From sequence record ON075799: a stretch of DNA of 64,000 nucleotides; one strand, given 5' to 3'. The translations under genes were made by a program, and so were the position numbers. The notes under the pieces were generated by a model. That model saw only the letters and a program-made list of their open reading frames with translations. It did no database searches and was not told the DNA's origin. Below are positions 1 to 64,000 of this stretch, piece after piece. How positions within the stretch are numbered: the first letter of the stretch is position 1; every line of letters begins with the position of its first letter. The stretch is from Escherichia phage vB_EcoM_TH18.

Positions 1-17
1 ACCAATCTGCAATAATT

Positions 18-94
18 TGGTGTGACGGACAGGATTCGAACCTGTGACCACCTAGTCTTCAGCAAGGCACTCTACCAACTGAGTTACCGTCACA
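18..94 (-). tRNA. tRNA-Phe (anticodon GAA)
   Basis: Hand-folded cloverleaf on minus strand: 7-bp acceptor, D-stem actc/gagt, anticodon loop CTGAAGA, T-loop GGTTCGAATCC, CCA encoded. Confidence 0.75.
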
Positions 95-98
95 TAAT

Positions 99-175
99 TG
101 GTGGGCGATGAGGGACTCGAACCCCCAAAATTCAGGTTCTAAGCCTGACATGTATACCAATTCCATCAATCGCCC
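99..175 (-). tRNA. tRNA, anticodon UAG (Leu-like decoding) but short variable loop; atypical
   Basis: Minus strand: acceptor gggcgat/atcgccc, anticodon stem tcagg/cctga with loop CTTAGAA, T-arm with TTCGAGT loop, CCA encoded; type-I length (77 nt) despite Leu-type anticodon. Confidence 0.55.
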
Positions 176-189
176 ATCTATATTAACAG

Positions 190-381
190 TTATGGTTTTC
201 CACGATACACAGAAATAGTTTTCCCATTAGCATTGATAACATAAGCGGTCTGATCCTCAGACAAAAACACTTTTTGATCAATGCCGGAAATAGCTATAGA
301 CTTTTGATGAGCACAATACCCAACAATTTTCCCACAAAAAATTTGTTCATCATTTGGAGAGACGACTTTAACTGTTAACAT
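190..381 (-). CDS. hypothetical small protein (63 aa; ORF 190-462 trimmed to internal ATG)
   Basis: Internal ATG at 381 preceded by AGAGGA; the longer ORF would overlap tRNA-Pro. Confidence 0.4.
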   Translation of the reverse strand: MLTVKVVSPNDEQIFCGKIVGYCAHQKSIAISGIDQKVFLSEDQTAYVINANGKTISVYRGKP

Positions 382-423
382 GGTATCCTCTGTACATTTC
401 TGCTTTGATATGTTTATGTTTGT

Positions 424-501
424 TGGTCTGTCCGGTTGGATTTGAACCAACGACCTGGTCATCCCAAGTGACCCGCGCTACCCAAGCTGCGCTACGGACA
501 G
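424..501 (-). tRNA. tRNA-Pro (anticodon UGG)
   Basis: Minus strand: acceptor ctgtccg/cggacag, D-stem gcgc/gcgc, anticodon stem ggtca/tgacc loop CTTGGGA, T-loop TTCAAAT, CCA encoded. Confidence 0.75.
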
Positions 502-585
502 AGAAATGTAGATTTTAATTGTCCCAGAATCTACTAACTGGTATCGCTGGCTAGGTGATATCTGTGACTTGATTAAGTCAAGAAT

Positions 586-677
586 TGGCGGTTCCTGAAG
601 GATTCGAACCTTCGGTGGGGAGATTCATTCCCAACGGCTTAACAGGCCGTCACCATCGACCACTCGGTCAAAGAACC
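586..677 (-). tRNA. tRNA, type II-like (long variable arm), anticodon loop CTGTTAA (GUU?); identity uncertain
   Basis: Minus strand: acceptor ggttctt/aggaacc, anticodon stem acggc/gccgt, extra stem-loop ggga-atgaatc-tccc, T-arm gaagg-TTCGAAT-ccttc, CCA encoded; 92 nt. Confidence 0.5.
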
Positions 678-686
678 TGAATATTT

Positions 687-763
687 TGGTGGATCTGGTT
701 GGGGTCGAACCAACAATCTCTCGATTAAAAGTCGAGTGACTTAAACCATTTGGCTACAAATCC
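687..763 (-). tRNA. tRNA-Lys (anticodon UUU)
   Basis: Minus strand: acceptor ggatttg/cagatcc, anticodon stem ctcga/tcgag loop CTTTTAA, T-arm gttgg-TTCGACC-ccaac, CCA encoded. Confidence 0.7.
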
Positions 764-780
764 GTTAAATTATCTTTAAA

Positions 781-810
781 ATAGCTAATTACTCGCACAT
801 AATTAGCTAT
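781..810. repeat. perfect 10-bp-stem hairpin (atagctaatt / aattagctat) in inter-tRNA spacer
   Basis: Exact inverted repeat with 10-nt loop read directly from sequence. Confidence 0.6.
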
Positions 811-996
811 ACGCAACAACTCTCCAAGGAGAGCACACTAATGATCGATTACGATTATATGACTAAATTTAGACCATCATAAGTGTTTGGCTTACGCCAG
901 TAAAGAGCGGACTGCTCTGGGGTATCGGTAAGATGGTTGCAGCCATCTACCGAAAAATCACACCAAGCAACTAAACAAGCTACATTAAAGATAACT

Positions 997-1085
997 TGGA
1001 GGAGGCTGACAGAATCGAACTGTCACCATATCTCTACAGCGGGACTGGGTTCAAACCAGCTTGTGCACCATGCACCCCAGCCTCC
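997..1085 (-). tRNA. tRNA-Ser (anticodon UGA)
   Basis: Minus strand: acceptor ggaggct/agcctcc, anticodon loop TTTGAAC, long variable arm, T-arm gacag-TTCGATT-ctgtc, CCA encoded; 89 nt. Confidence 0.7.
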
Positions 1086-1156
1086 AAAGATAGCCTCTGC
1101 CGAGGATATACACCCAACAAAGGAGGCGCTCAGGTCAGAAGAAATCTGAGCCTTAA

Positions 1157-1250
1157 TGGAGGAAGATGCCAGACTTGAACTGGCACACCCATTTCTGGGT
1201 TACTATCTCCTTAGCAGGGAGATCCCTTACCAAATTAGGGTTAATCTTCC
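1157..1250 (-). tRNA. tRNA-Ser (anticodon GCU)
   Basis: Minus strand: acceptor ggaagat/atcttcc, anticodon stem tctcc/ggaga loop CTGCTAA, long variable arm, T-arm gccag-TTCAAGT-ctggc, CCA encoded. Confidence 0.7.
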
Positions 1251-1271
1251 AATACCTTAGTAATTAAAAAC

Positions 1272-1361
1272 TGGTGGAGAAGGAGAGAATCGAACTCTCA
1301 AGCCGTTTTACCAGTCAGCACATTTCCAATGTGCTTTCGTCGCCAATCGATTTGCTTCTCC
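1272..1361 (-). tRNA. tRNA-Ser (anticodon GGA)
   Basis: Minus strand: acceptor ggagaag/cttctcc, anticodon stem gcaca/tgtgc loop TTGGAAA, long variable arm, T-arm gagag-TTCGATT-ctctc, CCA encoded. Confidence 0.65.
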
Positions 1362-1370
1362 GTTTTAACT

Positions 1371-1446
1371 TGGCAGGGGATGGTTGATTCGAACAACCGA
1401 TCACGGGGTCAAAGCCCGTTGCATTAGGCCACTATGCTAATCCCCT
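1371..1446 (-). tRNA. tRNA-Gln (anticodon UUG)
   Basis: Minus strand: acceptor aggggat/atcccct, D-stem gcat/atgc, anticodon stem acggg/cccgt loop CTTTGAC, T-loop TTCGAAT, CCA encoded. Confidence 0.7.
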
Positions 1447-1452
1447 TTTGCA

Positions 1453-1527
1453 CGAGAGTGAGGAATAGAACCTCTTAGTCACTGGTTTTGGAGGCCAGCC
1501 TTCACCCAGTGAAGTTACGCTACTCTC
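1453..1527 (-). tRNA. tRNA-Trp (anticodon CCA)
   Basis: Minus strand: anticodon loop CTCCAAA, T-arm with TTCTATT loop, acceptor gagagt/actctc; CCA not encoded. Confidence 0.6.
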
Positions 1528-1535
1528 ATTAAAAA

Positions 1536-2093
1536 CTATTTTCGAAAAGGACTTATGAAAAATGCCAACATCACTCTCTCTCTTGAAAAAGCTCTGTCTT
1601 CAGGAACCACACTCTTCAGTTTCCAACCGACATAAATTCGCCAGTAAAATTGTTTTCCAAACAATCTAAAAGACGGGACAAACGCGAATACACCCCACGC
1701 ATTGTCATTCCACATCAACAAATAGCCTTGTTGGTTATCCTCCACATCAGAGCTTACATGGAGGTTTCCTTTCCACTTTGTCACAGATGTGATTTCACGT
1801 CCAAGTACGTGATAGGAGAAATTGTAGGCTTTATTTCTCCACAACCAAGCAACTCGTTGTAGGTAAACACCAAAACTTCCTATTTTACGGACTTCTTCCC
1901 ATCTCTCTATGTGTCCTCTATCACCGTCTATAGGATTATCATATGTCTCCATCCACCTGAAAATATAAGGCAGATGCCCTGTCTTCTCATTATAGAACGG
2001 AACAACAAAAGGAGCCAGAATAACACAGAGAACCGACATAACTGGGTCAAGAGGTGCTAACAGGATCCACGATAAATATTTTAAGTATCTCAT
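1536..2093 (-). CDS. hypothetical protein (185 aa, aromatic-rich, hydrophobic N-terminus)
   Basis: Long ORF between tRNA sub-clusters; no recognisable motif. Confidence 0.5.
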   Translation of the reverse strand: MRYLKYLSWILLAPLDPVMSVLCVILAPFVVPFYNEKTGHLPYIFRWMETYDNPIDGDRGHIERWEEVRKIGSFGVYLQRVAWLWRNKAYNFSYHVLGREITSVTKWKGNLHVSSDVEDNQQGYLLMWNDNAWGVFAFVPSFRLFGKQFYWRIYVGWKLKSVVPEDRAFSRERVMLAFFISPFRK

Positions 2094-2320
2094 GCAGGAT
2101 CAAGCCTAGATATAATGTACTGGTTTAAATCTGAATATGGGAAGATACTTTCAAAGATAACCTGTTTAAATCTGAAGCCGCACAAACCGAAAAGTACCTT
2201 CTGACACTCACCAAAAGAGCAATCTTTACCAACTTTTATCACAACCGTATCGGCAATCTGCACACTTTCTATCTCTTTAGATTCATGATGCCGTACTATG
2301 ATTACTTTAGAAACCATCAT
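2090..2320 (-). CDS. hypothetical protein (76 aa)
   Basis: ORF whose stop overlaps the start of the downstream gene by 4 bp (translational coupling pattern). Confidence 0.4.
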   Translation of the reverse strand: MMVSKVIIVRHHESKEIESVQIADTVVIKVGKDCSFGECQKVLFGLCGFRFKQVIFESIFPYSDLNQYIISRLDPA

Positions 2321-2445
2321 ACTCGTCCATATTAAAGCCTTCTACTAAAGATAGTAGATGTCTAGGGTTGGACCGCAAACGCAACCCCATGGAATTTGTT
2401 ACGGTCTTCAGTTGACCCAAGCGGATTTCATTGACATCTTTTAAC

Positions 2446-2520
2446 TGGAGCATCCAGAGGGTATCGAACCCTCGACTTCAGCTTGGAAGGCTGTAGTTTT
2501 CCCAATTAAACTATGGATGC
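2446..2520 (-). tRNA. tRNA-Gly (anticodon UCC)
   Basis: Minus strand: acceptor gcatcca/tggatgc, D-stem gttt/aaac, anticodon loop CTTCCAA, T-arm gaggg-TTCGATA-ccctc, CCA encoded. Confidence 0.7.
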
Positions 2521-2525
2521 ATATT

Positions 2526-2601
2526 TGGTGGGAGTGGTAGGCTCTGCCCCTACGTCCTCTCGATTATCGGTCGAGCGATCTACTAACTGATCTACACTCC
2601 C
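2526..2601 (-). tRNA. tRNA-Ile-like (anticodon GAU), atypical T-loop
   Basis: Minus strand: acceptor gggagtg/cactccc, D-stem gatc/gatc, anticodon stem ctcga/tcgag loop CCGATAA, T-stem gtagg/cctac but loop GGCAGAG lacks TTC; CCA encoded. Confidence 0.5.
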
Positions 2602-2665
2602 AAACTGTACTGGCCCAACAACCACGATTGGAGGGTATCGTCACACATCAAAGCCAGTACAGTTT
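2602..2665. repeat. 13-bp-stem hairpin (aaactgtactggc / gccagtacagttt, 38-nt loop) filling the spacer between two tRNAs
   Basis: Exact inverted repeat read from sequence; no T-loop, so not a tRNA. Confidence 0.55.
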
Positions 2666-2669
2666 TAGT

Positions 2670-2759
2670 TGGTGTGCCGTGATAGAGTCGAACTACCCGA
2701 GTCCCTTTCGAGACAGGAGATTTACAGTCTCCCCCGCTACCCCTACGGTCTAACGACAC
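2670..2759 (-). tRNA. tRNA-Tyr (anticodon GUA), type II
   Basis: Minus strand: acceptor gtgtcgt/acggcac (one G-U), anticodon stem ggaga/tctcc loop CTGTAAA, long variable region, T-arm ggtag-TTCGACT-ctatc, CCA encoded; D-arm irregular. Confidence 0.6.
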
Positions 2760-2760
2760 A

Positions 2761-3108
2761 TTAACCTTGTTTGAATTGAACAATATCCGTCGAGAACGGT
2801 TTAGCTGCCTTAATAGGTGCTTTTTCTGAGTTATCTTTTTCGAGTAACTCTTCGTTTTCCTCATCAAAGTAATCAGAAAGCATCTGCTCACCTTTCTCAA
2901 TAACATAACGAGCTATATTTTCTCTGATATTGTCTTTTGTATTCACATTCTTCATCAAATCCCTAAGAACCTGATGAGCTTCAGGAATCATTGCAATCAG
3001 ATTCGTTTTTAAATCTAGGATATTTTTCTCTAACTGAATTGCATTAGATTCCTCTTTCAGAGGACGACCTTTTCCTCTTCTACGTTTTGTAAGCTGCTTA
3101 GTAGCCAT
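2761..3108 (-). CDS. hypothetical protein (115 aa from internal ATG; acidic C-terminal half)
   Basis: ORF 2761-3333 trimmed to the Met at 3108 because the upstream part overlaps tRNA-Cys. Confidence 0.45.
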   Translation of the reverse strand: MATKQLTKRRRGKGRPLKEESNAIQLEKNILDLKTNLIAMIPEAHQVLRDLMKNVNTKDNIRENIARYVIEKGEQMLSDYFDEENEELLEKDNSEKAPIKAAKPFSTDIVQFKQG

Positions 3109-3193
3109 TTTAAAACCCCACTTAATGATATTATCAAATAAAAACATATCTGTCAAGTGGTATTTTAACATATTTACCAAGAAATTGAAAGTT

Positions 3194-3270
3194 TGGAGCA
3201 CGGTGTCGGACTTGAACCGACATATATCTGTTTTGCAGACAGATCCGTAACCAAATTCCAGCAACCGTGC
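3194..3270 (-). tRNA. tRNA-Cys (anticodon GCA)
   Basis: Minus strand: acceptor gcacggt/accgtgc, anticodon stem tctgt/acaga loop CTGCAAA, T-arm with TTCAAGT loop, CCA encoded. Confidence 0.7.
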
Positions 3271-3356
3271 AATAAGTACCCCAGGTAGAGAACCTATAGA
3301 GTGGGTCTTACGAGCCGCGCTGACGATTCTCAAGTTGGGGTTAATCTGGTCGAGGA

Positions 3357-3433
3357 GACAGGATTCGAACCTGTGACCTACGGCTTAGAAGGCCGCTGCT
3401 CTATCCAACTGAGCTACACCCCGAAAATAAGAA
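3357..3433 (-). tRNA. tRNA-Arg (anticodon UCU)
   Basis: Minus strand: canonical D-arm tagctcagttggatagagc, anticodon stem gcggc/gccgt loop CTTCTAA, T-arm acagg-TTCGAAT-cctgt, CCA encoded. Confidence 0.7.
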
Positions 3434-3623
3434 TGCTTTATAGTGTATGGTTACTCAACCTCACTCCAACTTCCACAGTTGGTGCTCTACGAGCATGACT
3501 ACGTTTGAAATCAACGTTGCGCACCGATAGCTTTCTCACGCATTGTATGCCTCATTCCCAACAAATGCTGATCAGACATTTATATCGAATAATATAAGCT
3601 AATACACTATAAAACAAACTTGT

Positions 3624-3720
3624 GGCTGGGTGATGGAATCGAACCACCTATGTATTCAACGGCTTCCCCGTCTATTTTCAGGATTATAAATCCTCGCCCT
3701 TGCCAAAGGGCTTACCCAGC
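3624..3720 (-). tRNA. tRNA-like gene, unusually long (about 97 nt); anticodon loop TTTATAA (UAU?) with about 30-nt insertion before the T-arm
   Basis: Minus strand: acceptor gctgggt/acccagc, D-stem gccc/gggc, 4-bp anticodon stem agga/tcct, extra hairpin acgg-ggaag-ccgt, T-arm ggtgg-TTCGATT-ccatc; CCA not encoded. Confidence 0.4.
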
Positions 3721-3722
3721 AT

Positions 3723-3797
3723 TGGTGCTCGCAGCAGGTTTCGAACCTGCAACCCCCTGCTTACAAGGCAGGTGCTCTACCGTTGAGCTATACGAGC
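3723..3797 (-). tRNA. tRNA-Thr (anticodon UGU)
   Basis: Minus strand: acceptor gctcgta/tgcgagc, D-stem gctc/gagc, anticodon stem cctgc/gcagg loop CTTGTAA, T-arm gcagg-TTCGAAA-cctgc, CCA encoded. Confidence 0.75.
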
Positions 3798-4162
3798 AAT
3801 AAGACATTGCTTCCGATTAACAGCCTTGAGGCTTTACAGACCATATCTTGTGAGCCATAACCTGTGCCAAGGATTTCAGATGATAAACGAAATTTTATCT
3901 TTCAAGAGTCAACTTTCAAGTTTCATCTTTTACATTTAACCATTGACCTTTATTGTATGAACTTTTACTTAGTGGAAACAACAAGGCATCTTCGTGTGCC
4001 TCGCTGCATCTATGTCCTGTATTATCCTCATACATATACGATACATGGTGGGGGATATTTAACCTCCAACCCCCAGGAGGCAAGATGATGTAAACTTCGT
4101 TAATCAAAAGCAATGTTTTAAATTTCAAAACAAAGGAACGATAATGATATTATCAGAGCCTT

Positions 4163-4810
4163 TTAGAGAGAGTGCTCAATCTCAATTTCTGTCTTAGCGT
4201 TTGACTCAGACAACGCAAAATCAACGTTAGACAAGAAATCTTCAATCTCTTCTTCAAGAGAACGAATCTTAGAAGCCAGTTCAAGAGGATCCACAACCGA
4301 TGGTGTGTTCATCATTCGAATAGGAGCTTCCACAGTCTTAATCTGCTCTGCATCTGGCGCTTTATCACGTTGGATATATGGCGCTCTTGCATTTTCAAGT
4401 TTATCTTCCAGAGATTTTTCTTCTTTTGCCAGAAGAAGCTGTGCAGAAGCACGCTGTGCACAAAGTTTGTTTAACAACTCTTGTTTAAAGCAAATCGTCC
4501 GTTTGCGTTCGATTGCCTCAGCAACTGTCATAGACACATTACCAATTTTGACAATTGTCTCAGCATTAGACTTAACAATTTTTGCTTTCAGTTCATCACG
4601 CACTGCCAAGAGGTCTTGCAGACTTTGATAGTCGTTGATCGCAGATTTCTTAAAATCATCAACAGAGCCGATATAACCCGGAATCTTACAATTATTCTCA
4701 GTTCCTTTTGCAATCTTAATACAATCAAGATTGTAGATACGCTTATTGATCTTATCTTCAATTTTAGAGATAGAAGCAAGTGCACGAGTTACGGAAATCT
4801 TAGTAGACAT
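4163..4810 (-). CDS. hypothetical protein (215 aa, predicted coiled-coil, K/E-rich)
   Basis: Long ORF; composition only. Confidence 0.55.
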   Translation of the reverse strand: MSTKISVTRALASISKIEDKINKRIYNLDCIKIAKGTENNCKIPGYIGSVDDFKKSAINDYQSLQDLLAVRDELKAKIVKSNAETIVKIGNVSMTVAEAIERKRTICFKQELLNKLCAQRASAQLLLAKEEKSLEDKLENARAPYIQRDKAPDAEQIKTVEAPIRMMNTPSVVDPLELASKIRSLEEEIEDFLSNVDFALSESNAKTEIEIEHSL

Positions 4811-4883
4811 GCGATCTCTCCTATGTAAATCAGCTTTGATAAAGTAACTATCCAGAAAAACAAAAACTATGTCAAGAAAAATT

Positions 4884-5075
4884 TTAATCTTTTACAGCAT
4901 CTTTTATAGAATCACAAAGATCTTGAACAACATCAGATGTCGGTGACAAAATCATCTCGTCGGCTGCTGCTATAGCATCTGATGCTAAATCAACAAACGG
5001 AGTTGTTACCGCAGAAGTCACTTCAACAGCCGTTATTGTTACTTCGCTTGCAATCTTAAGCAAAGATCCTATCAT
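4884..5075 (-). CDS. hypothetical protein (63 aa)
   Basis: Small ORF downstream of the tRNA-Met gene. Confidence 0.3.
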   Translation of the reverse strand: MIGSLLKIASEVTITAVEVTSAVTTPFVDLASDAIAAADEMILSPTSDVVQDLCDSIKDAVKD

Positions 5076-5151
5076 AATCTCAACCCTCCTGAATATCCGT
5101 GATTCCCTTTATTTAACGACGCTGGCTCACGGTGGCACTCTCGTCAATAAA

Positions 5152-5475
5152 CTATTTTTTAGTTTTCTTACCGTTTTCTACAGAAATGCTTGTTTTCTGT
5201 TTCGCTTCTCGTTCGCGCTTTGTTTTCCCAGTGCGAATACGATATGAAGCAGAAATAACTTCACCACCAATGACACGAGACACAGATTCGTAATACATTT
5301 CAGTATTACCGTCTTCATCTTTGCGTTTTTTCAGAACTGCTACAGTTTGCGTTTTACCACCAAGGCGCACATCGTGCGGTGCAGAATGTGTCTGCGTGGA
5401 TTTTGATCCAAACTGAAAAGGTTGCTTTATCGCCTCGATAGCTGACACCTTTTTAGCAGACTGTTTCTTAGCCAT
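5152..5475 (-). CDS. hypothetical basic protein (107 aa from internal ATG, Lys-rich)
   Basis: Internal ATG at 5475 preceded by GGAGG; Lys-rich termini. Confidence 0.45.
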   Translation of the reverse strand: MAKKQSAKKVSAIEAIKQPFQFGSKSTQTHSAPHDVRLGGKTQTVAVLKKRKDEDGNTEMYYESVSRVIGGEVISASYRIRTGKTKREREAKQKTSISVENGKKTKK

Positions 5476-5527
5476 TAAGTTTTCTCCTCCGAAAACAATA
5501 AACATAGTTTATTTCGTGTGCCACATT

Positions 5528-5604
5528 TGGTGGCCCCTGCTGGACTTGAACCAGCGACCAAGCGATTATGAGTCACCTGCTCTATCCAACTGAGCTAAGG
5601 GGCC
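5528..5604 (-). tRNA. tRNA-Met (anticodon CAU; elongator-type or Ile2-type)
   Basis: Minus strand: acceptor ggcccct/aggggcc (G1-C72 paired), canonical D-arm, anticodon loop CTCATAA, T-arm gctgg-TTCAAGT-ccagc, CCA encoded. Confidence 0.7.
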
Positions 5605-5936
5605 GAATCTCTTAATATGAGATGATATTATCCTGTATGATCTACATTGTCAAGAGATATTTTAAAATTTTATACATCCCAGTTTTCTTCTTGATAACAA
5701 CCTTCCCCGAATCCAACTTCTTTTTCAAAATCAATACCTTTTTTCATACATTCCTCACATTAACAGATATTGTTTTCAAACTCAAAACGTAAAATACGAA
5801 CTCTGTCAATACACTGCTGTAATCTACAAAGCAACAACTCAACTTGTTTATGCGTCTCTTCAGTATACGTTTTGGTCATCTTGCTTTTCTCCGTGATCTT
5901 TTCATTGCAGCTTCTGCACGTCTTTGTTTACGATTT

Positions 5937-6185
5937 TTAGATGGTTGTTCTAAGGATCCTGATAACGTACTTTGTTGTGCTAATCCCTTCGATGGGGTAG
6001 AAATAATATAATCCCCCTTCTTCACCGAACGATGCAATATATTTCCAGGATTCAATTCCAAAACCAGTTGTAGAAAAAGCGACATCATCCGCTTCTTCAA
6101 GCGCATCATCATGTGTTTTATGGAAAGACTCATGTTCTACGTACTCCCCGTTATCAGACTTAAGAACCATTTTTAATTTAAACAT
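5937..6185 (-). CDS. hypothetical acidic protein (82 aa); overlaps an alternative-frame ORF 5876-6133
   Basis: Two overlapping minus-strand ORFs in different frames; the true product is unclear. Confidence 0.3.
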   Translation of the reverse strand: MFKLKMVLKSDNGEYVEHESFHKTHDDALEEADDVAFSTTGFGIESWKYIASFGEEGGLYYFYPIEGISTTKYVIRILRTTI

Positions 6186-6253
6186 AACAAATCACCACTA
6201 ATTTTATTTTTATCTTGTTATTAGATCTTATCAGTGGTGTTTATTTTTGTCAA

Positions 6254-6460
6254 TTAAACTATTCCAAAAGCCTTGACACCACGCTCGTATTCTGCTACTG
6301 CAAGCTCATGAGGAGAAAGGTCACATGAGGCATCCTTGCAAAGACCGACTTCGATGTAATGTTCTTCTAGTCCATCAAGGATATCTGGCTCCCACGCTTT
6401 TTTCATGTCTGGATGGACTGATGCACGATTTCTATCGTACTTCGCTACGAGATTTCTCAA
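6254..6460 (-). CDS. hypothetical protein (68 aa)
   Basis: Small ORF just downstream of the NAMPT gene on the same strand. Confidence 0.35.
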   Translation of the reverse strand: MRNLVAKYDRNRASVHPDMKKAWEPDILDGLEEHYIEVGLCKDASCDLSPHELAVAEYERGVKAFGIV

Positions 6461-6513
6461 AACATTCTCCTCAAAATAAAAACCCCTCCATGTGGAGGGG
6501 AATGATTATGGTG

Positions 6514-8229
6514 TTAAAGCTGTGATAAGGCTCTTTGGCGAATTTCTTCAAGATCCTCATCCACAAGCAGCTTACCATTAACAAAAACTGTTCTAAGCTC
6601 GTTATCATGGTCAGATACTTGGTTAATACCAAGATTATCTACCAGCTTCAACTCGCCATCATCACCACGAATAACTTTAACAAAACCTTTCGCAGATTTC
6701 TTCCCAAGATCAGTCTTAGGCTCTTTTACGACCATTACTTGTCTGCCATCAATCACAGCACCAGTAGCTTTTACAGCCATCCCAAGAGAATCACGGGTTG
6801 TATATTGCGTTGTATAAGACCCTACACCAAACACAATGTTACTGGAAGCAAACCCTCGTTCTTCAAGGCGCTCAAAGATCTCTTTAGCACGGGAGATTGT
6901 GATAGAGTCTCCGTAGATTAAACCAACATGGCTATCAAGAACTTTGTAACCCAAAGAGTTTACACTACCACCAAAGATTTCCCACAAGCATTGTACAGCA
7001 CCCTTAACTTCCTCTTTTGTCAGATAATTTGTAAATTCATCACCTGTCAAAGATTTCCAATCTACGAGGTTGCCTTCCGAATCTCGCATCCATGAAGTGT
7101 CTCTGGACATCTCGTATAAAGTGACATATTTGCCATTTTTAAACAGCACAGCATCCATGTCACAGCACTGCCCCGTTGCCCATTCTTCCTGAGAGCACAC
7201 GCGATAACCAGCAATGATGTGCTCTGGGATCCCACTGTCAGGTCGGAAGACCAGCTTGCCATCACGAGACATAATCTCATCTTTCAGGATTTTTGCTGCC
7301 TGTGTAATGATTGCCCAAAAATCATAGCTGTCAGCGACGTATGAAGCATAACCTGATGGGAAAATCTCTGTCACATAACGCTTTAAGAACTCAACTTCAG
7401 CACGAAAACGTGCTTCATCAAGCGGCATATCAGGATTTTCCTGCTGGATACGCTCAACAATAAAACCAATGTTCGTTGTCGCTACGCTATGCTCAGATGC
7501 GGGAATAGACCCAGCAACAAAGCGACCTTTCATGTTGTAATAGCGATTTGCGTAAACAATCGCTGGAATTGTATCTGTGCCCATTGAGCTAATCAGTTGC
7601 CCAAATTCGCTCTGTGCTGCGTCATGTGTTCCAGCTTCACCACGGTATGCAAAACAATGGTTCTGGAAAGGAACATGATCGTTGTTATCACATGTTTTCT
7701 TTGCCCACAGTTCTGATAGTTTACGGTATTGCCAGAAAGTCGTTGCCGTGGTAATTGTCTTCCAAGTCTCCGATGAGATCACGCTCTCAAGGAAGTTCGG
7801 CAGCCAGTAAAAATCAGGATGCGTGTTCTGAATCGTGAACATGGGAACCTGAACAGGAACAAGAGTTCCTTCAGGCAAAGCCCTAATTTCAATTGGGAGA
7901 TAACCAAGGTCATGCAATTTCTCAAAACCCCAAGTTTCAACAGCATCCTTCCCAATGCTCAAATCACAAATCTCTTTGTAATCCTGAATCGCCTTTTCTT
8001 TCGGTAAAGCGAAGAAATTATTATTAAACATGTCGATCAGGAACCACTTGATAAATCCCTGAAGACCTGCAAACATCACACGATGGTCATCATCTGCAAA
8101 GTGTACAAAGTGTTTCACATTGCGTGGGGTCATGTTGTCTTGAACAAACTGTGAACGTCTATCGTACATCGAGATGTGACTTGGTTTATAAAAATCTGCG
8201 AACAGCAATGGACTTTCTTTGTGAAGCAT
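6514..8229 (-). CDS. nadV: nicotinamide phosphoribosyltransferase (NAMPT/NadV-like)
   Basis: 571-aa ORF; remembered NAMPT-family signatures including the RPDSG motif and GSYT segment. Confidence 0.8.
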   Translation of the reverse strand: MLHKESPLLFADFYKPSHISMYDRRSQFVQDNMTPRNVKHFVHFADDDHRVMFAGLQGFIKWFLIDMFNNNFFALPKEKAIQDYKEICDLSIGKDAVETWGFEKLHDLGYLPIEIRALPEGTLVPVQVPMFTIQNTHPDFYWLPNFLESVISSETWKTITTATTFWQYRKLSELWAKKTCDNNDHVPFQNHCFAYRGEAGTHDAAQSEFGQLISSMGTDTIPAIVYANRYYNMKGRFVAGSIPASEHSVATTNIGFIVERIQQENPDMPLDEARFRAEVEFLKRYVTEIFPSGYASYVADSYDFWAIITQAAKILKDEIMSRDGKLVFRPDSGIPEHIIAGYRVCSQEEWATGQCCDMDAVLFKNGKYVTLYEMSRDTSWMRDSEGNLVDWKSLTGDEFTNYLTKEEVKGAVQCLWEIFGGSVNSLGYKVLDSHVGLIYGDSITISRAKEIFERLEERGFASSNIVFGVGSYTTQYTTRDSLGMAVKATGAVIDGRQVMVVKEPKTDLGKKSAKGFVKVIRGDDGELKLVDNLGINQVSDHDNELRTVFVNGKLLVDEDLEEIRQRALSQL

Positions 8230-8292
8230 GATCTCAACCCTCCAACCTAAAAGCGTATTTTTTCACTAAAACGTATCTTTGTCAAGATGTAA

Positions 8293-9102
8293 TTAAAAAT
8301 TTTCTGTCCAGTCGTAGTACGCATAGATTTCGTCAACGCCACCGTTGAGAATAAATTCTTTCCCACGAGAGAAAATCCCATGCGTGACATACAAGATAAC
8401 ACGTTTAGCACCAGCAGCTTTCAAGGCTTGAGCTAAGTTTGTAAACGTAAACCCACCATCGCAGATATCATCAACAATCAGGCACATCTTCCCATCGACA
8501 TCACCAAACACTGTTGTGCCTGTGATTGCCCCTGTTCCCACATCACGGATTTTACCAGCTTCAACCACAGATAGTTCCAAGGCATCAGCTACCTTCTGGG
8601 TCTTCTTGCGTGCACCTGCATCTGGAGCAACCAACACAAGCGATTCGTCCGTAAGCAGATCAAAATCAAACTTCATGTTCAAGAACAATTCAGTCTGAGA
8701 ACGAATTTTCACGTTATCAAGCAGTGCTGCGGATACGTCACTGTGTGGGTCATCGACGATGACTTTGTGGAAACCCAGCGAGTTAATCATTGTGGCAAAG
8801 ACTTTCACCGACAGAGCTTCACCAGGGTTCATAACTCGGTCTTGTCGAGCATACGGGATGTACGGCAGGTGTAAAACCTTTTCCACACCAACATCCAAAT
8901 TGCCAAGACGATTGACTGCATCAACAAGCAACGCAAGACACATCACATCTTGGGAGTGCTTAATGCGAGCGAAGATATCCACAAAACCAATCGAACCCTT
9001 AGGGATATAGTGCATATCGATCTTCACCTGCTCCTCACCACCACTGAAGGTAAAATGGTCAACTGGAACATGCAACTTGTTCAAACTCAAACGAATATTC
9101 AT
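8293..9102 (-). CDS. prs: ribose-phosphate pyrophosphokinase-like (PRPP synthetase)
   Basis: 269 aa; PRPP-binding loop VDDICDGGFTF (type I phosphoribosyltransferase fold); next to NAMPT. Confidence 0.75.
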   Translation of the reverse strand: MNIRLSLNKLHVPVDHFTFSGGEEQVKIDMHYIPKGSIGFVDIFARIKHSQDVMCLALLVDAVNRLGNLDVGVEKVLHLPYIPYARQDRVMNPGEALSVKVFATMINSLGFHKVIVDDPHSDVSAALLDNVKIRSQTELFLNMKFDFDLLTDESLVLVAPDAGARKKTQKVADALELSVVEAGKIRDVGTGAITGTTVFGDVDGKMCLIVDDICDGGFTFTNLAQALKAAGAKRVILYVTHGIFSRGKEFILNGGVDEIYAYYDWTENF

Positions 9103-9500
9103 GATTTATCTCCTCTAGCACGATTGACGATAATATAATTTCTTGGTTTCACGTTACCATCAGAATCCTGAAATCCTGATCTGACACGCCTGACATAACC
9201 AAAGCTCTCCATCCGAGACAGAAATTCAGACACTTTGGTTCGTGAGTTTTCGTTCCACCCCAACAGACCACACAAGGATTGCTGTGACGGAAAGAATACC
9301 AGTTCCCCACCCAAGGGGTTCCGACTCTTGAAATACTCGTATCTCCACAACAAGCGTATCAGTCTTTGCAGATCGCTTGGTGATAACCGTTCATCAAAAA
9401 CCCACTCTGTCGGCACAGCGATGTACGACCCAGCTTTCGGATTTACATGGAAACCCCCAACATTCGATTTCAAGGCAAACTCCGGTGTGTAATTCAACAC
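9099..9500 (-). CDS. hypothetical protein (133 aa), first gene of the leftward operon
   Basis: ORF whose stop overlaps the prs start by 4 bp; sits immediately left of the AT-rich control region. Confidence 0.5.
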   Translation of the reverse strand: MLNYTPEFALKSNVGGFHVNPKAGSYIAVPTEWVFDERLSPSDLQRLIRLLWRYEYFKSRNPLGGELVFFPSQQSLCGLLGWNENSRTKVSEFLSRMESFGYVRRVRSGFQDSDGNVKPRNYIIVNRARGDKS

Positions 9501-9540
9501 CGAGAATGCTACTCATAACACCACACAATGTCAACCCCTC

Positions 9541-9859
9541 CCATATGTCCCCATTTCAGGGACATTATGATCTAATATAATATATATTATATAATATAAT
9601 TTAATATAATACTACGTATTATATATATTATAATATATATATATAATTTATATAAAATACACTAAGTCTTGAAGAATGTCAAGACTTGATTTTAAATATT
9701 TTTGTTGATATGATTCGATTGAGTCGAATCGTATGGTTCGATGATTTCGAATCATAGAGTTCATGTTGTTTTGCCTGAAATCGTGAGTCGATGAGACTCT
9801 TCAGGCAATACGTGAGTGTGTAAGATGCTCACTGCGCTGATAGCTTGTGATCATCTAAC
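9541..9859. promoter_or_regulatory. divergent intergenic control region: about 80-bp near-pure A/T tract (9585-9660) plus short palindromes and TCGA-containing repeats
   Basis: Composition and repeats read directly; lies between the leftward (tRNA/NAD) and rightward (small-gene) transcription units. Confidence 0.5.
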
Positions 9860-9978
9860 CCTCATGAGCCATTCTGAGATAAACCCACATCAACAAACCC
9901 CACAGGTTTGTCTCTGTGTGTTAATCTCAATCATGGATTCGGGTTGTCACAAGTCACTATGTGACTCTGTGTGGGGAT
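9860..9978. repeat. 119-bp inverted repeat, copy A (identical to the reverse complement of 63882-64000)
   Basis: Base-by-base comparison of the reverse complement of the window end with 9860-9978: 119/119 identical. Confidence 0.9.
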
Positions 9979-10094
9979 TTCGAATGTGTACCGGAGCATG
10001 GCGCACAGGACTGGTTCATCTGTCCGTCTCAACTGGGGCGCGGCGGGGGTTAAGGTTTAGTTTTACGTTTTGTGTGGGTGTGGAGGAGAGTTTT

Positions 10095-10373
10095 ATGGCC
10101 TACGATGAAAATTCTATCCGGGTGCTGTCACCTGATGATATCAAACAACGATTTGACTGGGTACGCATCGGGGATTTGGTTCACGAATATAACTTACCTG
10201 TGGATTGGGTCAGACGTGGCTTTGAAGCGTGCTGGAGGTTAAACATCGAGCCTGATTATTTTATCAACAAGTACATCCTCAAGCAGGATGTTGAACCTGT
10301 ACCTGATTTCGAGGTTGTTTTTAAAGAGATTGTTATGGAGTCTCGATTCAAGGATCAGGTATGCTCCAGGTAG
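10095..10373 (+). CDS. hypothetical protein (92 aa)
   Basis: ATG at 10095 preceded by GGAGGAGAG; the upstream part of ORF 9816-10373 is the repeated non-coding sequence. Confidence 0.45.
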   Translation: MAYDENSIRVLSPDDIKQRFDWVRIGDLVHEYNLPVDWVRRGFEACWRLNIEPDYFINKYILKQDVEPVPDFEVVFKEIVMESRFKDQVCSR

Positions 10374-10491
10374 TCTCAAAAACGCACCTGTGAATCAGAT
10401 TTGCAAATGTAGTCCACAGATAGGTAAAAACATCAACGCAAATCGATTCTCCGCTGGATCTACAGAGTAAATTTTCAATTTTCGGAGAAAA

Positions 10492-10866
10492 ATGATGAAA
10501 CGTACCATGACAGACAAAGAGCGCGAAATTGCCCTCCAGTTAGCAAGAGAAAAAAGAGAGCAACAAAAGCGAGAATGGGCTGCGCTGGCAGAAGCGGGAA
10601 AAATACGCCAACATTTCGCTGACGCTAATCACTGGGCAAGGCTCCGTAGTCAATACGGGATTACATCTCCGTACAAATTAGCTCCGGCAGAAAGTGATCA
10701 TGGCATGAAAATTCTTAGACGAACGATCAGACTGACCGGAGGATTCGAGTGGTTCAATGAGTCTTTCGGTATGGACATCAAGCAGTTTGTCAGAATGAAC
10801 CCTACGTGGTCTGCATACGCTATTCAGGGGGTAATCCTTGAAGAGTGGGATGATTATCAGAATTGA
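10492..10866 (+). CDS. hypothetical protein (124 aa)
   Basis: ORF with GGAGA ribosome-binding site; followed by hairpin and T-run. Confidence 0.5.
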   Translation: MMKRTMTDKEREIALQLAREKREQQKREWAALAEAGKIRQHFADANHWARLRSQYGITSPYKLAPAESDHGMKILRRTIRLTGGFEWFNESFGMDIKQFVRMNPTWSAYAIQGVILEEWDDYQN

Positions 10867-10908
10867 TTTTTGTTGTGTTTCTGGTAATCAACTGGTATGT
10901 TTATTACA

Positions 10909-10944
10909 GGGAGTGATAACCACTCCCGTGTTACTTGTTTTATA
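10909..10944 (+). terminator. hairpin gggagtg-ataac-cactccc followed by T-rich tract
   Basis: Stem-loop and downstream T-rich sequence read from the sequence. Confidence 0.45.
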
Positions 10945-10959
10945 CAGGAGTATTAATAT

Positions 10960-11583
10960 ATGTCTTGGCCTTTTTTGATTTATCTTATTGATGTTCTTAG
11001 CACAGACGGGAAGTATGAAGGTTGGGGATTCTTGTTGTTTCTGTGTGTTATTGTATACATGCTGATGCGTATTCTTCCAAAGATCCTCGAAGAACCTAAG
11101 CTGGATATCTATCCAGGACAAAACCTTGTTTTAGCACAAGACTGGTCACGATTTAAAGCCGGAGATGTTCTTGTTGTGAAGGATACTGCGGGTGGTGATG
11201 TTCTTCTTCGCCACGGGGAGGAATCACTTGGTTCTTGGGTGAGTAAGAGCATTTTACGAAAAGTGTGTAAACTTGATGAAAAACAAGGATATATCCCACA
11301 GCAAGATGCGATGGAAACACCGCGAAAGTTAACTGTGATTGCTATGGTTGTCTGTGTGATGGGTATTCTATACGCCAACTTCATGCCGCAGAAAGAGACT
11401 TCTTACAAGATGCTTGCTGCGTATGTTGGTCAAAACATTGTAGAATCTCCAAGGACTCAACAACTTGCGGATAGCACAATCAAGTATCTGGATGCCCAAA
11501 TCAAGAAGTACACTCAAGAATTAGGTGATACTTCAGGAGTGGCGAGTAAGGATTCTAAGCCTGGTGAGAAGGTGAAAGAGTGA
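10960..11583 (+). CDS. membrane protein (207 aa, two hydrophobic segments)
   Basis: AGGAG ribosome-binding site; hydrophobic stretches at the N-terminus and mid-protein. Confidence 0.55.
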   Translation: MSWPFLIYLIDVLSTDGKYEGWGFLLFLCVIVYMLMRILPKILEEPKLDIYPGQNLVLAQDWSRFKAGDVLVVKDTAGGDVLLRHGEESLGSWVSKSILRKVCKLDEKQGYIPQQDAMETPRKLTVIAMVVCVMGILYANFMPQKETSYKMLAAYVGQNIVESPRTQQLADSTIKYLDAQIKKYTQELGDTSGVASKDSKPGEKVKE

Positions 11584-11945
11584 TGGGAAAGTCATTTGAA
11601 ACAAAACGAATAGCGTTGGACTTTGATGATACTTTCACGCTAGAGCCTGAGAGATGGTCACAATTTGTTGCTCTATTTGCAGCAAAGGATTCAGGTTGGT
11701 GTGTTAAATTTGTTACTTATCGCTTCGATTCAGATGATAACTCTGATATCCAGTTTTGGGCTGAAAAACTAGGTATCGGAATAATTTATTGCAATGGTGT
11801 CCAGAAAGCACAAGTTTGTGCGGAACTTGGCTGGATCCCAGATGTGTGGATAGACGATTTTCCTGTTCTCATCCCTGTGAAACAACAACTACAGGGTATG
11901 CTTTTAGGGATAGAAAATAACGAAGAAAAACATAATGTTAAGTAG
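11580..11945 (+). CDS. HAD-superfamily hydrolase-like small protein (121 aa)
   Basis: DxDxT motif (ALDFDDTFT) and late WIDD motif; 4-bp overlap with the upstream gene. Confidence 0.45.
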   Translation: MMGKSFETKRIALDFDDTFTLEPERWSQFVALFAAKDSGWCVKFVTYRFDSDDNSDIQFWAEKLGIGIIYCNGVQKAQVCAELGWIPDVWIDDFPVLIPVKQQLQGMLLGIENNEEKHNVK

Positions 11946-12130
11946 TTTAAGGGGGAGTGTTGAGAAGCATTGCGTATTACAAATTCAAATGTTGGGAGAA
12001 ACTCTATGATTTGAGCTACCTTATTTTTGGGAATCTCCCTGTCACTGAAGACATTAAACACAAAATGTATCTTTCATACATGAAATACCGTCTCCACGAA
12101 AGAAAGAGTGGTTGATGAGAATGTTATAAT

Positions 12131-12160
12131 GCCCTGTAGAGAGTGTCTACAGGGCTTTAA
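12131..12160 (+). terminator. hairpin gccctgtag-agagtgt-ctacagggc
   Basis: 9-bp perfect stem; only a weak T-run follows. Confidence 0.35.
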
Positions 12161-12182
12161 TGCTTAATCACAGGACTTACCA

Positions 12183-13013
12183 ATGACAAGTATTTTACAC
12201 ACGACAGGTATTTTACCACACTATCAGAAGGAATATTCTTTCCCTGATTTATCTGGGGATATGTTGCAAATATACGACAAAGTGCAAGGCGAAGTGTCGG
12301 AGCTACAATTTAGTTCAGACCCTGATGATGAGCAAGAGTTTGATAAACAGATTTGTCGTGTAGAAAACGAGCTTATAGAGCTACAATCATTAGCCAAATC
12401 AACAGATATCGAAGACTTAAGGCGACACGTTGAGAATCTTGAAAATTTAGTGTTCGGGCTTTCGCAAGCTATTATAAACATTGGTGAAATTGCTAAAATT
12501 GCCTCTGACAAGTTGCCAGACAACACAGAAGATATTGAAGAAGCGTTGCAGAATATCTGCTATGAAGGAAGTTCTGCTCTCGGTTGTGAATGTAATCTAG
12601 GAAATGCTCTTGAAGAGCGTGGGTGGAACCTGTTCCAAAAAACTTTTGTTTATCGTGTTATTGGTGGTGAGTTTCCTCGGCTCATACAACTTAATGCCCT
12701 TTTTGGAAACAGCCAGGGTGATAATATTGCATTAGGTATTGATGGCTGGTTCTGTTTAAGAGGTAAAGAATTAGCATTTTGTTGTGGCGATGATGTGTTA
12801 ATTCTCAATGCTTATAAACCAGGTGTTGAAATAACAACAAAATTAAATGGTAAGTCCACTAAATTTCACACCAGAGAGTTGGAAGATATTTTCATGGACA
12901 TATTTGATCCTACAGAAGACGAAATTCTTATGTATGAAATGACCAGTGGAAAAAGATATGATATTTTGTCGTGGAGAAATATTTTTGGCAAGAAGAGAAA
13001 GCCTGTAGCGTGA
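12183..13013 (+). CDS. hypothetical protein (276 aa)
   Basis: Long ORF, no recognisable motif. Confidence 0.55.
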   Translation: MTSILHTTGILPHYQKEYSFPDLSGDMLQIYDKVQGEVSELQFSSDPDDEQEFDKQICRVENELIELQSLAKSTDIEDLRRHVENLENLVFGLSQAIINIGEIAKIASDKLPDNTEDIEEALQNICYEGSSALGCECNLGNALEERGWNLFQKTFVYRVIGGEFPRLIQLNALFGNSQGDNIALGIDGWFCLRGKELAFCCGDDVLILNAYKPGVEITTKLNGKSTKFHTRELEDIFMDIFDPTEDEILMYEMTSGKRYDILSWRNIFGKKRKPVA

Positions 13014-13036
13014 TATTTTATCACTGATATTTGTTT

Positions 13037-13064
13037 TCCCTGTGATATTTTTGTCACAGGGAAA
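13037..13064. repeat. 10-bp-stem hairpin ttccctgtga / tcacagggaa
   Basis: Perfect inverted repeat immediately after the 12183-13013 gene. Confidence 0.5.
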
Positions 13065-13273
13065 GTTTCAATAGTGGATATTTTCTTGATACTTTAAATT
13101 CCTACCAGAAATTTAAATTCTGTAAATTTAGAAAACTATTACTTATAGGCGTTTCGACACAATTTTGTTATGAAAGCCTTGTTTTTATATAAAAACCTGT
13201 TTTAGCATGGGTGGTAGGATCACACTCCATACTACCTTTATTCCTACAGATGAGCATCTCCATGTTCGAAAAC

Positions 13274-13458
13274 TCGGTTCTCGATCGAAAATTCATTTTC
13301 CAGATCGTATTTGCTCCTTACGGAGAAAATTTTTTAGGGCTACAAGTTTCAGTTCTCGATCGGTTTTTCGATTTCAAAATCGTATTTGTTTTTTCTTGCG
13401 AAATTTTTCGCACGCTCAGTTCTCGATCGAGTTTTCAAAATCGAAATCGTATTTGCTC
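13274..13458. repeat. iteron-like direct repeats (three units of about 42 bp containing GTTCTCGATCG ... ATCGTATTTG)
   Basis: Three imperfect direct repeats at about 13274, 13350 and 13417, plus a tgcgaaa/tttcgca palindrome between the second and third. Confidence 0.6.
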
Positions 13459-13860
13459 TATAGTGCGAAAAAATTTTTATGGGTATCATAATTCTATCAC
13501 ACACTTAAACGCAAAGCAACATAAAAATTTTTGTTGAATGATAATCATTCTCATTTGCAGAATGACAGGTAGGATCAGTGTCTTATCCTCCCCCGTTGAC
13601 CATCGTCGCCGTAGTTTGAAGTTTATAGCCGTTCTCGGCTTATCTCTTTGTTAGAGATAGATTACCATAATTGATAAAGAAAGCAAGCGTTAATTGTAAT
13701 CTTTACGTTTCTTTACAAATTTATTTTAGACAAACTACCGGCGATCGACCTTCCAACCAGCGCCCTGGTATGTTAGCCCCGCCTTTACGCCGTGGGGATG
13801 GCGTTGCCTCTTCTGTATGTTAGGCATTATAAGCCCAATCCCTGGGCTTGTCAAACATTT

Positions 13861-14124
13861 TTATTTATTTTCTTGCCAGGTTAGGACACCTAACCAGAAA
13901 TGGCAATCACCTTTCGCCCATTGTGGTATATTGCTTTCTTTCCCACCTTCCCGCGCCCAGGAATAACCGCCCGTGTAACTTTGTAATTGATAACTATCCT
14001 CGACCTTATAATCTGACAGGTTGAGAACTGTTTCTACCTTTAAGCCTGTTGCGCTCGCTACCTGGTGGATAGTTCCCCCTTGCCAGCCTAACGCGTGCAT
14101 AAGGTGCATTGTGGTAGTGGTCAT
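13861..14124 (-). CDS. hypothetical protein (87 aa), possible helix-turn-helix regulator, divergently transcribed
   Basis: AGAGGA ribosome-binding site; own sigma70-like promoter; segment GTIHQVASATGLKVETV weakly resembles a helix-turn-helix. Confidence 0.35.
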   Translation of the reverse strand: MTTTTMHLMHALGWQGGTIHQVASATGLKVETVLNLSDYKVEDSYQLQSYTGGYSWAREGGKESNIPQWAKGDCHFWLGVLTWQENK

Positions 14125-14156
14125 TTTTTCTATTCCTCTGTTAGTTGGTTGTCAGA

Positions 14157-14185
14157 ATTGTATCTATAACCAACCAGGTTAGCAA
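14157..14185 (-). promoter_or_regulatory. sigma70-like promoter (TTGCTA-17-TACAAT) for gene 13861-14124
   Basis: -35 and -10 hexamers with 17-bp spacer on the minus strand. Confidence 0.5.
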
Positions 14186-14220
14186 GATAAATAAAAGAGA
14201 AAAATTTTTTAAAAATACTA

Positions 14221-14249
14221 TTGACAGCTAGATAGTATAGGTCTACTAT
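14221..14249 (+). promoter_or_regulatory. sigma70 promoter (TTGACA-17-TACTAT) with AT-rich upstream element
   Basis: Consensus -35, 17-bp spacer; the upstream A/T tract is nearly identical to the one at 19246-19263. Confidence 0.6.
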
Positions 14250-14303
14250 GTGCACATCAAGGCGATACACCGCCACCAACCAACCTAAAAGGGGTAAATC
14301 AAT

Positions 14304-14927
14304 ATGAAAACCATTGTTAACGCTGAGAATGTATCTTTCGATAAGTTGAACGACGCACAAAAAGAAAAAGCCATTGATCTTATTCGTGAGCGTGAAAGAG
14401 AAAGCGCCGATAATTTCTTTGCGGATAGTGTCATTGAAGACTATAAGAATGACATTTTACCAGAGTACGGGATCGATGACGCGGTTATCTATTGGTCAGG
14501 ATTCTGGTCGCAAGGCGACGGCGCATCTATCAGCACTGATCGCGTGGATATTGAAAAATTTTTAAGAAAAGTTAAATCTTTAACAAAATTTAGAGGTATC
14601 CGCAAACTATTTGATCTTGGTGAATATAGTCAGTTATACGCAAGCATTGAGCGGGATAATTACAGCCGCTACCATCATGAAAATACTGTTTCCGGTTACG
14701 TTGAAACTATGTATTGTGGTGATTTAACGGCAAAACAGGAAGATCTAGCCAATCAGCTTGAAAACTTGTTAACTGAAACGATCCGCGATCTGTCTTGTAA
14801 ACTTTACAGAGATTTAGAATCAGCCTATGATGACCAGTTTACAGATGAAGCCATCACCGAATCAATTGAAGCCAATGATTATCGTTTTGATATTGATGAA
14901 GATGGAGAAGTTTACGCTATCGCTTAA
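14304..14927 (+). CDS. hypothetical acidic protein (207 aa)
   Basis: Ribosome-binding site AAAGGGGTAAAT; strongly D/E-rich. Confidence 0.6.
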   Translation: MKTIVNAENVSFDKLNDAQKEKAIDLIRERERESADNFFADSVIEDYKNDILPEYGIDDAVIYWSGFWSQGDGASISTDRVDIEKFLRKVKSLTKFRGIRKLFDLGEYSQLYASIERDNYSRYHHENTVSGYVETMYCGDLTAKQEDLANQLENLLTETIRDLSCKLYRDLESAYDDQFTDEAITESIEANDYRFDIDEDGEVYAIA

Positions 14928-15014
14928 AAGTACTTGCATTCAGTTTTAAAATAGTATTATACTACTAAAACAGGACGGGGAACTGCTCCCCGTCACATTC
15001 AGGAGATCATCAAA

Positions 15015-15227
15015 ATGGCTAATATTCGCACCTTGTTAAAAAATGCAAAGCAAGTTTTATTTTCCGATCACGATTATTTCAATAAAGACATTACAGGCGT
15101 AAAGAATATCAAAGACGTAAAAAATGTCATGGGTATCTATTGCAATATGAAGCGAGTAGGCACATTTGGCAATAAAGTATTATATCAGGCAGGTGACTAT
15201 AATTTTACTTTGACAATTATTTCATAA
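15015..15227 (+). CDS. hypothetical protein (70 aa)
   Basis: AGGAG ribosome-binding site; preceded by hairpin gacgggga-actgc-tccccgtc. Confidence 0.5.
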   Translation: MANIRTLLKNAKQVLFSDHDYFNKDITGVKNIKDVKNVMGIYCNMKRVGTFGNKVLYQAGDYNFTLTIIS

Positions 15228-15292
15228 AACCACTTGCAAAGTTATATAGCTCTGTTATACTACCAACATTGACAAACGAGAGGTAAATAAAA

Positions 15293-15649
15293 ATGGCAAT
15301 CCAGGCAATCATGTTAGAACTTACAGATTTCCGTAATACTGTAAAAAATTTATCTAAGAAACAGGTTGACAATATCATCAACGGATACCGTAGCAAGATT
15401 AAAGATCTTCCGCTTAAACGCGATCAACATGCGGCTAATATGATGTTTAATGCTATGATTAAAAAGATGATCCAATGTGATCTTTCTCTGGCTTATGAAT
15501 ACGCTGGCGATCTCTTTGCAACGTATAACAAGCCCGTGCTAGGTATGAGCACCACGGAAGAATTACACGCCTTAAATCTGCGGCAAGATGCTTGGGATAA
15601 TATGCACCGCGTTATGGTGTGGGTAGAAAGCGGTAAAATTTATCAATAA
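15293..15649 (+). CDS. hypothetical protein (118 aa)
   Basis: Promoter TTGCAA-16-TATACT at 15235-15262 and ribosome-binding site GAGAGGTAAAT. Confidence 0.55.
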   Translation: MAIQAIMLELTDFRNTVKNLSKKQVDNIINGYRSKIKDLPLKRDQHAANMMFNAMIKKMIQCDLSLAYEYAGDLFATYNKPVLGMSTTEELHALNLRQDAWDNMHRVMVWVESGKIYQ

Positions 15650-15703
15650 AAGTAGTTGACTTTTAGTTATGCCGTGATAGAATACACGGCATAGATAAGA
15701 GAA
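15650..15703 (+). promoter_or_regulatory. 54-bp repeated promoter/operator element, copy 1 (TTGACT ... TAGAAT with the -10 inside an 8-bp-stem palindrome)
   Basis: Direct repeat of 19883-19936 with one mismatch. Confidence 0.6.
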
Positions 15704-15725
15704 ACTACTTATCAGAGTTTAAAAG

Positions 15726-15944
15726 ATGAAAAATATTACGGGTAAAACCGAACTATTAAAGGCGCTTTCTGTTGGTGAGTCAGCTTTATGGGTATGTGAA
15801 AAAGATCGCCTACCATCGCGAGAGATGGCCTTATTTAAGGCTTTATCTCTGAAGCTGAAAATTAAATTATCCCAAAAATTAGCGGTTGTTGCCGCACCGA
15901 GGGAAACCGCTTTCAGTGTTGTAATGGTTAAACGGTTGGAGTAG
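15726..15944 (+). CDS. hypothetical protein (72 aa)
   Basis: Small ORF immediately downstream of repeated promoter copy 1. Confidence 0.5.
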   Translation: MKNITGKTELLKALSVGESALWVCEKDRLPSREMALFKALSLKLKIKLSQKLAVVAAPRETAFSVVMVKRLE

Positions 15945-16030
15945 AAAAAAATTAAAAATTATCTTGACAAGCAAAACAGCAAAAATTAAACTTACACACA
16001 GTTAAACAAACAATATTGACGAGGTAAATC

Positions 16031-16402
16031 ATGAAACAGTTAACCGCTTCCCAAAAAACAATGATCCGTGAGTATGTTTTAAATTCTCTTTCTTTTGATC
16101 TTGAATCTGATCTCAAACAAGATCAGATTCAAGAATTAAAAAACCGCTTTGAATCTGAATACTGGTACGATAGCAACAAGAAACGCTATCAAAATGATAA
16201 AGTACAAGGCCTTAAAAACTGGCTACAAGGCTTGCCAAGCGGTGTTGATATTGATTTCACTTATTACGATATTGAGCAACGCCTTAAGGATTTTGGAATC
16301 ATCACCGACACGACCAGAGAAAGCACCATTGAAAAATATGTTTCTGAGTGGTGGGATCTAGTAGCGCCGTTTTATGTGGGTCTGATCGTAAACTTAAAAT
16401 AA
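16031..16402 (+). CDS. hypothetical protein (123 aa)
   Basis: Promoter TTGACA-17-TAAACT at 15964-15992; ribosome-binding site GAGGTAAAT. Confidence 0.55.
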   Translation: MKQLTASQKTMIREYVLNSLSFDLESDLKQDQIQELKNRFESEYWYDSNKKRYQNDKVQGLKNWLQGLPSGVDIDFTYYDIEQRLKDFGIITDTTRESTIEKYVSEWWDLVAPFYVGLIVNLK

Positions 16403-16479
16403 TTCTTGAAAACTGTTTTAAATTGGCTTAAATTAAAGGGGTGAATTTAATCACCCCCAACATGAAAGAGGTTAATCAA

Positions 16480-16791
16480 ATGAATACTTATTTTTCTACT
16501 CGTTCACTTGCACGCATTGCAGCGAAAGAAACAGGCGGTAAAGTTTTAGACAATGGCAAAGATTCACCGATCGGTAAACGTTGGCAGGTTATCCCCGGTT
16601 ATGTTGTCGAAGCCTCCCAGGATACAGCAAAACAACGCGCGGAGATGGAAAATAAACCAGTAGTTACCTTATCCATCGGCAAGCGTAGCAATGTAGCGAA
16701 TAAAGCCCGTAAGGCGCTTTATTACGCCATCAATTACGCAAGAAATAATAAAACTGTACCAGTTTATCATAAGCGTTCATTTAAGAAATAA
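16480..16791 (+). CDS. hypothetical basic protein (103 aa)
   Basis: Ribosome-binding site AAAGAGGTTAAT before the ATG at 16480. Confidence 0.55.
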   Translation: MNTYFSTRSLARIAAKETGGKVLDNGKDSPIGKRWQVIPGYVVEASQDTAKQRAEMENKPVVTLSIGKRSNVANKARKALYYAINYARNNKTVPVYHKRSFKK

Positions 16792-16861
16792 TTTTTAATT
16801 AGATAAAAAAGCGCCCTAGGAAATGGGCGCTAAACAAAAACACTTAAAGAGGTAAATTATT

Positions 16862-17212
16862 ATGACTAATATTGCAGAAGCTTTTCAAAAAGCTATCGAA
16901 AATAAAAACGCTGAGTTGTCTTTAACTTCTCTGGATTTTACGGATGTGTACGGTAACACTTATTTTGTTTATGAGCTTGCTTTTACTTGTCCTGAGTTAA
17001 AAACATGGGAAACGTTGCATAAATCTCGCGAGCTGCAATATGGTTATGGCGATCATGTTCTTCATGTTGCAATGAAAGACCTTTCAACTATCGCCGAGGT
17101 AAAATCTGAGGCCGCATATATTACCCGTTGGGCGCATGACAACGGCTTAAAAATTAGTGTCAACAAGCGCACCAATTGCCGGAAAAAAGATTTAAAACAG
17201 TTTATCGCTTGA
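16862..17212 (+). CDS. hypothetical protein (116 aa)
   Basis: Ribosome-binding site AAGAGGTAAAT. Confidence 0.55.
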
Positions 17213-17237
17213 TCCTGTTAATCATCTTGGTGGTTGT

Positions 17238-17588
17238 ATGATTCAGTTTTATATAATCATCGCGGCGCTTGCAATTTACTTAGGATTGCACAAAAAAGTA
17301 TTCAGGTTAATTCTCTGGTTTTATTACGAGTACAGGATCAGAATGGTTTTCCATTATATTGAATACTCTTTCCACGGTGAGAGATACCACACAAGGAGAT
17401 CCGGCCCATTAAATGATCTTGAGGGAAACGGTTTAATCTGTGAGGTTAAAAAGCGTGGCGGGAAAATTCTTTACCACAAAGAGGGCACTTTTGATTATAT
17501 TGATGAGGTGATTAATTTTAGGCAACAAGCCGTAAAAGATCACGCAAGCAAAATAATCAACGGCAGCTATAAACGCAAAGCGGGGTAA
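17238..17588 (+). CDS. hypothetical protein with N-terminal transmembrane segment (116 aa)
   Basis: Hydrophobic N-terminus IIIAALAIYLGL. Confidence 0.5.
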   Translation: MIQFYIIIAALAIYLGLHKKVFRLILWFYYEYRIRMVFHYIEYSFHGERYHTRRSGPLNDLEGNGLICEVKKRGGKILYHKEGTFDYIDEVINFRQQAVKDHASKIINGSYKRKAG

Positions 17589-17589
17589 T

Positions 17590-17772
17590 ATGCGGAATTT
17601 TGAAAAAATTGTTAAAGCTAATCGCCTGGAATACGGGGAAACAGACGAAAAACGGGAACGGGTAGGCAAACGCCACAAGCCTAAAAAGGTTCCTAAATTG
17701 TGGTGCCCTGATAAATACGACCACAAATTAAAACAACGCATCGCTGAAAAACAGCGATTAAATGCAAGATAA
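17590..17772 (+). CDS. hypothetical basic protein (60 aa)
   Basis: Lys/Arg-rich ORF followed directly by a terminator. Confidence 0.45.
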   Translation: MRNFEKIVKANRLEYGETDEKRERVGKRHKPKKVPKLWCPDKYDHKLKQRIAEKQRLNAR

Positions 17773-17779
17773 CAGACAA

Positions 17780-17803
17780 GGCCGGAACTATCCGGCCTTT
17801 TTA
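17780..17803 (+). terminator. rho-independent terminator (ggccggaactatccggcc + TTTTT)
   Basis: GC-rich hairpin immediately followed by a T-run. Confidence 0.7.
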
Positions 17804-17991
17804 GCACCTAGTAGCGCCTGTAACGATTAAAAAGGCCAACGGTGGCATGATGCACCACAAAATAAAATAGCTCGTTAGAGAGTGTTTTAGAGGCCTTAAA
17901 ATCGATCCGAAAAATATCTATAAAAATGCTTGCAATGCTTTCCCGCTATCGTTATAGTGTTCCCAACAAGCAAGCAAACGAGGTAACGGCA

Positions 17992-18129
17992 ATGATTGAG
18001 ATTCTTAAAAATCCTATTTTGTGTGGTATGGTTGTTTCTGTGTCACTTCCGATCGTGCTGTTAGTCGTTAGCGAAATAGATGATTTTATTTTCAATAAAA
18101 GACTTGCCAACAAGTCAAAAACAAATTAA
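17992..18129 (+). CDS. small membrane protein (45 aa)
   Basis: Promoter TTGCAA-17-TATAGT upstream; ribosome-binding site CGAGGTAA; hydrophobic core. Confidence 0.35.
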   Translation: MIEILKNPILCGMVVSVSLPIVLLVVSEIDDFIFNKRLANKSKTN

Positions 18130-18166
18130 TATAGTACCAACATACTAACTAGCGAGGTGATTTAAT

Positions 18167-18385
18167 ATGTTTGGTTTTATTGTTCTATCTTGTTCTCTTT
18201 CTGTTACTGCTGCAAAGGTAGAATGTAACTACACTGTAAAAGAGACTTTTAATGATGAAAAGTCTTGCAATGTATACGAAAATAATTATAAACTAGGAGA
18301 CGGGGAGCAGTTCGGGATCTGTGATGAATTAAAGGACGGTATCAAGAAAGGCGATAAGCGCCCGATCTTGGTCCTGAAAAAATAA
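18167..18385 (+). CDS. small secreted or periplasmic protein (72 aa, signal-peptide-like N-terminus, 4 Cys)
   Basis: N-terminal hydrophobic segment ending in AAK; ribosome-binding site GCGAGGTGAT. Confidence 0.5.
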   Translation: MFGFIVLSCSLSVTAAKVECNYTVKETFNDEKSCNVYENNYKLGDGEQFGICDELKDGIKKGDKRPILVLKK

Positions 18386-18426
18386 TTTTTCTAATCATGT
18401 TGATCAATTTTTAAGAGGTGAATAAA

Positions 18427-18714
18427 ATGTTTGAAGTTTTCGCGGGTATGTGTTTTTATACAGCTTTGGCAATTCGTCAGTGTGATGATTATATCGTTGA
18501 ATCATACGATGATCAGCTGACTTGCGAAATAGTCGCTAATGACTACGGCAAAAAAGATCGCTGGATTAATCCGGCTTGCATACCATCCCCAGAGGTAGAA
18601 GCCATGCCGGAAGGGGAAGAGGTATCAGATCCAGTTGTGGCGGTATCCTCCTTTTTCGTTGACAACCTGGACGCCCAAGAATTGATCGACATGTATGTAA
18701 AAAATCAAAAATAA
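18427..18714 (+). CDS. hypothetical protein (95 aa)
   Basis: Ribosome-binding site AAGAGGTGAAT before the ATG at 18427. Confidence 0.5.
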   Translation: MFEVFAGMCFYTALAIRQCDDYIVESYDDQLTCEIVANDYGKKDRWINPACIPSPEVEAMPEGEEVSDPVVAVSSFFVDNLDAQELIDMYVKNQK

Positions 18715-18716
18715 CG

Positions 18717-18754
18717 CTTGACGTTGATTTGTGCCGCTTTATAATAGGCGGCAT
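18717..18754 (+). promoter_or_regulatory. sigma70 promoter TTGACG-17-(T)ATAAT with the -10 inside the palindrome tgccgc...gcggca
   Basis: Hexamers plus a 6-bp inverted repeat flanking the -10. Confidence 0.5.
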
Positions 18755-18804
18755 AGGCAAGCGAAAGCGGATATAAATCTTAAACAAGTTAAGAGAGGTA
18801 AATC

Positions 18805-19125
18805 ATGGAACAAGCGAATAAATTTTTCTTTCTGGCTGGGATCGTGGATAATGTGAAATGTGATTTCAAGCGTGAAAATGATAAGACGTTACTCACTTTC
18901 TGCGATATGCTTGATCATGAGAATGCCGACACGTTACGAATCGAGATCCGCACGATAACCAATATCGACAATTTAAGCCGTTTAATTTATAAATCTCATT
19001 CTATAGCCTACAACCTGGAAACATCAACAAGCTGCCTCCAACAAGGAGAGAGCTTGCCCATTCTAAATAGTGCCGATGTATTTGGCGCGGTTGTTGCAAT
19101 TGTAAATGATGTTTTTTCTCGTTGA
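18805..19125 (+). CDS. hypothetical protein (106 aa)
   Basis: Ribosome-binding site AGAGAGGTAAAT. Confidence 0.5.
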   Translation: MEQANKFFFLAGIVDNVKCDFKRENDKTLLTFCDMLDHENADTLRIEIRTITNIDNLSRLIYKSHSIAYNLETSTSCLQQGESLPILNSADVFGAVVAIVNDVFSR

Positions 19126-19263
19126 TTGGTGTTAATATTATGTTAGAGAATATTGTGTTCTTGTGTGGTGTCGTTCTTGCTGTTGTGGTTGGCCTCCTGG
19201 CGACGATGGCGAATATTGTGATCTCAAACAACCTGGCAGGGTAAAAATTTTTAAAAATAGTAT

Positions 19264-19291
19264 TGACATACTTGCGGCATATGGTATTATT
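19264..19291 (+). promoter_or_regulatory. sigma70 promoter (TTGACA-16/17-TATTAT) with repeated AT-rich upstream element
   Basis: The upstream A/T tract plus -35 nearly duplicates 14199-14226. Confidence 0.6.
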
Positions 19292-19341
19292 TACCACATG
19301 AAGGGGCAAGATTGACTTGCCTCACTAACGAAAGGTAAATA

Positions 19342-19611
19342 ATGATGAACATTTCTAAAACTACTTTTAACTTTGCTAAAAAGCGCGGTATTGAGCTTGA
19401 GCTGATCGAAGCGGATGATCGCTTGGTCCTGGCTTTTTATGAGGCTAAAAATGAATGTGAATGGATGTTCTCTTATAATGTTAATCATGATTGCCTAACA
19501 TGGCGCGGCAATATCTATCTTTCAAACGAAGTAAAAGAGGAGTTACCCGCCACGATCACGACTGAGAAAAAACTACGTGAGGTTATTGATTTCATCTCTA
19601 AAAATATCTAA
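19342..19611 (+). CDS. hypothetical protein (89 aa)
   Basis: Ribosome-binding site GAAAGGTAAAT. Confidence 0.5.
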   Translation: MMNISKTTFNFAKKRGIELELIEADDRLVLAFYEAKNECEWMFSYNVNHDCLTWRGNIYLSNEVKEELPATITTEKKLREVIDFISKNI

Positions 19612-19658
19612 GATTACATGAAAAGGGGCGAAAGCCCCTACCGAAGAAGGTAATAAAA

Positions 19659-19883
19659 ATGGATAAAGTAACAAAGATTGAGCATGAGGTAATTGACTTG
19701 GCACGGGCCAACAAGCCATTTGATAAGATTTATTCTAAGGAGAATAAAGAGATCTTGAAAGACCTAACGCAAGGTCAAAAAGATGGCTTGCGCCGCTTAT
19801 ATCGTGAGGCGTATGACTATTTTCGTTGGTGGGAAATAGAAGAGGCTAACGCGAAAATAGAAGGCCTAGAAAATTTAGTATAA
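19659..19883 (+). CDS. hypothetical protein (74 aa)
   Basis: Ribosome-binding site GAAGGTAAT; preceded by hairpin gggcgaaagcccc. Confidence 0.5.
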   Translation: MDKVTKIEHEVIDLARANKPFDKIYSKENKEILKDLTQGQKDGLRRLYREAYDYFRWWEIEEANAKIEGLENLV

Positions 19884-19936
19884 AAGTAGTTGACTTTTAG
19901 TTATGCCGTGATAGAATGCACGGCATAGATAAGAGA
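19883..19936 (+). promoter_or_regulatory. 54-bp repeated promoter/operator element, copy 2
   Basis: Direct repeat of 15650-15703 with one mismatch. Confidence 0.6.
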
Positions 19937-19978
19937 GACGGCACAAGCCATTGATTAAACTTAAAGAGGTAAATTATT

Positions 19979-20380
19979 ATGAATACTTACAAAACTGTTT
20001 TTAATTTCGACAATTTCAAAGCTATCTGCGACGACCAGATCGGCAAGTGCCGTAAAGAAAAAGGATTCTATAAATCTTATAAGTTGATTGCGGTTGTTGA
20101 TGAAGAGATCACCGAAGTGGCAACGCTCAACCTGTACCACACTAACGCTACTAATTACGCTTGCTTATGGATGCACTGGGCCAATATTAAAGGTTGGGAT
20201 CATGGCTATGTTGGCGGGAAAGCAAGCGGATACGGTTACAACAGGGAGGAGGCCGCGATCCATGTCGCAGCTAATAAACTCGGTATCACTGGCAACTGGT
20301 TTAACGGTGAACAATTGTTAGATGCAATGGCACGTAATTTTGATATGAAAGGCGCGAAGGTTATCTGCTGCAACGCGTGA
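19979..20380 (+). CDS. hypothetical protein (133 aa)
   Basis: Ribosome-binding site AAAGAGGTAAAT. Confidence 0.55.
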   Translation: MNTYKTVFNFDNFKAICDDQIGKCRKEKGFYKSYKLIAVVDEEITEVATLNLYHTNATNYACLWMHWANIKGWDHGYVGGKASGYGYNREEAAIHVAANKLGITGNWFNGEQLLDAMARNFDMKGAKVICCNA

Positions 20381-20427
20381 TCACTCAATAGCGGGGAATA
20401 TTCCCCGCTTATAGATAGGGCATAATC

Positions 20428-20886
20428 ATGATTTACGATCTTAAATATTACGACGAATTGAGTATTGCAGCACAATTAACCGCCCGTGTCAATATTATAG
20501 CAGACCTGGAAAATCACCATAGAAAGCGCATAGTCCAGACTATAGCCAGTTTTAAAAATGATCCTCATAAAGTGATTAATGACACGAAGCACATTCAACG
20601 CCTCATAAACGGCGCAAAGACGCTTTATAGTGTACGTCATTACGGGGATGATTACCTTATAAAGTTTATTCGTGATAATCGTTTGATCTTTACCCCTGGT
20701 GGTAGCTATATAACCTATAGCGACGGCTTTATGATGATTATTGGAGGTAAGGAATACACCCCCACGGCCTCACAACAAAAAGCATTGAGAGAGCTTTATA
20801 TAGCCATTAATGAGCGTGGTCAATCATATCATGATTGGTTATATAGAATGCACCACAAAATAAAAATTTTTATGATTCCCGCTTGA
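20428..20886 (+). CDS. hypothetical protein (152 aa)
   Basis: ORF preceded by hairpin ggggaatattcccc. Confidence 0.55.
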   Translation: MIYDLKYYDELSIAAQLTARVNIIADLENHHRKRIVQTIASFKNDPHKVINDTKHIQRLINGAKTLYSVRHYGDDYLIKFIRDNRLIFTPGGSYITYSDGFMMIIGGKEYTPTASQQKALRELYIAINERGQSYHDWLYRMHHKIKIFMIPA

Positions 20887-20964
20887 CACCTACATAAAAA
20901 CGCCTTATTATCTATCTCATAAGGCGGGGAGCGGTTCCCCGCCACACTTAAGAGGTAAATAATC

Positions 20965-21354
20965 ATGCGTAACCTGGTTCATGTTTCCAACGTTGAAAAA
21001 TTCCAATCTTTACAGGCTATCGTAAACGATACAGCGCCTTTTATCGTTAAAGGCTTGATTGCCAGAATGCAACAGAAAAAACCTGAAATCTGGGCTAATT
21101 ATTGCCTTGATAATGATGATCAGGCTGCCGCTTTCATGGTTGGCGAACTGCTGGGAAGTGTAGGGAACATGCTACCGGAAAACATCGCAGAAGAGATCAC
21201 CTACCGTTATAATATGGCGATAACTTATCAGGAAGTCGCACAATTTAACCTGATGGATGACGACGAACAACAGGATCAGGAAATTTTCTGGGAGTATGCC
21301 GACCGCCAAGCCGTTTTTGATGAGCGGTTAGAGATGTACTATAACGAATGGTAA
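20965..21354 (+). CDS. hypothetical acidic protein (129 aa)
   Basis: Promoter TTGACA-17-TATTAT at 20883-20911; ribosome-binding site TAAGAGGTAAAT. Confidence 0.55.
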   Translation: MRNLVHVSNVEKFQSLQAIVNDTAPFIVKGLIARMQQKKPEIWANYCLDNDDQAAAFMVGELLGSVGNMLPENIAEEITYRYNMAITYQEVAQFNLMDDDEQQDQEIFWEYADRQAVFDERLEMYYNEW

Positions 21355-21359
21355 TAAAC

Positions 21360-21389
21360 AGGCCGCTAATATGCGGCCTTTAATTTTTC
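21360..21389 (+). terminator. rho-independent terminator (aggccgc-taatat-gcggcct + T-run)
   Basis: Hairpin followed by TTTAATTTTT. Confidence 0.65.
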
Positions 21390-21450
21390 TATTGACAATA
21401 TCGCACTAACCTTTAAAATGTTCTTTGTTAAGTATCTTTAAAGGTGTAAC

Positions 21451-21630
21451 ATGTTCCAATCAATCATTGATATTCTATCAGTCGCTAATAACGTGATGAA
21501 CGTAATTACAATGATTAAACTTGTTGCGTGGTTTGTTTCCGGGGATTATCGCTATATTAAATGGCGCAAGCCAACCATAAAAGACGTAGTGAAGATCTCA
21601 TTTGAAGCAATGACAGAATATTATCTATAA
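21451..21630 (+). CDS. hypothetical small protein (59 aa; below the ORF-track cutoff)
   Basis: Promoter TTGACA-16-TAAAAT at 21393-21420, ribosome-binding site AAAGGTG, and an open frame translated by hand. Confidence 0.35.
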   Translation: MFQSIIDILSVANNVMNVITMIKLVAWFVSGDYRYIKWRKPTIKDVVKISFEAMTEYYL

Positions 21631-21986
21631 CGATTATTTTTTGTTGACATCCAAAAGATTTTTCAATACCATTGATCACATAAGGGCGGCAATGATGCTG
21701 CCCACAACTGAAAGAGAAATCACCATGGCGCTTAAAAAACTAACAAGTAATACACGTTGGGATGAAATCGGCGGGGAAGTATACATTTTTACCCGTAAAC
21801 CAGGTGACCAAAAATGATCAAAGGCTTTTACTTGCCACCCTGCAACCATAGACCTGATAAAAAGGGAAGGTTTACGCGAAGCAGTAGCAAGAAGTTTACT
21901 GATCCCTTATAAAAAATAGTTTGAAATTAATTTCACTATTGATAAAATATTATATAAAACTTTAACCTAAAAAGGGGTAAATTAAT

Positions 21987-22187
21987 ATGAAACGTTTTAC
22001 TTATGGTGTGGTTGATGGTTATGTATCTAACCGTTTTTACAATACCGAGCGTGGTGCTAAAAATGCGGCTACCCGTGAACATGGCAATAGTGTAAATTTA
22101 CAAGTTGGCTATATTAGCAAAATTAGCGGTATGTTTATTCCGGTTGCTCAACGCGGCATGTATTGCATAAACTGGATGCCAATGTAA
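21987..22187 (+). CDS. hypothetical protein (66 aa)
   Basis: Ribosome-binding site AAAAGGGGTAAAT. Confidence 0.5.
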   Translation: MKRFTYGVVDGYVSNRFYNTERGAKNAATREHGNSVNLQVGYISKISGMFIPVAQRGMYCINWMPM

Positions 22188-22202
22188 AAAGGAGTAATAA
22201 AA

Positions 22203-22394
22203 ATGGATGTATCACAAGTTAGAAAGGTATTAGCAGCGTTACGCTATCACAATCATAGCAAGGTGAAGAATGATCCTGATTATGTTGATTCAAGTCTGGA
22301 GGAAGACACCTTGCAAGCTATAAGCCATATGCAGGAATTGCTTAAGCGTATGACAGAGAAGAACAGATCTGACTATATAGGTGACGAGATCTAA
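22203..22394 (+). CDS. hypothetical protein (63 aa)
   Basis: Ribosome-binding site AAAGGAGTAAT. Confidence 0.5.
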   Translation: MDVSQVRKVLAALRYHNHSKVKNDPDYVDSSLEEDTLQAISHMQELLKRMTEKNRSDYIGDEI

Positions 22395-22490
22395 TCTTTA
22401 CAATCTCGCCTATTGACACCGGATCACGCTTACATTATTATCTATCTTGTAGGGCAAGCAATACCGCAAGCCCACAAAGAGGACAATAAA

Positions 22491-22859
22491 ATGAGCAAAT
22501 CAGCAATTAAAGCACTTGAAAAAGCGCAAAAAGTGATCGCTACTTCCACCACTGGCGCAAGTATTAATCTGATCGCTTACTTGGAAGATGAAACTATCCG
22601 TAAAAATTGGCGTAATACTGATTTGCTGGCTTGCTTATTGATTAATAGTGTTGCTAATGCTTTCCAGTGTGAAACAGCCGAGAGCCTGGAAGAAAACTTG
22701 TTTGACAATATGGATCAAGCCATTGAAACCTATATCCAATCAAATCTGGATAGCTGGAACAGTAAAACATGGCCCGACAGCTTACGCGATACAACTGACC
22801 AACTGATCCGCCTTGCGGTGATGGTTGAACGCGATAACGTTTACAGCCGCACAAAGTAA
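22491..22859 (+). CDS. hypothetical protein (122 aa from internal ATG)
   Basis: Promoter TTGACA-17-TATTAT at 22415-22443; ribosome-binding site AAGAGGA before the ATG at 22491. Confidence 0.55.
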   Translation: MSKSAIKALEKAQKVIATSTTGASINLIAYLEDETIRKNWRNTDLLACLLINSVANAFQCETAESLEENLFDNMDQAIETYIQSNLDSWNSKTWPDSLRDTTDQLIRLAVMVERDNVYSRTK

Positions 22860-22867
22860 GATAGTAC

Positions 22868-22897
22868 AAAGGGCGCTTAATGCGCCCTTTCTTTTTG
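22868..22897 (+). terminator. rho-independent terminator (aagggcgc-ttaa-tgcgccctt + T-run); end of the plus-strand module
   Basis: Hairpin followed by TCTTTTTG. Confidence 0.7.
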
Positions 22898-22929
22898 CCC
22901 TAACAAACATGATAAGTTTTATCTATCAA

Positions 22930-23230
22930 AACACCACACAGAAAGAAAGTGAATAAAACGCGGTATCGAGCTAAACGAGGGTGGGCAATACAACGGCAAG
23001 GCTAAACAATTAAGGCTGTTATAACGCGATTTAGGCCGCTTAAAATCGATCCCCACCACAAACAACACCCACAAAATGACCAAAACGACACAACATGACT
23101 TAAATGATAACCATTCCCAACAACATAAGCATTTTTATGCAATTTGAGTGAATATCTATTTAAATGATAATGACTCTCAACAACAAACTAACACGACCGA
23201 AGCGATTCAATCGCCTACCACAAAATTAAT
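22930..23230. repeat. C/A-rich, G-poor tract with repeated CACCACA(C)A motifs and a 28-bp imperfect direct repeat (about 23098 and 23158)
   Basis: Motifs read from sequence; reverse-complement orientation of the TGTGTGG motifs at 24044-25283. Confidence 0.5.
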
Positions 23231-23284
23231 CACTTGTAAAGAGTAATTTGAAAAAAGCTGCGTAGGTGGCGCGACCGTAGGGAG

Positions 23285-23361
23285 CGACACAATAACGCAG
23301 TAGTAGCCCCTCACCCCTCCTTCCAGTCGCCCCCGGTATCGGGGCAGCGTTATTGTGTCGC
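23285..23361. repeat. 15-bp perfect inverted repeat (gcgacacaataacgc / gcgttattgtgtcgc) around a 47-nt C-rich loop
   Basis: Exact reverse-complement match read from the sequence. Confidence 0.8.
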
Positions 23362-23373
23362 TAAGCGACAACG

Positions 23374-23437
23374 CGTTAACAATTTTGCAAGATTTTATTA
23401 ATACTTTAACTGTTATAATTTTATTGCAAAATTGTTA
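23374..23437. repeat. 16-bp perfect inverted repeat (gttaacaattttgcaa / ttgcaaaattgttaac), 32-bp spacer
   Basis: Exact reverse-complement match read from the sequence. Confidence 0.8.
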
Positions 23438-23444
23438 ACCTACT

Positions 23445-23555
23445 GCGTTATTGTGTCACGTAGTGATTAGTTACATATGTAACTAACAGCTATCACTGCA
23501 AAATTGTGTCACGTAGTGATTAGCTGAGAATCAGCTAACCCGTAAAACGGGCTAA
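23445..23555. repeat. direct repeat ATTGTGTCACGTAGTGATTAG (two copies), each followed by a palindrome (ttagttacatatgtaactaa; agctgagaatcagct), then cccgtaaaacggg
   Basis: Exact repeats and palindromes read from the sequence. Confidence 0.75.
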
Positions 23556-23799
23556 ATTGTGTCCGGTACGGATGAGATAATCTCTCATTAATCCCCGATT
23601 ATTACGCAGTAAATCACCATGAATCACCTGTTTTTAACCCTGTTATTGTGTTCTTGCCCAGGGATAACCGCTTACTATGCGGTTAAATGCTGTATAGTCG
23701 CTACGCGATTAAGCGCGATGCGCTTAACCTGCAAAGCAGGCTTCTAAGTGCCTGAAATGCCAGATCAATTTGGTCACTGCGTGATCATGATTGCGACAA

Positions 23800-23995
23800 T
23801 AATTTGCTTATGATTTGCTATTTATTTGTTTGTAGTTGGTTATAGTTGTTATGGTTTGTTTGTTAATAGTTGCTATAATTTTGCTTTATTTGATTTTATT
23901 TGTTAAACACCCTTTTATCATTCCTCTTACATTTTCGCAATATTTATTTTTGTTATCGTTTTCCCTCATTTCATTTCGTTATTGAAAACAAGAAT
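23800..23995. repeat. AT-rich tract of short phased T/G-rich repeats (GTTAT, TTTGTT)
   Basis: Composition; possible DNA-unwinding or bending element. Confidence 0.4.
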
Positions 23996-24043
23996 TATTA
24001 TCAATGCGCCTTAACAGGCTGACAGGTCTGTTAGTGGGCTAGC

Positions 24044-25283
24044 TCTCTGTGTGGTTATGTGTCGGCTGTTATTGTTAGCTTGCTTATTGTTGTGTGGTGT
24101 ATGTACCAGTTAACTAGTACATTGTGTGGTGCGCATAACGTGTATTATGTTAAATCGCTAAGCCCACAAATCAGGTGACTTGTCAATAACAATAAGTGCT
24201 GTGTGCGGTAGGTCTGACCTATCAGTGTGCCCCTTTGTTGTGTGGTGCTTCCAATGGCTGGTCTGCCTGCTGTCTGTGCTGCGTCAGGAATCGAGGGGAC
24301 TCGATCGCAATAGCTGTAAGATATTTTGTAAAGATTCGTAGTTTTTCTTGACACCCACAATCGTCTGCCTAACCCTTCAGAGATAAATACTTCAGAGATT
24401 TATCTGGGCTTTTTACCCTTCAGGTATAGAGACGTGTGTTTTATCCCTCACTTCTGAGATAAAGCCGTAGATATTTTCACTCTTCACATCATGTGCAAGT
24501 TAATACATGTATGTCTTTACAGACGGGGTGGGGTAACAATCAGGAAGTGGTCTGGCAGTGATAACGCACTGGATAAAAGCTCTGTGTGGATTGTCGATGA
24601 TATTTGTGTGTGTGGGAAATGCTGATAGGCAAGAGATAAGACACTTGTCTCCGGCAGGGGTGGGGTGTGGAAAAGAAATGGGCCTGTCCGACCCATTGTG
24701 TTACAGAGATGAAACGCCTATCTCACCATTGACCAGGTAAGCCAATATCAAGGCCAAATTCGTGACATTCATCCCAGTCAAGACTTTGATTCCAGTTTGT
24801 AACTGTTTGCTCTGTGTGGTGGGTGTGTGATGCTCTCTGTGACTGCTTGGGCATCTTTTTTGTCTGGGATTTCCCGAAGAGAGGTGTGTTGTCATTAAGT
24901 CTTCCGGCAGCCTTTTCACCCTTTTTGACTTGTCTCCCACGGGCATTCCACTGCTCCAGTGTCCTGTAACACATAAAATGATTCTCCTGTAATATCTGGT
25001 GTGGGAATGATAGTGGAGAATGTCAGTCGTGTCAAGTAGGTTGCTCAGAGGCGCTATTATAAAAATTTTTTGGTGGCTTTCTGGGGCTTGTTGTGGGACT
25101 GTAAACAAGCTGTGGAGCCAGATGTGACGGGGCTTTCAGCCATGTTGTGTGTTGATAGCAAATAAGGATAAAATAATCAATATAAATGCGGATAAATGTT
25201 GTTTTATTGCGGTTGTGTGACTAGTGTGTCAATTCTTGATAGGCTATGTCTTGTACATATTTTGTACAATTGTGTGGTGTGTG
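24044..25283. repeat. dispersed same-orientation TGTGTGG(T)(G) motif, at least 7 copies
   Basis: Copies at about 24044, 24087, 24121, 24235, 24580, 24810 and 25268; no convincing ORFs in the region. Confidence 0.6.
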
Positions 25284-25365
25284 GAGTTTGGGTGGCAATT
25301 CCCCAGACGGGGTAGGGTAGGTTATGGTGGGGAGCAGGGGCATGGTTAGCCCCATATGATCAGGG

Positions 25366-25683
25366 TTATGCGTCTGTTTGTTTGAACTGGTCTTTTGAAC
25401 GTATTATATAGCTGCATCCGTATTTTCTTAGCCAGACAAGTTCCCATGGACTATCACTCAGGTTCTTCCTGTTTATCTCTTTTAGCTGGGCAACCGCATC
25501 GTCCCATGATGTGACTTCGAGATAACCGATAAGACAGTCCTCTCCAAAATCTCCGTAATCAAATGTGCATCTGACCTTGGCGATAAACTCTGTTTGTGGG
25601 CTTGTTGGTTTTACAAAAGCCCGGTGAAAGATTTGTTCTGTGCAGTGCTCATTAACCCATCTGATTTGTGTGGTCATAATCAC
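25366..25683 (-). CDS. hypothetical protein (105 aa); last gene of the leftward block
   Basis: ORF; hairpin ggggctaaccatgcccc downstream. Confidence 0.5.
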   Translation of the reverse strand: MIMTTQIRWVNEHCTEQIFHRAFVKPTSPQTEFIAKVRCTFDYGDFGEDCLIGYLEVTSWDDAVAQLKEINRKNLSDSPWELVWLRKYGCSYIIRSKDQFKQTDA

Positions 25684-25686
25684 CCC

Positions 25687-26310
25687 TCATCGTATAATTT
25701 CGCCTCGGAAAACTGTCTCTTGCTCCTGAAGATGCCTTGTCATGTAGTCTTTGATCCGATCATCAACCCATTTAATACGTTCTGGGTTGGTGTGGCAATT
25801 AGCGTTGGTACTTTCCAACCAGTAAGCCGCCTGGTCCGTGGCGAATGGAAAATTCAATGGACGACCCGCAGCTACGAATTGTGCTTGCATCTCCCGAAGT
25901 AAGTTATCCCTTTCTCGCCATGACCAGCGCCATTCTGCATAAGCCTTCAGATTGTTTTTCAGGCCTGTCTGTGTTGAAAACTTATACCCTAAATATTTGT
26001 CAGGGTCATTAAGCCATTTCTGGTAAGCCGTGTAAAACTCATACAGTTTTTCACTTGAAACTTTTATCTTTGTTGCCTGTGTGGGTGGCAGAGGCAGATA
26101 TCTCCAGTGTGTTGGTTCACACACAATACGCGTGTCATCGTGGTAAGCATACTGAAACACACCTTGCCCAATATGAGCACCAACAAACATTTCTTTAGTG
26201 TCTGAACAGAACACCAGAACATCTACAAAATCTTGTGGTAACTTATCGGAACACATTGCCCATGTATCTTGATGATAGGTTTTTAATTCCGCAAAAAATT
26301 TATTTTCCAT
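25687..26310 (-). CDS. hypothetical protein (207 aa from internal ATG)
   Basis: Internal ATG at 26310 with GAGGG ribosome-binding site; avoids overlap with the upstream gene. Confidence 0.5.
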   Translation of the reverse strand: MENKFFAELKTYHQDTWAMCSDKLPQDFVDVLVFCSDTKEMFVGAHIGQGVFQYAYHDDTRIVCEPTHWRYLPLPPTQATKIKVSSEKLYEFYTAYQKWLNDPDKYLGYKFSTQTGLKNNLKAYAEWRWSWRERDNLLREMQAQFVAAGRPLNFPFATDQAAYWLESTNANCHTNPERIKWVDDRIKDYMTRHLQEQETVFRGEIIR

Positions 26311-26312
26311 AC

Positions 26313-26558
26313 CTACACCCTCAAAAATAAGGAAAACAGACAGGCAATCCCACCGAATACACTGACGCAACTTAGAAGAATACCCCTGAGCCTTTTCCAA
26401 CCTTTAACAGAGGCACTTTCCCAGAGTCCACTGACTGCCAATACGAAATTGGCAATCCCAAGAAAGGCTAGTAGTAAATTTAATAGTATATCCATTATCG
26501 GCATCACCCAAACCACATTACTATCCCCAGTACCACGAAAAGAAACCCAAGTAAACAA
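26313..26558 (-). CDS. small membrane protein (81 aa or shorter)
   Basis: Two hydrophobic segments. Confidence 0.4.
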   Translation of the reverse strand: MFTWVSFRGTGDSNVVWVMPIMDILLNLLLAFLGIANFVLAVSGLWESASVKGWKRLRGILLSCVSVFGGIACLFSLFLRV

Positions 26559-26860
26559 AAGGAGGTCATTCTCTCTTTCTTTTTAAACTCTTTTGTTGGG
26601 TTGTAATTTTCCTGTTTTAATACAAGGTTCTCATCATACCAAGTAATCCGTTGCCCGTTCAGGTTATAATACCGCTTATGAAGCTGCACAGCTTTTTTGG
26701 CAATATCTCCTGTTGGGTATGGGTTTGAGTACATGGCATCGCCATCATCTGAAACTACTGTTTGATTTATCGCATTACCATCGTAGTACACTTCCCAGCA
26801 GGATTTAGTTATAACCCCATCAACCATGTCTTCTATGTGGTATATATTGTACTTGCTCAT
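26504..26860 (-). CDS. hypothetical protein with C-terminal transmembrane anchor (118 aa)
   Basis: Hydrophobic C-terminus. Confidence 0.45.
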   Translation of the reverse strand: MSKYNIYHIEDMVDGVITKSCWEVYYDGNAINQTVVSDDGDAMYSNPYPTGDIAKKAVQLHKRYYNLNGQRITWYDENLVLKQENYNPTKEFKKKERMTSFCLLGFLFVVLGIVMWFG

Positions 26861-27210
26861 ACGTACTCTTTTATCTCCTGGATTGCATCTTTCGATAGCC
26901 AGTTATCAACAGGAATACTACTGAAATCCTTGTGCCCCTCCCTATGGTCAAGGGGACATATATCCTCTGGCACTTTAAAATGAATGCCTTCGATATCGTA
27001 ATAGTTTCCGTCTATAAGGGTATAGACGTGTCCTTGTATCCTGCTATAGCATATTTGTGCTTGTGGAAAAATGTGTTTAAGTACTAATGCCACCTGGTAG
27101 CACTTTCCATTCTGACCAACCCACACACTATCTACTTGTGGTGGGAAAATATCTCTGATTTTTCTTATCAAAGATGTTATATGGTTCTCTACACAACCTG
27201 CCATACTCAT
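26857..27210 (-). CDS. hypothetical protein (117 aa)
   Basis: ORF with 4-bp overlap coupling to the downstream gene. Confidence 0.5.
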   Translation of the reverse strand: MSMAGCVENHITSLIRKIRDIFPPQVDSVWVGQNGKCYQVALVLKHIFPQAQICYSRIQGHVYTLIDGNYYDIEGIHFKVPEDICPLDHREGHKDFSSIPVDNWLSKDAIQEIKEYV

Positions 27211-27503
27211 CGCCTTGTTTTTAGCAGTGCCTTGAAAAATTTTCTCGCTGCTTTTTCTGCTTGCCCCTTACGAGAAAACTCATTCTCTCTGAATCTCCAT
27301 TTCCCAGTGTCCTCGTCCTTCCAGACTTCTGTGTCAAGGAAATCAAGGATAGTCATCTTGTCTATGTACATAGTGCTTGGAATCATTCCAATATCCTCAT
27401 CTGTAAACCAGTATTTTATAACTCCGTTATAGACTTCTCGGAGGTACTCTCTACGATCATTACCAGAAATCATATTTTTCCCTGATAGCTGCTCCCAGTC
27501 CAA
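27207..27503 (-). CDS. hypothetical protein (98 aa)
   Basis: ORF only. Confidence 0.45.
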   Translation of the reverse strand: MDWEQLSGKNMISGNDRREYLREVYNGVIKYWFTDEDIGMIPSTMYIDKMTILDFLDTEVWKDEDTGKWRFRENEFSRKGQAEKAARKFFKALLKTRR

Positions 27504-27645
27504 TACCGATAGCTAATAATACTGCCACAGTGATCAACCAAAAGAGATAAGCATTGCCAAAAATGGTTGTTGGAAACACAACAATGAACAAAACAAGCAG
27601 TACGACAGGAACCCCGATACACAAATTCTTCAGCACTTCCTTCAT
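27460..27645 (-). CDS. small membrane protein (61 aa)
   Basis: Two hydrophobic segments. Confidence 0.4.
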   Translation of the reverse strand: MKEVLKNLCIGVPVVLLVLFIVVFPTTIFGNAYLFWLITVAVLLAIGIGLGAAIREKYDFW

Positions 27646-27647
27646 AA

Positions 27648-27968
27648 TTACAAACTATCCTCTTTCTTTGGTAAAGGTTTAAAGCATGGCGGTAATTCAC
27701 CACCTAACGACCAACGTAGAAGATAATTATATCCTGGAAGTCTCTTGATACCGCCTTCTCCTTTATACACCCACGGAACAAGCGTAGATTCAAATTTTCT
27801 CTTGCCTGTCTTTGACTCATACAATAGCCACATACCTTTGGTATTGGTTCCTGTATCCGTCCAGTTTATCTGCCACTCTGATGTTCCCACTAATTCGAAA
27901 TTGTCTGTTTCTTTCTTTTTCTTAAACCATCCAAACATTACTCTATCCTTACTGATACATATCGCCAT
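27648..27968 (-). CDS. hypothetical protein (106 aa)
   Basis: ORF only. Confidence 0.45.
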   Translation of the reverse strand: MAICISKDRVMFGWFKKKKETDNFELVGTSEWQINWTDTGTNTKGMWLLYESKTGKRKFESTLVPWVYKGEGGIKRLPGYNYLLRWSLGGELPPCFKPLPKKEDSL

Positions 27969-28095
27969 GTTCTTTTGTAATATTCTACAGTTTCCTTCAG
28001 TTTGTCAAGAGGTACTTTGGTTTTCAACACCCACCAGTTTCCCAAGTATTCGGCAGAACATGCACTCATCCTGCCACATATGGTATACGTTGCCA

Positions 28096-28296
28096 CTACA
28101 TCCTCCACGTTAGTTTCTGAGCGATCTCTAACAAGGCATCTATCTTGTGCATATACTCTTTCCTTTTCTCACTACCAGGAGGGAATTGGTCTCTCGTTTG
28201 CATCAAGGTTTTTATCTCTTCAGACAGATGATTAAGGATTTCAACGCGCTCACGTTTTCGACCTAGTTGCTCAATTTCTTTATCACGACAATTCAT
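28096..28296 (-). CDS. hypothetical protein (66 aa)
   Basis: ORF, divergent from the plus-strand gene at 28376. Confidence 0.4.
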   Translation of the reverse strand: MNCRDKEIEQLGRKRERVEILNHLSEEIKTLMQTRDQFPPGSEKRKEYMHKIDALLEIAQKLTWRM

Positions 28297-28375
28297 AATA
28301 CACCCTACAGTGTTGTCAAACTATGAGAGTATGATAATATATGGTGCAACAACTTACAATAGCAGGAGACGATTT

Positions 28376-28657
28376 ATGACTGTAAAAATCCCTAAAGGTG
28401 GCAGACCAGATAGAAATGCATGTGACATGCGTGTAAGGGTAGGGAGAATGTGTCTAATTTATGGAATAACTTATCCACCAATGGTGCGACTTAATGGTAA
28501 AATATGTAAGGTCATCGACATACCAAAAGATAACACAACACGCTTCTTGTGCAAGGTCAAAGATGAAGAGAAGGTTTTTAACATCCCACACAAAAACCTA
28601 ACAGTTTTGGATCTTAATGACAACATTGTTATCTCTAAATACCGTTGTATAAGCTAA
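28376..28657 (+). CDS. hypothetical protein (93 aa); lone plus-strand gene inside the minus-strand block
   Basis: Own promoter TTGTCA-16-TAATAT (about 28312-28345), AGGAG ribosome-binding site, and a bidirectional terminator downstream. Confidence 0.45.
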   Translation: MTVKIPKGGRPDRNACDMRVRVGRMCLIYGITYPPMVRLNGKICKVIDIPKDNTTRFLCKVKDEEKVFNIPHKNLTVLDLNDNIVISKYRCIS

Positions 28658-28660
28658 CAT

Positions 28661-28684
28661 AAAAGCCCCGCATGGGGCTTTTAT
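28661..28684. terminator. bidirectional rho-independent terminator (AAAA-gcccc-gcat-ggggc-TTTT)
   Basis: Hairpin flanked by an A-run and a T-run, between convergent genes. Confidence 0.7.
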
Positions 28685-28686
28685 GT

Positions 28687-29490
28687 TTATTCAAAATCAT
28701 CAACACCACTATCGGTAAGGTTTTCTCTGCTTGAAGGTTTTGTCGAAAGAACTTGCTCAAGCAGAGAGGAAAATTTCTGCAAATTACTTACAGAAGAAGT
28801 ACCTGCTGCCATGGCAAGCATATCCACTTCTTTTTCGGTAGGTTGAGCCCAGTCTAGAAACATCTCTTTCATGTACAACGTTGATGACCCTATTGGTGTG
28901 GCGAGGTCAACCCTATCAGCATAGATCCAGAAAAGAACCTCTTTCTCTATACATACACACAAAGCAGCACCCAACGAGTATCCTGTAACGATGGATGGAT
29001 ATCTTGCAACGAGGATCTCGACATTCAGGTCATCCCAGTGAAATACAACACCCAAATACTTCATACCCACAATGTCTTCCACTGCGGGTTTTAGCTCCTC
29101 ATGGGAAGAAAGGGAGTCATAGTTAATATTCTTTATGAATTTAAGAACGTCTTGGCGGTTGTAGGCACAATCGTTATCACCTTGCTTCCAATAACCCCAA
29201 AATGAAGTCGATAAATTCAACCAAAAACTTGCAGTTGTCCCTAATGTCTCAGCCAGTTTTTCAGCCACATCTTCTGATACTTCTTCCATGTTATAAAGGA
29301 TGGTTCTCAACTTATTTACCGGTATACCAGATTTGTCGGCAAGATCATCCACACACCAACCTAATGGATCTAGATATTCGTGGATAATAACCTCACCTGG
29401 TGATACTGGTGCTCTTTCTTTTAACATTCTTGCTCCTCTATCTATATCAGAAAACCCTGCAAAGCAGCAGGGTTCTGTCACTCTTAACAC
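28687..29490 (-). CDS. HigA/XRE-type helix-turn-helix domain protein with about 170-aa C-terminal domain of unknown function
   Basis: N-terminal segment SPGEVIIHEYLDPLGW...IPVNKLRTILYN...AEKLAETLGTTASFWLNLST matches the remembered HigA-antitoxin helix-turn-helix pattern. Confidence 0.55.
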   Translation of the reverse strand: MLRVTEPCCFAGFSDIDRGARMLKERAPVSPGEVIIHEYLDPLGWCVDDLADKSGIPVNKLRTILYNMEEVSEDVAEKLAETLGTTASFWLNLSTSFWGYWKQGDNDCAYNRQDVLKFIKNINYDSLSSHEELKPAVEDIVGMKYLGVVFHWDDLNVEILVARYPSIVTGYSLGAALCVCIEKEVLFWIYADRVDLATPIGSSTLYMKEMFLDWAQPTEKEVDMLAMAAGTSSVSNLQKFSSLLEQVLSTKPSSRENLTDSGVDDFE

Positions 29491-29687
29491 TTAGGTGAGC
29501 ATTTATCGCACGAACATGAAATTCCGTGGAAACACAATCCTGTCCCGTCTTTCTTGACCCCTGTTCCACCACACTGGGGACAACTATCGTGTAAACATTT
29601 TGTTTTTGTTGTCTCCTCTTTATCTTTATTAAAGAGGTTTTTCATAATCATTTTCTGTTGTTCAATCGTAAACATTTGCGTCCCCAA
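29484..29687 (-). CDS. Cys-rich small protein (67 aa, zinc-finger-like)
   Basis: C-x2-C and repeated Cys pairs (CPQCGG ... CFHGISCSCDKCSPKC). Confidence 0.45.
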   Translation of the reverse strand: MGTQMFTIEQQKMIMKNLFNKDKEETTKTKCLHDSCPQCGGTGVKKDGTGLCFHGISCSCDKCSPKC

Positions 29688-29968
29688 AATCTTTCAAGTG
29701 CTTCTGCCTCTTCCATGTTCGGGAAGATACCGTAGAAACAGAACTTACCTTTAGAGAAGTACGGAATAAATACCCGCCCATCACTGGTTTCAAACATCTT
29801 ATCAAAATTTGGTAGCTTCAGGTGTGATTTTATAGCCTCTTTAATACTTTTATCCCATTGATGCTGCCATTTACAGGCTTTTAGGTATTCACTAATATTG
29901 TAAGAACCTACTCTCCTCAAAATACTGGTGAGAAACTTTTTGTTTTTACGAATAATCTTCTTTTTCAC
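29648..29968 (-). CDS. hypothetical protein (106 aa); paralog of 29946-30251
   Basis: Shares N-terminal MKKK(I/L)xRxNKxFL(T/S) with the adjacent gene. Confidence 0.5.
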   Translation of the reverse strand: MKKKIIRKNKKFLTSILRRVGSYNISEYLKACKWQHQWDKSIKEAIKSHLKLPNFDKMFETSDGRVFIPYFSKGKFCFYGIFPNMEEAEALERFWGRKCLRLNNRK

Positions 29969-30251
29969 TCAAAAGCCTCATTTCTTCAAACTGCTCTGGT
30001 GTCAATAAACTTGTTCCTACACGACTGCCATTACCACACATAAGAGGTACGGCAATCATATGGCTATCCTTTTCTGCATTACCTAAATCAAGGTACTCCC
30101 CATAACGTTTGATAAGTCGAATGCTCATTTTTGAATTAGCTAAAGCCCTTGTGTTATAGAGATAATCCTCAAGGTACAAATGTAGATCGTTTGCCACCTT
30201 TAAAGATTTTGATAAGAATAATTTATTACGCCGTGCCAGTTTTTTCTTCAT
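29946..30251 (-). CDS. hypothetical protein (101 aa); paralog of 29648-29968
   Basis: Tandem duplicate by N-terminal similarity. Confidence 0.5.
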   Translation of the reverse strand: MKKKLARRNKLFLSKSLKVANDLHLYLEDYLYNTRALANSKMSIRLIKRYGEYLDLGNAEKDSHMIAVPLMCGNGSRVGTSLLTPEQFEEMRLLSEKEDYS

Positions 30252-30444
30252 ACACCCCTCGCTTGTGCCTGTACATTGCCAGAGGCCATACAGAACTCAC
30301 TATAAAGCATTTCCATGCCCAACCCCATGCAGTTTTTGGTGCATAGACCTGTTCAAGTGTTTTACTATTCTCCATCTCTGCGGTATGCACAAACCATACC
30401 GCAATATACAATGTAACTGTAATGTAGATAAAGCTATTAATCAT
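30226..30444 (-). CDS. small membrane protein (72 aa)
   Basis: Hydrophobic segments. Confidence 0.4.
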   Translation of the reverse strand: MINSFIYITVTLYIAVWFVHTAEMENSKTLEQVYAPKTAWGWAWKCFIVSSVWPLAMYRHKRGVYEEKTGTA

Positions 30445-31498
30445 TCATCTTATCCCAACACATTTGTTGCGCTGTCATCAAGACGTCAGCAGCAAAATCA
30501 AGGTCTGTTGACTTCGGTAAATGCGTGCTCTTGTACAGAGTGTTACGAATATAATCATCCTTCTCTTCTGCCCAAGCCAAGAGCTTCTCCAAAGACCATG
30601 CACCATTCCTGATTGCAAGAAGCTCCTGAGCATCAGGTCTTTTTACTAAGACTTTACCTTCTGCTAGGATCTCCTCAGCCATACGCATCAATCTTACCAA
30701 ATGGAGAGCATGTTTGCAATCGTACCCGTACTTTTCTTCTAAGTCATGCCGAACCAGATTTCTGTTTTTAACCCATGCCCAGTAGTTCTTATGTTTTTCC
30801 TTTGCTTGTTTATGCTCCTCTGCCAGATATTTAACAATTAAAATTGGCTTACGTCTCTTATCCTCGTCAGAGAACTGCTCGTAAGGAACTTTACGAATAG
30901 AACCATCAGAGTTAAACAAGCCAGCATTGTCGTGTGTTCCGATCACGCCATAGATATTATCACCCATGGGTAAAAAGACACACAACTTGTTAAGATCATC
31001 CAACATTTTCTGGAAGTCTTTGTGTTTTGTAAGATTATCATCCATCCACGAGTGTGTCAAGCGCATGAACTCTTTTTGTGTTGGTTGCTCTTTAGGTTGC
31101 GGGTTATTAATCCATTTATTATGGCCTTTGATACGCTTAAGTTGCGCCATCGCATACCCAGAAAAAGTAAAAGCAACTTTGCTGGATAGGAGTTTTGGCG
31201 CTTGCTCGCGTAGGTACTCGTAAACATCTGAAGTTTGCAGAATGTCACCTCTATCAACAAACATAAGCTCGATGATGTTTGGGTTCATATCAACGAACAA
31301 CTTCATGTAGTTTGTTAGCTCATACAGCTTACCATCCTCTTCATCAATAAGGGTCATTTCTCTGTCAACGAAAAATGGGGTAAGAATGCTTTTAGGCTCT
31401 GCACAATAAATTCCGCGAATATCCACATCGGATGTTGGTAAGTTAGTTCCATATGCAATGCTGCCGGAGTAACAGCGCATTAGTTCTAGTTTCTTCAT
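30437..31498 (-). CDS. nucleotidyltransferase-fold protein (Pol-beta superfamily, GS...DxD motif), 353 aa
   Basis: N-terminal YSGSIAYGTNLPTSDVDIRGIY matches the minimal nucleotidyltransferase signature; substrate unknown. Confidence 0.5.
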   Translation of the reverse strand: MKKLELMRCYSGSIAYGTNLPTSDVDIRGIYCAEPKSILTPFFVDREMTLIDEEDGKLYELTNYMKLFVDMNPNIIELMFVDRGDILQTSDVYEYLREQAPKLLSSKVAFTFSGYAMAQLKRIKGHNKWINNPQPKEQPTQKEFMRLTHSWMDDNLTKHKDFQKMLDDLNKLCVFLPMGDNIYGVIGTHDNAGLFNSDGSIRKVPYEQFSDEDKRRKPILIVKYLAEEHKQAKEKHKNYWAWVKNRNLVRHDLEEKYGYDCKHALHLVRLMRMAEEILAEGKVLVKRPDAQELLAIRNGAWSLEKLLAWAEEKDDYIRNTLYKSTHLPKSTDLDFAADVLMTAQQMCWDKMND

Positions 31499-31857
31499 TC
31501 TCGTACCTTTGTGCTTTTTCTTACATTATCCCAAAAATCAAGGATATTTTGGTATCGGATCTTGTCTTCCATATATTCAGCCTCATCACGAAGATCGCAT
31601 ACATGGTCTATTAAGGCACACACTTCATTATAGTGTTCTGTATCACTTGTGATGTGCTTAATCATACAAGATCCTGCTTTCCACTTTGAAAGTGAGTATC
31701 TCAGATTATCATCTTTCTCTGTGGGGGACGCGTCAACTAATATTTTTGCCTTATTGCCTTTTATCTTTTGTACCACCCCTCTGCGCAATTCATTATTACC
31801 CCAATAGATAAATACTGTATCGCCAACAAACAGTTTTGTTCCGCTTGCGTCTCTCAT
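31495..31857 (-). CDS. hypothetical protein (120 aa)
   Basis: ORF coupled to the downstream gene. Confidence 0.5.
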   Translation of the reverse strand: MRDASGTKLFVGDTVFIYWGNNELRRGVVQKIKGNKAKILVDASPTEKDDNLRYSLSKWKAGSCMIKHITSDTEHYNEVCALIDHVCDLRDEAEYMEDKIRYQNILDFWDNVRKSTKVRE

Positions 31858-31858
31858 T

Positions 31859-32203
31859 TTAAGACCCTAGTAAGAAGAAATAATAAATGGTTATTGCTGC
31901 AAAGTAAGTAATCCCGCTCAATAACCCAAACCAACATTGCTTGGCAGTATAAACTTTCTCTGACAAAAGATTATTCCCTGCTACAATATGCCTACACAAC
32001 CAAACTCCCATCAAGAATCCACCTATTAAGCCACCCGTCGGAGGTGTTAACATGGTGATCATTGCAAGACCTTCAAGCAAAGAGAATATTAAAAAACATG
32101 GGAATGCTTTTCTTTTACATTTAAAACCTTTTCCATCGACACAAACTTTGGCTAGGCTTGCTATGCAAAAGACCGTCCAAAGCACATACAATGTATAAAC
32201 CAT
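31859..32203 (-). CDS. membrane protein (114 aa)
   Basis: Multiple hydrophobic segments. Confidence 0.5.
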   Translation of the reverse strand: MVYTLYVLWTVFCIASLAKVCVDGKGFKCKRKAFPCFLIFSLLEGLAMITMLTPPTGGLIGGFLMGVWLCRHIVAGNNLLSEKVYTAKQCWFGLLSGITYFAAITIYYFFLLGS

Positions 32204-32267
32204 AATCCACTTAACCTTCGAATGTTAACCTCTCCTATTCTATCAGAGAGGTTTCAAAAATGATCTA

Positions 32268-32765
32268 CTACTCACCTTTTAGCTTAAAACTTTTCAACGT
32301 TTTGATAAAGTCTTTCTCTGCTGGTGTGTAAGTGTGAACTAAACCTGTTTCTTCACAGGTGTAGGTATCATTAACCTCCATTGCATGTTGAGGGATAAAT
32401 GTACCTTCAGGAACAGGCTTATATTCTGGGTTGTAGATAAACTCCGGCAGCACAACAGCCACAGCAGTCATTGCTCCATTCAAGGCTTCCTCTTCTTCAC
32501 GCCACCAAGCATATGGATAAGTTTTGAGAGGCATAAGTTGAGCAAGAAAATCTTGGAGTACTGACTGATAACCACCATTTAAAATAATGATGGTCTTATC
32601 TTTTTCTCTCCAACATTTCAACCAGTGGTGTGCGGTTAACTCCTCTGGCGCTCCTGCTGGTTGGTCATACCATGTCATGAGTTCCGCAATAGCATGTGCC
32701 GATTGGATACCTGCATGGATACCGGAGATATACTGATTAACAACACAATACATTCTTGTTTTCAT
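32268..32765 (-). CDS. hypothetical protein, possible PTH2-like peptidyl-tRNA hydrolase fold (165 aa)
   Basis: Weak motif resemblance (GIHAGIQSAHAIAE versus remembered PTH2 GKxAAQCSHAA); needs a profile search. Confidence 0.35.
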   Translation of the reverse strand: MKTRMYCVVNQYISGIHAGIQSAHAIAELMTWYDQPAGAPEELTAHHWLKCWREKDKTIIILNGGYQSVLQDFLAQLMPLKTYPYAWWREEEEALNGAMTAVAVVLPEFIYNPEYKPVPEGTFIPQHAMEVNDTYTCEETGLVHTYTPAEKDFIKTLKSFKLKGE

Positions 32766-33043
32766 TTTTCTTTCTTCCTAAAGATTATTCTATCTTCACT
32801 AAAAATTTCCTGTAACCCAGCAGCTATCAGTGCAAATATTGCTACCCACCATACAACTAACAGGAGTACCCCAACAAGCAAATCTCTACCTGTGATCTGT
32901 TGCTCAACCCTGTAGGTAATAATAAAGAAAGCTACGGATACTAAAGCACCAACAAAGAAGTAGATAAACACTTCAGTCATTATCTCTTTTCTCCAAGTAC
33001 CTTTTTTACCATAAGGGCCACAACGTAAATTCCCACAAGACAA
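32762..33043 (-). CDS. membrane protein (93 aa)
   Basis: Hydrophobic segments. Confidence 0.45.
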   Translation of the reverse strand: MSCGNLRCGPYGKKGTWRKEIMTEVFIYFFVGALVSVAFFIITYRVEQQITGRDLLVGVLLLVVWWVAIFALIAAGLQEIFSEDRIIFRKKEK

Positions 33044-33291
33044 ATCCAGAATGTGAAAATAATAGGTAAAAGCATTACCGCAAGCGTTATAAACAGTGGT
33101 CCTGCAACAGTGACGAATGCTGTTCCAAGCAACAACAAAAATACTACATATCTAACCGTTTCATCCACCTTCTTAAGATACACACCTAAACACACAGAAG
33201 ACAATAGGAATGATAGAATGGACAGCAACAGATACCAATTATCAATGAAAATGACAATTGGACTAGCAACATTTTCTAACCACCACATCAT
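32980..33291 (-). CDS. membrane protein (103 aa)
   Basis: Hydrophobic segments. Confidence 0.45.
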   Translation of the reverse strand: MMWWLENVASPIVIFIDNWYLLLSILSFLLSSVCLGVYLKKVDETVRYVVFLLLLGTAFVTVAGPLFITLAVMLLPIIFTFWICLVGIYVVALMVKKVLGEKR

Positions 33292-33305
33292 ATATTCATA
33301 CCTCT

Positions 33306-34562
33306 TTAGAATAACATATCCCTGCTAATTGCTTTACGAATAGCATCAATACGGGCTACTCGCACAGCTTCACCAATCTCTTTACCCTTCTTACCTTTTT
33401 CCAGAAGAGGGTTTGTGATAGCTTTAGAATCAACTTTTGTCATAGCGTCATAGGCTTCCAACAAAATATGACCTTGAAGGTAAGGTTTATGCCTAAAATC
33501 ACCACCTCTTCCTTTAGCATCACAATAACATGCATCTGCAAGTGTGTAAACCTTCATTTTCTGATCAGCTTGTCCAGCAGCTTCAAATATTTTCATGATG
33601 CTTTTTGGTTTCAAACCGTTGTTACCATCTGTGGGAGAGATGGCGTGCACTTTTGTGTGATTTTCTGCAACATATTTTGCCGTGTCACGATAGATATTAT
33701 AAATCTTTAACCTTTCGCACAAAGATTGGATAACATCCGCACCAGCTTTTTCATGACCATGCAAATTACCATTGTTCTTGTAAGTTACAGCTTTGCCAAA
33801 ATCATGGCAAAGCACAGCAAACTTGGTCAGTGGATCAGCTTCTAATTCATCGGCAACCCGTAACGCTAGAATTGTATGAGTGTAAGCATCCCCTTCTGGG
33901 TGGTGTTCTTTAGGTTGTTGTACACGACGCAGGGCTTCCAGTTCAGGAAGCTCGCCAATACGTCCCATATTGACAGCAAAAGATCTGAAATAATCACTCT
34001 TTAAGGCTTTCAACATTTCATTCCATTTACGCTCGGCGCTTATTTCTGCCAAAGAGTGTCGGTTGTCATAAGCCAGTTTAAAAGTCTCTGGGTGGATATG
34101 CCATTCTTCCCCAAGCTGGGCTTTAAATCTAAACAGGCGTAGAATACGTAACGGGTCTTCAATAAATGCCTGTGATGTATGACGTAATGTTTTAAGTCCT
34201 AAATCAACCTGGCCACCAAAAGGATCAATAATCTCACCACTGTCAACATCCATCGCCATGGAGTTGATGGTTAGATCTCTACGTGCCAAATCCTCTTCCA
34301 GAGTTACATCTGGGCTAAAGCATACCTCAAATCCTTTATGGCCTTCGCCTGTTTTTCTTTCTGTGCGTGCAAGAGCGTACTCTTCTTTTGTTTCTGGGTG
34401 AAGATAAACTGGAAAAGATGCGCCAACTTGTGTGAACCCTCTTTTCAACATCTCTTCATGCGTAGCTCCAACAACAACATAATCACGGTCTGATAATTCA
34501 CGACCCAATAATTTATCTCTAACCGCCCCACCTACCAAATATACCTTCATTTCTTCACCCAC
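33306..34562 (-). CDS. cca: tRNA nucleotidyltransferase (CCA-adding enzyme) with HD domain
   Basis: YLVGGAVRD and RRDLTINS motifs of class II nucleotidyltransferases; C-terminal HD-like histidines; 418 aa. Confidence 0.85.
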   Translation of the reverse strand: MGEEMKVYLVGGAVRDKLLGRELSDRDYVVVGATHEEMLKRGFTQVGASFPVYLHPETKEEYALARTERKTGEGHKGFEVCFSPDVTLEEDLARRDLTINSMAMDVDSGEIIDPFGGQVDLGLKTLRHTSQAFIEDPLRILRLFRFKAQLGEEWHIHPETFKLAYDNRHSLAEISAERKWNEMLKALKSDYFRSFAVNMGRIGELPELEALRRVQQPKEHHPEGDAYTHTILALRVADELEADPLTKFAVLCHDFGKAVTYKNNGNLHGHEKAGADVIQSLCERLKIYNIYRDTAKYVAENHTKVHAISPTDGNNGLKPKSIMKIFEAAGQADQKMKVYTLADACYCDAKGRGGDFRHKPYLQGHILLEAYDAMTKVDSKAITNPLLEKGKKGKEIGEAVRVARIDAIRKAISRDMLF

Positions 34563-34873
34563 ATGTTCATATAATTAACAATATCTTTTATGGTTCTCTT
34601 GCCGTCCAGTGGATAAACCATGTCATCGCTCATCCCACCGTGTTTTAGCATTGCTACCAGCCTAGTATATACCCCTTTTGGTCTTTTGCAAGTTCTTTTC
34701 TTCCATTTATGACCGTCTGGGGAGTACTCCTTATCTTCAAGAGAGATATGAAGTATATCTCCTATAAACTCTTTTGCCTGTGTGCTGTAAAGTGGACGGT
34801 AGAATATGTAGAATTTCATCGCTTGCTCCTTTGTTGTAATAACAATACCAGTGCAAGCCACCTGTGTCAACAC
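34547..34873 (-). CDS. hypothetical protein (108 aa or shorter)
   Basis: ORF only. Confidence 0.45.
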   Translation of the reverse strand: MLTQVACTGIVITTKEQAMKFYIFYRPLYSTQAKEFIGDILHISLEDKEYSPDGHKWKKRTCKRPKGVYTRLVAMLKHGGMSDDMVYPLDGKRTIKDIVNYMNMWVKK

Positions 34874-34908
34874 ATAAAGAAAAACCCGCTAAAAAGCGGG
34901 TTAATCTC

Positions 34909-35190
34909 TTACCATGTTACAAATATGTTTATAGATGTGCCTTGTTTTGTTGGTTGATAGCTAATAATATCCACCATGAAACCACCACCACGAAGATCGC
35001 CAACAATATGAGGCAGGTAATCACCCATTTCCTCCGGGAACTGTAGTGACATACCCATTCCAAATAGACCTTTCTTTGCACATTGGCTTATCCCGTTTAC
35101 TATCTGGTCGTACAGTTCCACCAGAGATTTTGGGGTATCCTTCTTTGACTTGTTCGCTATCTCTCTCATTTTGCTGGCGACATTTGCCAT
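34909..35190 (-). CDS. hypothetical protein (93 aa)
   Basis: AAGAGG ribosome-binding site; overlaps the 3' end of the methyltransferase ORF in another frame. Confidence 0.45.
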   Translation of the reverse strand: MANVASKMREIANKSKKDTPKSLVELYDQIVNGISQCAKKGLFGMGMSLQFPEEMGDYLPHIVGDLRGGGFMVDIISYQPTKQGTSINIFVTW

Positions 35191-35701
35191 CTTTACCTCT
35201 TAAAAAATAGAAAGGCTTCAAATTAAGGGTGTTCTTTTTGTCCCACACATACCATGCATACCCGCTTCCATCTGTCTTACCATCCTCTGTAAAAGATGGT
35301 CTTTGAGAAAGTACAAGCAGAGATGTTGGGGGATTATCTTGCCACCACTCCCACCTTTTCATACTTTCAAGAAAACCAAGACGTAGAAGCATGATAACGA
35401 CATCAGCATCACGTAGAGCTTTCTCAACAAACTCTTGAGCCAGTGAGTATGGAGGGTTAGAGATTATGATGTCTGTGTGATTATACTCTGTTGTCAGATA
35501 ATCAACACCTTGGCGTATTTCTCCCCAAGCACTTCCGATTGGTAGAAAATTATAAATCCTACCGGAAGCTCTGCACGGCTCCATATATTTCTTTTTCATA
35601 TCTATGGGGATGACTTCCAACAGGGCTTCAACAGCCCATACTGGGGTTTCATACGTGTCGTACTCTCTCCGATCACCCTTCCTTTTCAGAGGTGCTACCA
35701 T
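35021..35701 (-). CDS. DNA amino-methyltransferase (N6-adenine or N4-cytosine), NPPY motif
   Basis: IISNPPY catalytic motif and upstream SAM-binding-like segment; C-terminal 50 aa low-complexity, possible frameshift. Confidence 0.6.
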   Translation of the reverse strand: MVAPLKRKGDRREYDTYETPVWAVEALLEVIPIDMKKKYMEPCRASGRIYNFLPIGSAWGEIRQGVDYLTTEYNHTDIIISNPPYSLAQEFVEKALRDADVVIMLLRLGFLESMKRWEWWQDNPPTSLLVLSQRPSFTEDGKTDGSGYAWYVWDKKNTLNLKPFYFLRGKDGKCRQQNERDSEQVKEGYPKISGGTVRPDSKRDKPMCKERSIWNGYVTTVPGGNG

Positions 35702-36648
35702 CAGTTACCAACCTTTTCGATAGTTTCTTTCAAAATATCTTCGGAAACACTAAGAATTTGATTCAGTAGAATGTCTCTTTTGTGTGGTATTACTCTGGTC
35801 TCATTCTCACCATATTGCAGGTTGTTTAATTGCGCAAGAATTTCTTTTAGCTCGTCAACGTTAAAACCATCAAAATCACGGTCGTTCAAAGTTGACATAT
35901 TGAAACTAAAATTCTCGCCACCAACGGTAATGTTCATAAGCATTTCTTGTACCTCACCCTTAGGAACGGCATCTATGTTTTTGGGTGTGACATTCTTAAC
36001 CACTGTTGTTTTTGTGGTTTTTAGGCCAGTTACATACCGCAAACCTTGCTGTTCTCTTCGGATATTCTCTTTATCCAGTAAAGCGGCTTCAGTGCGTACC
36101 AAAATATCTTCTTCTGTCAGCCAAACTTCCCCACCACCTTTAATGGTTTCCATTTCTTCAGGTGTTAGCACATCCTTATAGAAATGATCGAAGACACGAT
36201 CAAAGTAGTCTTTTTGGAACACAGCTTGGCGGTAAATGTTGGATCCGTCCCCGCCTATCCAACCCTGATAGTTATGGAACATAAAAATTGTCAATGGTGA
36301 GACAGTTCTGCGCTCACATGCCAACCATAATACTGTTCCTGCTGAACACACTTGGCCTTCTGCATGAACAATAACCATGGCCTGACTTTCTCGGATGGCG
36401 CTAACGTATGCCATAGCAATAGCAACATCCCCACCCAATGTATTTATAATAATGCGTACTGTATCCTCTGGATTGGCTGCACGAATTGTTTGTAATCGCT
36501 CTTGGTGGTCTTCCAACCAATGCATCTCATTAACGTATATGACATGATTATTAGCATGAGCACGATATGTAAAAACGTTAGCAGTCTCTACACGGTTAAC
36601 ATTAAAACCATTATTCAGTTTTTGCATTACAACCTTCTCCGTTTTCAA
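35701..36648 (-). CDS. ClpP/S14-like serine protease family protein (315 aa)
   Basis: INTLGGDV and GQVCSAGT segments resemble ClpP active-site regions. Confidence 0.5.
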   Translation of the reverse strand: MKTEKVVMQKLNNGFNVNRVETANVFTYRAHANNHVIYVNEMHWLEDHQERLQTIRAANPEDTVRIIINTLGGDVAIAMAYVSAIRESQAMVIVHAEGQVCSAGTVLWLACERRTVSPLTIFMFHNYQGWIGGDGSNIYRQAVFQKDYFDRVFDHFYKDVLTPEEMETIKGGGEVWLTEEDILVRTEAALLDKENIRREQQGLRYVTGLKTTKTTVVKNVTPKNIDAVPKGEVQEMLMNITVGGENFSFNMSTLNDRDFDGFNVDELKEILAQLNNLQYGENETRVIPHKRDILLNQILSVSEDILKETIEKVGN

Positions 36649-37108
36649 TGAGGATGCCCCTCAAAATATGACTATTACTCAAAAGCCAATCTATGTTTAT
36701 GCCACACTCCTCATCAACAATAACTTTGTCGCTGTACATGGAGCACCGGATAACTCTACGGGCATATTCAGCCGCTATAGCTGCTTGGTGTATAATTGTA
36801 AACCTATCGAGATCTTTTTTAGCAAGATAAATGAACTTAGATTTGCCATTCATACAGATAAGGTGCTCTAGCAACTCAATTCTGTTAGAGAACATCAATT
36901 CGGCATCCCTCTTAGCAGCACTTTCAGAATAAAACATACTAGCCAAGAAGCCTTTATTAACAATTCTCAAAGAATTAGCTACTGTGATCATATATCTATT
37001 ATAAAGCTCAGTAGCCATCTCTTCAAACACGTCAGGCTCTACAACCCCACAATTCTGTAACTTTACCAAGGTATCGTTTGTTAAGACACTGTAGACAGTA
37101 CTTTTCAT
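36611..37108 (-). CDS. hypothetical protein (165 aa)
   Basis: ORF only. Confidence 0.5.
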   Translation of the reverse strand: MKSTVYSVLTNDTLVKLQNCGVVEPDVFEEMATELYNRYMITVANSLRIVNKGFLASMFYSESAAKRDAELMFSNRIELLEHLICMNGKSKFIYLAKKDLDRFTIIHQAAIAAEYARRVIRCSMYSDKVIVDEECGINIDWLLSNSHILRGILIENGEGCNAKTE

Positions 37109-37114
37109 TGTCCC

Positions 37115-37444
37115 CTACCTAGCAATTAAATATCGTATCTTTCCGTCATCTTCCTGATACCCGACATCTACAACATAGTATTCTCCAACATCAGGAATCA
37201 ACAACTTATCCCCAACTTCATACTCTTTTTGGGTATGATACACCATTGACTCTGTAAAATATTTGTACTTATTTGTATCGTTAATGTTGCATGAAACTTC
37301 CATTTCTCCGCTCTTGTTGAGGATAAGAATATCCTCACCATTCTTTTTTCCAACCACATAACCGCCAGCCAATGTCTTGACCAAGCACAGTGTTTTATTG
37401 AGTTTGTCTTGGAACTTTGGCAAAAGAGTCCTCCATCTTGTCAA
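37115..37444 (-). CDS. hypothetical protein (109 aa)
   Basis: ORF only. Confidence 0.5.
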   Translation of the reverse strand: MTRWRTLLPKFQDKLNKTLCLVKTLAGGYVVGKKNGEDILILNKSGEMEVSCNINDTNKYKYFTESMVYHTQKEYEVGDKLLIPDVGEYYVVDVGYQEDDGKIRYLIAR

Positions 37445-38039
37445 GGAAAGTTTTTAGGAGTTTTATTCTTTCTGGTGTGTTAAGATTAAGAGTTTTAATC
37501 CCTTTCATTTTGGCAAGGTTGACAGCAGTGGCTGTACCTCCTTTCGGGTTTCCGTTCTTATCTTCTTTTGCAAAGTAAAGCACAAAGGAAGATGGCTTTG
37601 GGTTGTTAATATTCACTCCCAATACTTGATGCACATTCCTGGAATGTAGAGCAAATGCTGCTCTGTTTCTCAGCAATGCTTGTGGGTTTGGATGCACCTT
37701 TTGTACTAACTCATTTCGGTATTCCATTTGCTCGATATACAGATGGTTAATATATTGTAAGTCATAATCCCAGTTATCGTACAAATCAGCTTCTTTATCA
37801 CCAAAACCTTTCCATGGTATGTAAATTTCTGCGAGTCTGTTACCATACAACATCTTTGTTTTATCGTCAAGGCTATTGAAATATCGCTGCATCCCTCTCT
37901 GGAACGCTGCATCGGCTCCTTCTGCCTTACCGCTCCGCAATGTAAACCCTAACCCAGCCAGTCTAAAAGCAGCGTCTTCCATGACGCTGATAACTTCTGG
38001 GGGTGTTTCACGAGAACCTACCCCAGTATAATAACGCAT
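37395..38039 (-). CDS. DprA/Smf-like Rossmann (SLOG) domain protein (214 aa)
   Basis: GVGSRETP ... SGKAEGADAAFQRG resembles the remembered DprA GSR...SGxAxGxDxAAH pattern. Confidence 0.45.
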   Translation of the reverse strand: MRYYTGVGSRETPPEVISVMEDAAFRLAGLGFTLRSGKAEGADAAFQRGMQRYFNSLDDKTKMLYGNRLAEIYIPWKGFGDKEADLYDNWDYDLQYINHLYIEQMEYRNELVQKVHPNPQALLRNRAAFALHSRNVHQVLGVNINNPKPSSFVLYFAKEDKNGNPKGGTATAVNLAKMKGIKTLNLNTPERIKLLKTFLDKMEDSFAKVPRQTQ

Positions 38040-38047
38040 AAACCCCC

Positions 38048-38833
38048 TTATGATGCCATTGGTGTGTAAATACCTTTATCTCTGTCTTTCAACAATCCCT
38101 TGGCGATCTCCTTGACAACACCACCACGGACTACATCCTGTAGTTGATTAAATTGAACAATACCCACACCAGAAATATTATGTCTGTGGAGAAAATCTTC
38201 AACCCATTCCAAACCAGAGACACCACGTATATCTTTTTGACTTTCATCCCCCATGATGACAAGAGTGCAATTATCTGAAATGCGAGTTACAATACTCAGC
38301 ATTTCTTCTGGAGTGCTTTGTTGTGCCTCGTCAATCAGCAGGAAGCTGTTTTCATCAAACGATCTTCCTCTAATACTTTCCAACTCTTGCACCTCGATAC
38401 GTCCATGCAATCCATCTTTCAATGAATTGTAATACGCCCCATCACCCATTCTTTTACGAATTGTGTCGAGCATATTTCTTACGTAAGGATATAGTTTCTC
38501 CAGAGTAGAACCAGGTTTGAAGCCTGAGGTCTTTCCCGTTTGCACATATGGTCTTGCCACAATGATTTTATCTATCTCATTTTTCCTGAGAAGATCAGCA
38601 GCATATGCAGAGGCGAGATATGTCTTTCCTGTTCCAAAGATCCCTTTTGCTATAATGATGTTACAGGTCTTAAGTTTTTGGAGGTAATCTTGTTGCTTTC
38701 TATTCATGGCAACAAGTGCTGGGGCGCTGTTTCTATCTTCATCAAACTTAGGATTGTATTTCATCTTTCTTTCAGCGCGTGCTTTCTTCCTTGCGGCAAG
38801 TTTCAAAGCACGCGTCTCTTTACTTCTTCCCAT
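38048..38833 (-). CDS. phoH: PhoH-like ATPase
   Basis: Walker A GTGKTYLA and overall PhoH-like layout; 261 aa. Confidence 0.8.
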   Translation of the reverse strand: MGRSKETRALKLAARKKARAERKMKYNPKFDEDRNSAPALVAMNRKQQDYLQKLKTCNIIIAKGIFGTGKTYLASAYAADLLRKNEIDKIIVARPYVQTGKTSGFKPGSTLEKLYPYVRNMLDTIRKRMGDGAYYNSLKDGLHGRIEVQELESIRGRSFDENSFLLIDEAQQSTPEEMLSIVTRISDNCTLVIMGDESQKDIRGVSGLEWVEDFLHRHNISGVGIVQFNQLQDVVRGGVVKEIAKGLLKDRDKGIYTPMAS

Positions 38834-38845
38834 CAGAGGGTCTCC

Positions 38846-39550
38846 TTAAGAGTTCAGAACAGATTTAGCTTTATTATAGTATGCAGTTCTTTCAGACAGA
38901 TGGTTTGTCCCACCATTCACAAGTTTTGTTATTTTTACAATATCATCAGCATCACAAGCTGCATTAATATTCCTAGATTGCCAGTACCAACCAGCACTTA
39001 ATACAGCATATTCCGGCTGCTCAAGAAGCTCTGGGTGATTAATCAAATCTATGCCTAGAGCTTTGCCACAATCTCTGTAATTGGCATAACCTGTAATCTG
39101 GATAAGGCCTCTTCCTTTATACTTTGCCCCATCACCATCTTTTTCCGGTGTATTGCCGAGTTTTTTTGCTAGGCTACCTGTGTCATACTTGTCAAAATAG
39201 GAATCATTCCCAAGTTCCCTAACATATTTAAATTCAGCAGATTCAACCCCTATCTGGGATAGGAAACCAGCTATCCTGTTTGTGGTGTTTATATTTGTCT
39301 TTGAGAATAGCTCATTCAGAGGCTCAAGAAATTTAGAATTTCTGTTGGCTTTCGCACCTGTAGGAAAGATCTTATCTAGTTGCGATTGTGTTAGTAGTGT
39401 ATTCCCCCCGTTTGTTGAGTTAGCTTTCTGTATGCATTTTTCCAATGCGGATTTAGTGGCGGGGCCATATATTCCATCAGCCCCTGATTTTCCTACACTA
39501 AAACCACCATTTATCAGCATACGTTGAATTTCGGCTATCGCAGAGTTCAT
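38846..39550 (-). CDS. endolysin: peptidoglycan-binding domain plus GH19 (chitinase-like) catalytic domain
   Basis: N-terminal peptidoglycan-binding repeat (GADGIYGPATKSAL); GRGLIQITGYANY GH19-like motif. Confidence 0.7.
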   Translation of the reverse strand: MNSAIAEIQRMLINGGFSVGKSGADGIYGPATKSALEKCIQKANSTNGGNTLLTQSQLDKIFPTGAKANRNSKFLEPLNELFSKTNINTTNRIAGFLSQIGVESAEFKYVRELGNDSYFDKYDTGSLAKKLGNTPEKDGDGAKYKGRGLIQITGYANYRDCGKALGIDLINHPELLEQPEYAVLSAGWYWQSRNINAACDADDIVKITKLVNGGTNHLSERTAYYNKAKSVLNS

Positions 39551-39565
39551 TTTCCCTCTTCTGTG

Positions 39566-40024
39566 TTAGCCCTCTCCAATTGCCTCACTAAAAGCTGTTT
39601 GAAAACTGGAAGCAACTCCAGCAAGTTTAATCGTAATTCTTTCTTGATAAATTGCATACGCTAGCTCATCTGGCGAGAGAGCTTCTTTCAAATGACCAGC
39701 CATTACACCCATTACTTTCTCAAGTGTATCTTCAGATAACATCTTCTTGAGCCGTTTCTGGGCTGTGTTTAACTCTTTCTCAAGAGTTGGATTAGAGTCT
39801 TTCTTAGCTTGCGCTTTCATCATCTTCATGGAATCAATCATTAACTGAGTGTCCTCAGTCACCTGATTAATCAATCTTGGGAAGATCAATTCTGCGAAAA
39901 TATAGGCCAACTCTTGATGAGTTTTAAGGAGTAAACTATCAATCGCTAGTTTTGGTGCGTACAAGTTTTCTTCATTAATGATATCTGCCATGATATTATC
40001 CTCTACGGGTTGCTCGTGCTGCAT
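39566..40024 (-). CDS. hypothetical protein (152 aa)
   Basis: ORF only. Confidence 0.5.
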   Translation of the reverse strand: MQHEQPVEDNIMADIINEENLYAPKLAIDSLLLKTHQELAYIFAELIFPRLINQVTEDTQLMIDSMKMMKAQAKKDSNPTLEKELNTAQKRLKKMLSEDTLEKVMGVMAGHLKEALSPDELAYAIYQERITIKLAGVASSFQTAFSEAIGEG

Positions 40025-40142
40025 TATCAGCCATTACCTGAAACAATTCCTCTTCGGTAATTTTTCTTTTCTTGCGTTTTCCACTGCGCAGCGCCAGCGC
40101 AAGCTCTTTTTCATATGCTTTTCGTAGAGTTTTCTTACTCAT

Positions 40143-40616
40143 TTAAATCTCCTCTTTCCACAAACCATCTTTTTTAACCCACATTTTTTGGTTATCAGAA
40201 CCCCTGAACCTTTTGGTTGTAGGCTTAGACATATCATACTTACCATCTATAACAATGTCAACAAGATTTTTAATACTTTCAGGTATTTCTTCAAATAAAT
40301 ATCCTGTCCACAGCCAAATGTCTTTATCATCTCCGTAAACTGACCGTACCTTTAAAATAATCTTTATAACACCATCAATATTTTGTGGATCAAGTGGTTC
40401 CCCACCTAAAATTGAGAGTCCTTTTATTTGCTTACGTGCCAAATCCTTTATAATTCTATCTAAGTGTTCGTCTGTAAACATTTCACCATAGCTATATGAC
40501 CAAGCTCTTTGGTTAAAGCATCCGCGACAACAATGACCACATCCGCTAACCCAGAGGGAGCATCGCACTCCCTCCCCGTTGATCATATCTGTTGGTTCAT
40601 AACCGCAGAAATTCAT
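40143..40616 (-). CDS. nrdG: anaerobic ribonucleotide reductase activating protein (radical SAM)
   Basis: CxxxCxxC-type cluster (CGHCCRGC) near the N-terminus; 157 aa; adjacent to nrdD. Confidence 0.8.
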   Translation of the reverse strand: MNFCGYEPTDMINGEGVRCSLWVSGCGHCCRGCFNQRAWSYSYGEMFTDEHLDRIIKDLARKQIKGLSILGGEPLDPQNIDGVIKIILKVRSVYGDDKDIWLWTGYLFEEIPESIKNLVDIVIDGKYDMSKPTTKRFRGSDNQKMWVKKDGLWKEEI

Positions 40617-40993
40617 GTATGTTTCACTCTCTCTACAACTTCTTGCATCTTACCCTTGTTATAAGGACGGCTGTTTGGAGCAGACAAATATCCAGACACA
40701 CGTCTAATCACACTTATTGTTTCTTCATCATGATTGCCACAAGAAGGGCACTCGAATCCCTTAGCTGTGGCCTTGAACTCACCAGAGAAACCACACTCGT
40801 AACATCTATCTACAGGCTGATTTATACCAAAATAAGGGATGTGTTCATATCCATAATCCACTAAGGCTTCCAACGCTTGCATGTTGTTTCTTAGATTAGG
40901 AACTTCCACATAACCTATGTTACCACCATTGCTTATCTCAGCAAACCCACATTCATAATCCCATTTGGAGAATGGATCAGACGTTTTCCACAC
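40613..40993 (-). CDS. nrdD: anaerobic ribonucleoside-triphosphate reductase NrdD, C-terminal segment (exon 3; frame open upstream to about 41116)
   Basis: Zn ribbon CYECGF...CPSCG and glycyl-radical motif RRVSGYL; upstream in-frame YLTNSFH. Confidence 0.75.
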   Translation of the reverse strand: MWKTSDPFSKWDYECGFAEISNGGNIGYVEVPNLRNNMQALEALVDYGYEHIPYFGINQPVDRCYECGFSGEFKATAKGFECPSCGNHDEETISVIRRVSGYLSAPNSRPYNKGKMQEVVERVKHT

Positions 40994-41092
40994 TGGTTGA
41001 TGAAACGAGTTTGTCAGATAATCTCTTTCGATTAATCCTGGGTATGCTTCTTTAAGTTTTGTGGCAAATTTATAACACAGAGATTCTGCCGA

Positions 41093-41379
41093 TGTACCGC
41101 TGCTTTCGCAGTATTTTCACGGACTAGACTATATCACGATCTTGTGACCACTCACAAGACCCTCCACATTTCGCCATTCAAGGCTACTCTACTCGCTTCT
41201 TCACATCAGGTGAAGCTGATGCTATGCTTTCGATAGTCGTTAGAGACAATCTCTTGCCTACGGGGTTAGCTCTGCCCCAACAGGGTTTAGCCTTTCTTAC
41301 CAGCTTATTGTTTATTCAGCTATGCCCGTTTAGTGGAGTTATTCGACAACCATCACTGGTTGAAGGCCCAATTGTGTTT
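41093..41379 (-). other. intervening sequence B in nrdD (about 290 nt, no ORF); candidate group I intron
   Basis: Conserved NrdD motifs FSLYGTP and SAESLC...YLTNSFH are separated by non-coding sequence with stops in frame; boundaries approximate. Confidence 0.45.
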
Positions 41380-41871
41380 AGGCGTGCCATATAGGCTAAA
41401 TGCTAAACCACTTCGCTCTTTAAAATCAGCACAAATATCCTTCATATATTTCAAGATATTCATTGCCATCTCTTTACGAACTGGTTCGCCATACAAAATT
41501 TCAACTGCTTCATAAAGACCCACATAGCCAATACTGATTGATGCGTAGCCATTAAAGAAGAGTTTACTAATCTTTTCATCAGGTCCGAGCCGTGCAATAG
41601 CCCCCTCCATAAACATTGTGGGATTCTGGGATGCTTTTACATCCATCAATCTACCGACTCTAACCATGTGCGCTTTATACGCCATTTCCATGTGCTTTTC
41701 AAGCAATTCGGTAAACAGAGTTTTCTTAGATTTTGCTTCTGCTGCAATCATAGGTAAGTTTAGAGAGACAACACCAAGATTGAATCTACCATCATATTTC
41801 TCACCATGTTCTGTTGCATAATAAGATAAGAAACTTCTACACATTATGTTCGAAGTGGTTCGCAAGGCCAC
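41353..41871 (-). CDS. nrdD: NrdD, middle segment (exon 2)
   Basis: Contains MCRSFL and NLGVVSLNLP motifs as remembered from class III RNR. Confidence 0.7.
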   Translation of the reverse strand: MALRTTSNIMCRSFLSYYATEHGEKYDGRFNLGVVSLNLPMIAAEAKSKKTLFTELLEKHMEMAYKAHMVRVGRLMDVKASQNPTMFMEGAIARLGPDEKISKLFFNGYASISIGYVGLYEAVEILYGEPVRKEMAMNILKYMKDICADFKERSGLAFSLYGTPKHNWAFNQ

Positions 41872-42120
41872 TCCCGCACCACTACGTGCTGCTGCATGTC
41901 ACCATGCAGACCAGACCATATCTTCATGCTTAAAGCATGTCTGCCGTTTGGGGTGTCATCAGCTTACACTCTACATCCCTACATTCATCAGGATTGGTCG
42001 TTAGGCATTTACGGTTGATACCGATTTAGCACGGGATTCCCTCCATAGAGGATTCCCCCGTTTAGGCAGATTTTACATGAGCAGTTATAGTTTACCCATG
42101 CTTGTAACACGCCCGTCTGA
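41845..42120 (-). other. intervening sequence A in nrdD (about 275 nt, no ORF); candidate group I intron
   Basis: Lies between the motifs GDPNYD...KKVTGS (exon 1) and MCRSFL (exon 2); stops in all frames; boundaries approximate. Confidence 0.45.
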
Positions 42121-43260
42121 AGAACCTGTTACCTTTTTATTCAACGGTACAGATATGAAATCTGGATAAATCCTTTCAACACAACACTCCATGGCTAATT
42201 GCTTTAAGTCGTAGTTGGGATCGCCAGGTTTCATGTTTACACCATCTTCCAAGAAGAAGATAACTTTTGGAAAAACAGGTGTGACTTTGTCTTTGCCAAG
42301 TCCGTTTTTGTGAACAAGAAGATAATTCTTTGTAATCATTCTCCCAAAATAGGAAGTATCAAGCCCAAGACTCAAGGTGATAAATGGGCATTGACCGTTA
42401 GCACTCATCAAGGTATTTACCTGATAAAGCAATGTCTGCATAGCATCGTAAACATCTTTTTCCGTCATCTGCATAGCTACACCTTCTGGGTCTGGCAGCC
42501 ATTGCTCCTGACAAAATTTTAGATTTTTATCGTAACTTGCCTTGGCATATTGTTTTAATCCTTCATCAATATGGGTGTATGACTGACCACCATATTGAAC
42601 CGAAGAAACTGATTGGGATATCTGGCTAAGAATGGTACAGGCAACACCTATCGATTTCGGCTTTTCTATTTTTGCATTGCCAATTTTAAAACCGTTCTCC
42701 AACATATCCCTATAATTTACAAGACTGCAATTAGTTAATGGGCTTATCAAATAATCTAAGTCATGTATATGACCATAACCATTTGTATGCCATTCAGCCA
42801 ATTCTTTTGGTAGAATTTGAGTTAGTGAGACGTGCTTGCTAAGGATACCCGCGAGAAGATCACGATGGCTACTAACCACCCCACTTGGTTTATTAGCGTT
42901 TTCTTTAGTAAATTCATCGGCAGTTTGTTCTAAGAATCCCGTAATATCTGCAAACAGTTTTCCTTTACCTTCCCTAACGTTATCACGCGTTTTACGATAT
43001 TCAATATACGCCCGTGCAGCGTTCTTGAGGTCAAGATCCATTAGTGAATCTTCCACAATGCGGTGAATATCACAAACAGCCACTTTCTCTTGCGGTGGTT
43101 CTGATTTTTCCAGAGTTTCATAGGCTTGCTCGCCAACTGCACACGCCAGAGGATATGATTTCTCACCATAACCAGCAGCAATTAAAGCGGCTTCTGCCGC
43201 TTTAATAACTTTCACACCATCATAATCTTCTTCACGCCCATCACGTTTAACAACTTTCAT
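42085..43260 (-). CDS. nrdD: NrdD, N-terminal segment (exon 1, ATP-cone plus catalytic core start)
   Basis: N-terminal MKVVKRDGREEDYD ATP-cone-like start; GDPNYD motif near the end. Confidence 0.75.
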   Translation of the reverse strand: MKVVKRDGREEDYDGVKVIKAAEAALIAAGYGEKSYPLACAVGEQAYETLEKSEPPQEKVAVCDIHRIVEDSLMDLDLKNAARAYIEYRKTRDNVREGKGKLFADITGFLEQTADEFTKENANKPSGVVSSHRDLLAGILSKHVSLTQILPKELAEWHTNGYGHIHDLDYLISPLTNCSLVNYRDMLENGFKIGNAKIEKPKSIGVACTILSQISQSVSSVQYGGQSYTHIDEGLKQYAKASYDKNLKFCQEQWLPDPEGVAMQMTEKDVYDAMQTLLYQVNTLMSANGQCPFITLSLGLDTSYFGRMITKNYLLVHKNGLGKDKVTPVFPKVIFFLEDGVNMKPGDPNYDLKQLAMECCVERIYPDFISVPLNKKVTGSSDGRVTSMGKL

Positions 43261-43263
43261 TGT

Positions 43264-43566
43264 TTATTCCCCCAGTTCAGTATTAATAAACGCAATAAAT
43301 TCATCTGCCGTGCCAACATATACAGTATCGACACCGCACTCATAAAAAATCCGTGGGACTGTTTTTGGGATAACAGGAGAGCATTTTAAGACCAATTCCT
43401 CTTTGGTGAAATCTTCTCCTAATTTCTTATAGATAAAGTTAAGTCCTTTTTGTTTTGCAAACTCTTTTGCTCTTACACAATGAGGGCAATTATCTTTCCC
43501 ATAAATTACAAACGTGCATTCTTTAAAGTTCATCTTAAAAATCCCAGATTTCTTCTTCTGCATCAT
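43264..43566 (-). CDS. glutaredoxin/NrdH-like redoxin (CPHC active site)
   Basis: CPHC dithiol motif near the N-terminus; 100 aa; between nrdB and nrdD. Confidence 0.7.
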   Translation of the reverse strand: MMQKKKSGIFKMNFKECTFVIYGKDNCPHCVRAKEFAKQKGLNFIYKKLGEDFTKEELVLKCSPVIPKTVPRIFYECGVDTVYVGTADEFIAFINTELGE

Positions 43567-44623
43567 TCACCGTTGTGTTAACACGATAGTCTGTGTTGGA
43601 CATTTCTTGGTTAGCCGTCTGCTGCAATGCAGGATTCATCCATACTTGCATTAACGGTAAAGGGTCTTTGGAAGGAGGGTTGAAGTCCCTATCAAATCCA
43701 AAATGGTCATAGATAGGAGCACAATTATAATCAACCCACTCTTTCAGCAATGATTCGTTAAGGCCAATGATTGCCCTACCATCACTGAAGATATAGTGAC
43801 TCCAACTATACTCTTTAAATCTAACTTCGTCAAGAATTTCTTTCAATTCATGTTTGATGGCATTAAAGCTGTTCAACCATACAGGATCTTCTAACAGAAT
43901 TTCAATAATTGCAAAGTCGTTTTTTGTATGGAGAATCTCATCAAGCATTATTTTTTGCACAAGCTGTGCAACTTGAACAAAAATCCCCTGTTCCGCTAGA
44001 GCAAATGTGCACGCAAAACTGGATATGAACTCTATGGCCTCTAGGCCAAGCAGAGCAAACATAGCTCTCAGAATACCTCTACGGATATCTTCTTTATCTA
44101 TAGAAGCAGGATCCAGTCTGTATTTAGCACCAAGAACTTCTAGTTCACGCATATATTTGACAATGACACCAGATCTGTTTAAAACTTCTTGGTTGTTTTG
44201 TACTTCTTCAATAATTTCTCGTGCATTTGGCAAACACTGTCTGACAATTTCTGAGTATGTCAAAGCATGAAGCACTTCGATTTCTGCCTGTTTCATCATC
44301 AAAGCGTATAATTCACTGTTTGTGATGAATGGGGCAAATAAACAGATAATTGATTGCGCTGCAACACTATCAGCTTCCCATTGCCACATCAAAGTTTGCA
44401 CCATAACATCATAGGTTGATTTACTGCATGTAGCAAAATCTGAAATTGATTGTACTAAATCAACTTCGTCTTCTGACCAGTCTTGCTCTTTTTGTTTTTT
44501 ATACAAATCGAAAAGTTTTGGGTATTTTTTATTAATGGAGTCATACATCCCCATCTGCTGACCAAGAAACAGAGGGTAATCCCCAGTTTTATGTGCTGTG
44601 TTTTCTGTATTGAATAATGCCAT
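43535..44623 (-). CDS. nrdB: ribonucleotide reductase small subunit (class Ia beta)
   Basis: 362 aa, immediately downstream of nrdA, with Glu/His-containing helices typical of a di-iron site. Confidence 0.8.
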   Translation of the reverse strand: MALFNTENTAHKTGDYPLFLGQQMGMYDSINKKYPKLFDLYKKQKEQDWSEDEVDLVQSISDFATCSKSTYDVMVQTLMWQWEADSVAAQSIICLFAPFITNSELYALMMKQAEIEVLHALTYSEIVRQCLPNAREIIEEVQNNQEVLNRSGVIVKYMRELEVLGAKYRLDPASIDKEDIRRGILRAMFALLGLEAIEFISSFACTFALAEQGIFVQVAQLVQKIMLDEILHTKNDFAIIEILLEDPVWLNSFNAIKHELKEILDEVRFKEYSWSHYIFSDGRAIIGLNESLLKEWVDYNCAPIYDHFGFDRDFNPPSKDPLPLMQVWMNPALQQTANQEMSNTDYRVNTTVNDAEEEIWDF

Positions 44624-44663
44624 TTAAACCTCGATGAAAAAGGGGCTTTCGCCCCTTAATAAA

Positions 44664-46979
44664 TTACAATGCACAACTCTCGCAGTACGGATCTTCAACT
44701 GAACTGTCTGCAATCAAAGGATAGTTCTTTTTAGTTTCTTCCTCAGCTTGTCTCTTCGCGTGAAGTTCCGCTGTCAAGGAATCACCAGCACCAACCTTAG
44801 AATTTAGATAGTACCACGTTTTCATACCCACTTTTGTTGCTTTGATAAGATACCCTAGCTGCTCTTTCATAGAAATCTTACCATCTTTTTGTTTGGTGTA
44901 ATCAAGGTAGAGATCTGCACTGATCGTCTGCCCAGTAAATTTCTGGAATAGAGCATAGATATCTATCATGTCATTTGTTGGTGTATCCCAAGCAGATGTG
45001 TAGTAATCTTTTAATTCTTCATAATCAGGGACAATAAAAAGAACCTGACCTTGAGGTGATTTTTTAAAGATCACATGATCACGAACAGGGTATATACCAT
45101 TTGTTGTGTTTGTTGCCAAAGACGAACTTTCGTTCGGCATGTAGGCTTCCAGCACACTGTTCCTTATTCCACCAAAATCAATAATCTCCTTGCGTAATGA
45201 CTCCCAATCCTGTTTGAGTGTGGGATCCTCCACCACACTATCAATCGCCTTATTATAGGTATCGATCGGTAGCCAGCCAGACGGGTATTTTGTTTTACCA
45301 ATCCACTCACAAACACCACGTTCTTTAGCTAACCGCAGACTTGCCTTATGAAGGCTGTAGCTGTGCAATTCAGCTAAATCATGTACCAACTGTTTGCTCT
45401 CAGGAGAACCATAAGGAACTCTATGTGTCGCAATATAATGTGCCACGTTTGTGATGCCAACACCAATAGACCTGCGTTTTTTAACTGTACTCTCCATATT
45501 TTCATACGGATAGGTCATGATATCCATCACGTTGTCAATCATGAGTACGGTATAGTATGCCACATCTTCATATTCTTCTGGTTTAACTCTGCCAGCAACC
45601 AACGAGGCCAAGAAGCACAAAGCAACTTCACCATCTTCAGCATCATACTTGAAGAGGTTACGCATATCTGAATAACCTTTTGTTGGGAGTGATATCTCAC
45701 AACACAGATTGCTTGAATAAATAATTTCCTTAAATGGGGTGTGTCTATTCATCTCGTCAGTCCAGTAAACATAAAGTCTACCAGTTTCTGTACGCTGGGT
45801 AATTATCTCTATTGCCAAATCTCTTGCCTTAATCCAAGTTTTTGGAATAGAAGCATCTTTGGCAATCTTATCAACTTCAGAGTCAAACTCCTCCATTGTC
45901 ATAGTGAACATCCCATCATGGAGTTGTGGGGCATCTTTATAAGATACCAGCATCCAATCCAAGTTTTTCGCAACACGATTGACAAAAGATTTGTTAATAC
46001 CAACGGAATAATCCATTGTGTTAATTCGCTTAGATGTCACAGTCATAGGGTTACGTAAGCGAATTAATTCATCAATTTGTGGATCAAGAGCTAAGAAAGA
46101 AACTGTTGCTGAACCACCTCTGGACTGTTGCCTATTCTCTTTTACCCCAGCATCAATACCACGATAGTAAGGTAGTTTGCCCATATGCTTGATTGTGTTC
46201 CCTCTAACACCATCACCAATAGAGCGAGATGCTAGATAATAACCAATACCAGCTTGATTAACAGTCATCGTATATGCAACTTCTCGTGCAACACCGATGG
46301 ATTTAGCTGTATCGTCTGCCTTGATTACACAACATGAAGCATATCCTGTTTTTCCGGTACGAAGCCCGTTAAGGTATGGTGTCGGGGCGTTAATCTTAAG
46401 ATCAGACAAATATGTGTACAATTTTGTCACATCTTTAATACGACGAGCCTTGGGCATATTCTTCATAACTGCCATTGCCATCCCCATAAACATCATCTGC
46501 GGGGATTCAAAAAGGATGTCATTAACAGCGTCCTTAATACCGTACTTATCACGGAACTGTTTCAATACAGCATACCCATAAGACAGGTCTTTACTATGGT
46601 CGATAACAGCTTCTAATGCTGTTAGTTCCAAACCTGTGTATTTCATATCTTCCCAATAGCCTGAATCAACCATACGGTGATAGAAATTTGGCAAACTAGG
46701 AATTTTTGTGAACCCACCAAAGGCTTCTTTATAAATCTGCCCGACTAAAACTCTACCAGCCATCCGTGCATGTGCTTCATCTTTACGGCTAATACACGCA
46801 TCTATAATAGCTTGGTTAACTTCTTTTGTTGTGCAACCATCATATAATCTTCTATATGCGTCAAGAGCAATGTGTGACCAGTTGCCGTTGCCATCATCAC
46901 CAAAAATGGCAGCTTTGTTAAGACGCTCAGGATCGAACACTACCTCTGACCCATCGCTTTTAATAACTTTAGTAATCAA
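44664..46979 (-). CDS. nrdA: ribonucleotide reductase large subunit (class Ia alpha)
   Basis: 771 aa; N-terminal ATP-cone-like start (VIKSDGSEVVFDPERL), NxCxE-like active-site segment (SNLCCEIS). Confidence 0.85.
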   Translation of the reverse strand: MITKVIKSDGSEVVFDPERLNKAAIFGDDGNGNWSHIALDAYRRLYDGCTTKEVNQAIIDACISRKDEAHARMAGRVLVGQIYKEAFGGFTKIPSLPNFYHRMVDSGYWEDMKYTGLELTALEAVIDHSKDLSYGYAVLKQFRDKYGIKDAVNDILFESPQMMFMGMAMAVMKNMPKARRIKDVTKLYTYLSDLKINAPTPYLNGLRTGKTGYASCCVIKADDTAKSIGVAREVAYTMTVNQAGIGYYLASRSIGDGVRGNTIKHMGKLPYYRGIDAGVKENRQQSRGGSATVSFLALDPQIDELIRLRNPMTVTSKRINTMDYSVGINKSFVNRVAKNLDWMLVSYKDAPQLHDGMFTMTMEEFDSEVDKIAKDASIPKTWIKARDLAIEIITQRTETGRLYVYWTDEMNRHTPFKEIIYSSNLCCEISLPTKGYSDMRNLFKYDAEDGEVALCFLASLVAGRVKPEEYEDVAYYTVLMIDNVMDIMTYPYENMESTVKKRRSIGVGITNVAHYIATHRVPYGSPESKQLVHDLAELHSYSLHKASLRLAKERGVCEWIGKTKYPSGWLPIDTYNKAIDSVVEDPTLKQDWESLRKEIIDFGGIRNSVLEAYMPNESSSLATNTTNGIYPVRDHVIFKKSPQGQVLFIVPDYEELKDYYTSAWDTPTNDMIDIYALFQKFTGQTISADLYLDYTKQKDGKISMKEQLGYLIKATKVGMKTWYYLNSKVGAGDSLTAELHAKRQAEEETKKNYPLIADSSVEDPYCESCAL

Positions 46980-47254
46980 ACATTCTCCTTCTCTTCTACA
47001 TCATATCTAGCCAAAAATAAAGCAGCTTCATCATTAAGATCTTCTTTTAAAGAGTCTCTATCATCTGCAAGGATATTAATTACTTTTCCTGTGTATGCGT
47101 CATAATAAACATCATCATACATCTTGCTATCATCTGTAAGATCATTAAAATATAACCACCCAGCATAATGATATTTATCATCAAAACCGCGATCTTTCCA
47201 TTTGGTCTTTTCTCGTGCCATTAATCCCCCAGACCAAACATATCGCCAAGCCAT
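46976..47254 (-). CDS. hypothetical protein (92 aa)
   Basis: ORF coupled to nrdA. Confidence 0.45.
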   Translation of the reverse strand: MAWRYVWSGGLMAREKTKWKDRGFDDKYHYAGWLYFNDLTDDSKMYDDVYYDAYTGKVINILADDRDSLKEDLNDEAALFLARYDVEEKENV

Positions 47255-47697
47255 GATTCATCTTTAGAATCAAAGTTAATATCTAAACTCTGCTTTCTTT
47301 CTCCACGCTTTGTGTATTTTCTGACATTGACTTTTTCTGTCACAGGAAGATCATACGGAAGATCAATAACAAATTCCATATCCTTTTCTGAATACATTTC
47401 TACATCAAGAATATCTATGCCATTATAAATTCCTGCGTATGGATAATCATTCCTCATATCACCTACAAAAATTGTTGTTTTTCTATAGGTTGATGGGTAG
47501 TTGGCACAACGAACATTCTTGTTGTGTAGCATTGTAATATGTTTAGGAAGTCCATCAGCATCACTGACTTGGAATCCAATAGCATACAACGCAGCACGAA
47601 GTTGATTTTCTTCTTTAATATTAAAACCGGGGATTGTGCGAAGAAAGTCCAGCGTCACAGAAATATGCTGTGTAGGTTTACGTTTTGTTTTTTTCAT
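47221..47697 (-). CDS. hypothetical protein (158 aa)
   Basis: ORF; promoter-like TTGACA-17-TATTAT upstream at about 47750-47785 on the minus strand. Confidence 0.5.
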   Translation of the reverse strand: MKKTKRKPTQHISVTLDFLRTIPGFNIKEENQLRAALYAIGFQVSDADGLPKHITMLHNKNVRCANYPSTYRKTTIFVGDMRNDYPYAGIYNGIDILDVEMYSEKDMEFVIDLPYDLPVTEKVNVRKYTKRGERKQSLDINFDSKDESWLGDMFGLGD

Positions 47698-47781
47698 ATA
47701 TTCTCCACCACATTTGCAAACTAGGGGACAAATAGCCCCCTATACATCATGCAAACATAATATGTATTTTTATTAAATTTG

Positions 47782-49671
47782 TCAACCTGCCACAACATTG
47801 TTGGGAACTAGTTGGCGGTATTGTACCCACCCACGTAGATTTCCTGACCACATGTTTCCCTTTCTATCCATATGCGTCACGCCGTCACTTGCCTGTCCAT
47901 CCCACCACAATGAAGCCTCATTCTCCAACATAGGTGTTGCAACATGCTCAAAAGGAGAGGCGTGTACCTTATCACCACTTGTTAACTTTTTATAGATATC
48001 AAGGGCTTTATCCTTAGTGTTGTTAAGCACGCGATAAGAGACTTGTGCACAACAAGACACAGAAATAGCAATTGCCTCATCAACACGTAGCATCACAGGT
48101 TCGTTGTTTTCGTCTAAAACACAATACCCCTGAAATTCTCCAACACCCTCACCAACCTCAACTGTGTAGAGGTGCGCTACATATGGGGTGTGCCACTGCC
48201 CAGGTTCTAATGGTTCAGGTACAGACTCATCCACAGCTTGTTTCATGAGAGATGCTAGTTTATGGATCGTCGGGTCCGCATCTCCATCTTCGCGCAGATG
48301 GAAAAAATTATTCCAATCCGTAGCAGTAACAACAGTTTTCATCCTCTGGAACGGTTCCAGTAAGCGATTTGCCACCTGCTTGTGGTATCCAGCTTGTGAG
48401 TATGCTTCGGCAAAACGTGATGCACTTAAAGCCGCCAATTGCCACCAATCCTCTGGGGAATATCCAGCATCTATTTCAGCATTGTGATTACCATCATCTT
48501 GCATACCAGGTTTATTCTTACCAAATTGAACAGGCATGGCAGGATTTTTTCGTACTTGCTCAATCATCTTAGAGATTGGAATTGCTCTGCTACTCATGGC
48601 ATTCCTGCTAAACAGTCTATGCGTCATAAGTTCACAGTTCCCACTGATAAATACGACACCTTCCCTTCGAACAACCACGTAGGAGGTGTCTACACTTACA
48701 CAATACACCTTCCCTACATAGTCCTCATACTCGAAGATATCTTTATCCTGCCTTAGACTAATGTAGTTCGTAACTTTAAATGAGCATTTATACAGAGAGC
48801 CATACTTACGAATATTCACAGAGTCACCATTCAGGTGAGCTAACACCTGAATTTGGTTAATCAGTGTTTTGGATGTGGTGTTATACTCCATGTTGTCAAT
48901 ATTGCCGTCTGAGAGTAGCAATGCTCTCTTAAATAAGCGGTACTGCTCCTTATTTAACCCTCTGATATATTTTGGTAATTTTTTCTCCCCTTCTCCAGTG
49001 TAACATGCTTCTGTTAATGGGTTTTTATTAAAACTGATAACTATATCGTCCCCATATATAGAGGTGCTATATTCGTATCCACACTCTTCAAGGATACGTG
49101 TAACTTCCTGTACCTTCCGAGACTTTTTAAAGTGGAAGTTTGCCTTATTCCCCTTTTCTGGGGTATGCCCATCAGCAGCAAACCAAACACAAAATTCAAT
49201 CTCCGCATCAGAAAGGTCACACTTTGCATCCATTACCCCAGACTGCTCGATACGTAATGTTCCATAGTCTCCTACAAGTTCCTCAGCAAGAATCGTCTTA
49301 CTTACAAATTTACCCCCAGTGGTCCTTTTTTTTTTCGTAAGGACTCGATGCTTGTCTGTAACAAGCATGGGGAACTTCTTCTTGTTCAGAGATACCATCC
49401 GATGACGACCTTCGTTCTCTATGTGTGCGGATGGGGTTACAAAGCTAATAGCTCCTGTTGTATCATCATACTGTGCTACCTTAGCATTGAGTGCAAATAC
49501 TTCCCTGAAAGATCTGAACTCTGGCAATTCCGAGTTAATCTGACTGAGTATCTCTGTCTTCTCGTCAAAGCAGTGAATAATGCGAGGGTATTCCAACTCA
49601 AAAGTGGTAATTCTGATACCTTGTGGGGAAATACTGTCAGCTACGATATGTACAGAAATCTGATTATTCAT
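47782..49671 (-). CDS. thyX: flavin-dependent thymidylate synthase (ThyX)-like protein interrupted by an intein
   Basis: C-extein begins CELMTHRLFSRNAMSSR, matching the ThyX HRxxSxNxxSxR signature; 629-aa precursor. Confidence 0.55.
   Translation of the reverse strand: MNNQISVHIVADSISPQGIRITTFELEYPRIIHCFDEKTEILSQINSELPEFRSFREVFALNAKVAQYDDTTGAISFVTPSAHIENEGRHRMVSLNKKKFPMLVTDKHRVLTKKKRTTGGKFVSKTILAEELVGDYGTLRIEQSGVMDAKCDLSDAEIEFCVWFAADGHTPEKGNKANFHFKKSRKVQEVTRILEECGYEYSTSIYGDDIVISFNKNPLTEACYTGEGEKKLPKYIRGLNKEQYRLFKRALLLSDGNIDNMEYNTTSKTLINQIQVLAHLNGDSVNIRKYGSLYKCSFKVTNYISLRQDKDIFEYEDYVGKVYCVSVDTSYVVVRREGVVFISGNCELMTHRLFSRNAMSSRAIPISKMIEQVRKNPAMPVQFGKNKPGMQDDGNHNAEIDAGYSPEDWWQLAALSASRFAEAYSQAGYHKQVANRLLEPFQRMKTVVTATDWNNFFHLREDGDADPTIHKLASLMKQAVDESVPEPLEPGQWHTPYVAHLYTVEVGEGVGEFQGYCVLDENNEPVMLRVDEAIAISVSCCAQVSYRVLNNTKDKALDIYKKLTSGDKVHASPFEHVATPMLENEASLWWDGQASDGVTHMDRKGNMWSGNLRGWVQYRQLVPNNVVAG
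48637..49572 (-). mobile_element. intein with LAGLIDADG homing-endonuclease domain (about 312 aa) inside the thyX-like gene
   Basis: N-terminal Cys (CFDEKTEIL), TxxH block (LVTDKHRVLT), two LAGLIDADG-like motifs (FCVWFAADGHT; RALLLSDGNID), C-terminal ...FISGN then Cys. Confidence 0.6.
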
Positions 49672-49991
49672 TATAAAGCCCCTTCCAGTTTCTTTAGAAA
49701 GTCATCTTTAAAACTATCTACCAGTTTCATATATTCTTCTGCAATCATATCCTCAATAATCCCACGGCGTTCAGAATATTTTTTATCGAAGGAGATCATT
49801 TCTTCGATTTCTTCTGCGGTGAAGATTTTTAAGTGCATATCGTTAATAATTTTAGTAACAAATTCCTCTGTGATACCCAGATCTTCAATTGTGATCCCTG
49901 TTCCTTCAAGGCCAAGGATAGGGATGATTTTACCTGCACGAGCAATCATTTCAGTCTTAAGGTATTCAAAAGATTCTTTTTTCAACATCAT
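49671..49991 (-). CDS. hypothetical protein (106 aa)
   Basis: ORF only. Confidence 0.45.
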   Translation of the reverse strand: MMLKKESFEYLKTEMIARAGKIIPILGLEGTGITIEDLGITEEFVTKIINDMHLKIFTAEEIEEMISFDKKYSERRGIIEDMIAEEYMKLVDSFKDDFLKKLEGAL

Positions 49992-50185
49992 CTTCCTCTC
50001 TTTTTTATCTTGAACTTTGTTTGTGGATCCATGCCAGCTTTAAAAACAAGATATCTTGTAAGAATATCGTTACACATATCGCTGGTAGCTTTAAAAGATA
50101 TTAAGAAGTCTCCACTCTCTGTGAAAACTTCTACCCAATCTCCATATTTTACTACAAAATCACCTTTTGTGCATCGTCTAATCAT
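49988..50185 (-). CDS. hypothetical protein (65 aa)
   Basis: ORF only. Confidence 0.4.
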   Translation of the reverse strand: MIRRCTKGDFVVKYGDWVEVFTESGDFLISFKATSDMCNDILTRYLVFKAGMDPQTKFKIKKRGR

Positions 50186-50787
50186 GCTATATCTAAAACA
50201 AAATCACGTATTGTATACCAATCATCTGTTTCAAGGTCTAGGGATGTCTTTAATTCTTCAGACTGATCGTAAGGTGTTTTAAATTTAATTTTAATAACCT
50301 CTGGACCAAACTGATTAAGGAACTCATTCCTATCATCAATAATAACATCAACATCTACCCCAGCTTTATGCTTTGTTGCATAGAAAGCATGACCGGAACC
50401 AGGCTCTAGGCTGAAAAACTCTTCTGTTTCTCTTTTTAGAAAGCGCACTTTAGATGAAAAATGACCTTTCATGCAATAAGAGACAAAATGATTAAAATGA
50501 CCAGCTTTAGCCCATGCAGCCACGGCTTCCACTGCACCGGGGAGAGGTTTCAACTTATCGTAAAGATAAGGATCCTCCCAAAATTCATAAGGACTAAGCT
50601 GATGCACCTTCGCAGGTGGGAAATACTTAGAAACATTGTAATACAGCATACCTTGTGGATTAGGTGGTGGTAATGATAAATCCATTTTAACACCATAAAC
50701 CTTTTCCAACCACTCAATCCAAGGTGTTCCAGAGTCAACAAATGTCAAATCCACATCAATTCCGATCTTAAGCCTGTTCATCCTCAC
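50182..50787 (-). CDS. HAD-family 5'(3')-deoxyribonucleotidase-like hydrolase
   Basis: N-terminal DxDxT motif (IGIDVDLTF); 201 aa. Confidence 0.55.
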   Translation of the reverse strand: MRMNRLKIGIDVDLTFVDSGTPWIEWLEKVYGVKMDLSLPPPNPQGMLYYNVSKYFPPAKVHQLSPYEFWEDPYLYDKLKPLPGAVEAVAAWAKAGHFNHFVSYCMKGHFSSKVRFLKRETEEFFSLEPGSGHAFYATKHKAGVDVDVIIDDRNEFLNQFGPEVIKIKFKTPYDQSEELKTSLDLETDDWYTIRDFVLDIA

Positions 50788-51392
50788 TTCACCTCACCAA
50801 GACCAGTTACTGAAAAAACGAACCACTTATGGATTGATTTGGCACACTCTTCCATCTTACCATCAATATTCTCGAAATCTCTTTCGTACCCTCGGATCCC
50901 GTCTAAACAGAGCCAATTACGACTATCATTGCCCCAGTCGCAACCTTCTCTGTGAATACGTGCCAAGAAGAATTTACCGCCAGTTTCATAGGCATAGTTG
51001 GAAAGCTCAAGAATCTCTTCTTTAAAACCACCATCTGAAAAAACAACCAACCACGCTTCTTGATAATTTTTCTTTAAGTTCTCTACAGCAGCTTTGCCAA
51101 ATGCATTCTCACCGAAAATTGGTTTAATCACATTCTCTGAACAATGGATCATCCATTCTCGTGGTGAAACATGCTTTCCATCAATTTGCAGGTAAGGGCA
51201 CGGTTTTTCTTTGTATCTACGGTCATAAAGACTGTTCCATAAATCTTTTGAAACTCCAGAAGACCTAACAGCAACTTCAAAAAGCAATTTCTTCACTTCT
51301 TCGTGAAAAACACCAGAAATATTCTCACACAAATAAGAGCAAATAGCGTCTTTTCCAGCACCAGGTGGTGCATTTAAAACAAGAATATGCAT
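50784..51392 (-). CDS. P-loop nucleotide kinase (dNMP kinase-like)
   Basis: Walker A NAPPGAGKD at the N-terminus; 202 aa; nucleotide-metabolism context. Confidence 0.55.
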   Translation of the reverse strand: MHILVLNAPPGAGKDAICSYLCENISGVFHEEVKKLLFEVAVRSSGVSKDLWNSLYDRRYKEKPCPYLQIDGKHVSPREWMIHCSENVIKPIFGENAFGKAAVENLKKNYQEAWLVVFSDGGFKEEILELSNYAYETGGKFFLARIHREGCDWGNDSRNWLCLDGIRGYERDFENIDGKMEECAKSIHKWFVFSVTGLGEVK

Positions 51393-51406
51393 TCAATCTC
51401 CAACAA

Positions 51407-52381
51407 TCAGATGATATTGACAAGAGTATTAGCCATCTCTTCTTTGGTGCGGATATTACGTCTATCACGCATAACAGATCCGCAACATTCGCAACGGTAA
51501 GCCTGGAATTTTGATAAATATGTTGTCCCTACCTTACCATCCATAACTGACAAATTATCAGAATTGCATCTTACGCAACGAAGCCCCACATTATCATCCG
51601 GCTCATTAAAAAGCGTAACGTTAGGATGTTTTTTCATAAAAGGTCTTACTTTAAGGTAAATACCTTCCAGTGTTGGAATATCACCAATATTATAGTACTC
51701 CATTTCCTCAAACGCCTTAACATCTCCGTGGCAGCATCGTTTCCACAAAGAGATCCCTTCGTGGTGTCTTTTACGAGCTTCCAGTTGAAAGTAGTTACAC
51801 GCAGCTTCTAAGGAGTTAGAAGGTAATGAAAAAGCATTCTTTAACTCAGCAAGAGTATCAATAACAATATATGGCGAGGGGGGGTTCATACCATGAAAAG
51901 CAAATCTTTGGTTTGCCCAACCCTTATCAAATTTAGCATTATGTGCAATAAAAATATCACACTCATCCAGAATATGCCACAAATCTTCCACAAGCTCTCT
52001 GTCATTATGGATATCTGTTTTAAATGTTTCGTAGTCAGGTAATTTACGACTTAATATTGCGGGGTTGTCTAACCACTTTCCTGCCCATGTTAACATATAT
52101 GGTTCGCTCTCTACGTGGGACGGAGAGATGTTTTCTTTAACTCTTCTAAAAACCCAAGCCAATGTTGGTGCTACTTCCACATCACCAAGAAAAATCTTTG
52201 CCCCTGGTTTTTTAGTTAGGACTTCGACAATCTGTTTTGATGCCCCAGCATTCTGAGCGTGAGCTTTAAGAACTAACCTGATATGGGACTCTTTGCTTTC
52301 TTTTCCCAGATACCGACGAGCTATTTCTCTGTTGCTCAAGCCTTTAGATTTTAACTCTAGAATTTCTTCTGCACTAAGCAT
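51407..52381 (-). CDS. DEDD-family 3'-5' exonuclease (DnaQ-like) with N-terminal helix-turn-helix and C-terminal zinc ribbon
   Basis: FLGDVEV (Exo I-like), IAHNAKFDKGW (Exo II-like), C-terminal CxxC...CxxC; N-terminal GLSNREIARRYLG. Confidence 0.55.
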   Translation of the reverse strand: MLSAEEILELKSKGLSNREIARRYLGKESKESHIRLVLKAHAQNAGASKQIVEVLTKKPGAKIFLGDVEVAPTLAWVFRRVKENISPSHVESEPYMLTWAGKWLDNPAILSRKLPDYETFKTDIHNDRELVEDLWHILDECDIFIAHNAKFDKGWANQRFAFHGMNPPSPYIVIDTLAELKNAFSLPSNSLEAACNYFQLEARKRHHEGISLWKRCCHGDVKAFEEMEYYNIGDIPTLEGIYLKVRPFMKKHPNVTLFNEPDDNVGLRCVRCNSDNLSVMDGKVGTTYLSKFQAYRCECCGSVMRDRRNIRTKEEMANTLVNII

Positions 52382-52593
52382 TACACCTCTCTAACAAACT
52401 CGATGATATCGTTAACAGCAAAATCACGGACATCACCCTTGTCGATATCGTATGCCCTCATTAACCATTGGGGTTTTTTGTGATAAGGGGTCGTTCCAAA
52501 CCACAATTTTGGGTCTAAAACATTCCTGTACCCACACTTACCTTTCCAGTTTTTATAATAAAAACGTAGAGGGTTATTCAAATCTTCAGCCAA
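52381..52593 (-). CDS. hypothetical protein (70 aa)
   Basis: ORF only. Confidence 0.4.
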   Translation of the reverse strand: MAEDLNNPLRFYYKNWKGKCGYRNVLDPKLWFGTTPYHKKPQWLMRAYDIDKGDVRDFAVNDIIEFVREV

Positions 52594-52873
52594 ACTTCTC
52601 CTCCGTCTGCCTCACAAATTCCTTCAAATACAAGATGATACTATCCTGCTTCTTAGCAGTTGAAGGAATGTCTAATCCAAGGTCTTGTTTTGCTCTTTCG
52701 ATAATCTTTTCATTAGAGCATCTTCTTAAGAATTTTAGCATGTCATCCTTATATGAGGGATGTAATGGGTAACTGCTAAAATCCCTCTCAAGATAATCTG
52801 CAAGGTTTCTTAATGCTGTAGACAAAGATGTTTCTGTGTGAAGTGACACATACTTCATCCAAGCCTTCAACAC
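52586..52873 (-). CDS. hypothetical protein (95 aa)
   Basis: ORF only. Confidence 0.4.
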   Translation of the reverse strand: MLKAWMKYVSLHTETSLSTALRNLADYLERDFSSYPLHPSYKDDMLKFLRRCSNEKIIERAKQDLGLDIPSTAKKQDSIILYLKEFVRQTEEKFG

Positions 52874-53097
52874 GTAACCTTCGAAAGTGTTAACACACTG
52901 ACTAAGGACTCCACGGCATTTTCCTTCAAAATGGTCATGATCAAGACAAGGGTTGCGAAGTGGCTCACCTAAAACAGGATCAAGACCATTCTGGTCTAAG
53001 ATCAGATATTCTCTAAACTCAGCTATTTGCTTAGGATTTTTTAACCAGAGACTATCGTTGAGAGGGACGCTTACTGCTTTCTTCCTTGGCTTACGTT

Positions 53098-53727
53098 TTA
53101 CTTTCTGTTGTTTTTGTCTTTTTCTTGGGATAATTCCTCCAAGAATTTTTTACCTATTAGGTAAGCATCAGCATAATCGGATTTACCAGCAGCCAATGTA
53201 ATACCATCTAACCAACCAGGACAAACACAATCAACAGCTCGTATCATGTGTGATTTTTCCATCTTTACTTTACGAGATGAGTATACCTTTTTCCCAGTCT
53301 TTTTGTCAAGTCTTTCTTTAACTATTTCTCTATCTTTTTCTGGGAGTAAGTTTCTGGCAAAAGACTTTAGAGAAGTTGGTGGTATTTTATGTATATTATC
53401 AAGCCACTCAGGTGATTTATCACATAAGGCATAGACAATGCAATGGAACAAACCTGCCAAATCACGCGTCGCATTCCCTACAGATCCGAAACTCAAATCC
53501 TCCATCACATACTTATCTATCTTGTACTTATCAACTAATTCCAAGATCTTTTGAACTATGTGTCTGATTTGTTCGTAGACTGTATCGTAATAAACGACAT
53601 CTTTATTTTTCTTAGACCTGCTGGAGTTAGATCCTGTTCTAATCATCTCTCTATATATGGGAACACCATGCTCCCATATAACAACAGCGCAGTGGGAGAT
53701 TGACTGGTCAACCGACATCAGTCGCAT
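53098..53727 (-). CDS. hypothetical protein, possible RuvC-like (RNase H fold) nuclease
   Basis: Weak resemblance only (acidic residues spaced as in RuvC-like resolvases); needs a profile search. Confidence 0.3.
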   Translation of the reverse strand: MRLMSVDQSISHCAVVIWEHGVPIYREMIRTGSNSSRSKKNKDVVYYDTVYEQIRHIVQKILELVDKYKIDKYVMEDLSFGSVGNATRDLAGLFHCIVYALCDKSPEWLDNIHKIPPTSLKSFARNLLPEKDREIVKERLDKKTGKKVYSSRKVKMEKSHMIRAVDCVCPGWLDGITLAAGKSDYADAYLIGKKFLEELSQEKDKNNRK

Positions 53728-54037
53728 CTAAACCCCCGCCAAAATCTTCAACAGCCTGATCTTTAAATAAAACTAAACCACATTCTAAATCACCATGCAA
53801 CACACTTGTCAGAAGAACTAGTCTTTCTCCTTCTACCAACTCACAATCTTCTAAAATCTGTGCAGCAAACATTTTATCCTTGTTTATAAAATCATCCTTA
53901 AAAAGGATATGATCACCATTCTCATCTTCTACTAATTTCCACTGCCCTGTACCAACCAAGAACTTCGGTTTCAAAGACGATACAGAAAGTGCTTGGGAGT
54001 CCCTCATCACAGCTTCTATAATCATCACATCTATCAT
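53708..54037 (-). CDS. hypothetical protein (109 aa)
   Basis: ORF only. Confidence 0.4.
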   Translation of the reverse strand: MIDVMIIEAVMRDSQALSVSSLKPKFLVGTGQWKLVEDENGDHILFKDDFINKDKMFAAQILEDCELVEGERLVLLTSVLHGDLECGLVLFKDQAVEDFGGGLDATDVG

Positions 54038-55167
54038 AGTACCCCTACCCTTTTCAATTCTGTTGCTAGTGTTGTTTTATCATTGGGGTGTCTTTTCATG
54101 TAAACCATCTGGAAAATTACAGATGCCCATTGACCAGCACTCATCTTTTTAAGGCTTCCATCCCAAGATGTAAATTCAACCCCGTTTGGAAACCATGCCT
54201 TATACTGGTCAACAATTGCTTCCCACATCTCTTTTTCTGTTCCAAGATGCCCGATCAAATTGAAAGCCGCAGTATCCCCAAATCTTCCGTTTATATCAAA
54301 GCACTGGTATGGCTTAATATTGTCAGAAATATCACCACAAAGCATCTGATAACCGAAGAACTTTTTGCCCCAGCCTTTAATCTTACTACCTTCCATCCAT
54401 ATTTCACCCATTGAGTCATCAATCAGCATTGGGGTTGGATGTTTCCACTGCTTCTCCCCGTTATCGCGCATCGTATCAAATAGCAGACCTGGTGTTCCTT
54501 TCTGATCCTTATCGAAGGATGCTATCAAGAAATTAAACTTACCTGTCTTCTTATAATTTTCCCACCCTGTGTACATTAGTACGGATAAGTAATCATCTGC
54601 TTCAACACCATTGATGACTTTTGCATTGTACTTCTTCTTAACGTAATCTCGCGTTTCCTGTAAAAGCAACGGCCTGAGTAGATCTTCCCTATTACCTTTA
54701 TATCTTTCTGGGGCAGGAAGCATAAGACGGAAATTATTCTCGCCACCAAGAACACCAACACCTTGCTTGCTGCTAATTTCAAGATGATCAAAAATAGCAT
54801 TAATCTTCATTTTTAGGAGATGCAAGCAATTCTCAACAGGCTCTGGTGTTTGGATATCCTCAACAAGGAAGTCTTCCCTCGTCCATGGTGTAAATGATTT
54901 TCCTGCGGCCTTCGCTTTCATTTCCATATTAGCATTTTGGTCTTTTAGCCAACCGCCTACAACTTTTTTTGTTGATCCCCAAAACTCTGTGCGATTACGA
55001 AACTCTTTAGATTTCCCAGATTTAATATGCGTCGCTCGGATGGTTCTTTTTTCAGAGCCAGCAGCCGATACGTAACATGTTTGATCTAAATCCAAGACAA
55101 TTACACAATCATTTGTGATTTTATCTTTCCAGTTTTTATCGTATGGATACCCCACAACACCTCTCAA
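54034..55167 (-). CDS. 5'-3' exonuclease / flap endonuclease (FEN-like)
   Basis: GVEADDYLS and LCGDISDNIKPY motifs as remembered from 5' nuclease domains; 377 aa. Confidence 0.65.
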   Translation of the reverse strand: MRGVVGYPYDKNWKDKITNDCVIVLDLDQTCYVSAAGSEKRTIRATHIKSGKSKEFRNRTEFWGSTKKVVGGWLKDQNANMEMKAKAAGKSFTPWTREDFLVEDIQTPEPVENCLHLLKMKINAIFDHLEISSKQGVGVLGGENNFRLMLPAPERYKGNREDLLRPLLLQETRDYVKKKYNAKVINGVEADDYLSVLMYTGWENYKKTGKFNFLIASFDKDQKGTPGLLFDTMRDNGEKQWKHPTPMLIDDSMGEIWMEGSKIKGWGKKFFGYQMLCGDISDNIKPYQCFDINGRFGDTAAFNLIGHLGTEKEMWEAIVDQYKAWFPNGVEFTSWDGSLKKMSAGQWASVIFQMVYMKRHPNDKTTLATELKRVGVL

Positions 55168-55601
55168 GTATTACCTAAATAATCTTTCAAATAGCTAACG
55201 TCAAGTTCCCATTCCTGACGCTTACTTCTCTCACGATACAAAGCAAATGCATCTTCAACATATTTTTCGGCTACATGTTGGGGGATGTTGTTGACTTTCA
55301 TGAAATGCTTCAAAGCTATATGCCCTCTACCTCGTAAACTAGCCAAACCGATATGTTTAACTTCGTGACACGATGGACATAGTGCAATAAGACCTTTCAG
55401 GGTGATCTTACCATCTTCAAAATCCCACACCTCGTGGCATTCAACAGGGTGTTTATGCCCTTTCCCTCCGCAGATTTCACATTTGTAACCTGCCTCTACA
55501 TAACATTTCTTTCTTACCTTGTCCCATTCTGATTTTGATAAGTAAGAACGTAGATTGTTGAACCATGCCGTTTTAGGTACTAGCTCAATAGTTAATTTCA
55601 T
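55164..55601 (-). CDS. HNH endonuclease
   Basis: CEICGG...H...CPSCHEVKH: paired CxxC zinc ligands with His-Me finger pattern. Confidence 0.55.
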   Translation of the reverse strand: MKLTIELVPKTAWFNNLRSYLSKSEWDKVRKKCYVEAGYKCEICGGKGHKHPVECHEVWDFEDGKITLKGLIALCPSCHEVKHIGLASLRGRGHIALKHFMKVNNIPQHVAEKYVEDAFALYRERSKRQEWELDVSYLKDYLGNT

Positions 55602-55779
55602 TCTTATTTCTCCCGAAGTACATATGCAAAATTCTCATCCAACTAGGCATTGGTAAAAGAGCCAGTAGAGAACATATCATTAATGCCTTCAAATCATAAT
55701 CTTGGCAAACAAGCCATCCAATGCTTACCAAACATAAAGACAGGATAAAACTTAACAACATTATTAACATATTTTTCAT
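55585..55779 (-). CDS. small membrane protein (64 aa)
   Basis: Hydrophobic segments. Confidence 0.35.
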   Translation of the reverse strand: MKNMLIMLLSFILSLCLVSIGWLVCQDYDLKALMICSLLALLPMPSWMRILHMYFGRNKNEINY

Positions 55780-55799
55780 AACAATCTATGTTCTATGTT

Positions 55800-56033
55800 T
55801 TAATGAAAGGTTCTTTTTGATGGGCAGCTTCCAGCACCTTCTTTAACCACTGCTTCTGTTCTATGCCCGTCGCTATAGATACAGACTTTGGAATCACCAT
55901 CACGATATTCTGCCTCAAGGCTCAAGGTGTTTGTGGTAGAAATTGCTAGAGGACTAAACAGAAGTGATGAGAAGAGGATAATGTTTTTAGCTTTCATTTT
56001 TACCACCTTTGAAAAAGCCCGATGAAAGCTCAT
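55800..56033 (-). CDS. small secreted protein (77 aa, signal peptide)
   Basis: N-terminal signal-like segment KNIILFSSLLFSPLAIS. Confidence 0.4.
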   Translation of the reverse strand: MSFHRAFSKVVKMKAKNIILFSSLLFSPLAISTTNTLSLEAEYRDGDSKVCIYSDGHRTEAVVKEGAGSCPSKRTFH

Positions 56034-56051
56034 CGGGCATACGGTATATTA

Positions 56052-56942
56052 TTACTTACCTGTAGGTAATGTTACAAACGGGGCTTGTGCTCCACTAGTC
56101 ATATACACAGGTGTTACACCATTCCATTTATTAATTGCTTCAAGCTGCATAATCTCTGGATTTTTACGCAGGGCAGCACCACGTAATTCAATAGACTCTG
56201 CATCACCTTTGGCAATCAGAATTTTGGCATCTGCCTCGCCTTGTGCCTGTAGACGTTTAGACTCAGCCTCACCACGAGCAGCCTCGATACGTTTCTGAGC
56301 TTCAGCTTTCACTTGCTGAATTTCGTTTTCACGAAGCAGTGCTTTTTGGGTTGCTTCGATCTTAGCATTGATGGAAGCCGTCACCTGTGGTGGATACACC
56401 AGATCGTCTGTATAAGACAGCTTCACAAGCACAATACCAACAGGATCAAGTTTTTGTTTCAGATGCTTGGTTACACGCTCAAGCAGTTGTGTTTTTCCAT
56501 CTCCAGCTAGTGTACCGATATCCATTGAACCAGCTTCCTTGATCAAGGCATCAGAGATATTCTGGCGAATATTTACCTCTGTAATTTCTTGCACACCTTT
56601 ACGGTACGTCTGGAAAATAGTTGTTACTTTAGAACGATCAACATAATATTCAACACCAATTTTCGCAGAAACTGTCATAGAGTCTTTTGTCTGGAAATTG
56701 AATGGTTGATCATAGTTATGCAACTGGTTAAAAGTCGGGAACTGATAAATCTCTTCGTTCCAAGTCAGCCAGTATTTACCTACCCCAACTTCTTGTTGTT
56801 GGACACCTTTTTCATCGCCGTACAGGTCAACTTTAACGCCAACGTAACCTGCTGGAACGGTTGCACGCTCACAACCTGTCAGACCAATTGCAGAGACTGC
56901 AAGAATACCTGCAAAAATAACTCGTTTAATAGATTTAAACAT
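56052..56942 (-). CDS. SPFH/band-7 domain lipoprotein (HflC/HflK-like)
   Basis: Lipobox LTGC after a signal peptide; Ala/Glu-rich coiled-coil tail typical of SPFH proteins. Confidence 0.7.
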   Translation of the reverse strand: MFKSIKRVIFAGILAVSAIGLTGCERATVPAGYVGVKVDLYGDEKGVQQQEVGVGKYWLTWNEEIYQFPTFNQLHNYDQPFNFQTKDSMTVSAKIGVEYYVDRSKVTTIFQTYRKGVQEITEVNIRQNISDALIKEAGSMDIGTLAGDGKTQLLERVTKHLKQKLDPVGIVLVKLSYTDDLVYPPQVTASINAKIEATQKALLRENEIQQVKAEAQKRIEAARGEAESKRLQAQGEADAKILIAKGDAESIELRGAALRKNPEIMQLEAINKWNGVTPVYMTSGAQAPFVTLPTGK

Positions 56943-56955
56943 TAAAACAATCTCC

Positions 56956-57168
56956 TTACTTTTTACGTTTCCCAGTCTTCTTCTTAGAAGACTTGCCTAA
57001 GAATACCTTACGCCCCCAGACAAAAATAATCATCGGAGACACAAGCAACATTGCAAATCCACACACTACCATCAGTGTGTCTTTTGCAGACAGCATTGTT
57101 GGCACTACAAATCCAATAATGACACAGATAAAAACAAGAATACCAACGCAATTTAAATACGTCTTCAC
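56956..57168 (-). CDS. small membrane protein, possible NfeD-like partner of the SPFH protein
   Basis: 70 aa, two transmembrane segments, Lys-rich tail; immediately upstream of the SPFH gene. Confidence 0.4.
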   Translation of the reverse strand: MKTYLNCVGILVFICVIIGFVVPTMLSAKDTLMVVCGFAMLLVSPMIIFVWGRKVFLGKSSKKKTGKRKK

Positions 57169-57170
57169 AA

Positions 57171-57488
57171 TTATCCCTCACTACCAAACAAAATATCCAC
57201 CTCAGCCATTTGTTCGATCTTCTCTTCAAGATCTTTACGTTTCTTTCCTGCTTGGTATTGTCGATCAAACAGAGCATTGATCATGGCATTAATAAATTTA
57301 GGATCGTAGCCGTGACTTTCTTTTTCTACTGAAACGATATCTTTAAGCATGTCACCTGCGTCTTTTTGCATGATGCGAGCTTCAACACCTTCCAAGATAA
57401 CTTTTTTCAGTCGATCGCACTCGACAGGATCAGAAGGTAAAGTATTTTTCAGTTCAATTTTTGTTTTAGGCATACGTGGCATTTTCAT
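57171..57488 (-). CDS. hypothetical protein (105 aa)
   Basis: ORF with strong upstream promoter. Confidence 0.5.
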   Translation of the reverse strand: MKMPRMPKTKIELKNTLPSDPVECDRLKKVILEGVEARIMQKDAGDMLKDIVSVEKESHGYDPKFINAMINALFDRQYQAGKKRKDLEEKIEQMAEVDILFGSEG

Positions 57489-57512
57489 CTCCTCTGTCTA
57501 CGTATAAATTTA

Positions 57513-57540
57513 ATTATAAAATTTTTATATGGTTTGTCAA
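57513..57540 (-). promoter_or_regulatory. sigma70 promoter (TTGACA-16-TATAAT) on the minus strand
   Basis: Consensus hexamers read on the reverse complement. Confidence 0.6.
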
Positions 57541-57546
57541 GGGGTG

Positions 57547-57753
57547 TTAAAGAAAATCTACACCAACCAAATCACCATCACAACGAGCAATATTATCTGC
57601 CACACTGCTAAGTTCATAGACATAGCAAGTATGAGCATATTTCTTAGCTCCACCCCAACGACGCTTCACAACAAAGCGTACAACACACTTCTGAAACAGT
57701 GTTTCTGTACCACCGCGTTGTTCTATCTTCTTGATAATATCTTCGATATTCAC
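57547..57753 (-). CDS. hypothetical protein (68 aa)
   Basis: ORF only. Confidence 0.4.
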   Translation of the reverse strand: MNIEDIIKKIEQRGGTETLFQKCVVRFVVKRRWGGAKKYAHTCYVYELSSVADNIARCDGDLVGVDFL

Positions 57754-57808
57754 TTTTCACCACACTTCCAAAACAAGCCCCTCATAAGGGGCTATTGTTA
57801 TAGATTGA

Positions 57809-58498
57809 TTATACTTTAATAATTGGTTCAACAAAGGTAATTGGTTTCATAATTTTACCATTGCCATCCATAAAAGCAACACGTTCACCGACCTGAGCAT
57901 GGATTACAGAATTATAACGCCCTTTTGAACGGCGTTCAATCTCTTTACATTCAAACTCCAACATCTCAAGTTCTTTATCCTTGTAGTCAGGATATTTAAC
58001 AAGTAGTTGTGTGATTGTTGGGAATTTAGAGTCGTTGGAATTAAGAACCTCTTCCATATTGTATCCAAGATTGATATCCAAATTATAGCATAAAGCCACA
58101 ACTTGTTTCAAAATCTCTGCATAATCAGAGATCGTCAACTTATCTTTGTGCACCAGGTCAAGTAAGCTGCCAATTTTCAACTCAACCATGTCTGATGGGA
58201 CCATACATGACTCCCATTTTTCAGTGTCCCATTGCACCAAACGCAAAGCGTAAGAGCTTACGACAAAAAGATCACATGCTGCATCAATAACCCCTGCCTT
58301 GTCGGATGAGGATAAGGCCTCAATAAGCTCAGAAAGCTCCTCTTTAATAAGATTTGTTTGTAGTTTAATATCTGTTGACATTCCTCCACGCCCAATCCTT
58401 GCCACCTCATTCCATTGGGCAACACGATGACCATATGCAATCATGTTATCAGGCTTGCTCATGGCTTCAAGTGTGGAATACATATTTTTTAAATTCAT
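57809..58498 (-). CDS. MazG-like nucleotide pyrophosphohydrolase (putative)
   Basis: EELSELIEA ... DAACDL spacing resembles the MazG EExxE/D motif pair. Confidence 0.4.
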   Translation of the reverse strand: MNLKNMYSTLEAMSKPDNMIAYGHRVAQWNEVARIGRGGMSTDIKLQTNLIKEELSELIEALSSSDKAGVIDAACDLFVVSSYALRLVQWDTEKWESCMVPSDMVELKIGSLLDLVHKDKLTISDYAEILKQVVALCYNLDINLGYNMEEVLNSNDSKFPTITQLLVKYPDYKDKELEMLEFECKEIERRSKGRYNSVIHAQVGERVAFMDGNGKIMKPITFVEPIIKV

Positions 58499-58507
58499 CT
58501 CTTCTCC

Positions 58508-58879
58508 TTAATTTACTACATCTGATGTATGATCGCCATCTGGTTGATCACGAATTATTCTTAGAGGTAACAAAGAACCATTTTTGCCTGTGAACAGACA
58601 TTTATCTGCATAACTACCATTCTTGTACCAAGAGTATGATGTATTAACTTTATAAGTCATCCCATCAAACTGGCAAGCAACAGTGTTAATTATTGGCCTA
58701 ATAAGACAAAATGTTAAGATACCAATAACAACAAACCATGCGATAATGATCTTACGAATATTTGGTTTTACCCAATCAATAAAATCATCTAATTTATCCC
58801 GTCTGAACCTATAAGCCAGATACACACATACAGCGAACAGTACAGTAGTCAGTAGAACGAACACCCAATACCAAATCAT
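58508..58879 (-). CDS. membrane protein (123 aa)
   Basis: Two or three hydrophobic segments. Confidence 0.45.
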   Translation of the reverse strand: MIWYWVFVLLTTVLFAVCVYLAYRFRRDKLDDFIDWVKPNIRKIIIAWFVVIGILTFCLIRPIINTVACQFDGMTYKVNTSYSWYKNGSYADKCLFTGKNGSLLPLRIIRDQPDGDHTSDVVN

Positions 58880-58891
58880 AATTATTAACCT

Positions 58892-60181
58892 TTAATATAT
58901 AGGGTCCCACGTCAAAGAATCTACCTCACGAACACATTTACCAACAGGGAATTGCGGAACACCGTCATCAGTCCTTGCTTGGTAGGTAAAAGTTATATAT
59001 TTGCCGATAAGTTTTTTCATATTCTCTTGTGAGCGTTCTTCGTGTGTGCCTCTCATCTTACAGTTAAATTGTGTACCATCCTTCTCAGCACACAACAGGA
59101 CACCTTCTCCATTCTTATCCTCAAAAGAATCAATAACTCTGGCCTCACCATCCTGAAACAGTTTCCACTTTTGGAGATCAGAGGATCTTTGCCCGAACTC
59201 ATACTTTCCGTGAAAGTTTCGTATTACAACACCCTCATAACCTGATTCCATAAACTCCTTGATGAGCATTTTAACACGATCCTCACCAGACACTATTGCT
59301 CCGTGCACTACTTTAATTAGGTTATAAGGCCATGTATATTCAGAGACTTTCTGTAAATTATTAAACCTACACCCGTTTGTGTCAGAAGACATCCATGGTG
59401 TGTCATCTTCCGAAGGGATATCGAAAATATGATATTCTAAGTCTAAACTTGAATAACCACAATACTTATTAATATTTTTCTCTGGTTTCTTTGTGATAGG
59501 ATGTTCTAACCCTTCGGAGTCTTTCCAAAATTCATCACCATTGTTAATTGCTTTTTCAAATCGCTTTATGTCTGATTGATAGTCTTTTTCTATCTCAGCT
59601 TCTATCTCTTCTGGGGATCTCCATTTTTTAGCTAAGGAGACTATTTTCTGTAAACTTAATCCATGAATATACAATTCCCCATCAAACATTTTCAATCCTG
59701 TCTTTTTGGCTAGTTTAGACATCTGATCAAGCAATTGGCCTTGTACAGGATATGTTTTATTGCCACGACTATTGAATACAGGCACGCCATCATCACAAAC
59801 CAGAACAAGTGCTCTGACACCATCAAGTTTTGGTTGAACATGCAAAGGATACACTAAAGAACTTTTCCTTTTTATGGCATCATGTGCAAGCATTGGTGAG
59901 AAATCTTGTGTTTTTGTCAGGTCATTCTTGGATACACGATAGCCAAGCCTGACTTGTTTTTCCCACTTAGCTTTTGCTTCTAAAGCAGCTTGTTCTTCAT
60001 CCGTTGTTTCGTTCTTCTTTCCAATATTTTTAGCAAAGCATTTGGTACGTTTATACTGCATTTTACCGTTTTCTTTGCCAAATTCAACTACGATCTCTGA
60101 CCCTTCTGTCCACACATTCCACACTTGGTGTGATCCATCCCTGTTCAGGGCATACAATGTTGGAAGATTATTCTCAGGCAT
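58892..60181 (-). CDS. ATP-dependent DNA ligase
   Basis: Nucleotidyltransferase motifs I (KLDGVR), III (FDGELY), IV (EGVVIR) and V (KWKL). Confidence 0.7.
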   Translation of the reverse strand: MPENNLPTLYALNRDGSHQVWNVWTEGSEIVVEFGKENGKMQYKRTKCFAKNIGKKNETTDEEQAALEAKAKWEKQVRLGYRVSKNDLTKTQDFSPMLAHDAIKRKSSLVYPLHVQPKLDGVRALVLVCDDGVPVFNSRGNKTYPVQGQLLDQMSKLAKKTGLKMFDGELYIHGLSLQKIVSLAKKWRSPEEIEAEIEKDYQSDIKRFEKAINNGDEFWKDSEGLEHPITKKPEKNINKYCGYSSLDLEYHIFDIPSEDDTPWMSSDTNGCRFNNLQKVSEYTWPYNLIKVVHGAIVSGEDRVKMLIKEFMESGYEGVVIRNFHGKYEFGQRSSDLQKWKLFQDGEARVIDSFEDKNGEGVLLCAEKDGTQFNCKMRGTHEERSQENMKKLIGKYITFTYQARTDDGVPQFPVGKCVREVDSLTWDPIY

Positions 60182-60959
60182 TAAAGTCCTCGCTTGTTAC
60201 GACATGTTTTCCTTCAAGGTGATTCTCTACCAACTCAATAAGTTTTGGGTTACTAAATGCTTCAACCGCCCCACAACGCATTTGGTACACACCAAATTTA
60301 TCATACTGCTCTTGCTCAAAGTAATTGATCGCTGGGTTTATCACAACAAGTTTAATACCTCGTTTTGCGATTGCATGTAACAATTCCCAGTTAAAATCAA
60401 TAACTTGGTTAGAGCAGCCAACAAGAAGCACAAGGTCTTGGGTATTAAGGTCATCAAGCATAGTAAACATGTCCTGATAAAGTAGTGCATTCTCACCGAA
60501 GAACACCACATTCGGCTTGCACCACCAGTAATCATCAGGATCAACACTCGTATATCCAACATCCATAACGCGCTTAGGAAATTCTTCACCATTCTGTACG
60601 ACAATCTCTTTTAGGAAACCATGCACATGGAGAATATCTTTCTTTGGGATTCCAGCGCGTTCAAGTAAATCGTCAACGTTAGTTGTAAGATTACGTACTT
60701 GTCCTGGATAACGGTTATACCATTCTGCTACACGCAGATGCGCCATGTTGGGATGTACAGTCTTCAATTCTTCACGACGTTTGTTATAAAACTCGTGTGT
60801 TTTGTGGTAAAAATTACCACGAAATGCATGAATATTACATACTTCTTCAAGATCATATTCTTCCCAGAGGGCTTTACCTGACGAAGTATCTGTACGGAAT
60901 GTGCGGATACCGCTTTCTGTTGACATACCTGCACCACTGATCACAAGTAATCGACGCAT
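60174..60959 (-). CDS. Sir2-family NAD-dependent protein deacylase / ADP-ribosyltransferase (sirtuin-like)
   Basis: GAGMSTESGIRTFR, TTNVDDLLERAG, HG and KPNVVFFGE sirtuin motifs. Confidence 0.75.
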   Translation of the reverse strand: MRRLLVISGAGMSTESGIRTFRTDTSSGKALWEEYDLEEVCNIHAFRGNFYHKTHEFYNKRREELKTVHPNMAHLRVAEWYNRYPGQVRNLTTNVDDLLERAGIPKKDILHVHGFLKEIVVQNGEEFPKRVMDVGYTSVDPDDYWWCKPNVVFFGENALLYQDMFTMLDDLNTQDLVLLVGCSNQVIDFNWELLHAIAKRGIKLVVINPAINYFEQEQYDKFGVYQMRCGAVEAFSNPKLIELVENHLEGKHVVTSEDFNA

Positions 60960-60967
60960 ACAACCAC

Positions 60968-61375
60968 CTATTGTAATTTTAAAGAGTTACGTAAACGTGC
61001 TTCTTGACGGTCACGAATAAACTGCGGAACAGCATGAATGCTTTCGTTGCCATGATAATTTTCCACAACAACAGATGTTACATCATAGCAGTACTTTTCT
61101 GCTAAGTCAAGATAAGGTTTCAACTCTTTCACAGAAGTTGTTGTGTTTGAAACAATAATCTTTTCAACTCCATTTTGCATATGGAGTTCTACCTTGTCAC
61201 GACACCATTGATGAGCTTTGTGGACATTTTCTTCCTTCCACTCATACACACCTTCTTCGGTGTAATGAAATTGGTCAGCTTCACATACAGGCCAACGACC
61301 ATCATCAGACAACTCTTTAGCAAGAGTTGACTTTCCTGACCCAGAGACACCACGTAAAATAAATAACTTTTTCAT
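60968..61375 (-). CDS. P-loop polynucleotide 5'-kinase-like protein (Pnk kinase-domain-like)
   Basis: Walker A GVSGSGKST at the N-terminus; 135 aa; resembles the kinase domain of T4 Pnkp from memory. Confidence 0.5.
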   Translation of the reverse strand: MKKLFILRGVSGSGKSTLAKELSDDGRWPVCEADQFHYTEEGVYEWKEENVHKAHQWCRDKVELHMQNGVEKIIVSNTTTSVKELKPYLDLAEKYCYDVTSVVVENYHGNESIHAVPQFIRDRQEARLRNSLKLQ

Positions 61376-61385
61376 TAGTTTCCCT

Positions 61386-61718
61386 TTAGTATTGGTGACG
61401 ATAAAACTTTATACCTAGAGTGTTTCCAAAATATTCTCTCGCCAACATAAACTTGTTCACGGCAGATGGGTTAGAGCTATGTACGTGAATTTCTTTAAGA
61501 TTCATGAACTTGCCATCGTGCAATTCACGTTCAACATAGAGGAAAGCATCATAACCTTCCTCATCACCACCCAAATCATTATCAAAATGAATGGAATCAA
61601 TGTCACTATCACTCATAAATTTTAGTAATGAGTAGAAGCTGGAGAGATTCTTACACCATATGGCATTAGGGTATCCATAATCTACTGGATTTCGCAGATC
61701 ATCCAACCACAGTCTCAA
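61386..61718 (-). CDS. hypothetical protein (110 aa)
   Basis: ORF between the kinase and ligase genes. Confidence 0.45.
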   Translation of the reverse strand: MRLWLDDLRNPVDYGYPNAIWCKNLSSFYSLLKFMSDSDIDSIHFDNDLGGDEEGYDAFLYVERELHDGKFMNLKEIHVHSSNPSAVNKFMLAREYFGNTLGIKFYRHQY

Positions 61719-62647
61719 ATTGCACCTCCGAAAAAATCCTCAATAATTTCACGACGGAATTGTTCATGCAAACATTCCCAATGTTCTTTAGAATAGTTAT
61801 CACGTAAATAATTTAAAAGGTTATAATACTCTTCATCAACTTTCTTCTTAGCTTCTTCTGGGTTTCCCCAAATCATATCCCACTTGTTCTTACCGCCACG
61901 CATCAAAAATTTCTTCGCCAAATAGTGTGGCGATTTGATCTTCAAGAGAAGATCTTGCTGTCCTGTAGCAGCACGCACAACAAATCCTTCATGTTTGCAT
62001 TCTTTAGACATTTTCAGGATGTCTGAAAAGTGCATATTTATGTAAATCTCTGGTCGTTTAAAACCGAACTCTTTTGCGATAAGATCAAGAGCTTTTTCAC
62101 TAAGCATAGAAGTTAATTTGTCTTTGTGAAATCGAACACCAATCAAATACACACCAGCCTTTTCTGGTACAATGTGTGGATCTGAAGGAGAGCAAATCTC
62201 AAAGATAAATGTTGTCTTTGGTTCTTCCACACATGATAACAACATTGGCAAATTAGTACATTCTGCCATGATCATACCTTTTGCAAGTTTTGCAAAATCG
62301 GAATCTAAAGTTCCTGTTGTTGAAACAATCAGCTCACCATTGTATGAGCTTACTGCTGCCATAAAGCCATTAACTTTACGTGCTGCATTCACAACCATAT
62401 CTTTTGGAAGATCAGTACCGTTCTCTAAATGGTTGAAAATTTTAGTAAAAGGCCACACAATGATGTTGTCATCACTGTCAACAACCATACCACGGCAATC
62501 AAGCAACCGACTATCTTGACACCACAGATTTTCCCAGAAAACTTTATTGCTGTATTTCAAAACAGACAAACCTTTAAACTCACCACTGGTATAAGTCTTC
62601 TTTTTAACAAGACCTTTTGATACTAAATCTTCAACATTGAATTTCAT
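61715..62647 (-). CDS. RNA ligase-like nucleotidyltransferase (putative)
   Basis: Motif I KVNG, motif IV EGFVVR, motif V LLKIKS; 310 aa; distinct from the DNA ligase at 58892. Confidence 0.5.
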   Translation of the reverse strand: MKFNVEDLVSKGLVKKKTYTSGEFKGLSVLKYSNKVFWENLWCQDSRLLDCRGMVVDSDDNIIVWPFTKIFNHLENGTDLPKDMVVNAARKVNGFMAAVSSYNGELIVSTTGTLDSDFAKLAKGMIMAECTNLPMLLSCVEEPKTTFIFEICSPSDPHIVPEKAGVYLIGVRFHKDKLTSMLSEKALDLIAKEFGFKRPEIYINMHFSDILKMSKECKHEGFVVRAATGQQDLLLKIKSPHYLAKKFLMRGGKNKWDMIWGNPEEAKKKVDEEYYNLLNYLRDNYSKEHWECLHEQFRREIIEDFFGGAI

Positions 62648-62844
62648 TTGTTTTCACCGTCACAATTGCAGAATTGTTTATTCAATGACTCTATTATACA
62701 TGTTGATCTTCTTGCGTCAACAGACTGGCTTGTTAAATCTTTAGCAACTAACAGCTTTTCCACATCATCTTTTCTGATGGATCCATAAGCACCAGAATCC
62801 ATCGTGAAAAAGATTTTATCCTCTGTTATCTTGTGTATTTTCAT
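62644..62844 (-). CDS. hypothetical protein (66 aa)
   Basis: ORF only. Confidence 0.4.
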   Translation of the reverse strand: MKIHKITEDKIFFTMDSGAYGSIRKDDVEKLLVAKDLTSQSVDARRSTCIIESLNKQFCNCDGENK

Positions 62845-62865
62845 TCATAAAATCTCAATAATTAT

Positions 62866-63444
62866 TCAATGACCATCAGCAGTGAAAATGTCTTTTTCCA
62901 TGCACATTTGGTATGCTTCTGGTAGATCCAAAATTCTCCCATGTACATCCCAACCCACATCAAGGATCCGCCCTTTCGCACTGTAAGATCCGTGGCAATG
63001 ACCGTGCAAGAATACAGACCCATAGTGAGATTTATTCCACGCGGCAAACGGGTAATGACTCATACAAATTTTTTGTTCATAATCGTTAAATTCGTAATAA
63101 TCGCACACATCATGACCACGTTTTTTGAATGTTTTAATCGCATCAAAATTGTCATGATTGCCTTTGACAAGGACGATATGCCCCACAAGTTCATCAAGAA
63201 TTTCTTCAAGTCTTTTAATAACTTGCTTGCCATGACCGAAACAGAAATCACCAAGCACAAAAGTCACAGTGTCAGCATTTGCGCCGTGGTTAAATTTCAC
63301 TGTGAGGTCTTGGTTCATTTGTTCAACGGTTTTGTACAAATCACCACGAAAACGTTTTGAACTCTCAAAGTTCAGGATGTTTTTATGCCAGTAATGTAAA
63401 TCAGATGTTACACGGTATTTAGTTCCCATTTCTCTCTCCCACAC
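62866..63444 (-). CDS. calcineurin-like metallophosphoesterase (phosphatase)
   Basis: Motifs SDLH, GDFCFGHG, GNHD, HGHCHG. Confidence 0.8.
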   Translation of the reverse strand: MWEREMGTKYRVTSDLHYWHKNILNFESSKRFRGDLYKTVEQMNQDLTVKFNHGANADTVTFVLGDFCFGHGKQVIKRLEEILDELVGHIVLVKGNHDNFDAIKTFKKRGHDVCDYYEFNDYEQKICMSHYPFAAWNKSHYGSVFLHGHCHGSYSAKGRILDVGWDVHGRILDLPEAYQMCMEKDIFTADGH

Positions 63445-63451
63445 ACCAAAA

Positions 63452-63889
63452 TCACTGTCGCTCTAACAAATCTTCTGCTGGATAAGCATACAGCATGTAT
63501 TCCCAACCACGATGATAGTGTCTGTGTTGCCAGTTGATTAATTTTAGACACACAATGTTCACCACGTTCCTGTCCCCATGAATAAAAACACAAGTCTCAA
63601 GGATTGACTTTCCAAACTCAACATGGCTGTCAAGATACAGTTTTGTGTTGTATCTTTTTTCAGCATCCAGCATGATCTGTTTCAGTGCCTGAAATGCCTC
63701 ACAACACACAGATTTTTCATCAGAAATCATTTTGATATTCAAGCATTCACCCCCACCCAGGCAACCACGTAAATCGTGTCTGATCACCACAACATAATCG
63801 GTTTGAAACAAACCTGTTTGACACACAAAACACATCGTCGTAGTGTCATGCCCAAACACAGACAGACATGATACGACGAAGATCCCCAC
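63452..63889 (-). CDS. hypothetical protein (145 aa or shorter); first gene after the right-hand inverted repeat
   Basis: ORF begins at a GTG inside the repeat; the true start is probably an internal ATG. Confidence 0.35.
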   Translation of the reverse strand: MGIFVVSCLSVFGHDTTTMCFVCQTGLFQTDYVVVIRHDLRGCLGGGECLNIKMISDEKSVCCEAFQALKQIMLDAEKRYNTKLYLDSHVEFGKSILETCVFIHGDRNVVNIVCLKLINWQHRHYHRGWEYMLYAYPAEDLLERQ

Positions 63890-64000
63890 ACAGAGTCACA
63901 TAGTGACTTGTGACAACCCGAATCCATGATTGAGATTAACACACAGAGACAAACCTGTGGGGTTTGTTGATGTGGGTTTATCTCAGAATGGCTCATGAGG
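63882..64000. repeat. 119-bp inverted repeat, copy B (reverse complement of 9860-9978); truncated by the window edge
   Basis: 119/119 identity after reverse complementing. Confidence 0.9.

What the first reader, a model, noticed from the sequence alone, without database searches (positions are those of the whole stretch)
22930..25350. 2.4-kb non-coding convergence zone with CA-rich / TGTGTGG repeats in mirror orientation on either side of the palindrome core
The plus-strand module ends at a terminator (22868-22897) and the minus-strand block ends at 25366. Between them the left arm is C/A-rich and G-poor on the plus strand (CACCACACA motifs, 22930-23230) and the right arm is its mirror image, with at least 7 TGTGTGG copies on the plus strand (24044-25283). 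Both converging transcripts would therefore carry C-rich, G-poor 3' tails, the composition expected of Rho-utilisation sites. That points to paired Rho-dependent terminators. Alternatives are a bidirectional origin, a packaging recognition region or an injection-control region.
Basis: partly seen in the sequence, partly recalled or inferred. Interest (0 to 1): 0.7.

Follow-up and report, generated by a model that had tools for sequence, protein, structure and literature searches.

The report
Phage genome ends carrying dif site
This 2.5-kb gap between converging gene blocks is most likely where the phage chromosome begins and ends: it holds a predicted ~464-bp terminal repeat with a near-perfect copy of the host's XerC/XerD "dif" recombination site at its centre, which no paper in the searched library describes for these lytic phages.

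Summary
The window comes from an rV5-like myophage (Vequintavirinae, closest to Av-05). The zone and the TGTGTGG excess are real: 9 of 19 plus-strand copies, against 0.8 expected from composition. The zone is not fully non-coding, and the left-arm "CACCACACA" motifs are weak.

The zone is homologous to regions that hold the mapped short direct terminal repeats (DTRs) of four relatives: LL12, Gotham, KPP-1 and phi92. The mapped DTR boundaries of LL12, Gotham and KPP-1 fall in the same alignment columns, on conserved motifs. Those motifs place this phage's DTR at 23906-24369 (464 bp). The "paired Rho terminator" reading is therefore not the main explanation.

The centre of the DTR (24128-24155) reads GGTGCGCATAA-CGTGTA-TTATGTTAAAT. 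This matches E. coli dif at 26 of 28 positions, and both 11-bp arms are perfect. The site is present in 247 phage records, mostly Vequintavirinae genera. The XerD arm is invariant in every lineage examined and the 6-bp centre varies by lineage. I found no paper in the searched library describing this.

Inferred, not shown: host XerCD recombines the two dif copies on the injected linear genome to circularise it, or joins or resolves genomes. The role of the TG-rich arms is unresolved.

The parts
22868..22897 (+). Intrinsic terminator ending the plus-strand gene block
   Evidence: Nine-pair stem with 6 G-C pairs plus a T run. Conserved in Av-05 and phi92.
22902..23062 (.). Conserved non-coding element at the start of the left arm
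   Evidence: About 80% identical over 79 nt in many of the 101 matching records, mostly phi92-like phages. Window 22870-23181 aligns to phi92 with E = 8e-29. Positions 22959-23042 also match the pre-early region of the T5-like phage FFH_1. No RNA structure is supported.
22930..23230 (+). A/C-rich, G-poor part of the left arm, with two TTAAATGATAA boxes (23100-23125 and 23160-23185)
   Evidence: Composition. Repeat family D10. Only one CCACACA is present.
23283..23600 (.). Cluster of five GACACAAT boxes, nested inverted repeats and box-plus-hairpin modules spaced 53 bp apart
   Evidence: Five of the 7 GACACAAT copies in the window lie here. Folding z = -10.9. Every box in this phage and Av-05 is followed by a hairpin; these use six different stem sequences, and one orthologous pair shows two compensatory changes. 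KPP-1 and phi92/BME3 carry similar inverted repeats at the same relative place, by inspection.
23694..23745 (.). 52-nt module of three hairpins that sits at a different place in Av-05
   Evidence: 100% identical to Av-05 L001 8513-8564, while the surrounding sequence is about 85% identical.
23795..23905 (.). T-rich array with TTG in helical phase, ending at the predicted repeat boundary
   Evidence: TTG recurs mostly every 9-11 bp (two intervals are split 4+6 and 4+10) from 23804 to 23900. Tandem periods of 9-11. GC falls to 24%. By inspection, LL12 has a GACAC array and phi92/BME3 have TATTTGTTG repeats at the same boundary.
23906..24369 (.). Predicted direct terminal repeat (464 bp), the physical ends of the virion DNA
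   Evidence: Window 24129-24381 aligns to KPP-1 across its mapped boundary (E = 2e-9). Boundary motifs TTGYTA|AACAC and GTCYGYC|TRRC sit in the same columns as the mapped boundaries of KPP-1, LL12 and Gotham. The rule returns 514 and 459 bp for KPP-1 and LL12, as published (this partly restates its derivation, since the motifs came from those two), and 464 bp here.
24128..24155 (+). dif-like XerC/XerD site: GGTGCGCATAA CGTGTA TTATGTTAAAT
   Evidence: 26 of 28 positions match E. coli dif, and both 11-bp arms are identical (dif sequence from PMC3025954). A 36-nt query hits 5421 of 5426 E. coli genomes, once per genome at the median; in the one strain inspected the hit lies next to hipBA. Present in 247 phage records. 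Single copy in the window, with no matches in shuffles.
24320..24335 (+). Conserved 16-mer GATATTTTGTAAAGAT, 34 nt inside the right repeat boundary
   Evidence: Identical, and at the same offset from the dif block (191-193 nt) and the boundary, in Avunavirus, Mydovirus and Seunavirus loci.
24372..24466 (+). Three 19-nt repeats (ACCCTTCAGAGATAAATAC type) just outside the right boundary
   Evidence: Repeat family D6. Relatives carry their own short repeats at this position: CACCATCTG twice in KPP-1 (families D5/D17) and GGAGTGCT twice in LL12 by inspection.
24044..25284 (+). Nine TGTGTGG copies (24048, 24091, 24123, 24239, 24583, 24609, 24813, 25271, 25278). Four lie inside the predicted repeat, and one overlaps the XerC arm of the dif site.
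   Evidence: The same strand bias for TGTGG/GTGTG appears in the right arm of every Vequintavirinae locus examined. Four of the 9 copies are conserved in place in Av-05.
24677..25035 (-). Self-contained small gene: promoter 25035-25007, ORF 24974-24723 (83 aa), terminator 24697-24677
   Evidence: TTGACA-17-TATCAT promoter (11/12) and terminator. phrog_25175 at E = 1e-36. 91.6% amino-acid identity to Av05_0046, with homologues of the N-terminal motif in Mydovirus and other phages. Weak ArdC-N-like hit, below Pfam's cut-off.
25240..25365 (-). C-rich, G-poor untranslated tail after the last minus-strand gene, a candidate Rho loading site
   Evidence: Plus-strand counts for 25200-25399 are G 66 and C 25, so the minus-strand RNA would be C-rich. 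No intrinsic terminator was found here. Untested.
24520..24535 (+). G-run motif CAGACGGGGTGGGGTA, first of three copies (also 24652-24667 and 25304-25319)
   Evidence: Repeat family D8. By inspection, relatives carry a CCCC..GGGG hairpin 100-150 nt outside this boundary.

Best explanation
The zone is the genome-end region (concatemer junction) of an rV5-like lytic myophage.

Layout. Positions 23906-24369 are a direct terminal repeat (DTR) of about 464 bp. It is present once per junction in replicating DNA and at both ends of the packaged chromosome. Terminase cuts at two conserved boundary motifs. The repeat is then duplicated, as in T7-type packaging.

Flanking signals. The left arm carries a helically phased TTG array, GACACAAT box-plus-hairpin modules and nested inverted repeats. 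Short repeats lie just outside the right boundary. These are the likely recognition and processing signals.

The dif site. The centre of the repeat is a canonical 28-bp dif site, so each injected linear genome carries two dif sites in direct orientation. I infer that host XerC/XerD recombines them. This could circularise the incoming genome, or join or resolve genomes, without homologous recombination. Phage P1 uses Cre-lox in its terminal redundancy in a comparable way.

The arms. The TG-rich and CA-rich asymmetry of the arms is a conserved property of this terminus region. Its function is not resolved.

What is shown: homology to mapped termini, the boundary motifs, and the identity and conservation of the dif site. 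What is inferred: the exact ends in this phage, any use of the site by XerCD, and the roles of the repeat arrays.
For: Identity of the phage. The zone is 81-88% identical to Av-05 (Vequintavirinae, Avunavirus).

Mapped termini in relatives:
- Gotham: a linear record with identical 459-bp repeat_regions at both ends.
- KPP-1: a 514-bp DTR shown by two-fold coverage and PhageTerm, lying in its convergence zone (PMC9862379).
- phi92: annotated 343-bp DTRs. The conserved left-arm element lies about 1 kb upstream of DTR-R.

Homology and boundaries:
- The window aligns with KPP-1 across the repeat and one boundary (E = 6e-16 and 2e-9).
- The independently mapped boundaries fall in the same alignment columns.
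- The right-boundary motif occurs exactly once, 233-235 nt (189-190 nt in Vequintavirus) from the start of the dif block, in 14 loci.
- The boundary rule gives the published lengths for KPP-1 and LL12. This partly restates its derivation, because the motifs were defined on those two phages.
- By my reading of the match coordinates, the KP12 and Pr121LW records start exactly at a predicted boundary.

The dif site:
- 26 of 28 positions match published E. coli dif, and both arms are perfect.
- The same sequence is the single-copy chromosomal site; in the one strain inspected it lies next to hipBA.
- It occurs in 247 phage records, mostly across Vequintavirinae genera.
- The XerD arm is invariant, the XerC arm shows 0-2 changes, and the 6-bp centre varies by lineage while the flanks diverge.
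- None of the 19 large window ORFs scanned is a tyrosine recombinase, so any use would depend on the host enzymes.
Against: - No virion-end data exist for this phage or for Av-05. The ends are placed by homology only.
- One Vequintavirus report infers headful packaging from PhageTerm (PMC13211470).
- The left boundary of this phage lacks the inverted copy of the 16-mer/TTGAC element seen in Mydovirus and Seunavirus.
- A Keio screen of LL12 found only LPS genes to be required and does not mention xer genes. Xer is therefore not essential for plaque formation in the laboratory (PMC7229145).
- Recombination at dif normally needs activation by FtsK (from memory). The zone has one KOPS octamer, and it does not point at the site.
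- phi92-like phages have the same terminus layout without a dif site. The site is therefore not needed for this packaging mode.
Confidence: 0.8

Rival explanations
1. Paired Rho-dependent terminators. The C-rich, G-poor tails of the two converging transcripts load Rho, and the zone exists mainly to stop convergent transcription.
For: RNA from 23000-23199 (plus strand) would carry 49 C and 24 G. RNA from 25200-25399 (minus strand) would carry 66 C and 25 G. No intrinsic terminator follows the stop codon at 25366. The rV5 authors also found no terminators at this convergence (PMC3606486).
Against: A strong, conserved intrinsic terminator already ends the plus-strand block. The skew extends over more than 1 kb and across an independent gene. 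phi92 keeps the right-arm skew although its genes there read away from the repeat. This reading does not explain the homology to mapped termini, the dif site or the boundary motifs.
Confidence: 0.12
2. Replication origin. The GACACAAT boxes act as iterons for an initiator, and the adjacent 24%-GC stretch is the unwinding element. This could coexist with the terminus.
For: Five boxes lie within 280 bp, three of them spaced 53 bp apart. An AT-rich stretch lies at 23800-23990. Cumulative GC skew has a local minimum near 23650. From memory, each box contains GTGTC, a T7-type primase recognition sequence, and rV5 encodes a gp4-like primase-helicase.
Against: There is no cluster of DnaA boxes (one match, at the chance level). 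Genes converge on the zone rather than diverging from it. The skew is too large to be mutational. The AT-rich array ends exactly at the predicted cut site, which fits a packaging signal equally well.
Confidence: 0.2
3. This phage packages by headful from a pac site and has no fixed terminal repeat. The homologous sequences would be relics.
For: One Vequintavirus paper reports a PhageTerm call of headful packaging. Av-05 is deposited as a circular record.
Against: Four relatives in three genera and two subfamilies have mapped fixed repeats at the homologous place. Both boundary motifs, the 16-mer and their spacing are intact in the window.
Confidence: 0.06

Closest known systems
Short direct terminal repeats of rV5-like and phi92-like myophages (LL12, Gotham, KPP-1, phi92, BME3)
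   Same: The position is the same: a 1.8-3 kb non-coding zone, between convergent blocks in Vequintavirinae. The boundary motifs, the internal 16-mer and the dif block are homologous, and the length is similar (343-514 bp).
   Different: The ends have not been mapped for this phage. Its repeat arrays are lineage-specific (TTG array, CTTCAGAG repeats), and it has many more TGTGTGG copies. phi92-like phages lack the dif site.
Phage T7 concatemer junction (terminal repeat duplicated during packaging; hairpin intermediate)
   Same: A short non-permuted repeat, repeat arrays beside it and inverted repeats next to it. PhageTerm classes KPP-1 as T7-type. The T7 hairpin model is summarised in PMC4281155.
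   Different: The phage family is unrelated and there is no phage RNA polymerase. The repeat is three times longer. T7 has no Xer site. Whether the inverted repeats here act as a hairpin primer is untested.
E. coli chromosomal dif and plasmid Xer sites (cer, psi)
   Same: A 28-bp site with an 11-bp XerC arm, a 6-bp centre and an 11-bp XerD arm. Both arms are identical to E. coli dif.
   Different: The centre is CGTGTA rather than TGTATA. The site lies on a lytic phage inside a terminal repeat. There are no convergent KOPS. No cer- or psi-type accessory region has been demonstrated.
Phage P1 Cre-lox cyclisation of terminally redundant DNA (from memory)
   Same: A site-specific recombination site lies inside the terminal redundancy, so the injected linear DNA carries two direct copies that can be recombined into a circle.
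   Different: P1 encodes its own recombinase and is temperate. Here the enzymes would be host XerCD, and the phage is lytic. Cyclisation has not been shown.
Mobile elements that exploit Xer (CTX-phi, VGJ-phi, TLC-phi, gokushovirus prophages)
   Same: A virus carrying a dif-like site recognised by the host XerCD (PMC3025954; PMC7062461).
   Different: Those elements are small, temperate or chronic, and use the site to integrate at host dif. Their sites often have longer centres and degenerate XerD arms. This is a ~120-kb lytic myophage (size taken from the closest relative, Av-05) with a canonical site.

Membership tests
Short-DTR genome terminus of Vequintavirinae/Stephanstirmvirinae | Lies in the large non-coding zone after the small-gene block | tested here: met
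   The layout matches LL12, KPP-1, rV5 and phi92.
Short-DTR genome terminus of Vequintavirinae/Stephanstirmvirinae | Sequence homology to mapped repeats, including both boundaries | tested here: met
   Alignments and boundary motifs.
Short-DTR genome terminus of Vequintavirinae/Stephanstirmvirinae | The same sequence is physically present at both ends of the virion DNA | not testable with these tools
   This needs virion reads or run-off sequencing. The window holds only one copy.
Xer recombination site (dif family) | 11-bp XerC arm, 6-bp centre and 11-bp XerD arm matching the host consensus | tested here: met
   26 of 28 positions match, and both arms are 11/11.
Xer recombination site (dif family) | Arms conserved, with the XerD arm more conserved than the XerC arm, and the centre free to vary | tested here: met
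   The XerD arm is invariant in all loci, the XerC arm shows 0-2 changes, and four different centres occur. The general pattern for dif sites is described in PMC3025954.
Xer recombination site (dif family) | Bound and recombined by XerC/XerD | not testable with these tools
   No experiment was possible. The LL12 Keio screen reports no xer dependence.
Xer recombination site (dif family) | KOPS converging on the site, as at chromosomal dif | tested here: not met
   There is one GGGNAGGG in the zone (25310, plus strand), and it points away from the adjacent site.
Rho-dependent terminator | Untranslated C-rich, G-poor RNA stretch of about 80 nt or more | tested here: met
   23000-23199 on the plus strand and 25200-25399 on the minus strand.
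Rho-dependent terminator | Termination depends on Rho, and no intrinsic terminator already does the job | tested here: inconclusive
   The plus side has a strong intrinsic terminator and the minus side has none directly after 25366. Rho dependence itself cannot be tested here.
Iteron-type replication origin | Repeated initiator sites next to an AT-rich unwinding element | tested here: met
   Five GACACAAT boxes and a 24%-GC stretch.
Iteron-type replication origin | A cluster of DnaA boxes, or demonstrated initiation | tested here: not met
   One TTWTNCACA match in the zone, at the chance level. Origin activity cannot be tested here.
Chi-protected DNA end | GCTGGTGG near the ends in the active orientation | tested here: not met
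   No Chi site anywhere in the window.

The most novel reading that the evidence does not exclude
Lytic Vequintavirinae phages place a canonical host dif site at the centre of each terminal repeat. They use host XerCD to circularise, or to join or resolve, their linear genomes without homologous recombination. This would be a use of the Xer system by large virulent tailed phages that the searched literature does not describe. It would be a host-enzyme counterpart of Cre-lox cyclisation in phage P1.
Probability: 0.35. Interest if true: 0.8.

Novelty: new variant of a known kind. Interest (0 to 1): 0.62.

Why it matters
Placing the zone as the genome terminus is useful but ordinary, because relatives already have mapped repeats there. 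Three things are not ordinary.

- Family-wide cut-site motifs with fixed spacing let the ends of unmapped Vequintavirinae genomes be predicted from sequence alone.
- Many candidates for phage therapy and biocontrol (rV5, PVP-SE1, Klebsiella Mydovirus phages) carry a perfect-armed host dif site in their terminal repeats. This raises a directly testable question: does a strictly lytic phage recruit the host's chromosome-dimer resolution enzymes, and for what purpose?
- The answer matters in three areas. It affects how linear phage DNA escapes RecBCD. It affects the safety assessment of these phages, since they could in principle recombine with the host chromosome at dif. It also matters for engineering them.

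Tried and rejected
- T5-like injection-stop region. This was my first guess, from the tRNA cluster and the repeats. I dropped it once BLAST showed a Vequintavirinae phage. Only an 84-nt element is shared with a T5-like phage.
- Orientation error. I first read KPP-1 and LL12 in the same orientation as the window. One search showed they are inverted, and all boundary mapping was redone.
- Rfam search of the zone. Only two chance-level miRNA hits.
- RNA structure for the conserved element 22898-23062. No covariation support.
- DnaA boxes. No cluster.
- Fur box. None within 4 mismatches inside the zone, although phi92's repeat has a 17/19 match.
- Chi. None.
- KOPS. Not enriched and not convergent on the dif site.
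- Sigma-70 promoters. Apart from the one at 25035-25007, counts are at the chance level.
- Contig ends in IMG/VR and metagenome assemblies as a proxy for termini. Uninformative, because contigs break at the repeated dif block instead.
- A phage-encoded tyrosine recombinase. None among the 19 large ORFs scanned.
- Solved-structure search for the 83-aa protein. No hit.
- A second copy of the zone in the window. None.
Full report
**What the window is**

The zone is 100% identical to three partial "Escherichia phage" records. It is 81-88% identical to Escherichia phage Av-05 (Vequintavirinae, Avunavirus).

The gene layout is as follows:
- a minus-strand block from 1 to 9500, with 15 tRNA genes;
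- a plus-strand block of small genes from 9816 to 22859;
- the zone from 22860 to 25365;
- a minus-strand block from 25366 to the end of the window.

The large ORFs of the last block encode ribonucleotide reductases, PhoH, a ligase, Sir2, an RNA ligase and similar functions. This gene set is what I expect of rV5-like phages (from memory).

**Checking the observation**

Most of the description holds.
- The terminator at 22868-22897 and the ORF end at 25366 are as stated.
- TGTGTGG occurs nine times on the plus strand in 24048-25284, out of 19 plus-strand copies in the window. Binomial P is 1e-8. Dinucleotide shuffles of the segment give 0.8 ± 0.8 copies, with a maximum of 4.
- Base composition is mirrored between the two arms. 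Positions 23000-23199 have C 49 and G 24. Positions 25000-25399 have G 126 and C 48.

Three corrections are needed.
- The left arm has only one CCACACA.
- The zone contains a real small gene, described below.
- The palindromic core is off-centre relative to the architecture.

**What organises the zone: the genome ends**

The literature and GenBank annotations place short direct terminal repeats (DTRs) in the homologous zone of relatives.
- LL12 (V5-like). [quoted passage not shown] Its zone is 2.5 kb long.
- Gotham. The record is linear, with identical 459-bp repeat_regions at both ends.
- KPP-1 (Mydovirus). A 514-bp repeat at 116,316-116,829 is shown by two-fold coverage and PhageTerm (PMC9862379). 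It lies between converging blocks.
- phi92. The RefSeq record annotates 343-bp DTR-L and DTR-R. BME3 has a 342-bp repeat (PMC12210895).
- rV5. The genome paper drew an unexplained "non-coding" box and found no terminators at this convergence (PMC3606486).

The window is in the same orientation as phi92. Window 22870-23181 aligns to the sequence just after phi92's last gene (E = 8e-29).

The window is inverted relative to the KPP-1, LL12 and rV5 records:
- window 22909-23305 aligns to KPP-1 L004 6701-6322 (E = 6e-16);
- window 24129-24381 aligns to KPP-1 L004 5556-5305 (E = 2e-9), and this alignment crosses the mapped KPP-1 boundary.

I aligned 17 loci: the window, Av-05, KPP-1, LL12 and 13 IMG/VR contigs that include PVP-SE1. 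The independently mapped boundaries of KPP-1 and LL12 fall in the same columns.
- One boundary is GTCCGYC|TRGCA. The window reads GTCTGCC|TAACC.
- The other is TGCTA|AACAC, or GTGTCA|GACAAG in Vequintavirus. The window reads TTGTTA|AACAC.

Gotham's physical record ends sit exactly on these motifs. The right-boundary motif occurs exactly once per locus. It starts 233-235 nt from a conserved core block in Avunavirus, Mydovirus and Seunavirus, and 189-190 nt from it in Vequintavirus.

The motif rule returns 514 bp for KPP-1 and 459 bp for LL12, as published. This partly restates its derivation, because the motifs were defined on those two phages. It gives 453 bp for Av-05, 515-516 bp for PVP-SE1-like phages and 464 bp for the window, at 23906-24369.

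By my reading of the coordinates against the offsets, the KP12 and Pr121LW records begin exactly at one of the predicted boundaries. HdK5 and bov25_3 start at the same offset as Gotham.

This is placement by homology. No virion-end data exist for this phage.

**Anatomy around the repeat**

Just left of the predicted boundary, TTG recurs mostly every 9-11 bp from 23804 to 23900, in a stretch where GC falls to 24%. By inspection, LL12 has a phased GACAC array at the same boundary, and phi92 and BME3 have TATTTGTTG repeats there.

Further left, 23283-23600 holds five of the window's seven GACACAAT boxes. It also holds nested perfect inverted repeats (I1, I4, I5) and three modules spaced 53 bp apart. 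The region folds far better than shuffled sequence (z = -10.9).

Every box in this phage and in Av-05 is followed by a hairpin that starts inside the box. The hairpins use six different stem sequences. One orthologous pair differs by two compensatory changes: GTCAC/GTGAT in the window against GTCCG/CGGAT in Av-05. That pattern points to selection on nucleic-acid structure rather than on a protein half-site. The sample is small.

By inspection, KPP-1 and phi92/BME3 carry similar inverted repeats at the same relative position: AGCGACACAATAAC... in KPP-1 and GCTAATAATAACGCA... in phi92/BME3.

Inside the repeat, the 16-mer GATATTTTGTAAAGAT lies 34 nt from the right boundary in three genera. Just outside that boundary are three 19-nt CTTCAGAG-type repeats. 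Relatives have their own short repeats at that place.

These arrays are the obvious candidates for terminase recognition. By analogy with the T7 hairpin model (PMC4281155), they may also serve duplication of the repeat. Neither role is shown.

**The unexpected part: a dif site**

The conserved core block, extended by one base, is GGTGCGCATAA CGTGTA TTATGTTAAAT at 24128-24155. Published E. coli dif is GGTGCGCATAATGTATATTATGTTAAAT (PMC3025954). The match is 26 of 28 positions. Both 11-bp arms are identical, and the only two differences lie in the 6-bp centre.

Several results support this identification.
- A 36-nt query around the site hits 5421 of 5426 complete E. coli genomes, once per genome at the median. 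In the one strain inspected, the hit lies in an unannotated gap just downstream of hipBA. From memory, that is where dif lies.
- The site is single-copy in the window.
- It is present in 247 phage records, mostly across Vequintavirinae genera. Two-DTR records such as Gotham carry it twice.
- The XerD arm is invariant in all lineages examined. The XerC arm shows 0-2 changes. The centre differs by lineage (CGTGTA, TGGGTA, TAGGTA, CGTGTT), while the flanks are unalignable between genera.

This is the conservation pattern described for genuine dif sites, and it excludes a neutral relic.

The site is absent from the phi92, BME3 and DE16 zone segments. None of the 19 large window ORFs scanned is a tyrosine recombinase.

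Five literature searches, plus a term search of the rV5 paper, found no paper that links Xer or dif with these phages. The library does not hold most subscription journals, so earlier mention cannot be excluded.

**How the dif site might work**

This section is inference. A packaged genome has one dif site in each terminal repeat, in direct orientation. XerCD recombination between them would give a circle with one repeat, plus a repeat-sized linear fragment. Recombination between molecules would give head-to-tail multimers.

Either outcome would remove or protect the DNA ends without RecA. Cre-lox does this for phage P1 (from memory).

Four points weigh against the idea.
- The LL12 Keio screen found only LPS genes to be required.
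- From memory, dif recombination normally needs FtsK.
- The single KOPS octamer in the zone does not point at the site.
- phi92-like phages manage without the site.

I put the probability that the site is used productively by XerCD at about 0.35-0.5.

**The small gene**

ORF 24974-24723 (minus strand, 83 aa) has the following features:
- a TTGACA-17-TATCAT promoter and its own terminator;
- a match to phrog_25175 at E = 1e-36;
- 91.6% amino-acid identity to Av05_0046;
- an N-terminal motif shared with many Mydovirus and other phages;
- a weak resemblance to the ArdC N-terminal domain, at 19 bits against a cut-off of 22.6.

**The TG-rich and CA-rich arms**

The bias of TGTGG/GTGTG over its complement in the right arm is 26:0 here. 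Every Vequintavirinae locus examined shows the same direction, for example 17:1 in Av-05, 10:0 in LL12 and 8:1 in KPP-1.

Only four of the nine copies are conserved in place in Av-05, which has gained another copy. Density is maintained rather than position.

phi92 keeps the G>C skew (0.30) even though its genes there read away from the repeat. That argues against a purely Rho-related role. Chi is absent. I cannot assign a function to the arms.

**Rivals**

- Rho-dependent termination just downstream of 25366 remains plausible as a local add-on.
- An origin in the box and AT-rich region cannot be excluded and could coexist with the terminus.
- Headful packaging is unlikely, because the boundary motifs are intact.

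**Verdict**

The zone is the genome-end region. As such it is a new member of a known kind. It carries a family-wide dif site that makes it a new variant worth testing.

Noticed in passing
window 9901-9978 (+) and about 63882-63959 (-): A 78-nt stretch is repeated, by inspection identically, in inverted orientation. It covers the leader and first codons of two ORFs (9816-10373 plus strand, 63452-63889 minus strand) and includes a TGTGTGG.
   Followed up: partly
window 22902-23062: A non-coding element is conserved in phi92-like and Phapecoctavirus phages (about 80% identity). Part of it (22959-23042) also occurs in the pre-early region of the T5-like phage FFH_1, near gene A2. No RNA structure is supported, and its function is unknown.
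   Followed up: partly
window 23694-23745; Av-05 L001 8513-8564: A 52-nt module of three hairpins is 100% identical between the two phages but sits at different positions in the left arm. Av-05 also has one extra 53-bp box-plus-hairpin unit. The modules appear to shuffle.
   Followed up: partly
L041, L044, L047, L048, L053, L054, L056 (metagenome and Pseudomonas/Pantoea contigs): The near-dif 27-mer (exact consensus GTGCGCATAATGTGTATTATGTTAAAT in 15 loci, one substitution in others) occurs in unrelated contexts. In seven loci an ORF of one shared family lies downstream, starting 160-700 nt away in five of them. The L041 member scores as Phage_integrase (28.6 bits). These look like a separate kind of dif-associated mobile element.
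   Followed up: partly
L011 1240-1460 (261-kb IMG/VR contig): By inspection, three dif-like blocks (one inverted) lie within about 150 nt, flanked by three TGTGGATAA (DnaA-box-like) sequences and preceded by a TG-rich array. The scan recovered two of them at 6 mismatches or fewer.
   Followed up: no
phi92 L007 74-92 and L006 4344-4362 (inside its DTR): GTAAATGATAATCATTATC matches the Fur-box consensus at 17 of 19 positions. Similar AT-rich palindromes recur in the KPP-1 and BME3 zones. The window's zone has none within 4 mismatches.
   Followed up: partly
window 24101-24122: A palindrome ATGTACCAGTTAACTAGTACAT lies 5 nt upstream of the XerC arm. From memory it closely resembles the E. coli trp operator (CTAGTTAACTAGTAC). 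It is less perfect in Av-05, and no counterpart was evident in the other genera.
   Followed up: no
phage records MZ501112 (WildeMaa, 60 kb) and PP627280 (SHIN8, 58 kb): These ~60-kb coliphage records, whose sizes set them apart from the 120-150-kb Vequintavirinae genomes, also carry a dif-like match (88% over 33 nt), so dif-like sites may occur in other coliphage groups.
   Followed up: no
BME3 record PP239276, both ends (L002, L003): The deposited record repeats about 830 bp of the terminus region and contains Ns. The annotated DTR is not at the record ends. This looks like an assembly artefact.
   Followed up: no
window 22413-22859: The last plus-strand ORF (148 aa, phrog_15368) has no counterpart in Av-05. 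There the zone follows the homologue of 22203-22394 directly.
   Followed up: no

What the first reader, a model, noticed from the sequence alone, without database searches (positions are those of the whole stretch)
23285..23560. Cluster of large perfect palindromes and direct repeats at the centre of the convergence zone
Within 280 bp there is a 15-bp inverted repeat around a C-rich 47-nt loop (23285-23361), a 16-bp inverted repeat with 32-bp spacer (23374-23437), two copies of ATTGTGTCACGTAGTGATTAG each followed by a palindrome (20-bp ttagttacatatgtaactaa; agctgagaatcagct), and cccgtaaaacggg. ATTGTGTC-like sequences recur about five times. This density of exact dyad symmetry is unusual and suggests a multi-site protein-binding locus or a cruciform-prone or structured-RNA region.
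Basis: seen in the sequence. Interest (0 to 1): 0.65.

Follow-up and report, generated by a model that had tools for sequence, protein, structure and literature searches.

The report
Conserved hairpin nest beside phage genome end
The palindrome cluster is a real, strongly conserved, non-coding DNA structure that lies just inside the right physical end of an rV5-like (Vequintavirinae) phage genome. It most likely helps the phage recognise or process its genome ends, and the neighbouring terminal repeat carries a copy of the host's dif (XerC/XerD) recombination site.

Summary
The window is an Avunavirus (Vequintavirinae myovirus). The cluster lies in a 1.77-kb non-coding gap between two convergent terminators.

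Anatomy: an invariant block (23266-23290) is followed by an 18-bp long-range stem (23286-23303 with 23440-23457). The stem encloses an 82% A+T 16-bp hairpin. After it come ~53-nt hairpin modules that each start with ATTGTGTC.

Constraint on the stems is strong:
- In four close relatives, 1 of 118 stem columns varies, against 41 of 150 other columns.
- In other genera the arms have entirely different sequences but stay perfectly Watson-Crick. In 11 Mydovirus-group sequences, 20 cells changed on both sides and 1 changed on one side.
- The modules differ in number and position between relatives.

By homology to phage DP, whose 514-bp terminal repeats are annotated, the direct terminal repeat (DTR) here is predicted at 23906-24365. 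The cluster therefore sits 330-620 bp inside the right genome end.

Best reading (about 0.4): a DNA-level fold-back signal for terminase recognition or terminal-repeat duplication. Rivals are a replication origin, structured RNA, a protein-site array and selfish modules. No function has been tested.

Side finding: 24128-24155, inside the predicted repeat, matches both arms of E. coli dif exactly. The site is conserved across Vequintavirinae. I found no report of it in the library.

The parts
22868..22890 (+). Intrinsic terminator that ends the + strand operon. It marks the left edge of the 1.77-kb non-coding junction region.
   Evidence: 9-bp stem with 6 G-C pairs, followed by CTTTTTG
22900..23250 (+). 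A+C-rich flank (A 42%, C 22%). It contains a 26-nt direct repeat carrying AATGATAA, at 23100-23125 and 23160-23185.
   Evidence: An A+C-rich flank to the left of the block is seen in all 7 lineages compared. About 90 nt here are 72% identical to Phapecoctavirus junction regions.
23266..23290 (+). Invariant block GTGGCGCGACCGTAGGGAGCGACAC. Its core, GGCGCGA-S-CGTAG-S'-GAGCGAC, is identical across genera. The two S positions are C..G in some lineages and G..C in others, which is consistent with a 2-bp mini-hairpin closed by a GTA loop.
23283..23303 (+). L arm, AGCGACACAATAACGCAGTAG. It pairs with R1 (16 bp) or with R2 (18 bp).
   Evidence: repeats I1 and I3; the minimum-energy fold uses L with R2
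23304..23346 (+). C-rich spacer with a small hairpin, CCCCG-GTAT-CGGGG (23331-23344). The sequence and length of the spacer vary among close relatives.
   Evidence: The indels do not preserve a reading frame, so the 54-aa - strand ORF at 23207-23371 is not a gene.
23347..23369 (+). R1 arm (23347-23362), overlapping the hairpin GTCGC-TAA-GCGAC (23357-23369). R1 carries a mismatch in two metagenomic relatives.
23375..23439 (+). Perfect 16-bp hairpin, 82% A+T, with a 33-nt loop. The loop holds an extended -10-like TGTTATAAT (23411-23419) that is not conserved in relatives. In Av-05 the loop carries a 53-nt module insertion.
23440..23457 (+). R2 arm, CTACTGCGTTATTGTGTC. This is the conserved partner of the L arm.
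23450..23486 (+). Module 1: ATTGTGTC, then the small hairpin TCAC-GTA-GTGA, then the 20-bp palindrome TTAGTTACATATGTAACTAA.
   Evidence: Av-05 has TCCG-GTA-CGGA in the small hairpin, a compensatory change.
23503..23551 (+). Module 2: ATTGTGTC, TCAC-GTA-GTGA, TTAGCTGA-GAA-TCAGCTAA, then CCCG-TAAAA-CGGG. The same three-hairpin module, with covarying stems, is a 52-nt insertion found only in Proteus phage Mydo among the Mydovirus group.
23556..23588 (+). Module 3: ATTGTGTC, TCCG-GTA-CGGA, then ATGAGA-TAATC-TCTCAT.
23642..23745 (+). A degenerate module (GTTATTGTGTT followed by TAACCGC...GCGGTTA), then the module GTCGCTACGCGATTAAGCGCGATGCGCTTAACCTGCAAAGCAGGCTTCT (23697-23745). In Av-05 that second module sits inside the loop of the A+T-rich hairpin instead.
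23790..23905 (+). T+G-rich low-complexity stretch (T 56%, C 5%) with TTTGTT/TAGTTG repeats. It runs up to the predicted left boundary of the terminal repeat.
23906..24365 (.). Predicted direct terminal repeat (DTR), 460 bp. The boundaries are inferred by homology, not measured.
   Evidence: Phage DP has annotated 514-bp terminal repeats at both ends. KPP-1 PhageTerm results give the same repeat. The boundary motifs GTTA|AACAC and ...CGTC|T map to window 23905|23906 and 24365|24366. Repeats of 458-459 bp are reported in Vequintavirus.
24128..24155 (+). dif-like XerC/XerD core site, GGTGCGCATAA-CGTGTA-TTATGTTAAAT. It lies inside the predicted terminal repeat.
   Evidence: a match in 5415 of 5426 E. 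coli genomes, with a median of one place per genome; both 11-bp arms are identical to E. coli dif. The site is present in 13 other Vequintavirinae sequences examined and in both DTR copies of phage DP.
24372..24466 (+). Three ACCCTTCAGAGATAAATAC-like direct repeats, just inside the left genome end.
24677..24697 (-). Intrinsic terminator that ends the - strand operon. It marks the right edge of the non-coding junction region.

Best explanation
The cluster is a cis-acting DNA element of the genome-end (concatemer-junction) region of a Vequintavirinae phage.

Shown:
- It lies in the only large non-coding gap at the convergence of two operons.
- It starts with a block that is invariant across genera.
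- Directly after the block comes a long-range stem that encloses hairpins and is followed by more of them.
- The stems are held by purifying and strictly compensatory selection.
- In related phages with determined ends, the same block-plus-stem lies about 400-430 bp inside the right terminal repeat.

Inferred:
- In this genome the terminal repeat is 23906-24365, so the cluster sits 330-620 bp inside the right end.
- The invariant block is a sequence-specific recognition site for a conserved phage protein, most plausibly the terminase complex, by analogy with pacB of T7.
- The arms are 136-213 nt apart, so the nest probably folds only when the region is single-stranded, for example during nicking and strand-displacement synthesis across the repeat.
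- The fold would then serve to position or prime the duplication of the single repeat copy present at each concatemer junction. This is analogous to the hairpin intermediate described for T7 concatemer processing.
For: Identity and context:
- The window is 100% identical to Escherichia phage 18-1-2 and 83-94% identical to Av-05, both Avunavirus.
- The gap runs between terminators at 22868-22890 (+) and 24697-24677 (-).

Termini in relatives:
- Phage DP has annotated, identical 514-bp repeats at both record ends. The block lies 430 bp to the left of the right copy.
- KPP-1 has the same repeat by coverage and PhageTerm, classed as T7-type packaging (PMC9862379).
- The KP12 record starts exactly at this repeat.
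- The WPEC4 (Phapecoctavirus) record carries a 328-bp repeat at both ends. A CGTAGCGAGC motif plus a 14-bp long-range stem lies about 400 bp to its left.
- Boundary motifs map the repeat to window 23906-24365.

Constraint:
- Stems vary at 1 of 118 columns and the block at 0 of 20, against 41 of 150 other columns, in four Avunavirus relatives (Fisher p = 7e-11).
- In 11 Mydovirus-group sequences, 99.4% of cells are paired. Seven pairs (20 cells) changed on both sides and 1 cell on one side. None of 500 shuffles reached this, and slid controls gave 0-1.
- The arms differ completely between genera but stay complementary: GACACAATAACGCAGTAG, GACACTATAAAACGAG, GACCAAATAGCAAGAATG and GACCAATAGAAAAAGGG.
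- The single-stranded DNA fold has z = -9.2.

Precedent:
- The T7 packaging signal consists of PacB, recognised by the small terminase, and PacC, which is cleaved (PMC9860248).
- A hairpin containing the terminal repeat is found during T7 infection (PMC4281155; Chung, Nardone and Hinkle 1990, PMID 2266564).
Against: - No experiment links the element to packaging.
- The termini of this particular genome were not measured. They are inferred from about 60% identical homologues.
- The block lies 400-640 bp from the repeat boundary rather than at it.
- No terminase binding data exist for this family.
- Module number and position vary between close relatives. Most of the finding's own interval (23450-23590) may therefore be dispensable decoration around the conserved core of block, L/R stem and A+T-rich hairpin.
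- Exact copies of the 21-nt block also occur in intergenic DNA of unrelated bacteria. This is unexplained. It may be chance or low complexity (a tandem GCGAGCG), or it may point to a host-factor site rather than a terminase site.
Confidence: 0.4

Rival explanations
1. Replication origin. The ATTGTGTC repeats would be iterons for a phage initiator, or T7-type primase start sites (GTGTC). The 82% A+T hairpin at 23375-23439 would be the unwinding element. The hairpins would help strand opening or priming.
For: - Three ATTGTGTC copies are spaced 53, 53 bp apart, about five helical turns, so they fall on the same face of the helix.
- An adjacent 65-bp stretch is 82% A+T.
- The keto skew switches from A+C-rich to neutral or G+T-rich exactly at the block in all 7 lineages.
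- The motif orientation flips there.
- rV5 encodes a podovirus-like primase/helicase (PMC3606486).
- From my own memory, GTGTC is a T7 primase recognition sequence.
Against: - Genes converge on the region, so forks leaving it would run head-on into transcription.
- GC skew goes from + to - here, which is terminus-like. The - to + switch lies at about 10 kb, next to a 100-bp pure A/T tract at 9560-9660.
- There are no DnaA boxes or IHF sites in the finding.
- No initiator gene is adjacent; all neighbours are PHROGs of unknown function.
- The ATTGTGTC copy number changes between close relatives, and other genera have different arm sequences.
Confidence: 0.2
2. One or more structured non-coding RNAs. 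A transcript crossing 23260-23760, perhaps started at the TGTTATAAT in the hairpin loop, would fold into the hairpins and act on host or phage targets.
For: - An invariant sequence block next to covarying stems is the classic signature of a structured RNA.
- There is an extended -10-like TGTTATAAT at 23411-23419.
- One T.G wobble occurs on the + strand in a relative's palindrome.
Against: - No Rfam family matches at E <= 5, apart from chance microRNA-type hits.
- The candidate -10 is changed in two relatives and lies in a variable loop.
- No conserved promoter lies upstream of the block in any lineage, and no terminator follows.
- A strong terminator at 22868-22890 blocks read-through.
- Stem changes are 20 double against 1 single, with as many A.C as G.U exceptions. 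This fits a constraint on both strands, that is, on DNA.
- Perfect 16-21-bp stems are unusual for RNA.
Confidence: 0.15
3. An array of double-stranded DNA binding sites for a dimeric or multimeric protein (a regulator, an injection-stop or end-protection factor, or Xer accessory factors). On this view the palindromes reflect protein symmetry rather than folding.
For: - The 8-mer is repeated in both orientations and GCGAC/GTCGC pentamers recur.
- The element is near the dif-like site and on its XerC side, with the same orientation in all lineages.
- From my own memory, phage T5 has a repeat- and palindrome-rich 'injection stop' region near its terminal repeat.
Against: - Hairpin stems have unrelated sequences in different modules and lineages, so only complementarity is conserved.
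- Four arm variants in near-identical Mydoviruses are each matched perfectly in the partner arm 160 nt away.
- The cer and psi accessory regions are about 180 bp long and adjacent to the core (from memory), not 590-910 bp away. The left-end repeat copy would also lack them.
Confidence: 0.12
4. Selfish or neutral hairpin modules. Short mobile palindromic cassettes would have accumulated in a tolerant non-coding region and have no function for the phage.
For: - Modules are gained, lost and relocated between close relatives: 53 nt inside the A+T-rich hairpin loop in Av-05, an extra module in Av-05 and in the metagenomic relatives, and a 52-nt insertion only in Mydo.
- Insertions land in hairpin loops.
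Against: - The core (block, L/R stem, A+T-rich hairpin) is invariant or compensated across genera, and across two subfamilies in architecture.
- This reading could hold for modules 1-3 but not for the whole element.
- No transposase or homing endonuclease is adjacent.
Confidence: 0.1

Closest known systems
T7/T3 concatemer junction: pacB/pacC packaging signal and the hairpin intermediate of terminal-repeat duplication
   Same: - Short exact direct terminal repeats, T7-type by PhageTerm in relatives.
- A cis element in the unique DNA just inside the right end.
- An inverted repeat able to fold back next to the repeat.
- A possible rightward promoter about 490 bp upstream of the repeat. From memory, the T7 phiOR promoter lies about 550 bp upstream.
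   Different: - There is no sequence similarity.
- This is a myovirus of about 121 kb without a phage RNA polymerase.
- The element is a nest of covarying hairpins headed by a 21-nt invariant block, 400-640 bp from the repeat.
- No functional data exist for it.
Single-strand initiation signals (M13 and G4 complementary-strand origins, phiX174 primosome assembly site, plasmid sso elements)
   Same: Non-coding stretches of 150-300 nt in which several hairpins are conserved as structure, together with a short conserved sequence. They act only when single-stranded.
   Different: - Those belong to single-stranded or rolling-circle replicons.
- Here the host is a large double-stranded DTR phage, and the element sits at the genome end.
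- No match to CS-6 or RSB-type motifs was tested beyond inspection by eye.
Iteron-type origins (lambda ori, P4 ori/crr, plasmid oriV)
   Same: Phased direct repeats next to an A+T-rich segment.
   Different: - No adjacent initiator gene and no DnaA or IHF sites.
- The repeats are part of covarying stems.
- Gene orientation and skew are terminus-like.
PeSL (promoter-early stem-loop) mobile cassettes of T4-type phages
   Same: Cassettes of about 50 nt containing stem-loops that are duplicated and shuffled between close relatives.
   Different: - PeSLs carry a sigma-70 promoter and flank small ORFs in hyperplastic regions.
- These modules have no convincing promoter, flank no ORFs, and are confined to the genome-end region.
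P1 Cre-lox cyclisation, and plasmid and chromosome Xer sites (dif, cer, psi). This comparison applies to the side finding at 24128-24155.
   Same: A site-specific recombination site lies inside the terminal redundancy, so the two end copies are direct repeats that could recombine to circularise the incoming genome. The core has both dif arms intact.
   Different: - The phage appears to rely on the host XerCD rather than on its own recombinase.
- The central region differs from dif at 2 of 6 positions.
- No cer or psi-type accessory region was recognised.
- Recombination has not been tested.

Membership tests
T7-type packaging signal at a DTR concatemer junction | The genome has short, exact direct terminal repeats with fixed ends. 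| tested here: inconclusive
   Shown for relatives: DP has annotated 514-bp repeats at both ends, KPP-1 by PhageTerm, WPEC4 with 328 bp, and Vequintavirus with 458-459 bp. For this genome the repeat is only predicted by homology, at 23906-24365.
T7-type packaging signal at a DTR concatemer junction | A cis element lies in unique DNA adjacent to the repeat and is conserved among relatives. | tested here: met
   The block plus long-range stem lies 400-640 bp to the left of the repeat in Avunavirus, Mydovirus, Septuagintavirus-like and PVP-SE1-like phages and two uncultivated lineages. A related CGTAGCGAGC-plus-stem lies in the same place in Phapecoctavirus.
T7-type packaging signal at a DTR concatemer junction | The element is bound by terminase and is required for packaging. 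| not testable with these tools
   This needs binding assays and a plasmid-transduction or deletion assay.
Iteron-type replication origin | Three or more phased direct repeats plus an adjacent A+T-rich unwinding element. | tested here: met
   Spacing of 53, 53 bp. 23375-23439 is 82% A+T.
Iteron-type replication origin | An adjacent initiator gene and/or host-factor boxes (DnaA, IHF). | tested here: not met
   There are no DnaA or IHF consensus sites in 23260-23760. The flanking ORFs match only PHROGs of unknown function.
Iteron-type replication origin | Origin-type polarity: genes and skew diverge from the site. | tested here: not met
   Genes converge on the site, and GC skew goes from + to - across it.
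Known RNA families (Rfam 15), including CRISPR repeats, Y RNA, ribozymes and riboswitches | A covariance-model match. | tested here: not met
   Only three chance-level hits to eukaryotic microRNA and lncRNA models at E 0.014-2.9, all far below gathering scores.
CRISPR-like array or RNA anti-CRISPR repeat units | Near-identical repeats separated by unique, non-palindromic spacers. | tested here: not met
   Unit identity falls to 62-90%. Differences between repeats are compensatory stem changes, and the 'spacers' are themselves palindromes.
Intrinsic transcription terminators | A G+C-rich hairpin followed by a T run. | tested here: not met
   The scan finds terminators only at 22868-22890 (+), 24697-24677 (-), 23214-23193 (-) and 22527-22512 (-). 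None lies at the cluster's hairpins.
Protelomerase target (telRL) | One large palindrome without a spacer at the genome end. | tested here: not met
   The largest spacer-free palindrome is 20 bp. Relatives have direct terminal repeats rather than hairpin ends. I did not search for a protelomerase gene.
Xer core recombination site (dif/cer/psi family). This applies to the side finding at 24128-24155. | An 11-bp XerC arm, a 6-8-bp central region and an 11-bp XerD arm. | tested here: met
   GGTGCGCATAA-CGTGTA-TTATGTTAAAT against the E. coli chromosomal GGTGCGCATAA-TGTATA-TTATGTTAAAT. The XerD arm is perfect in all 14 Vequintavirinae sequences examined.
Xer accessory region (cer/psi type), considered for the finding itself | About 180 bp directly abutting the XerC arm and bound by PepA with ArgR or ArcA (from memory). 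| tested here: not met
   The cluster lies 570-840 bp from the core and outside the repeat, so the left-end copy would lack it. Protein binding cannot be tested here.

The most novel reading that the evidence does not exclude
The invariant 21-nt block and its covarying hairpin nest form a previously undescribed class of genome-end element, shared by rV5-like and phi92-like phages. It would act in single-stranded form to direct or prime duplication of the terminal repeat at concatemer junctions. It would work alongside a host-type dif site inside the repeat that lets host XerCD circularise the incoming linear genome. On this view these strictly lytic myoviruses organise their ends like a miniature chromosome terminus: convergent genes, a skew switch and a dif site.
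Probability: 0.2. Interest if true: 0.8.

Novelty: new variant of a known kind. Interest (0 to 1): 0.6.

Why it matters
How phages with short direct terminal repeats recognise their concatemer junctions and regenerate the second repeat copy is understood, and only partly, for T7 and T3. Nothing is known for the large rV5/PVP-SE1/phi92 group, which is widely used in phage therapy and biocontrol.

This work yields three things:
- a precisely delimited, conserved and mutable candidate signal: the block, the long-range stem and the hairpins;
- predicted end coordinates for this genome;
- an unexpected host-type dif site inside the repeat.

Each is directly testable with packaging assays, termini mapping and xerC, xerD or ftsK hosts. 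They also matter for engineering these phages, for example for transducing particles, genome rebooting, and avoiding assembly breaks at this locus.

Tried and rejected
- **Rfam, both strands of 22300-25200:** nothing credible.
- **Sigma-70 promoter and terminator scan:** at shuffle level. The only attractive promoter, TGTTATAAT in the hairpin loop, is not conserved in two relatives.
- **A small gene on the - strand (54-aa ORF 23207-23371, with an AAGGAGG motif):** rejected, because the indels against Av-05 do not preserve the reading frame.
- **Anti-Shine-Dalgarno mimic in the C-rich loop:** the loop is variable.
- **CRISPR-like or anti-CRISPR repeat reading:** rejected; see the membership tests.
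- **DnaA, IHF, KOPS and Chi motifs:** none, or too few to interpret.
- **Tus/Ter resemblance of the 20-bp palindrome:** 9 contiguous matches to the Ter core as I remember it, but 2 mismatches in the invariant GTTGTAAC, and the palindrome is absent from other genera. I treat it as chance.
- **The 'FtsK' annotation of a small UPEC06 gene near the junction:** no Pfam support.
- **Host origin of the block:** no match in 5426 E. coli genomes.
- **Exact block matches in GTDB genomes (19 places in diverse phyla):** neighbouring genes are unrelated housekeeping genes and no Rfam family covers the matches. Several lie in coding DNA. The common variant is a tandem GCGAGCG, so chance plus low complexity may explain most of them. 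A few sit in hairpin contexts that resemble the phage topology. This is left unexplained.
- **Module search in IMG/VR:** found only Av-05.
- **Literature:** I found no description of this element or of a Xer site in these phages.
Full report
**What the window is.** The 700 bp around the finding are 100% identical to three partial records of Escherichia phages 18-1-2, 19-1-2 and 24-2-1. They are 83-94% identical to Escherichia phage Av-05. All are Avunavirus, subfamily Vequintavirinae: rV5/PVP-SE1-like lytic myoviruses of about 121 kb. No feature is annotated over the region in any of these records.

**The observation.**
- The two perfect 16-bp inverted repeats are 23283-23298 / 23347-23362 and 23375-23390 / 23424-23439. 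They are the longest perfect inverted repeats with a loop of 60 nt or less in the 64 kb.
- ATTGTGTC occurs five times within 278 bp, out of seven in the window.
- As single-stranded DNA, 23262-23580 folds to -70.4 kcal/mol against -34.2 +/- 3.9 for shuffles, z = -9.2.
- The cluster lies in a 1.77-kb gap without credible genes. The gap is bounded by the terminator of the + strand operon (22868-22890) and that of the - strand operon (24697-24677).

**Anatomy.** From left to right:
- an A+C-rich flank with two AATGATAA-containing direct repeats (22900-23250);
- a block, GTGGCGCGACCGTAGGGAGCGACAC (23266-23290);
- an L arm (23283-23303);
- a variable C-rich spacer with a small hairpin;
- an R1 arm (23347-23362);
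- the hairpin GTCGC-TAA-GCGAC;
- an 82% A+T hairpin with 16-bp arms (23375-23439);
- an R2 arm (23440-23457);
- three modules of about 53 nt, each made of ATTGTGTC, a 4-bp stem with a 3-nt loop, GAT(T/G)AG, and one or two larger hairpins (23450-23590);
- a degenerate module and a further three-hairpin module (23642-23745);
- a T+G-rich low-complexity stretch (23790-23905).

The motif 'GT, 4-bp stem, 3-nt loop, T[TG]A[GA]' occurs four times on the + strand, all in this region, and once elsewhere on the - strand.

**Conservation in close relatives.** I aligned the window with Av-05 and two metagenomic Avunavirus-like contigs.
- Stems vary at 1 of 118 columns.
- The block varies at 0 of 20 columns.
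- The remaining ungapped columns vary at 41 of 150 (Fisher p = 7e-11).
- Loops take substitutions and indels, and the C-rich spacer indels do not preserve a reading frame.
- The small hairpin of module 1 is TCAC-GTA-GTGA here and TCCG-GTA-CGGA in Av-05, a change on both sides.
- Modules are gained, lost and moved. Av-05 and the metagenomic relatives have an extra module. In Av-05 the module found at window 23697-23745 sits inside the loop of the A+T-rich hairpin.

**Conservation in other genera.** A 32-40-nt match to the block turned up in 40 or more Klebsiella, Proteus, Raoultella and Escherichia Vequintavirinae. Pattern scans added a PVP-SE1-sized genome and two uncultivated lineages of 136 kb and 146 kb.
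- In all of them the core GGCGCGA-S-CGTAG-S'-GAGCGAC is identical.
- It is followed directly by an arm whose perfect complement lies 65-260 nt downstream.
- The arm sequences differ completely between lineages: GACACAATAACACGGGAG, GACACTATAAAACGAG, GACCAAATAGCAAGAATG and GACCAATAGAAAAAGGG.
- Within near-identical Mydoviruses there are four arm variants (GGGAG, GAGAG, TAGGG, GAGGG). Each is matched exactly in the partner arm 160 nt away.

I then tested the consensus structure on an 11-sequence alignment.
- 99.4% of cells are paired.
- Seven pairs (20 cells) changed on both sides, and one cell changed on one side.
- No shuffle out of 500 reached these values.
- Sliding the partner columns gave 0-1.

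The two S positions of the block are C..G or G..C in the phage lineages. That is consistent with a 2-bp mini-hairpin closed by a GTA loop.

The three-hairpin module of window 23508-23554 recurs as a 52-nt insertion in Proteus phage Mydo alone among the Mydovirus group. There its stems covary and it sits in the loop of another hairpin.

A Phapecoctavirus of a different subfamily (Stephanstirmvirinae) has the same layout: an A+C-rich flank, AATGATAA motifs, and CGTAGCGAGC followed by a 14-bp long-range stem.

**The context: the genome end.** Vequintavirinae have short direct terminal repeats.
- KPP-1 has 514 bp by coverage and PhageTerm, classed as T7-type (PMC9862379).
- EdH4 and HdK5 have 458 bp (PMC6563267).
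- Gotham has 459 bp (PMC7471380).

The KPP-1 repeat lies about 490 bp to the right of my block hit. I searched with that repeat.
- Phage DP carries it as an annotated repeat_region at both record ends, 1-514 and 145135-145648. The two copies are identical.
- The KP12 record starts exactly at it.
- In DP the block lies 430 bp to the left of the right copy.
- The WPEC4 (Phapecoctavirus) record has identical first and last 328 bp. That places its repeat about 400 bp to the right of the CGTAGCGAGC motif.

Aligning the DP junction to the window maps the left boundary GTTA|AACAC to 23905|23906. It maps the right boundary ...CGTC|T to 24365|24366. This predicts a 460-bp repeat, and the left-boundary motif is also similar in Phapecoctavirus (ATGTTG|AGCAC). 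The finding therefore lies 330-620 bp inside the right physical end, in the only non-coding DNA available for end-recognition signals. This placement is an inference from homologues that are about 60% identical. It is not a measurement on this phage.

**DNA or RNA.**
- Rfam gives nothing.
- No promoter is conserved upstream of the block, and no terminator follows.
- The one good -10-like element (TGTTATAAT, 23411-23419) lies in a variable loop and is altered in two relatives.
- Stem evolution is almost purely double Watson-Crick. Exceptions are as often A.C as G.U, which fits a constraint acting on both strands.
- The arms are 136-213 nt apart. Extrusion from relaxed duplex is unlikely, so the nest probably forms when the region is single-stranded.
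- Lineage-specific covariation over 18-21 bp argues against simple double-stranded protein sites.

**Most likely mechanism (confidence about 0.4).**
- The block would be a sequence-specific recognition site for a conserved phage protein, most plausibly terminase. The analogy is PacB of T7, which the small terminase recognises (PMC9860248).
- The fold-back nest would act during processing of the concatemer junction. There the single repeat copy has to be duplicated. A hairpin containing the terminal repeat is a known T7 intermediate (PMC4281155; Chung, Nardone and Hinkle 1990, PMID 2266564).
- Shown: anatomy, conservation, covariation, and position relative to the repeat in relatives.
- Inferred: the repeat coordinates here, the protein partner, and the single-stranded mode of action.

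**Rivals.**
- A replication origin (0.2). For it: phased repeats, an A+T-rich segment, and a keto-skew switch at the block in all seven lineages. Against it: genes converge on the site, GC skew goes from + to - (terminus-like), there are no DnaA or IHF sites, and no initiator gene is nearby. A better origin-like spot is the 100-bp pure A/T tract at 9560-9660 in the divergent gap.
- A structured RNA (0.15).
- A double-stranded protein-site array (0.12).
- Selfish modules (0.1). This last reading could be true for modules 1-3 but not for the conserved core.

**Side finding.** One of the conserved islands inside the predicted repeat, 24128-24155, reads GGTGCGCATAA-CGTGTA-TTATGTTAAAT.
- Both 11-bp arms equal the E. 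coli chromosomal site GGTGCGCATAA-TGTATA-TTATGTTAAAT.
- That chromosomal sequence occurs in 5415 of 5426 E. coli genomes, a median of once per genome, mid-chromosome in the records listed. It is the sequence I know as dif.
- In all 14 Vequintavirinae sequences examined, the XerD arm is perfect and the XerC arm has 0-3 mismatches. This includes both repeat copies of phage DP.
- The orientation relative to the block is always the same, and the site lies 590-910 nt from it.
- It is absent from the Phapecoctavirus repeat.
- Two direct copies at the ends of the virion DNA could let host XerCD circularise the incoming genome, as Cre-lox does for P1, or resolve dimers. This is a hypothesis.
- I found no report of it in the library.

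**Unexplained.** The exact 21-nt block also occurs at 19 places in genomes of unrelated bacterial phyla. Most are intergenic, some lie in hairpin contexts, and the neighbours are unrelated housekeeping genes. No Rfam family covers them. My rough expectation from base composition is 2-6 hits. The common variant is a tandem GCGAGCG, so low complexity may explain most of them. I could not settle this.

**Novelty and score.** The element is real and conserved, and I found no description of it. Its kind, a cis-acting genome-end signal of a terminal-repeat phage, is known. Its form is new: an invariant block heading a covarying nest of hairpins with mobile modules, paired with a host-type dif site in the repeat. 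I rate it a new variant of a known kind, with interest 0.6.

Noticed in passing
window 24128-24155: A dif-like XerC/XerD core site, GGTGCGCATAA-CGTGTA-TTATGTTAAAT. Both arms are identical to E. coli dif. It lies inside the predicted terminal repeat and is conserved in all Vequintavirinae lineages examined, including both annotated repeat copies of phage DP. It is absent from Phapecoctavirus. It may allow Xer-mediated circularisation of the incoming genome or dimer resolution. I found no report of it.
   Followed up: partly
window 23906-24365: Predicted 460-bp direct terminal repeat, that is, the physical genome ends. The prediction comes from conserved boundary motifs GTTA|AACAC and CGTC|T shared with phage DP and KPP-1, whose ends are determined.
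   Followed up: partly
window 23268-23288; loci L063-L081: The exact 21-nt block GGCGCGA[CG]CGTAG[CG]GAGCGAC also occurs at 19 places in genomes of unrelated bacterial phyla, including 6 copies in one Acidobacteriota MAG. Most are intergenic, and some sit in hairpin contexts that resemble the phage arrangement. Neighbouring genes are unrelated and there is no Rfam match. It may be chance or low complexity (a tandem GCGAGCG), or a widespread recognition motif.
   Followed up: partly
window 9560-9660 (gap 9500-10095): About 100 bp of pure A/T with several 11-12-bp perfect palindromes. It lies in the divergent intergenic gap where GC skew flips from - to +. It is a better candidate for an unwinding element, an origin, or a divergent promoter region.
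   Followed up: no
window 23100-23125 and 23160-23185: A 26-nt direct repeat, TTAAATGATAA...CAACAACA, spaced 60 nt apart in the A+C-rich flank. AAATGATAA/TTATCATTT motifs recur in the junction regions of Mydovirus and Phapecoctavirus, and this stretch is about 72% identical to Phapecoctavirus records.
   Followed up: partly
window 24090, 24122, 24238; region 23350-24700: TTGTGTGGTG occurs three times inside the predicted repeat, once abutting the XerC arm. TTGTGT is about ten-fold enriched and lies only on the + strand to the right of 23350 and on the - strand to the left of 23300, so the motif polarity flips at the finding.
   Followed up: no
window 24372-24466: Three ACCCTTCAGAGATAAATAC-like direct repeats immediately to the right of the predicted repeat, just inside the left genome end. 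GATATTTT(G) motifs recur at the corresponding place in other genera.
   Followed up: no
window 23697-23745; L001 (Av-05) inside the A+T-rich hairpin loop; L005 (Mydo) 2550-2601: Multi-hairpin modules of about 50 nt behave as mobile or shuffled cassettes. The same module sits at different positions in close relatives, and one module is shared between Avunavirus and a single Mydovirus. Insertions land in hairpin loops.
   Followed up: partly
window 18-5604: A cluster of 15 tRNA genes, all on the - strand.
   Followed up: no
L003 (UPEC06) 1410-1679: An 89-aa CDS annotated 'DNA translocase FtsK' about 1 kb upstream of the block has no Pfam FtsK-gamma match or any other match. The annotation looks unsupported.
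   Followed up: yes
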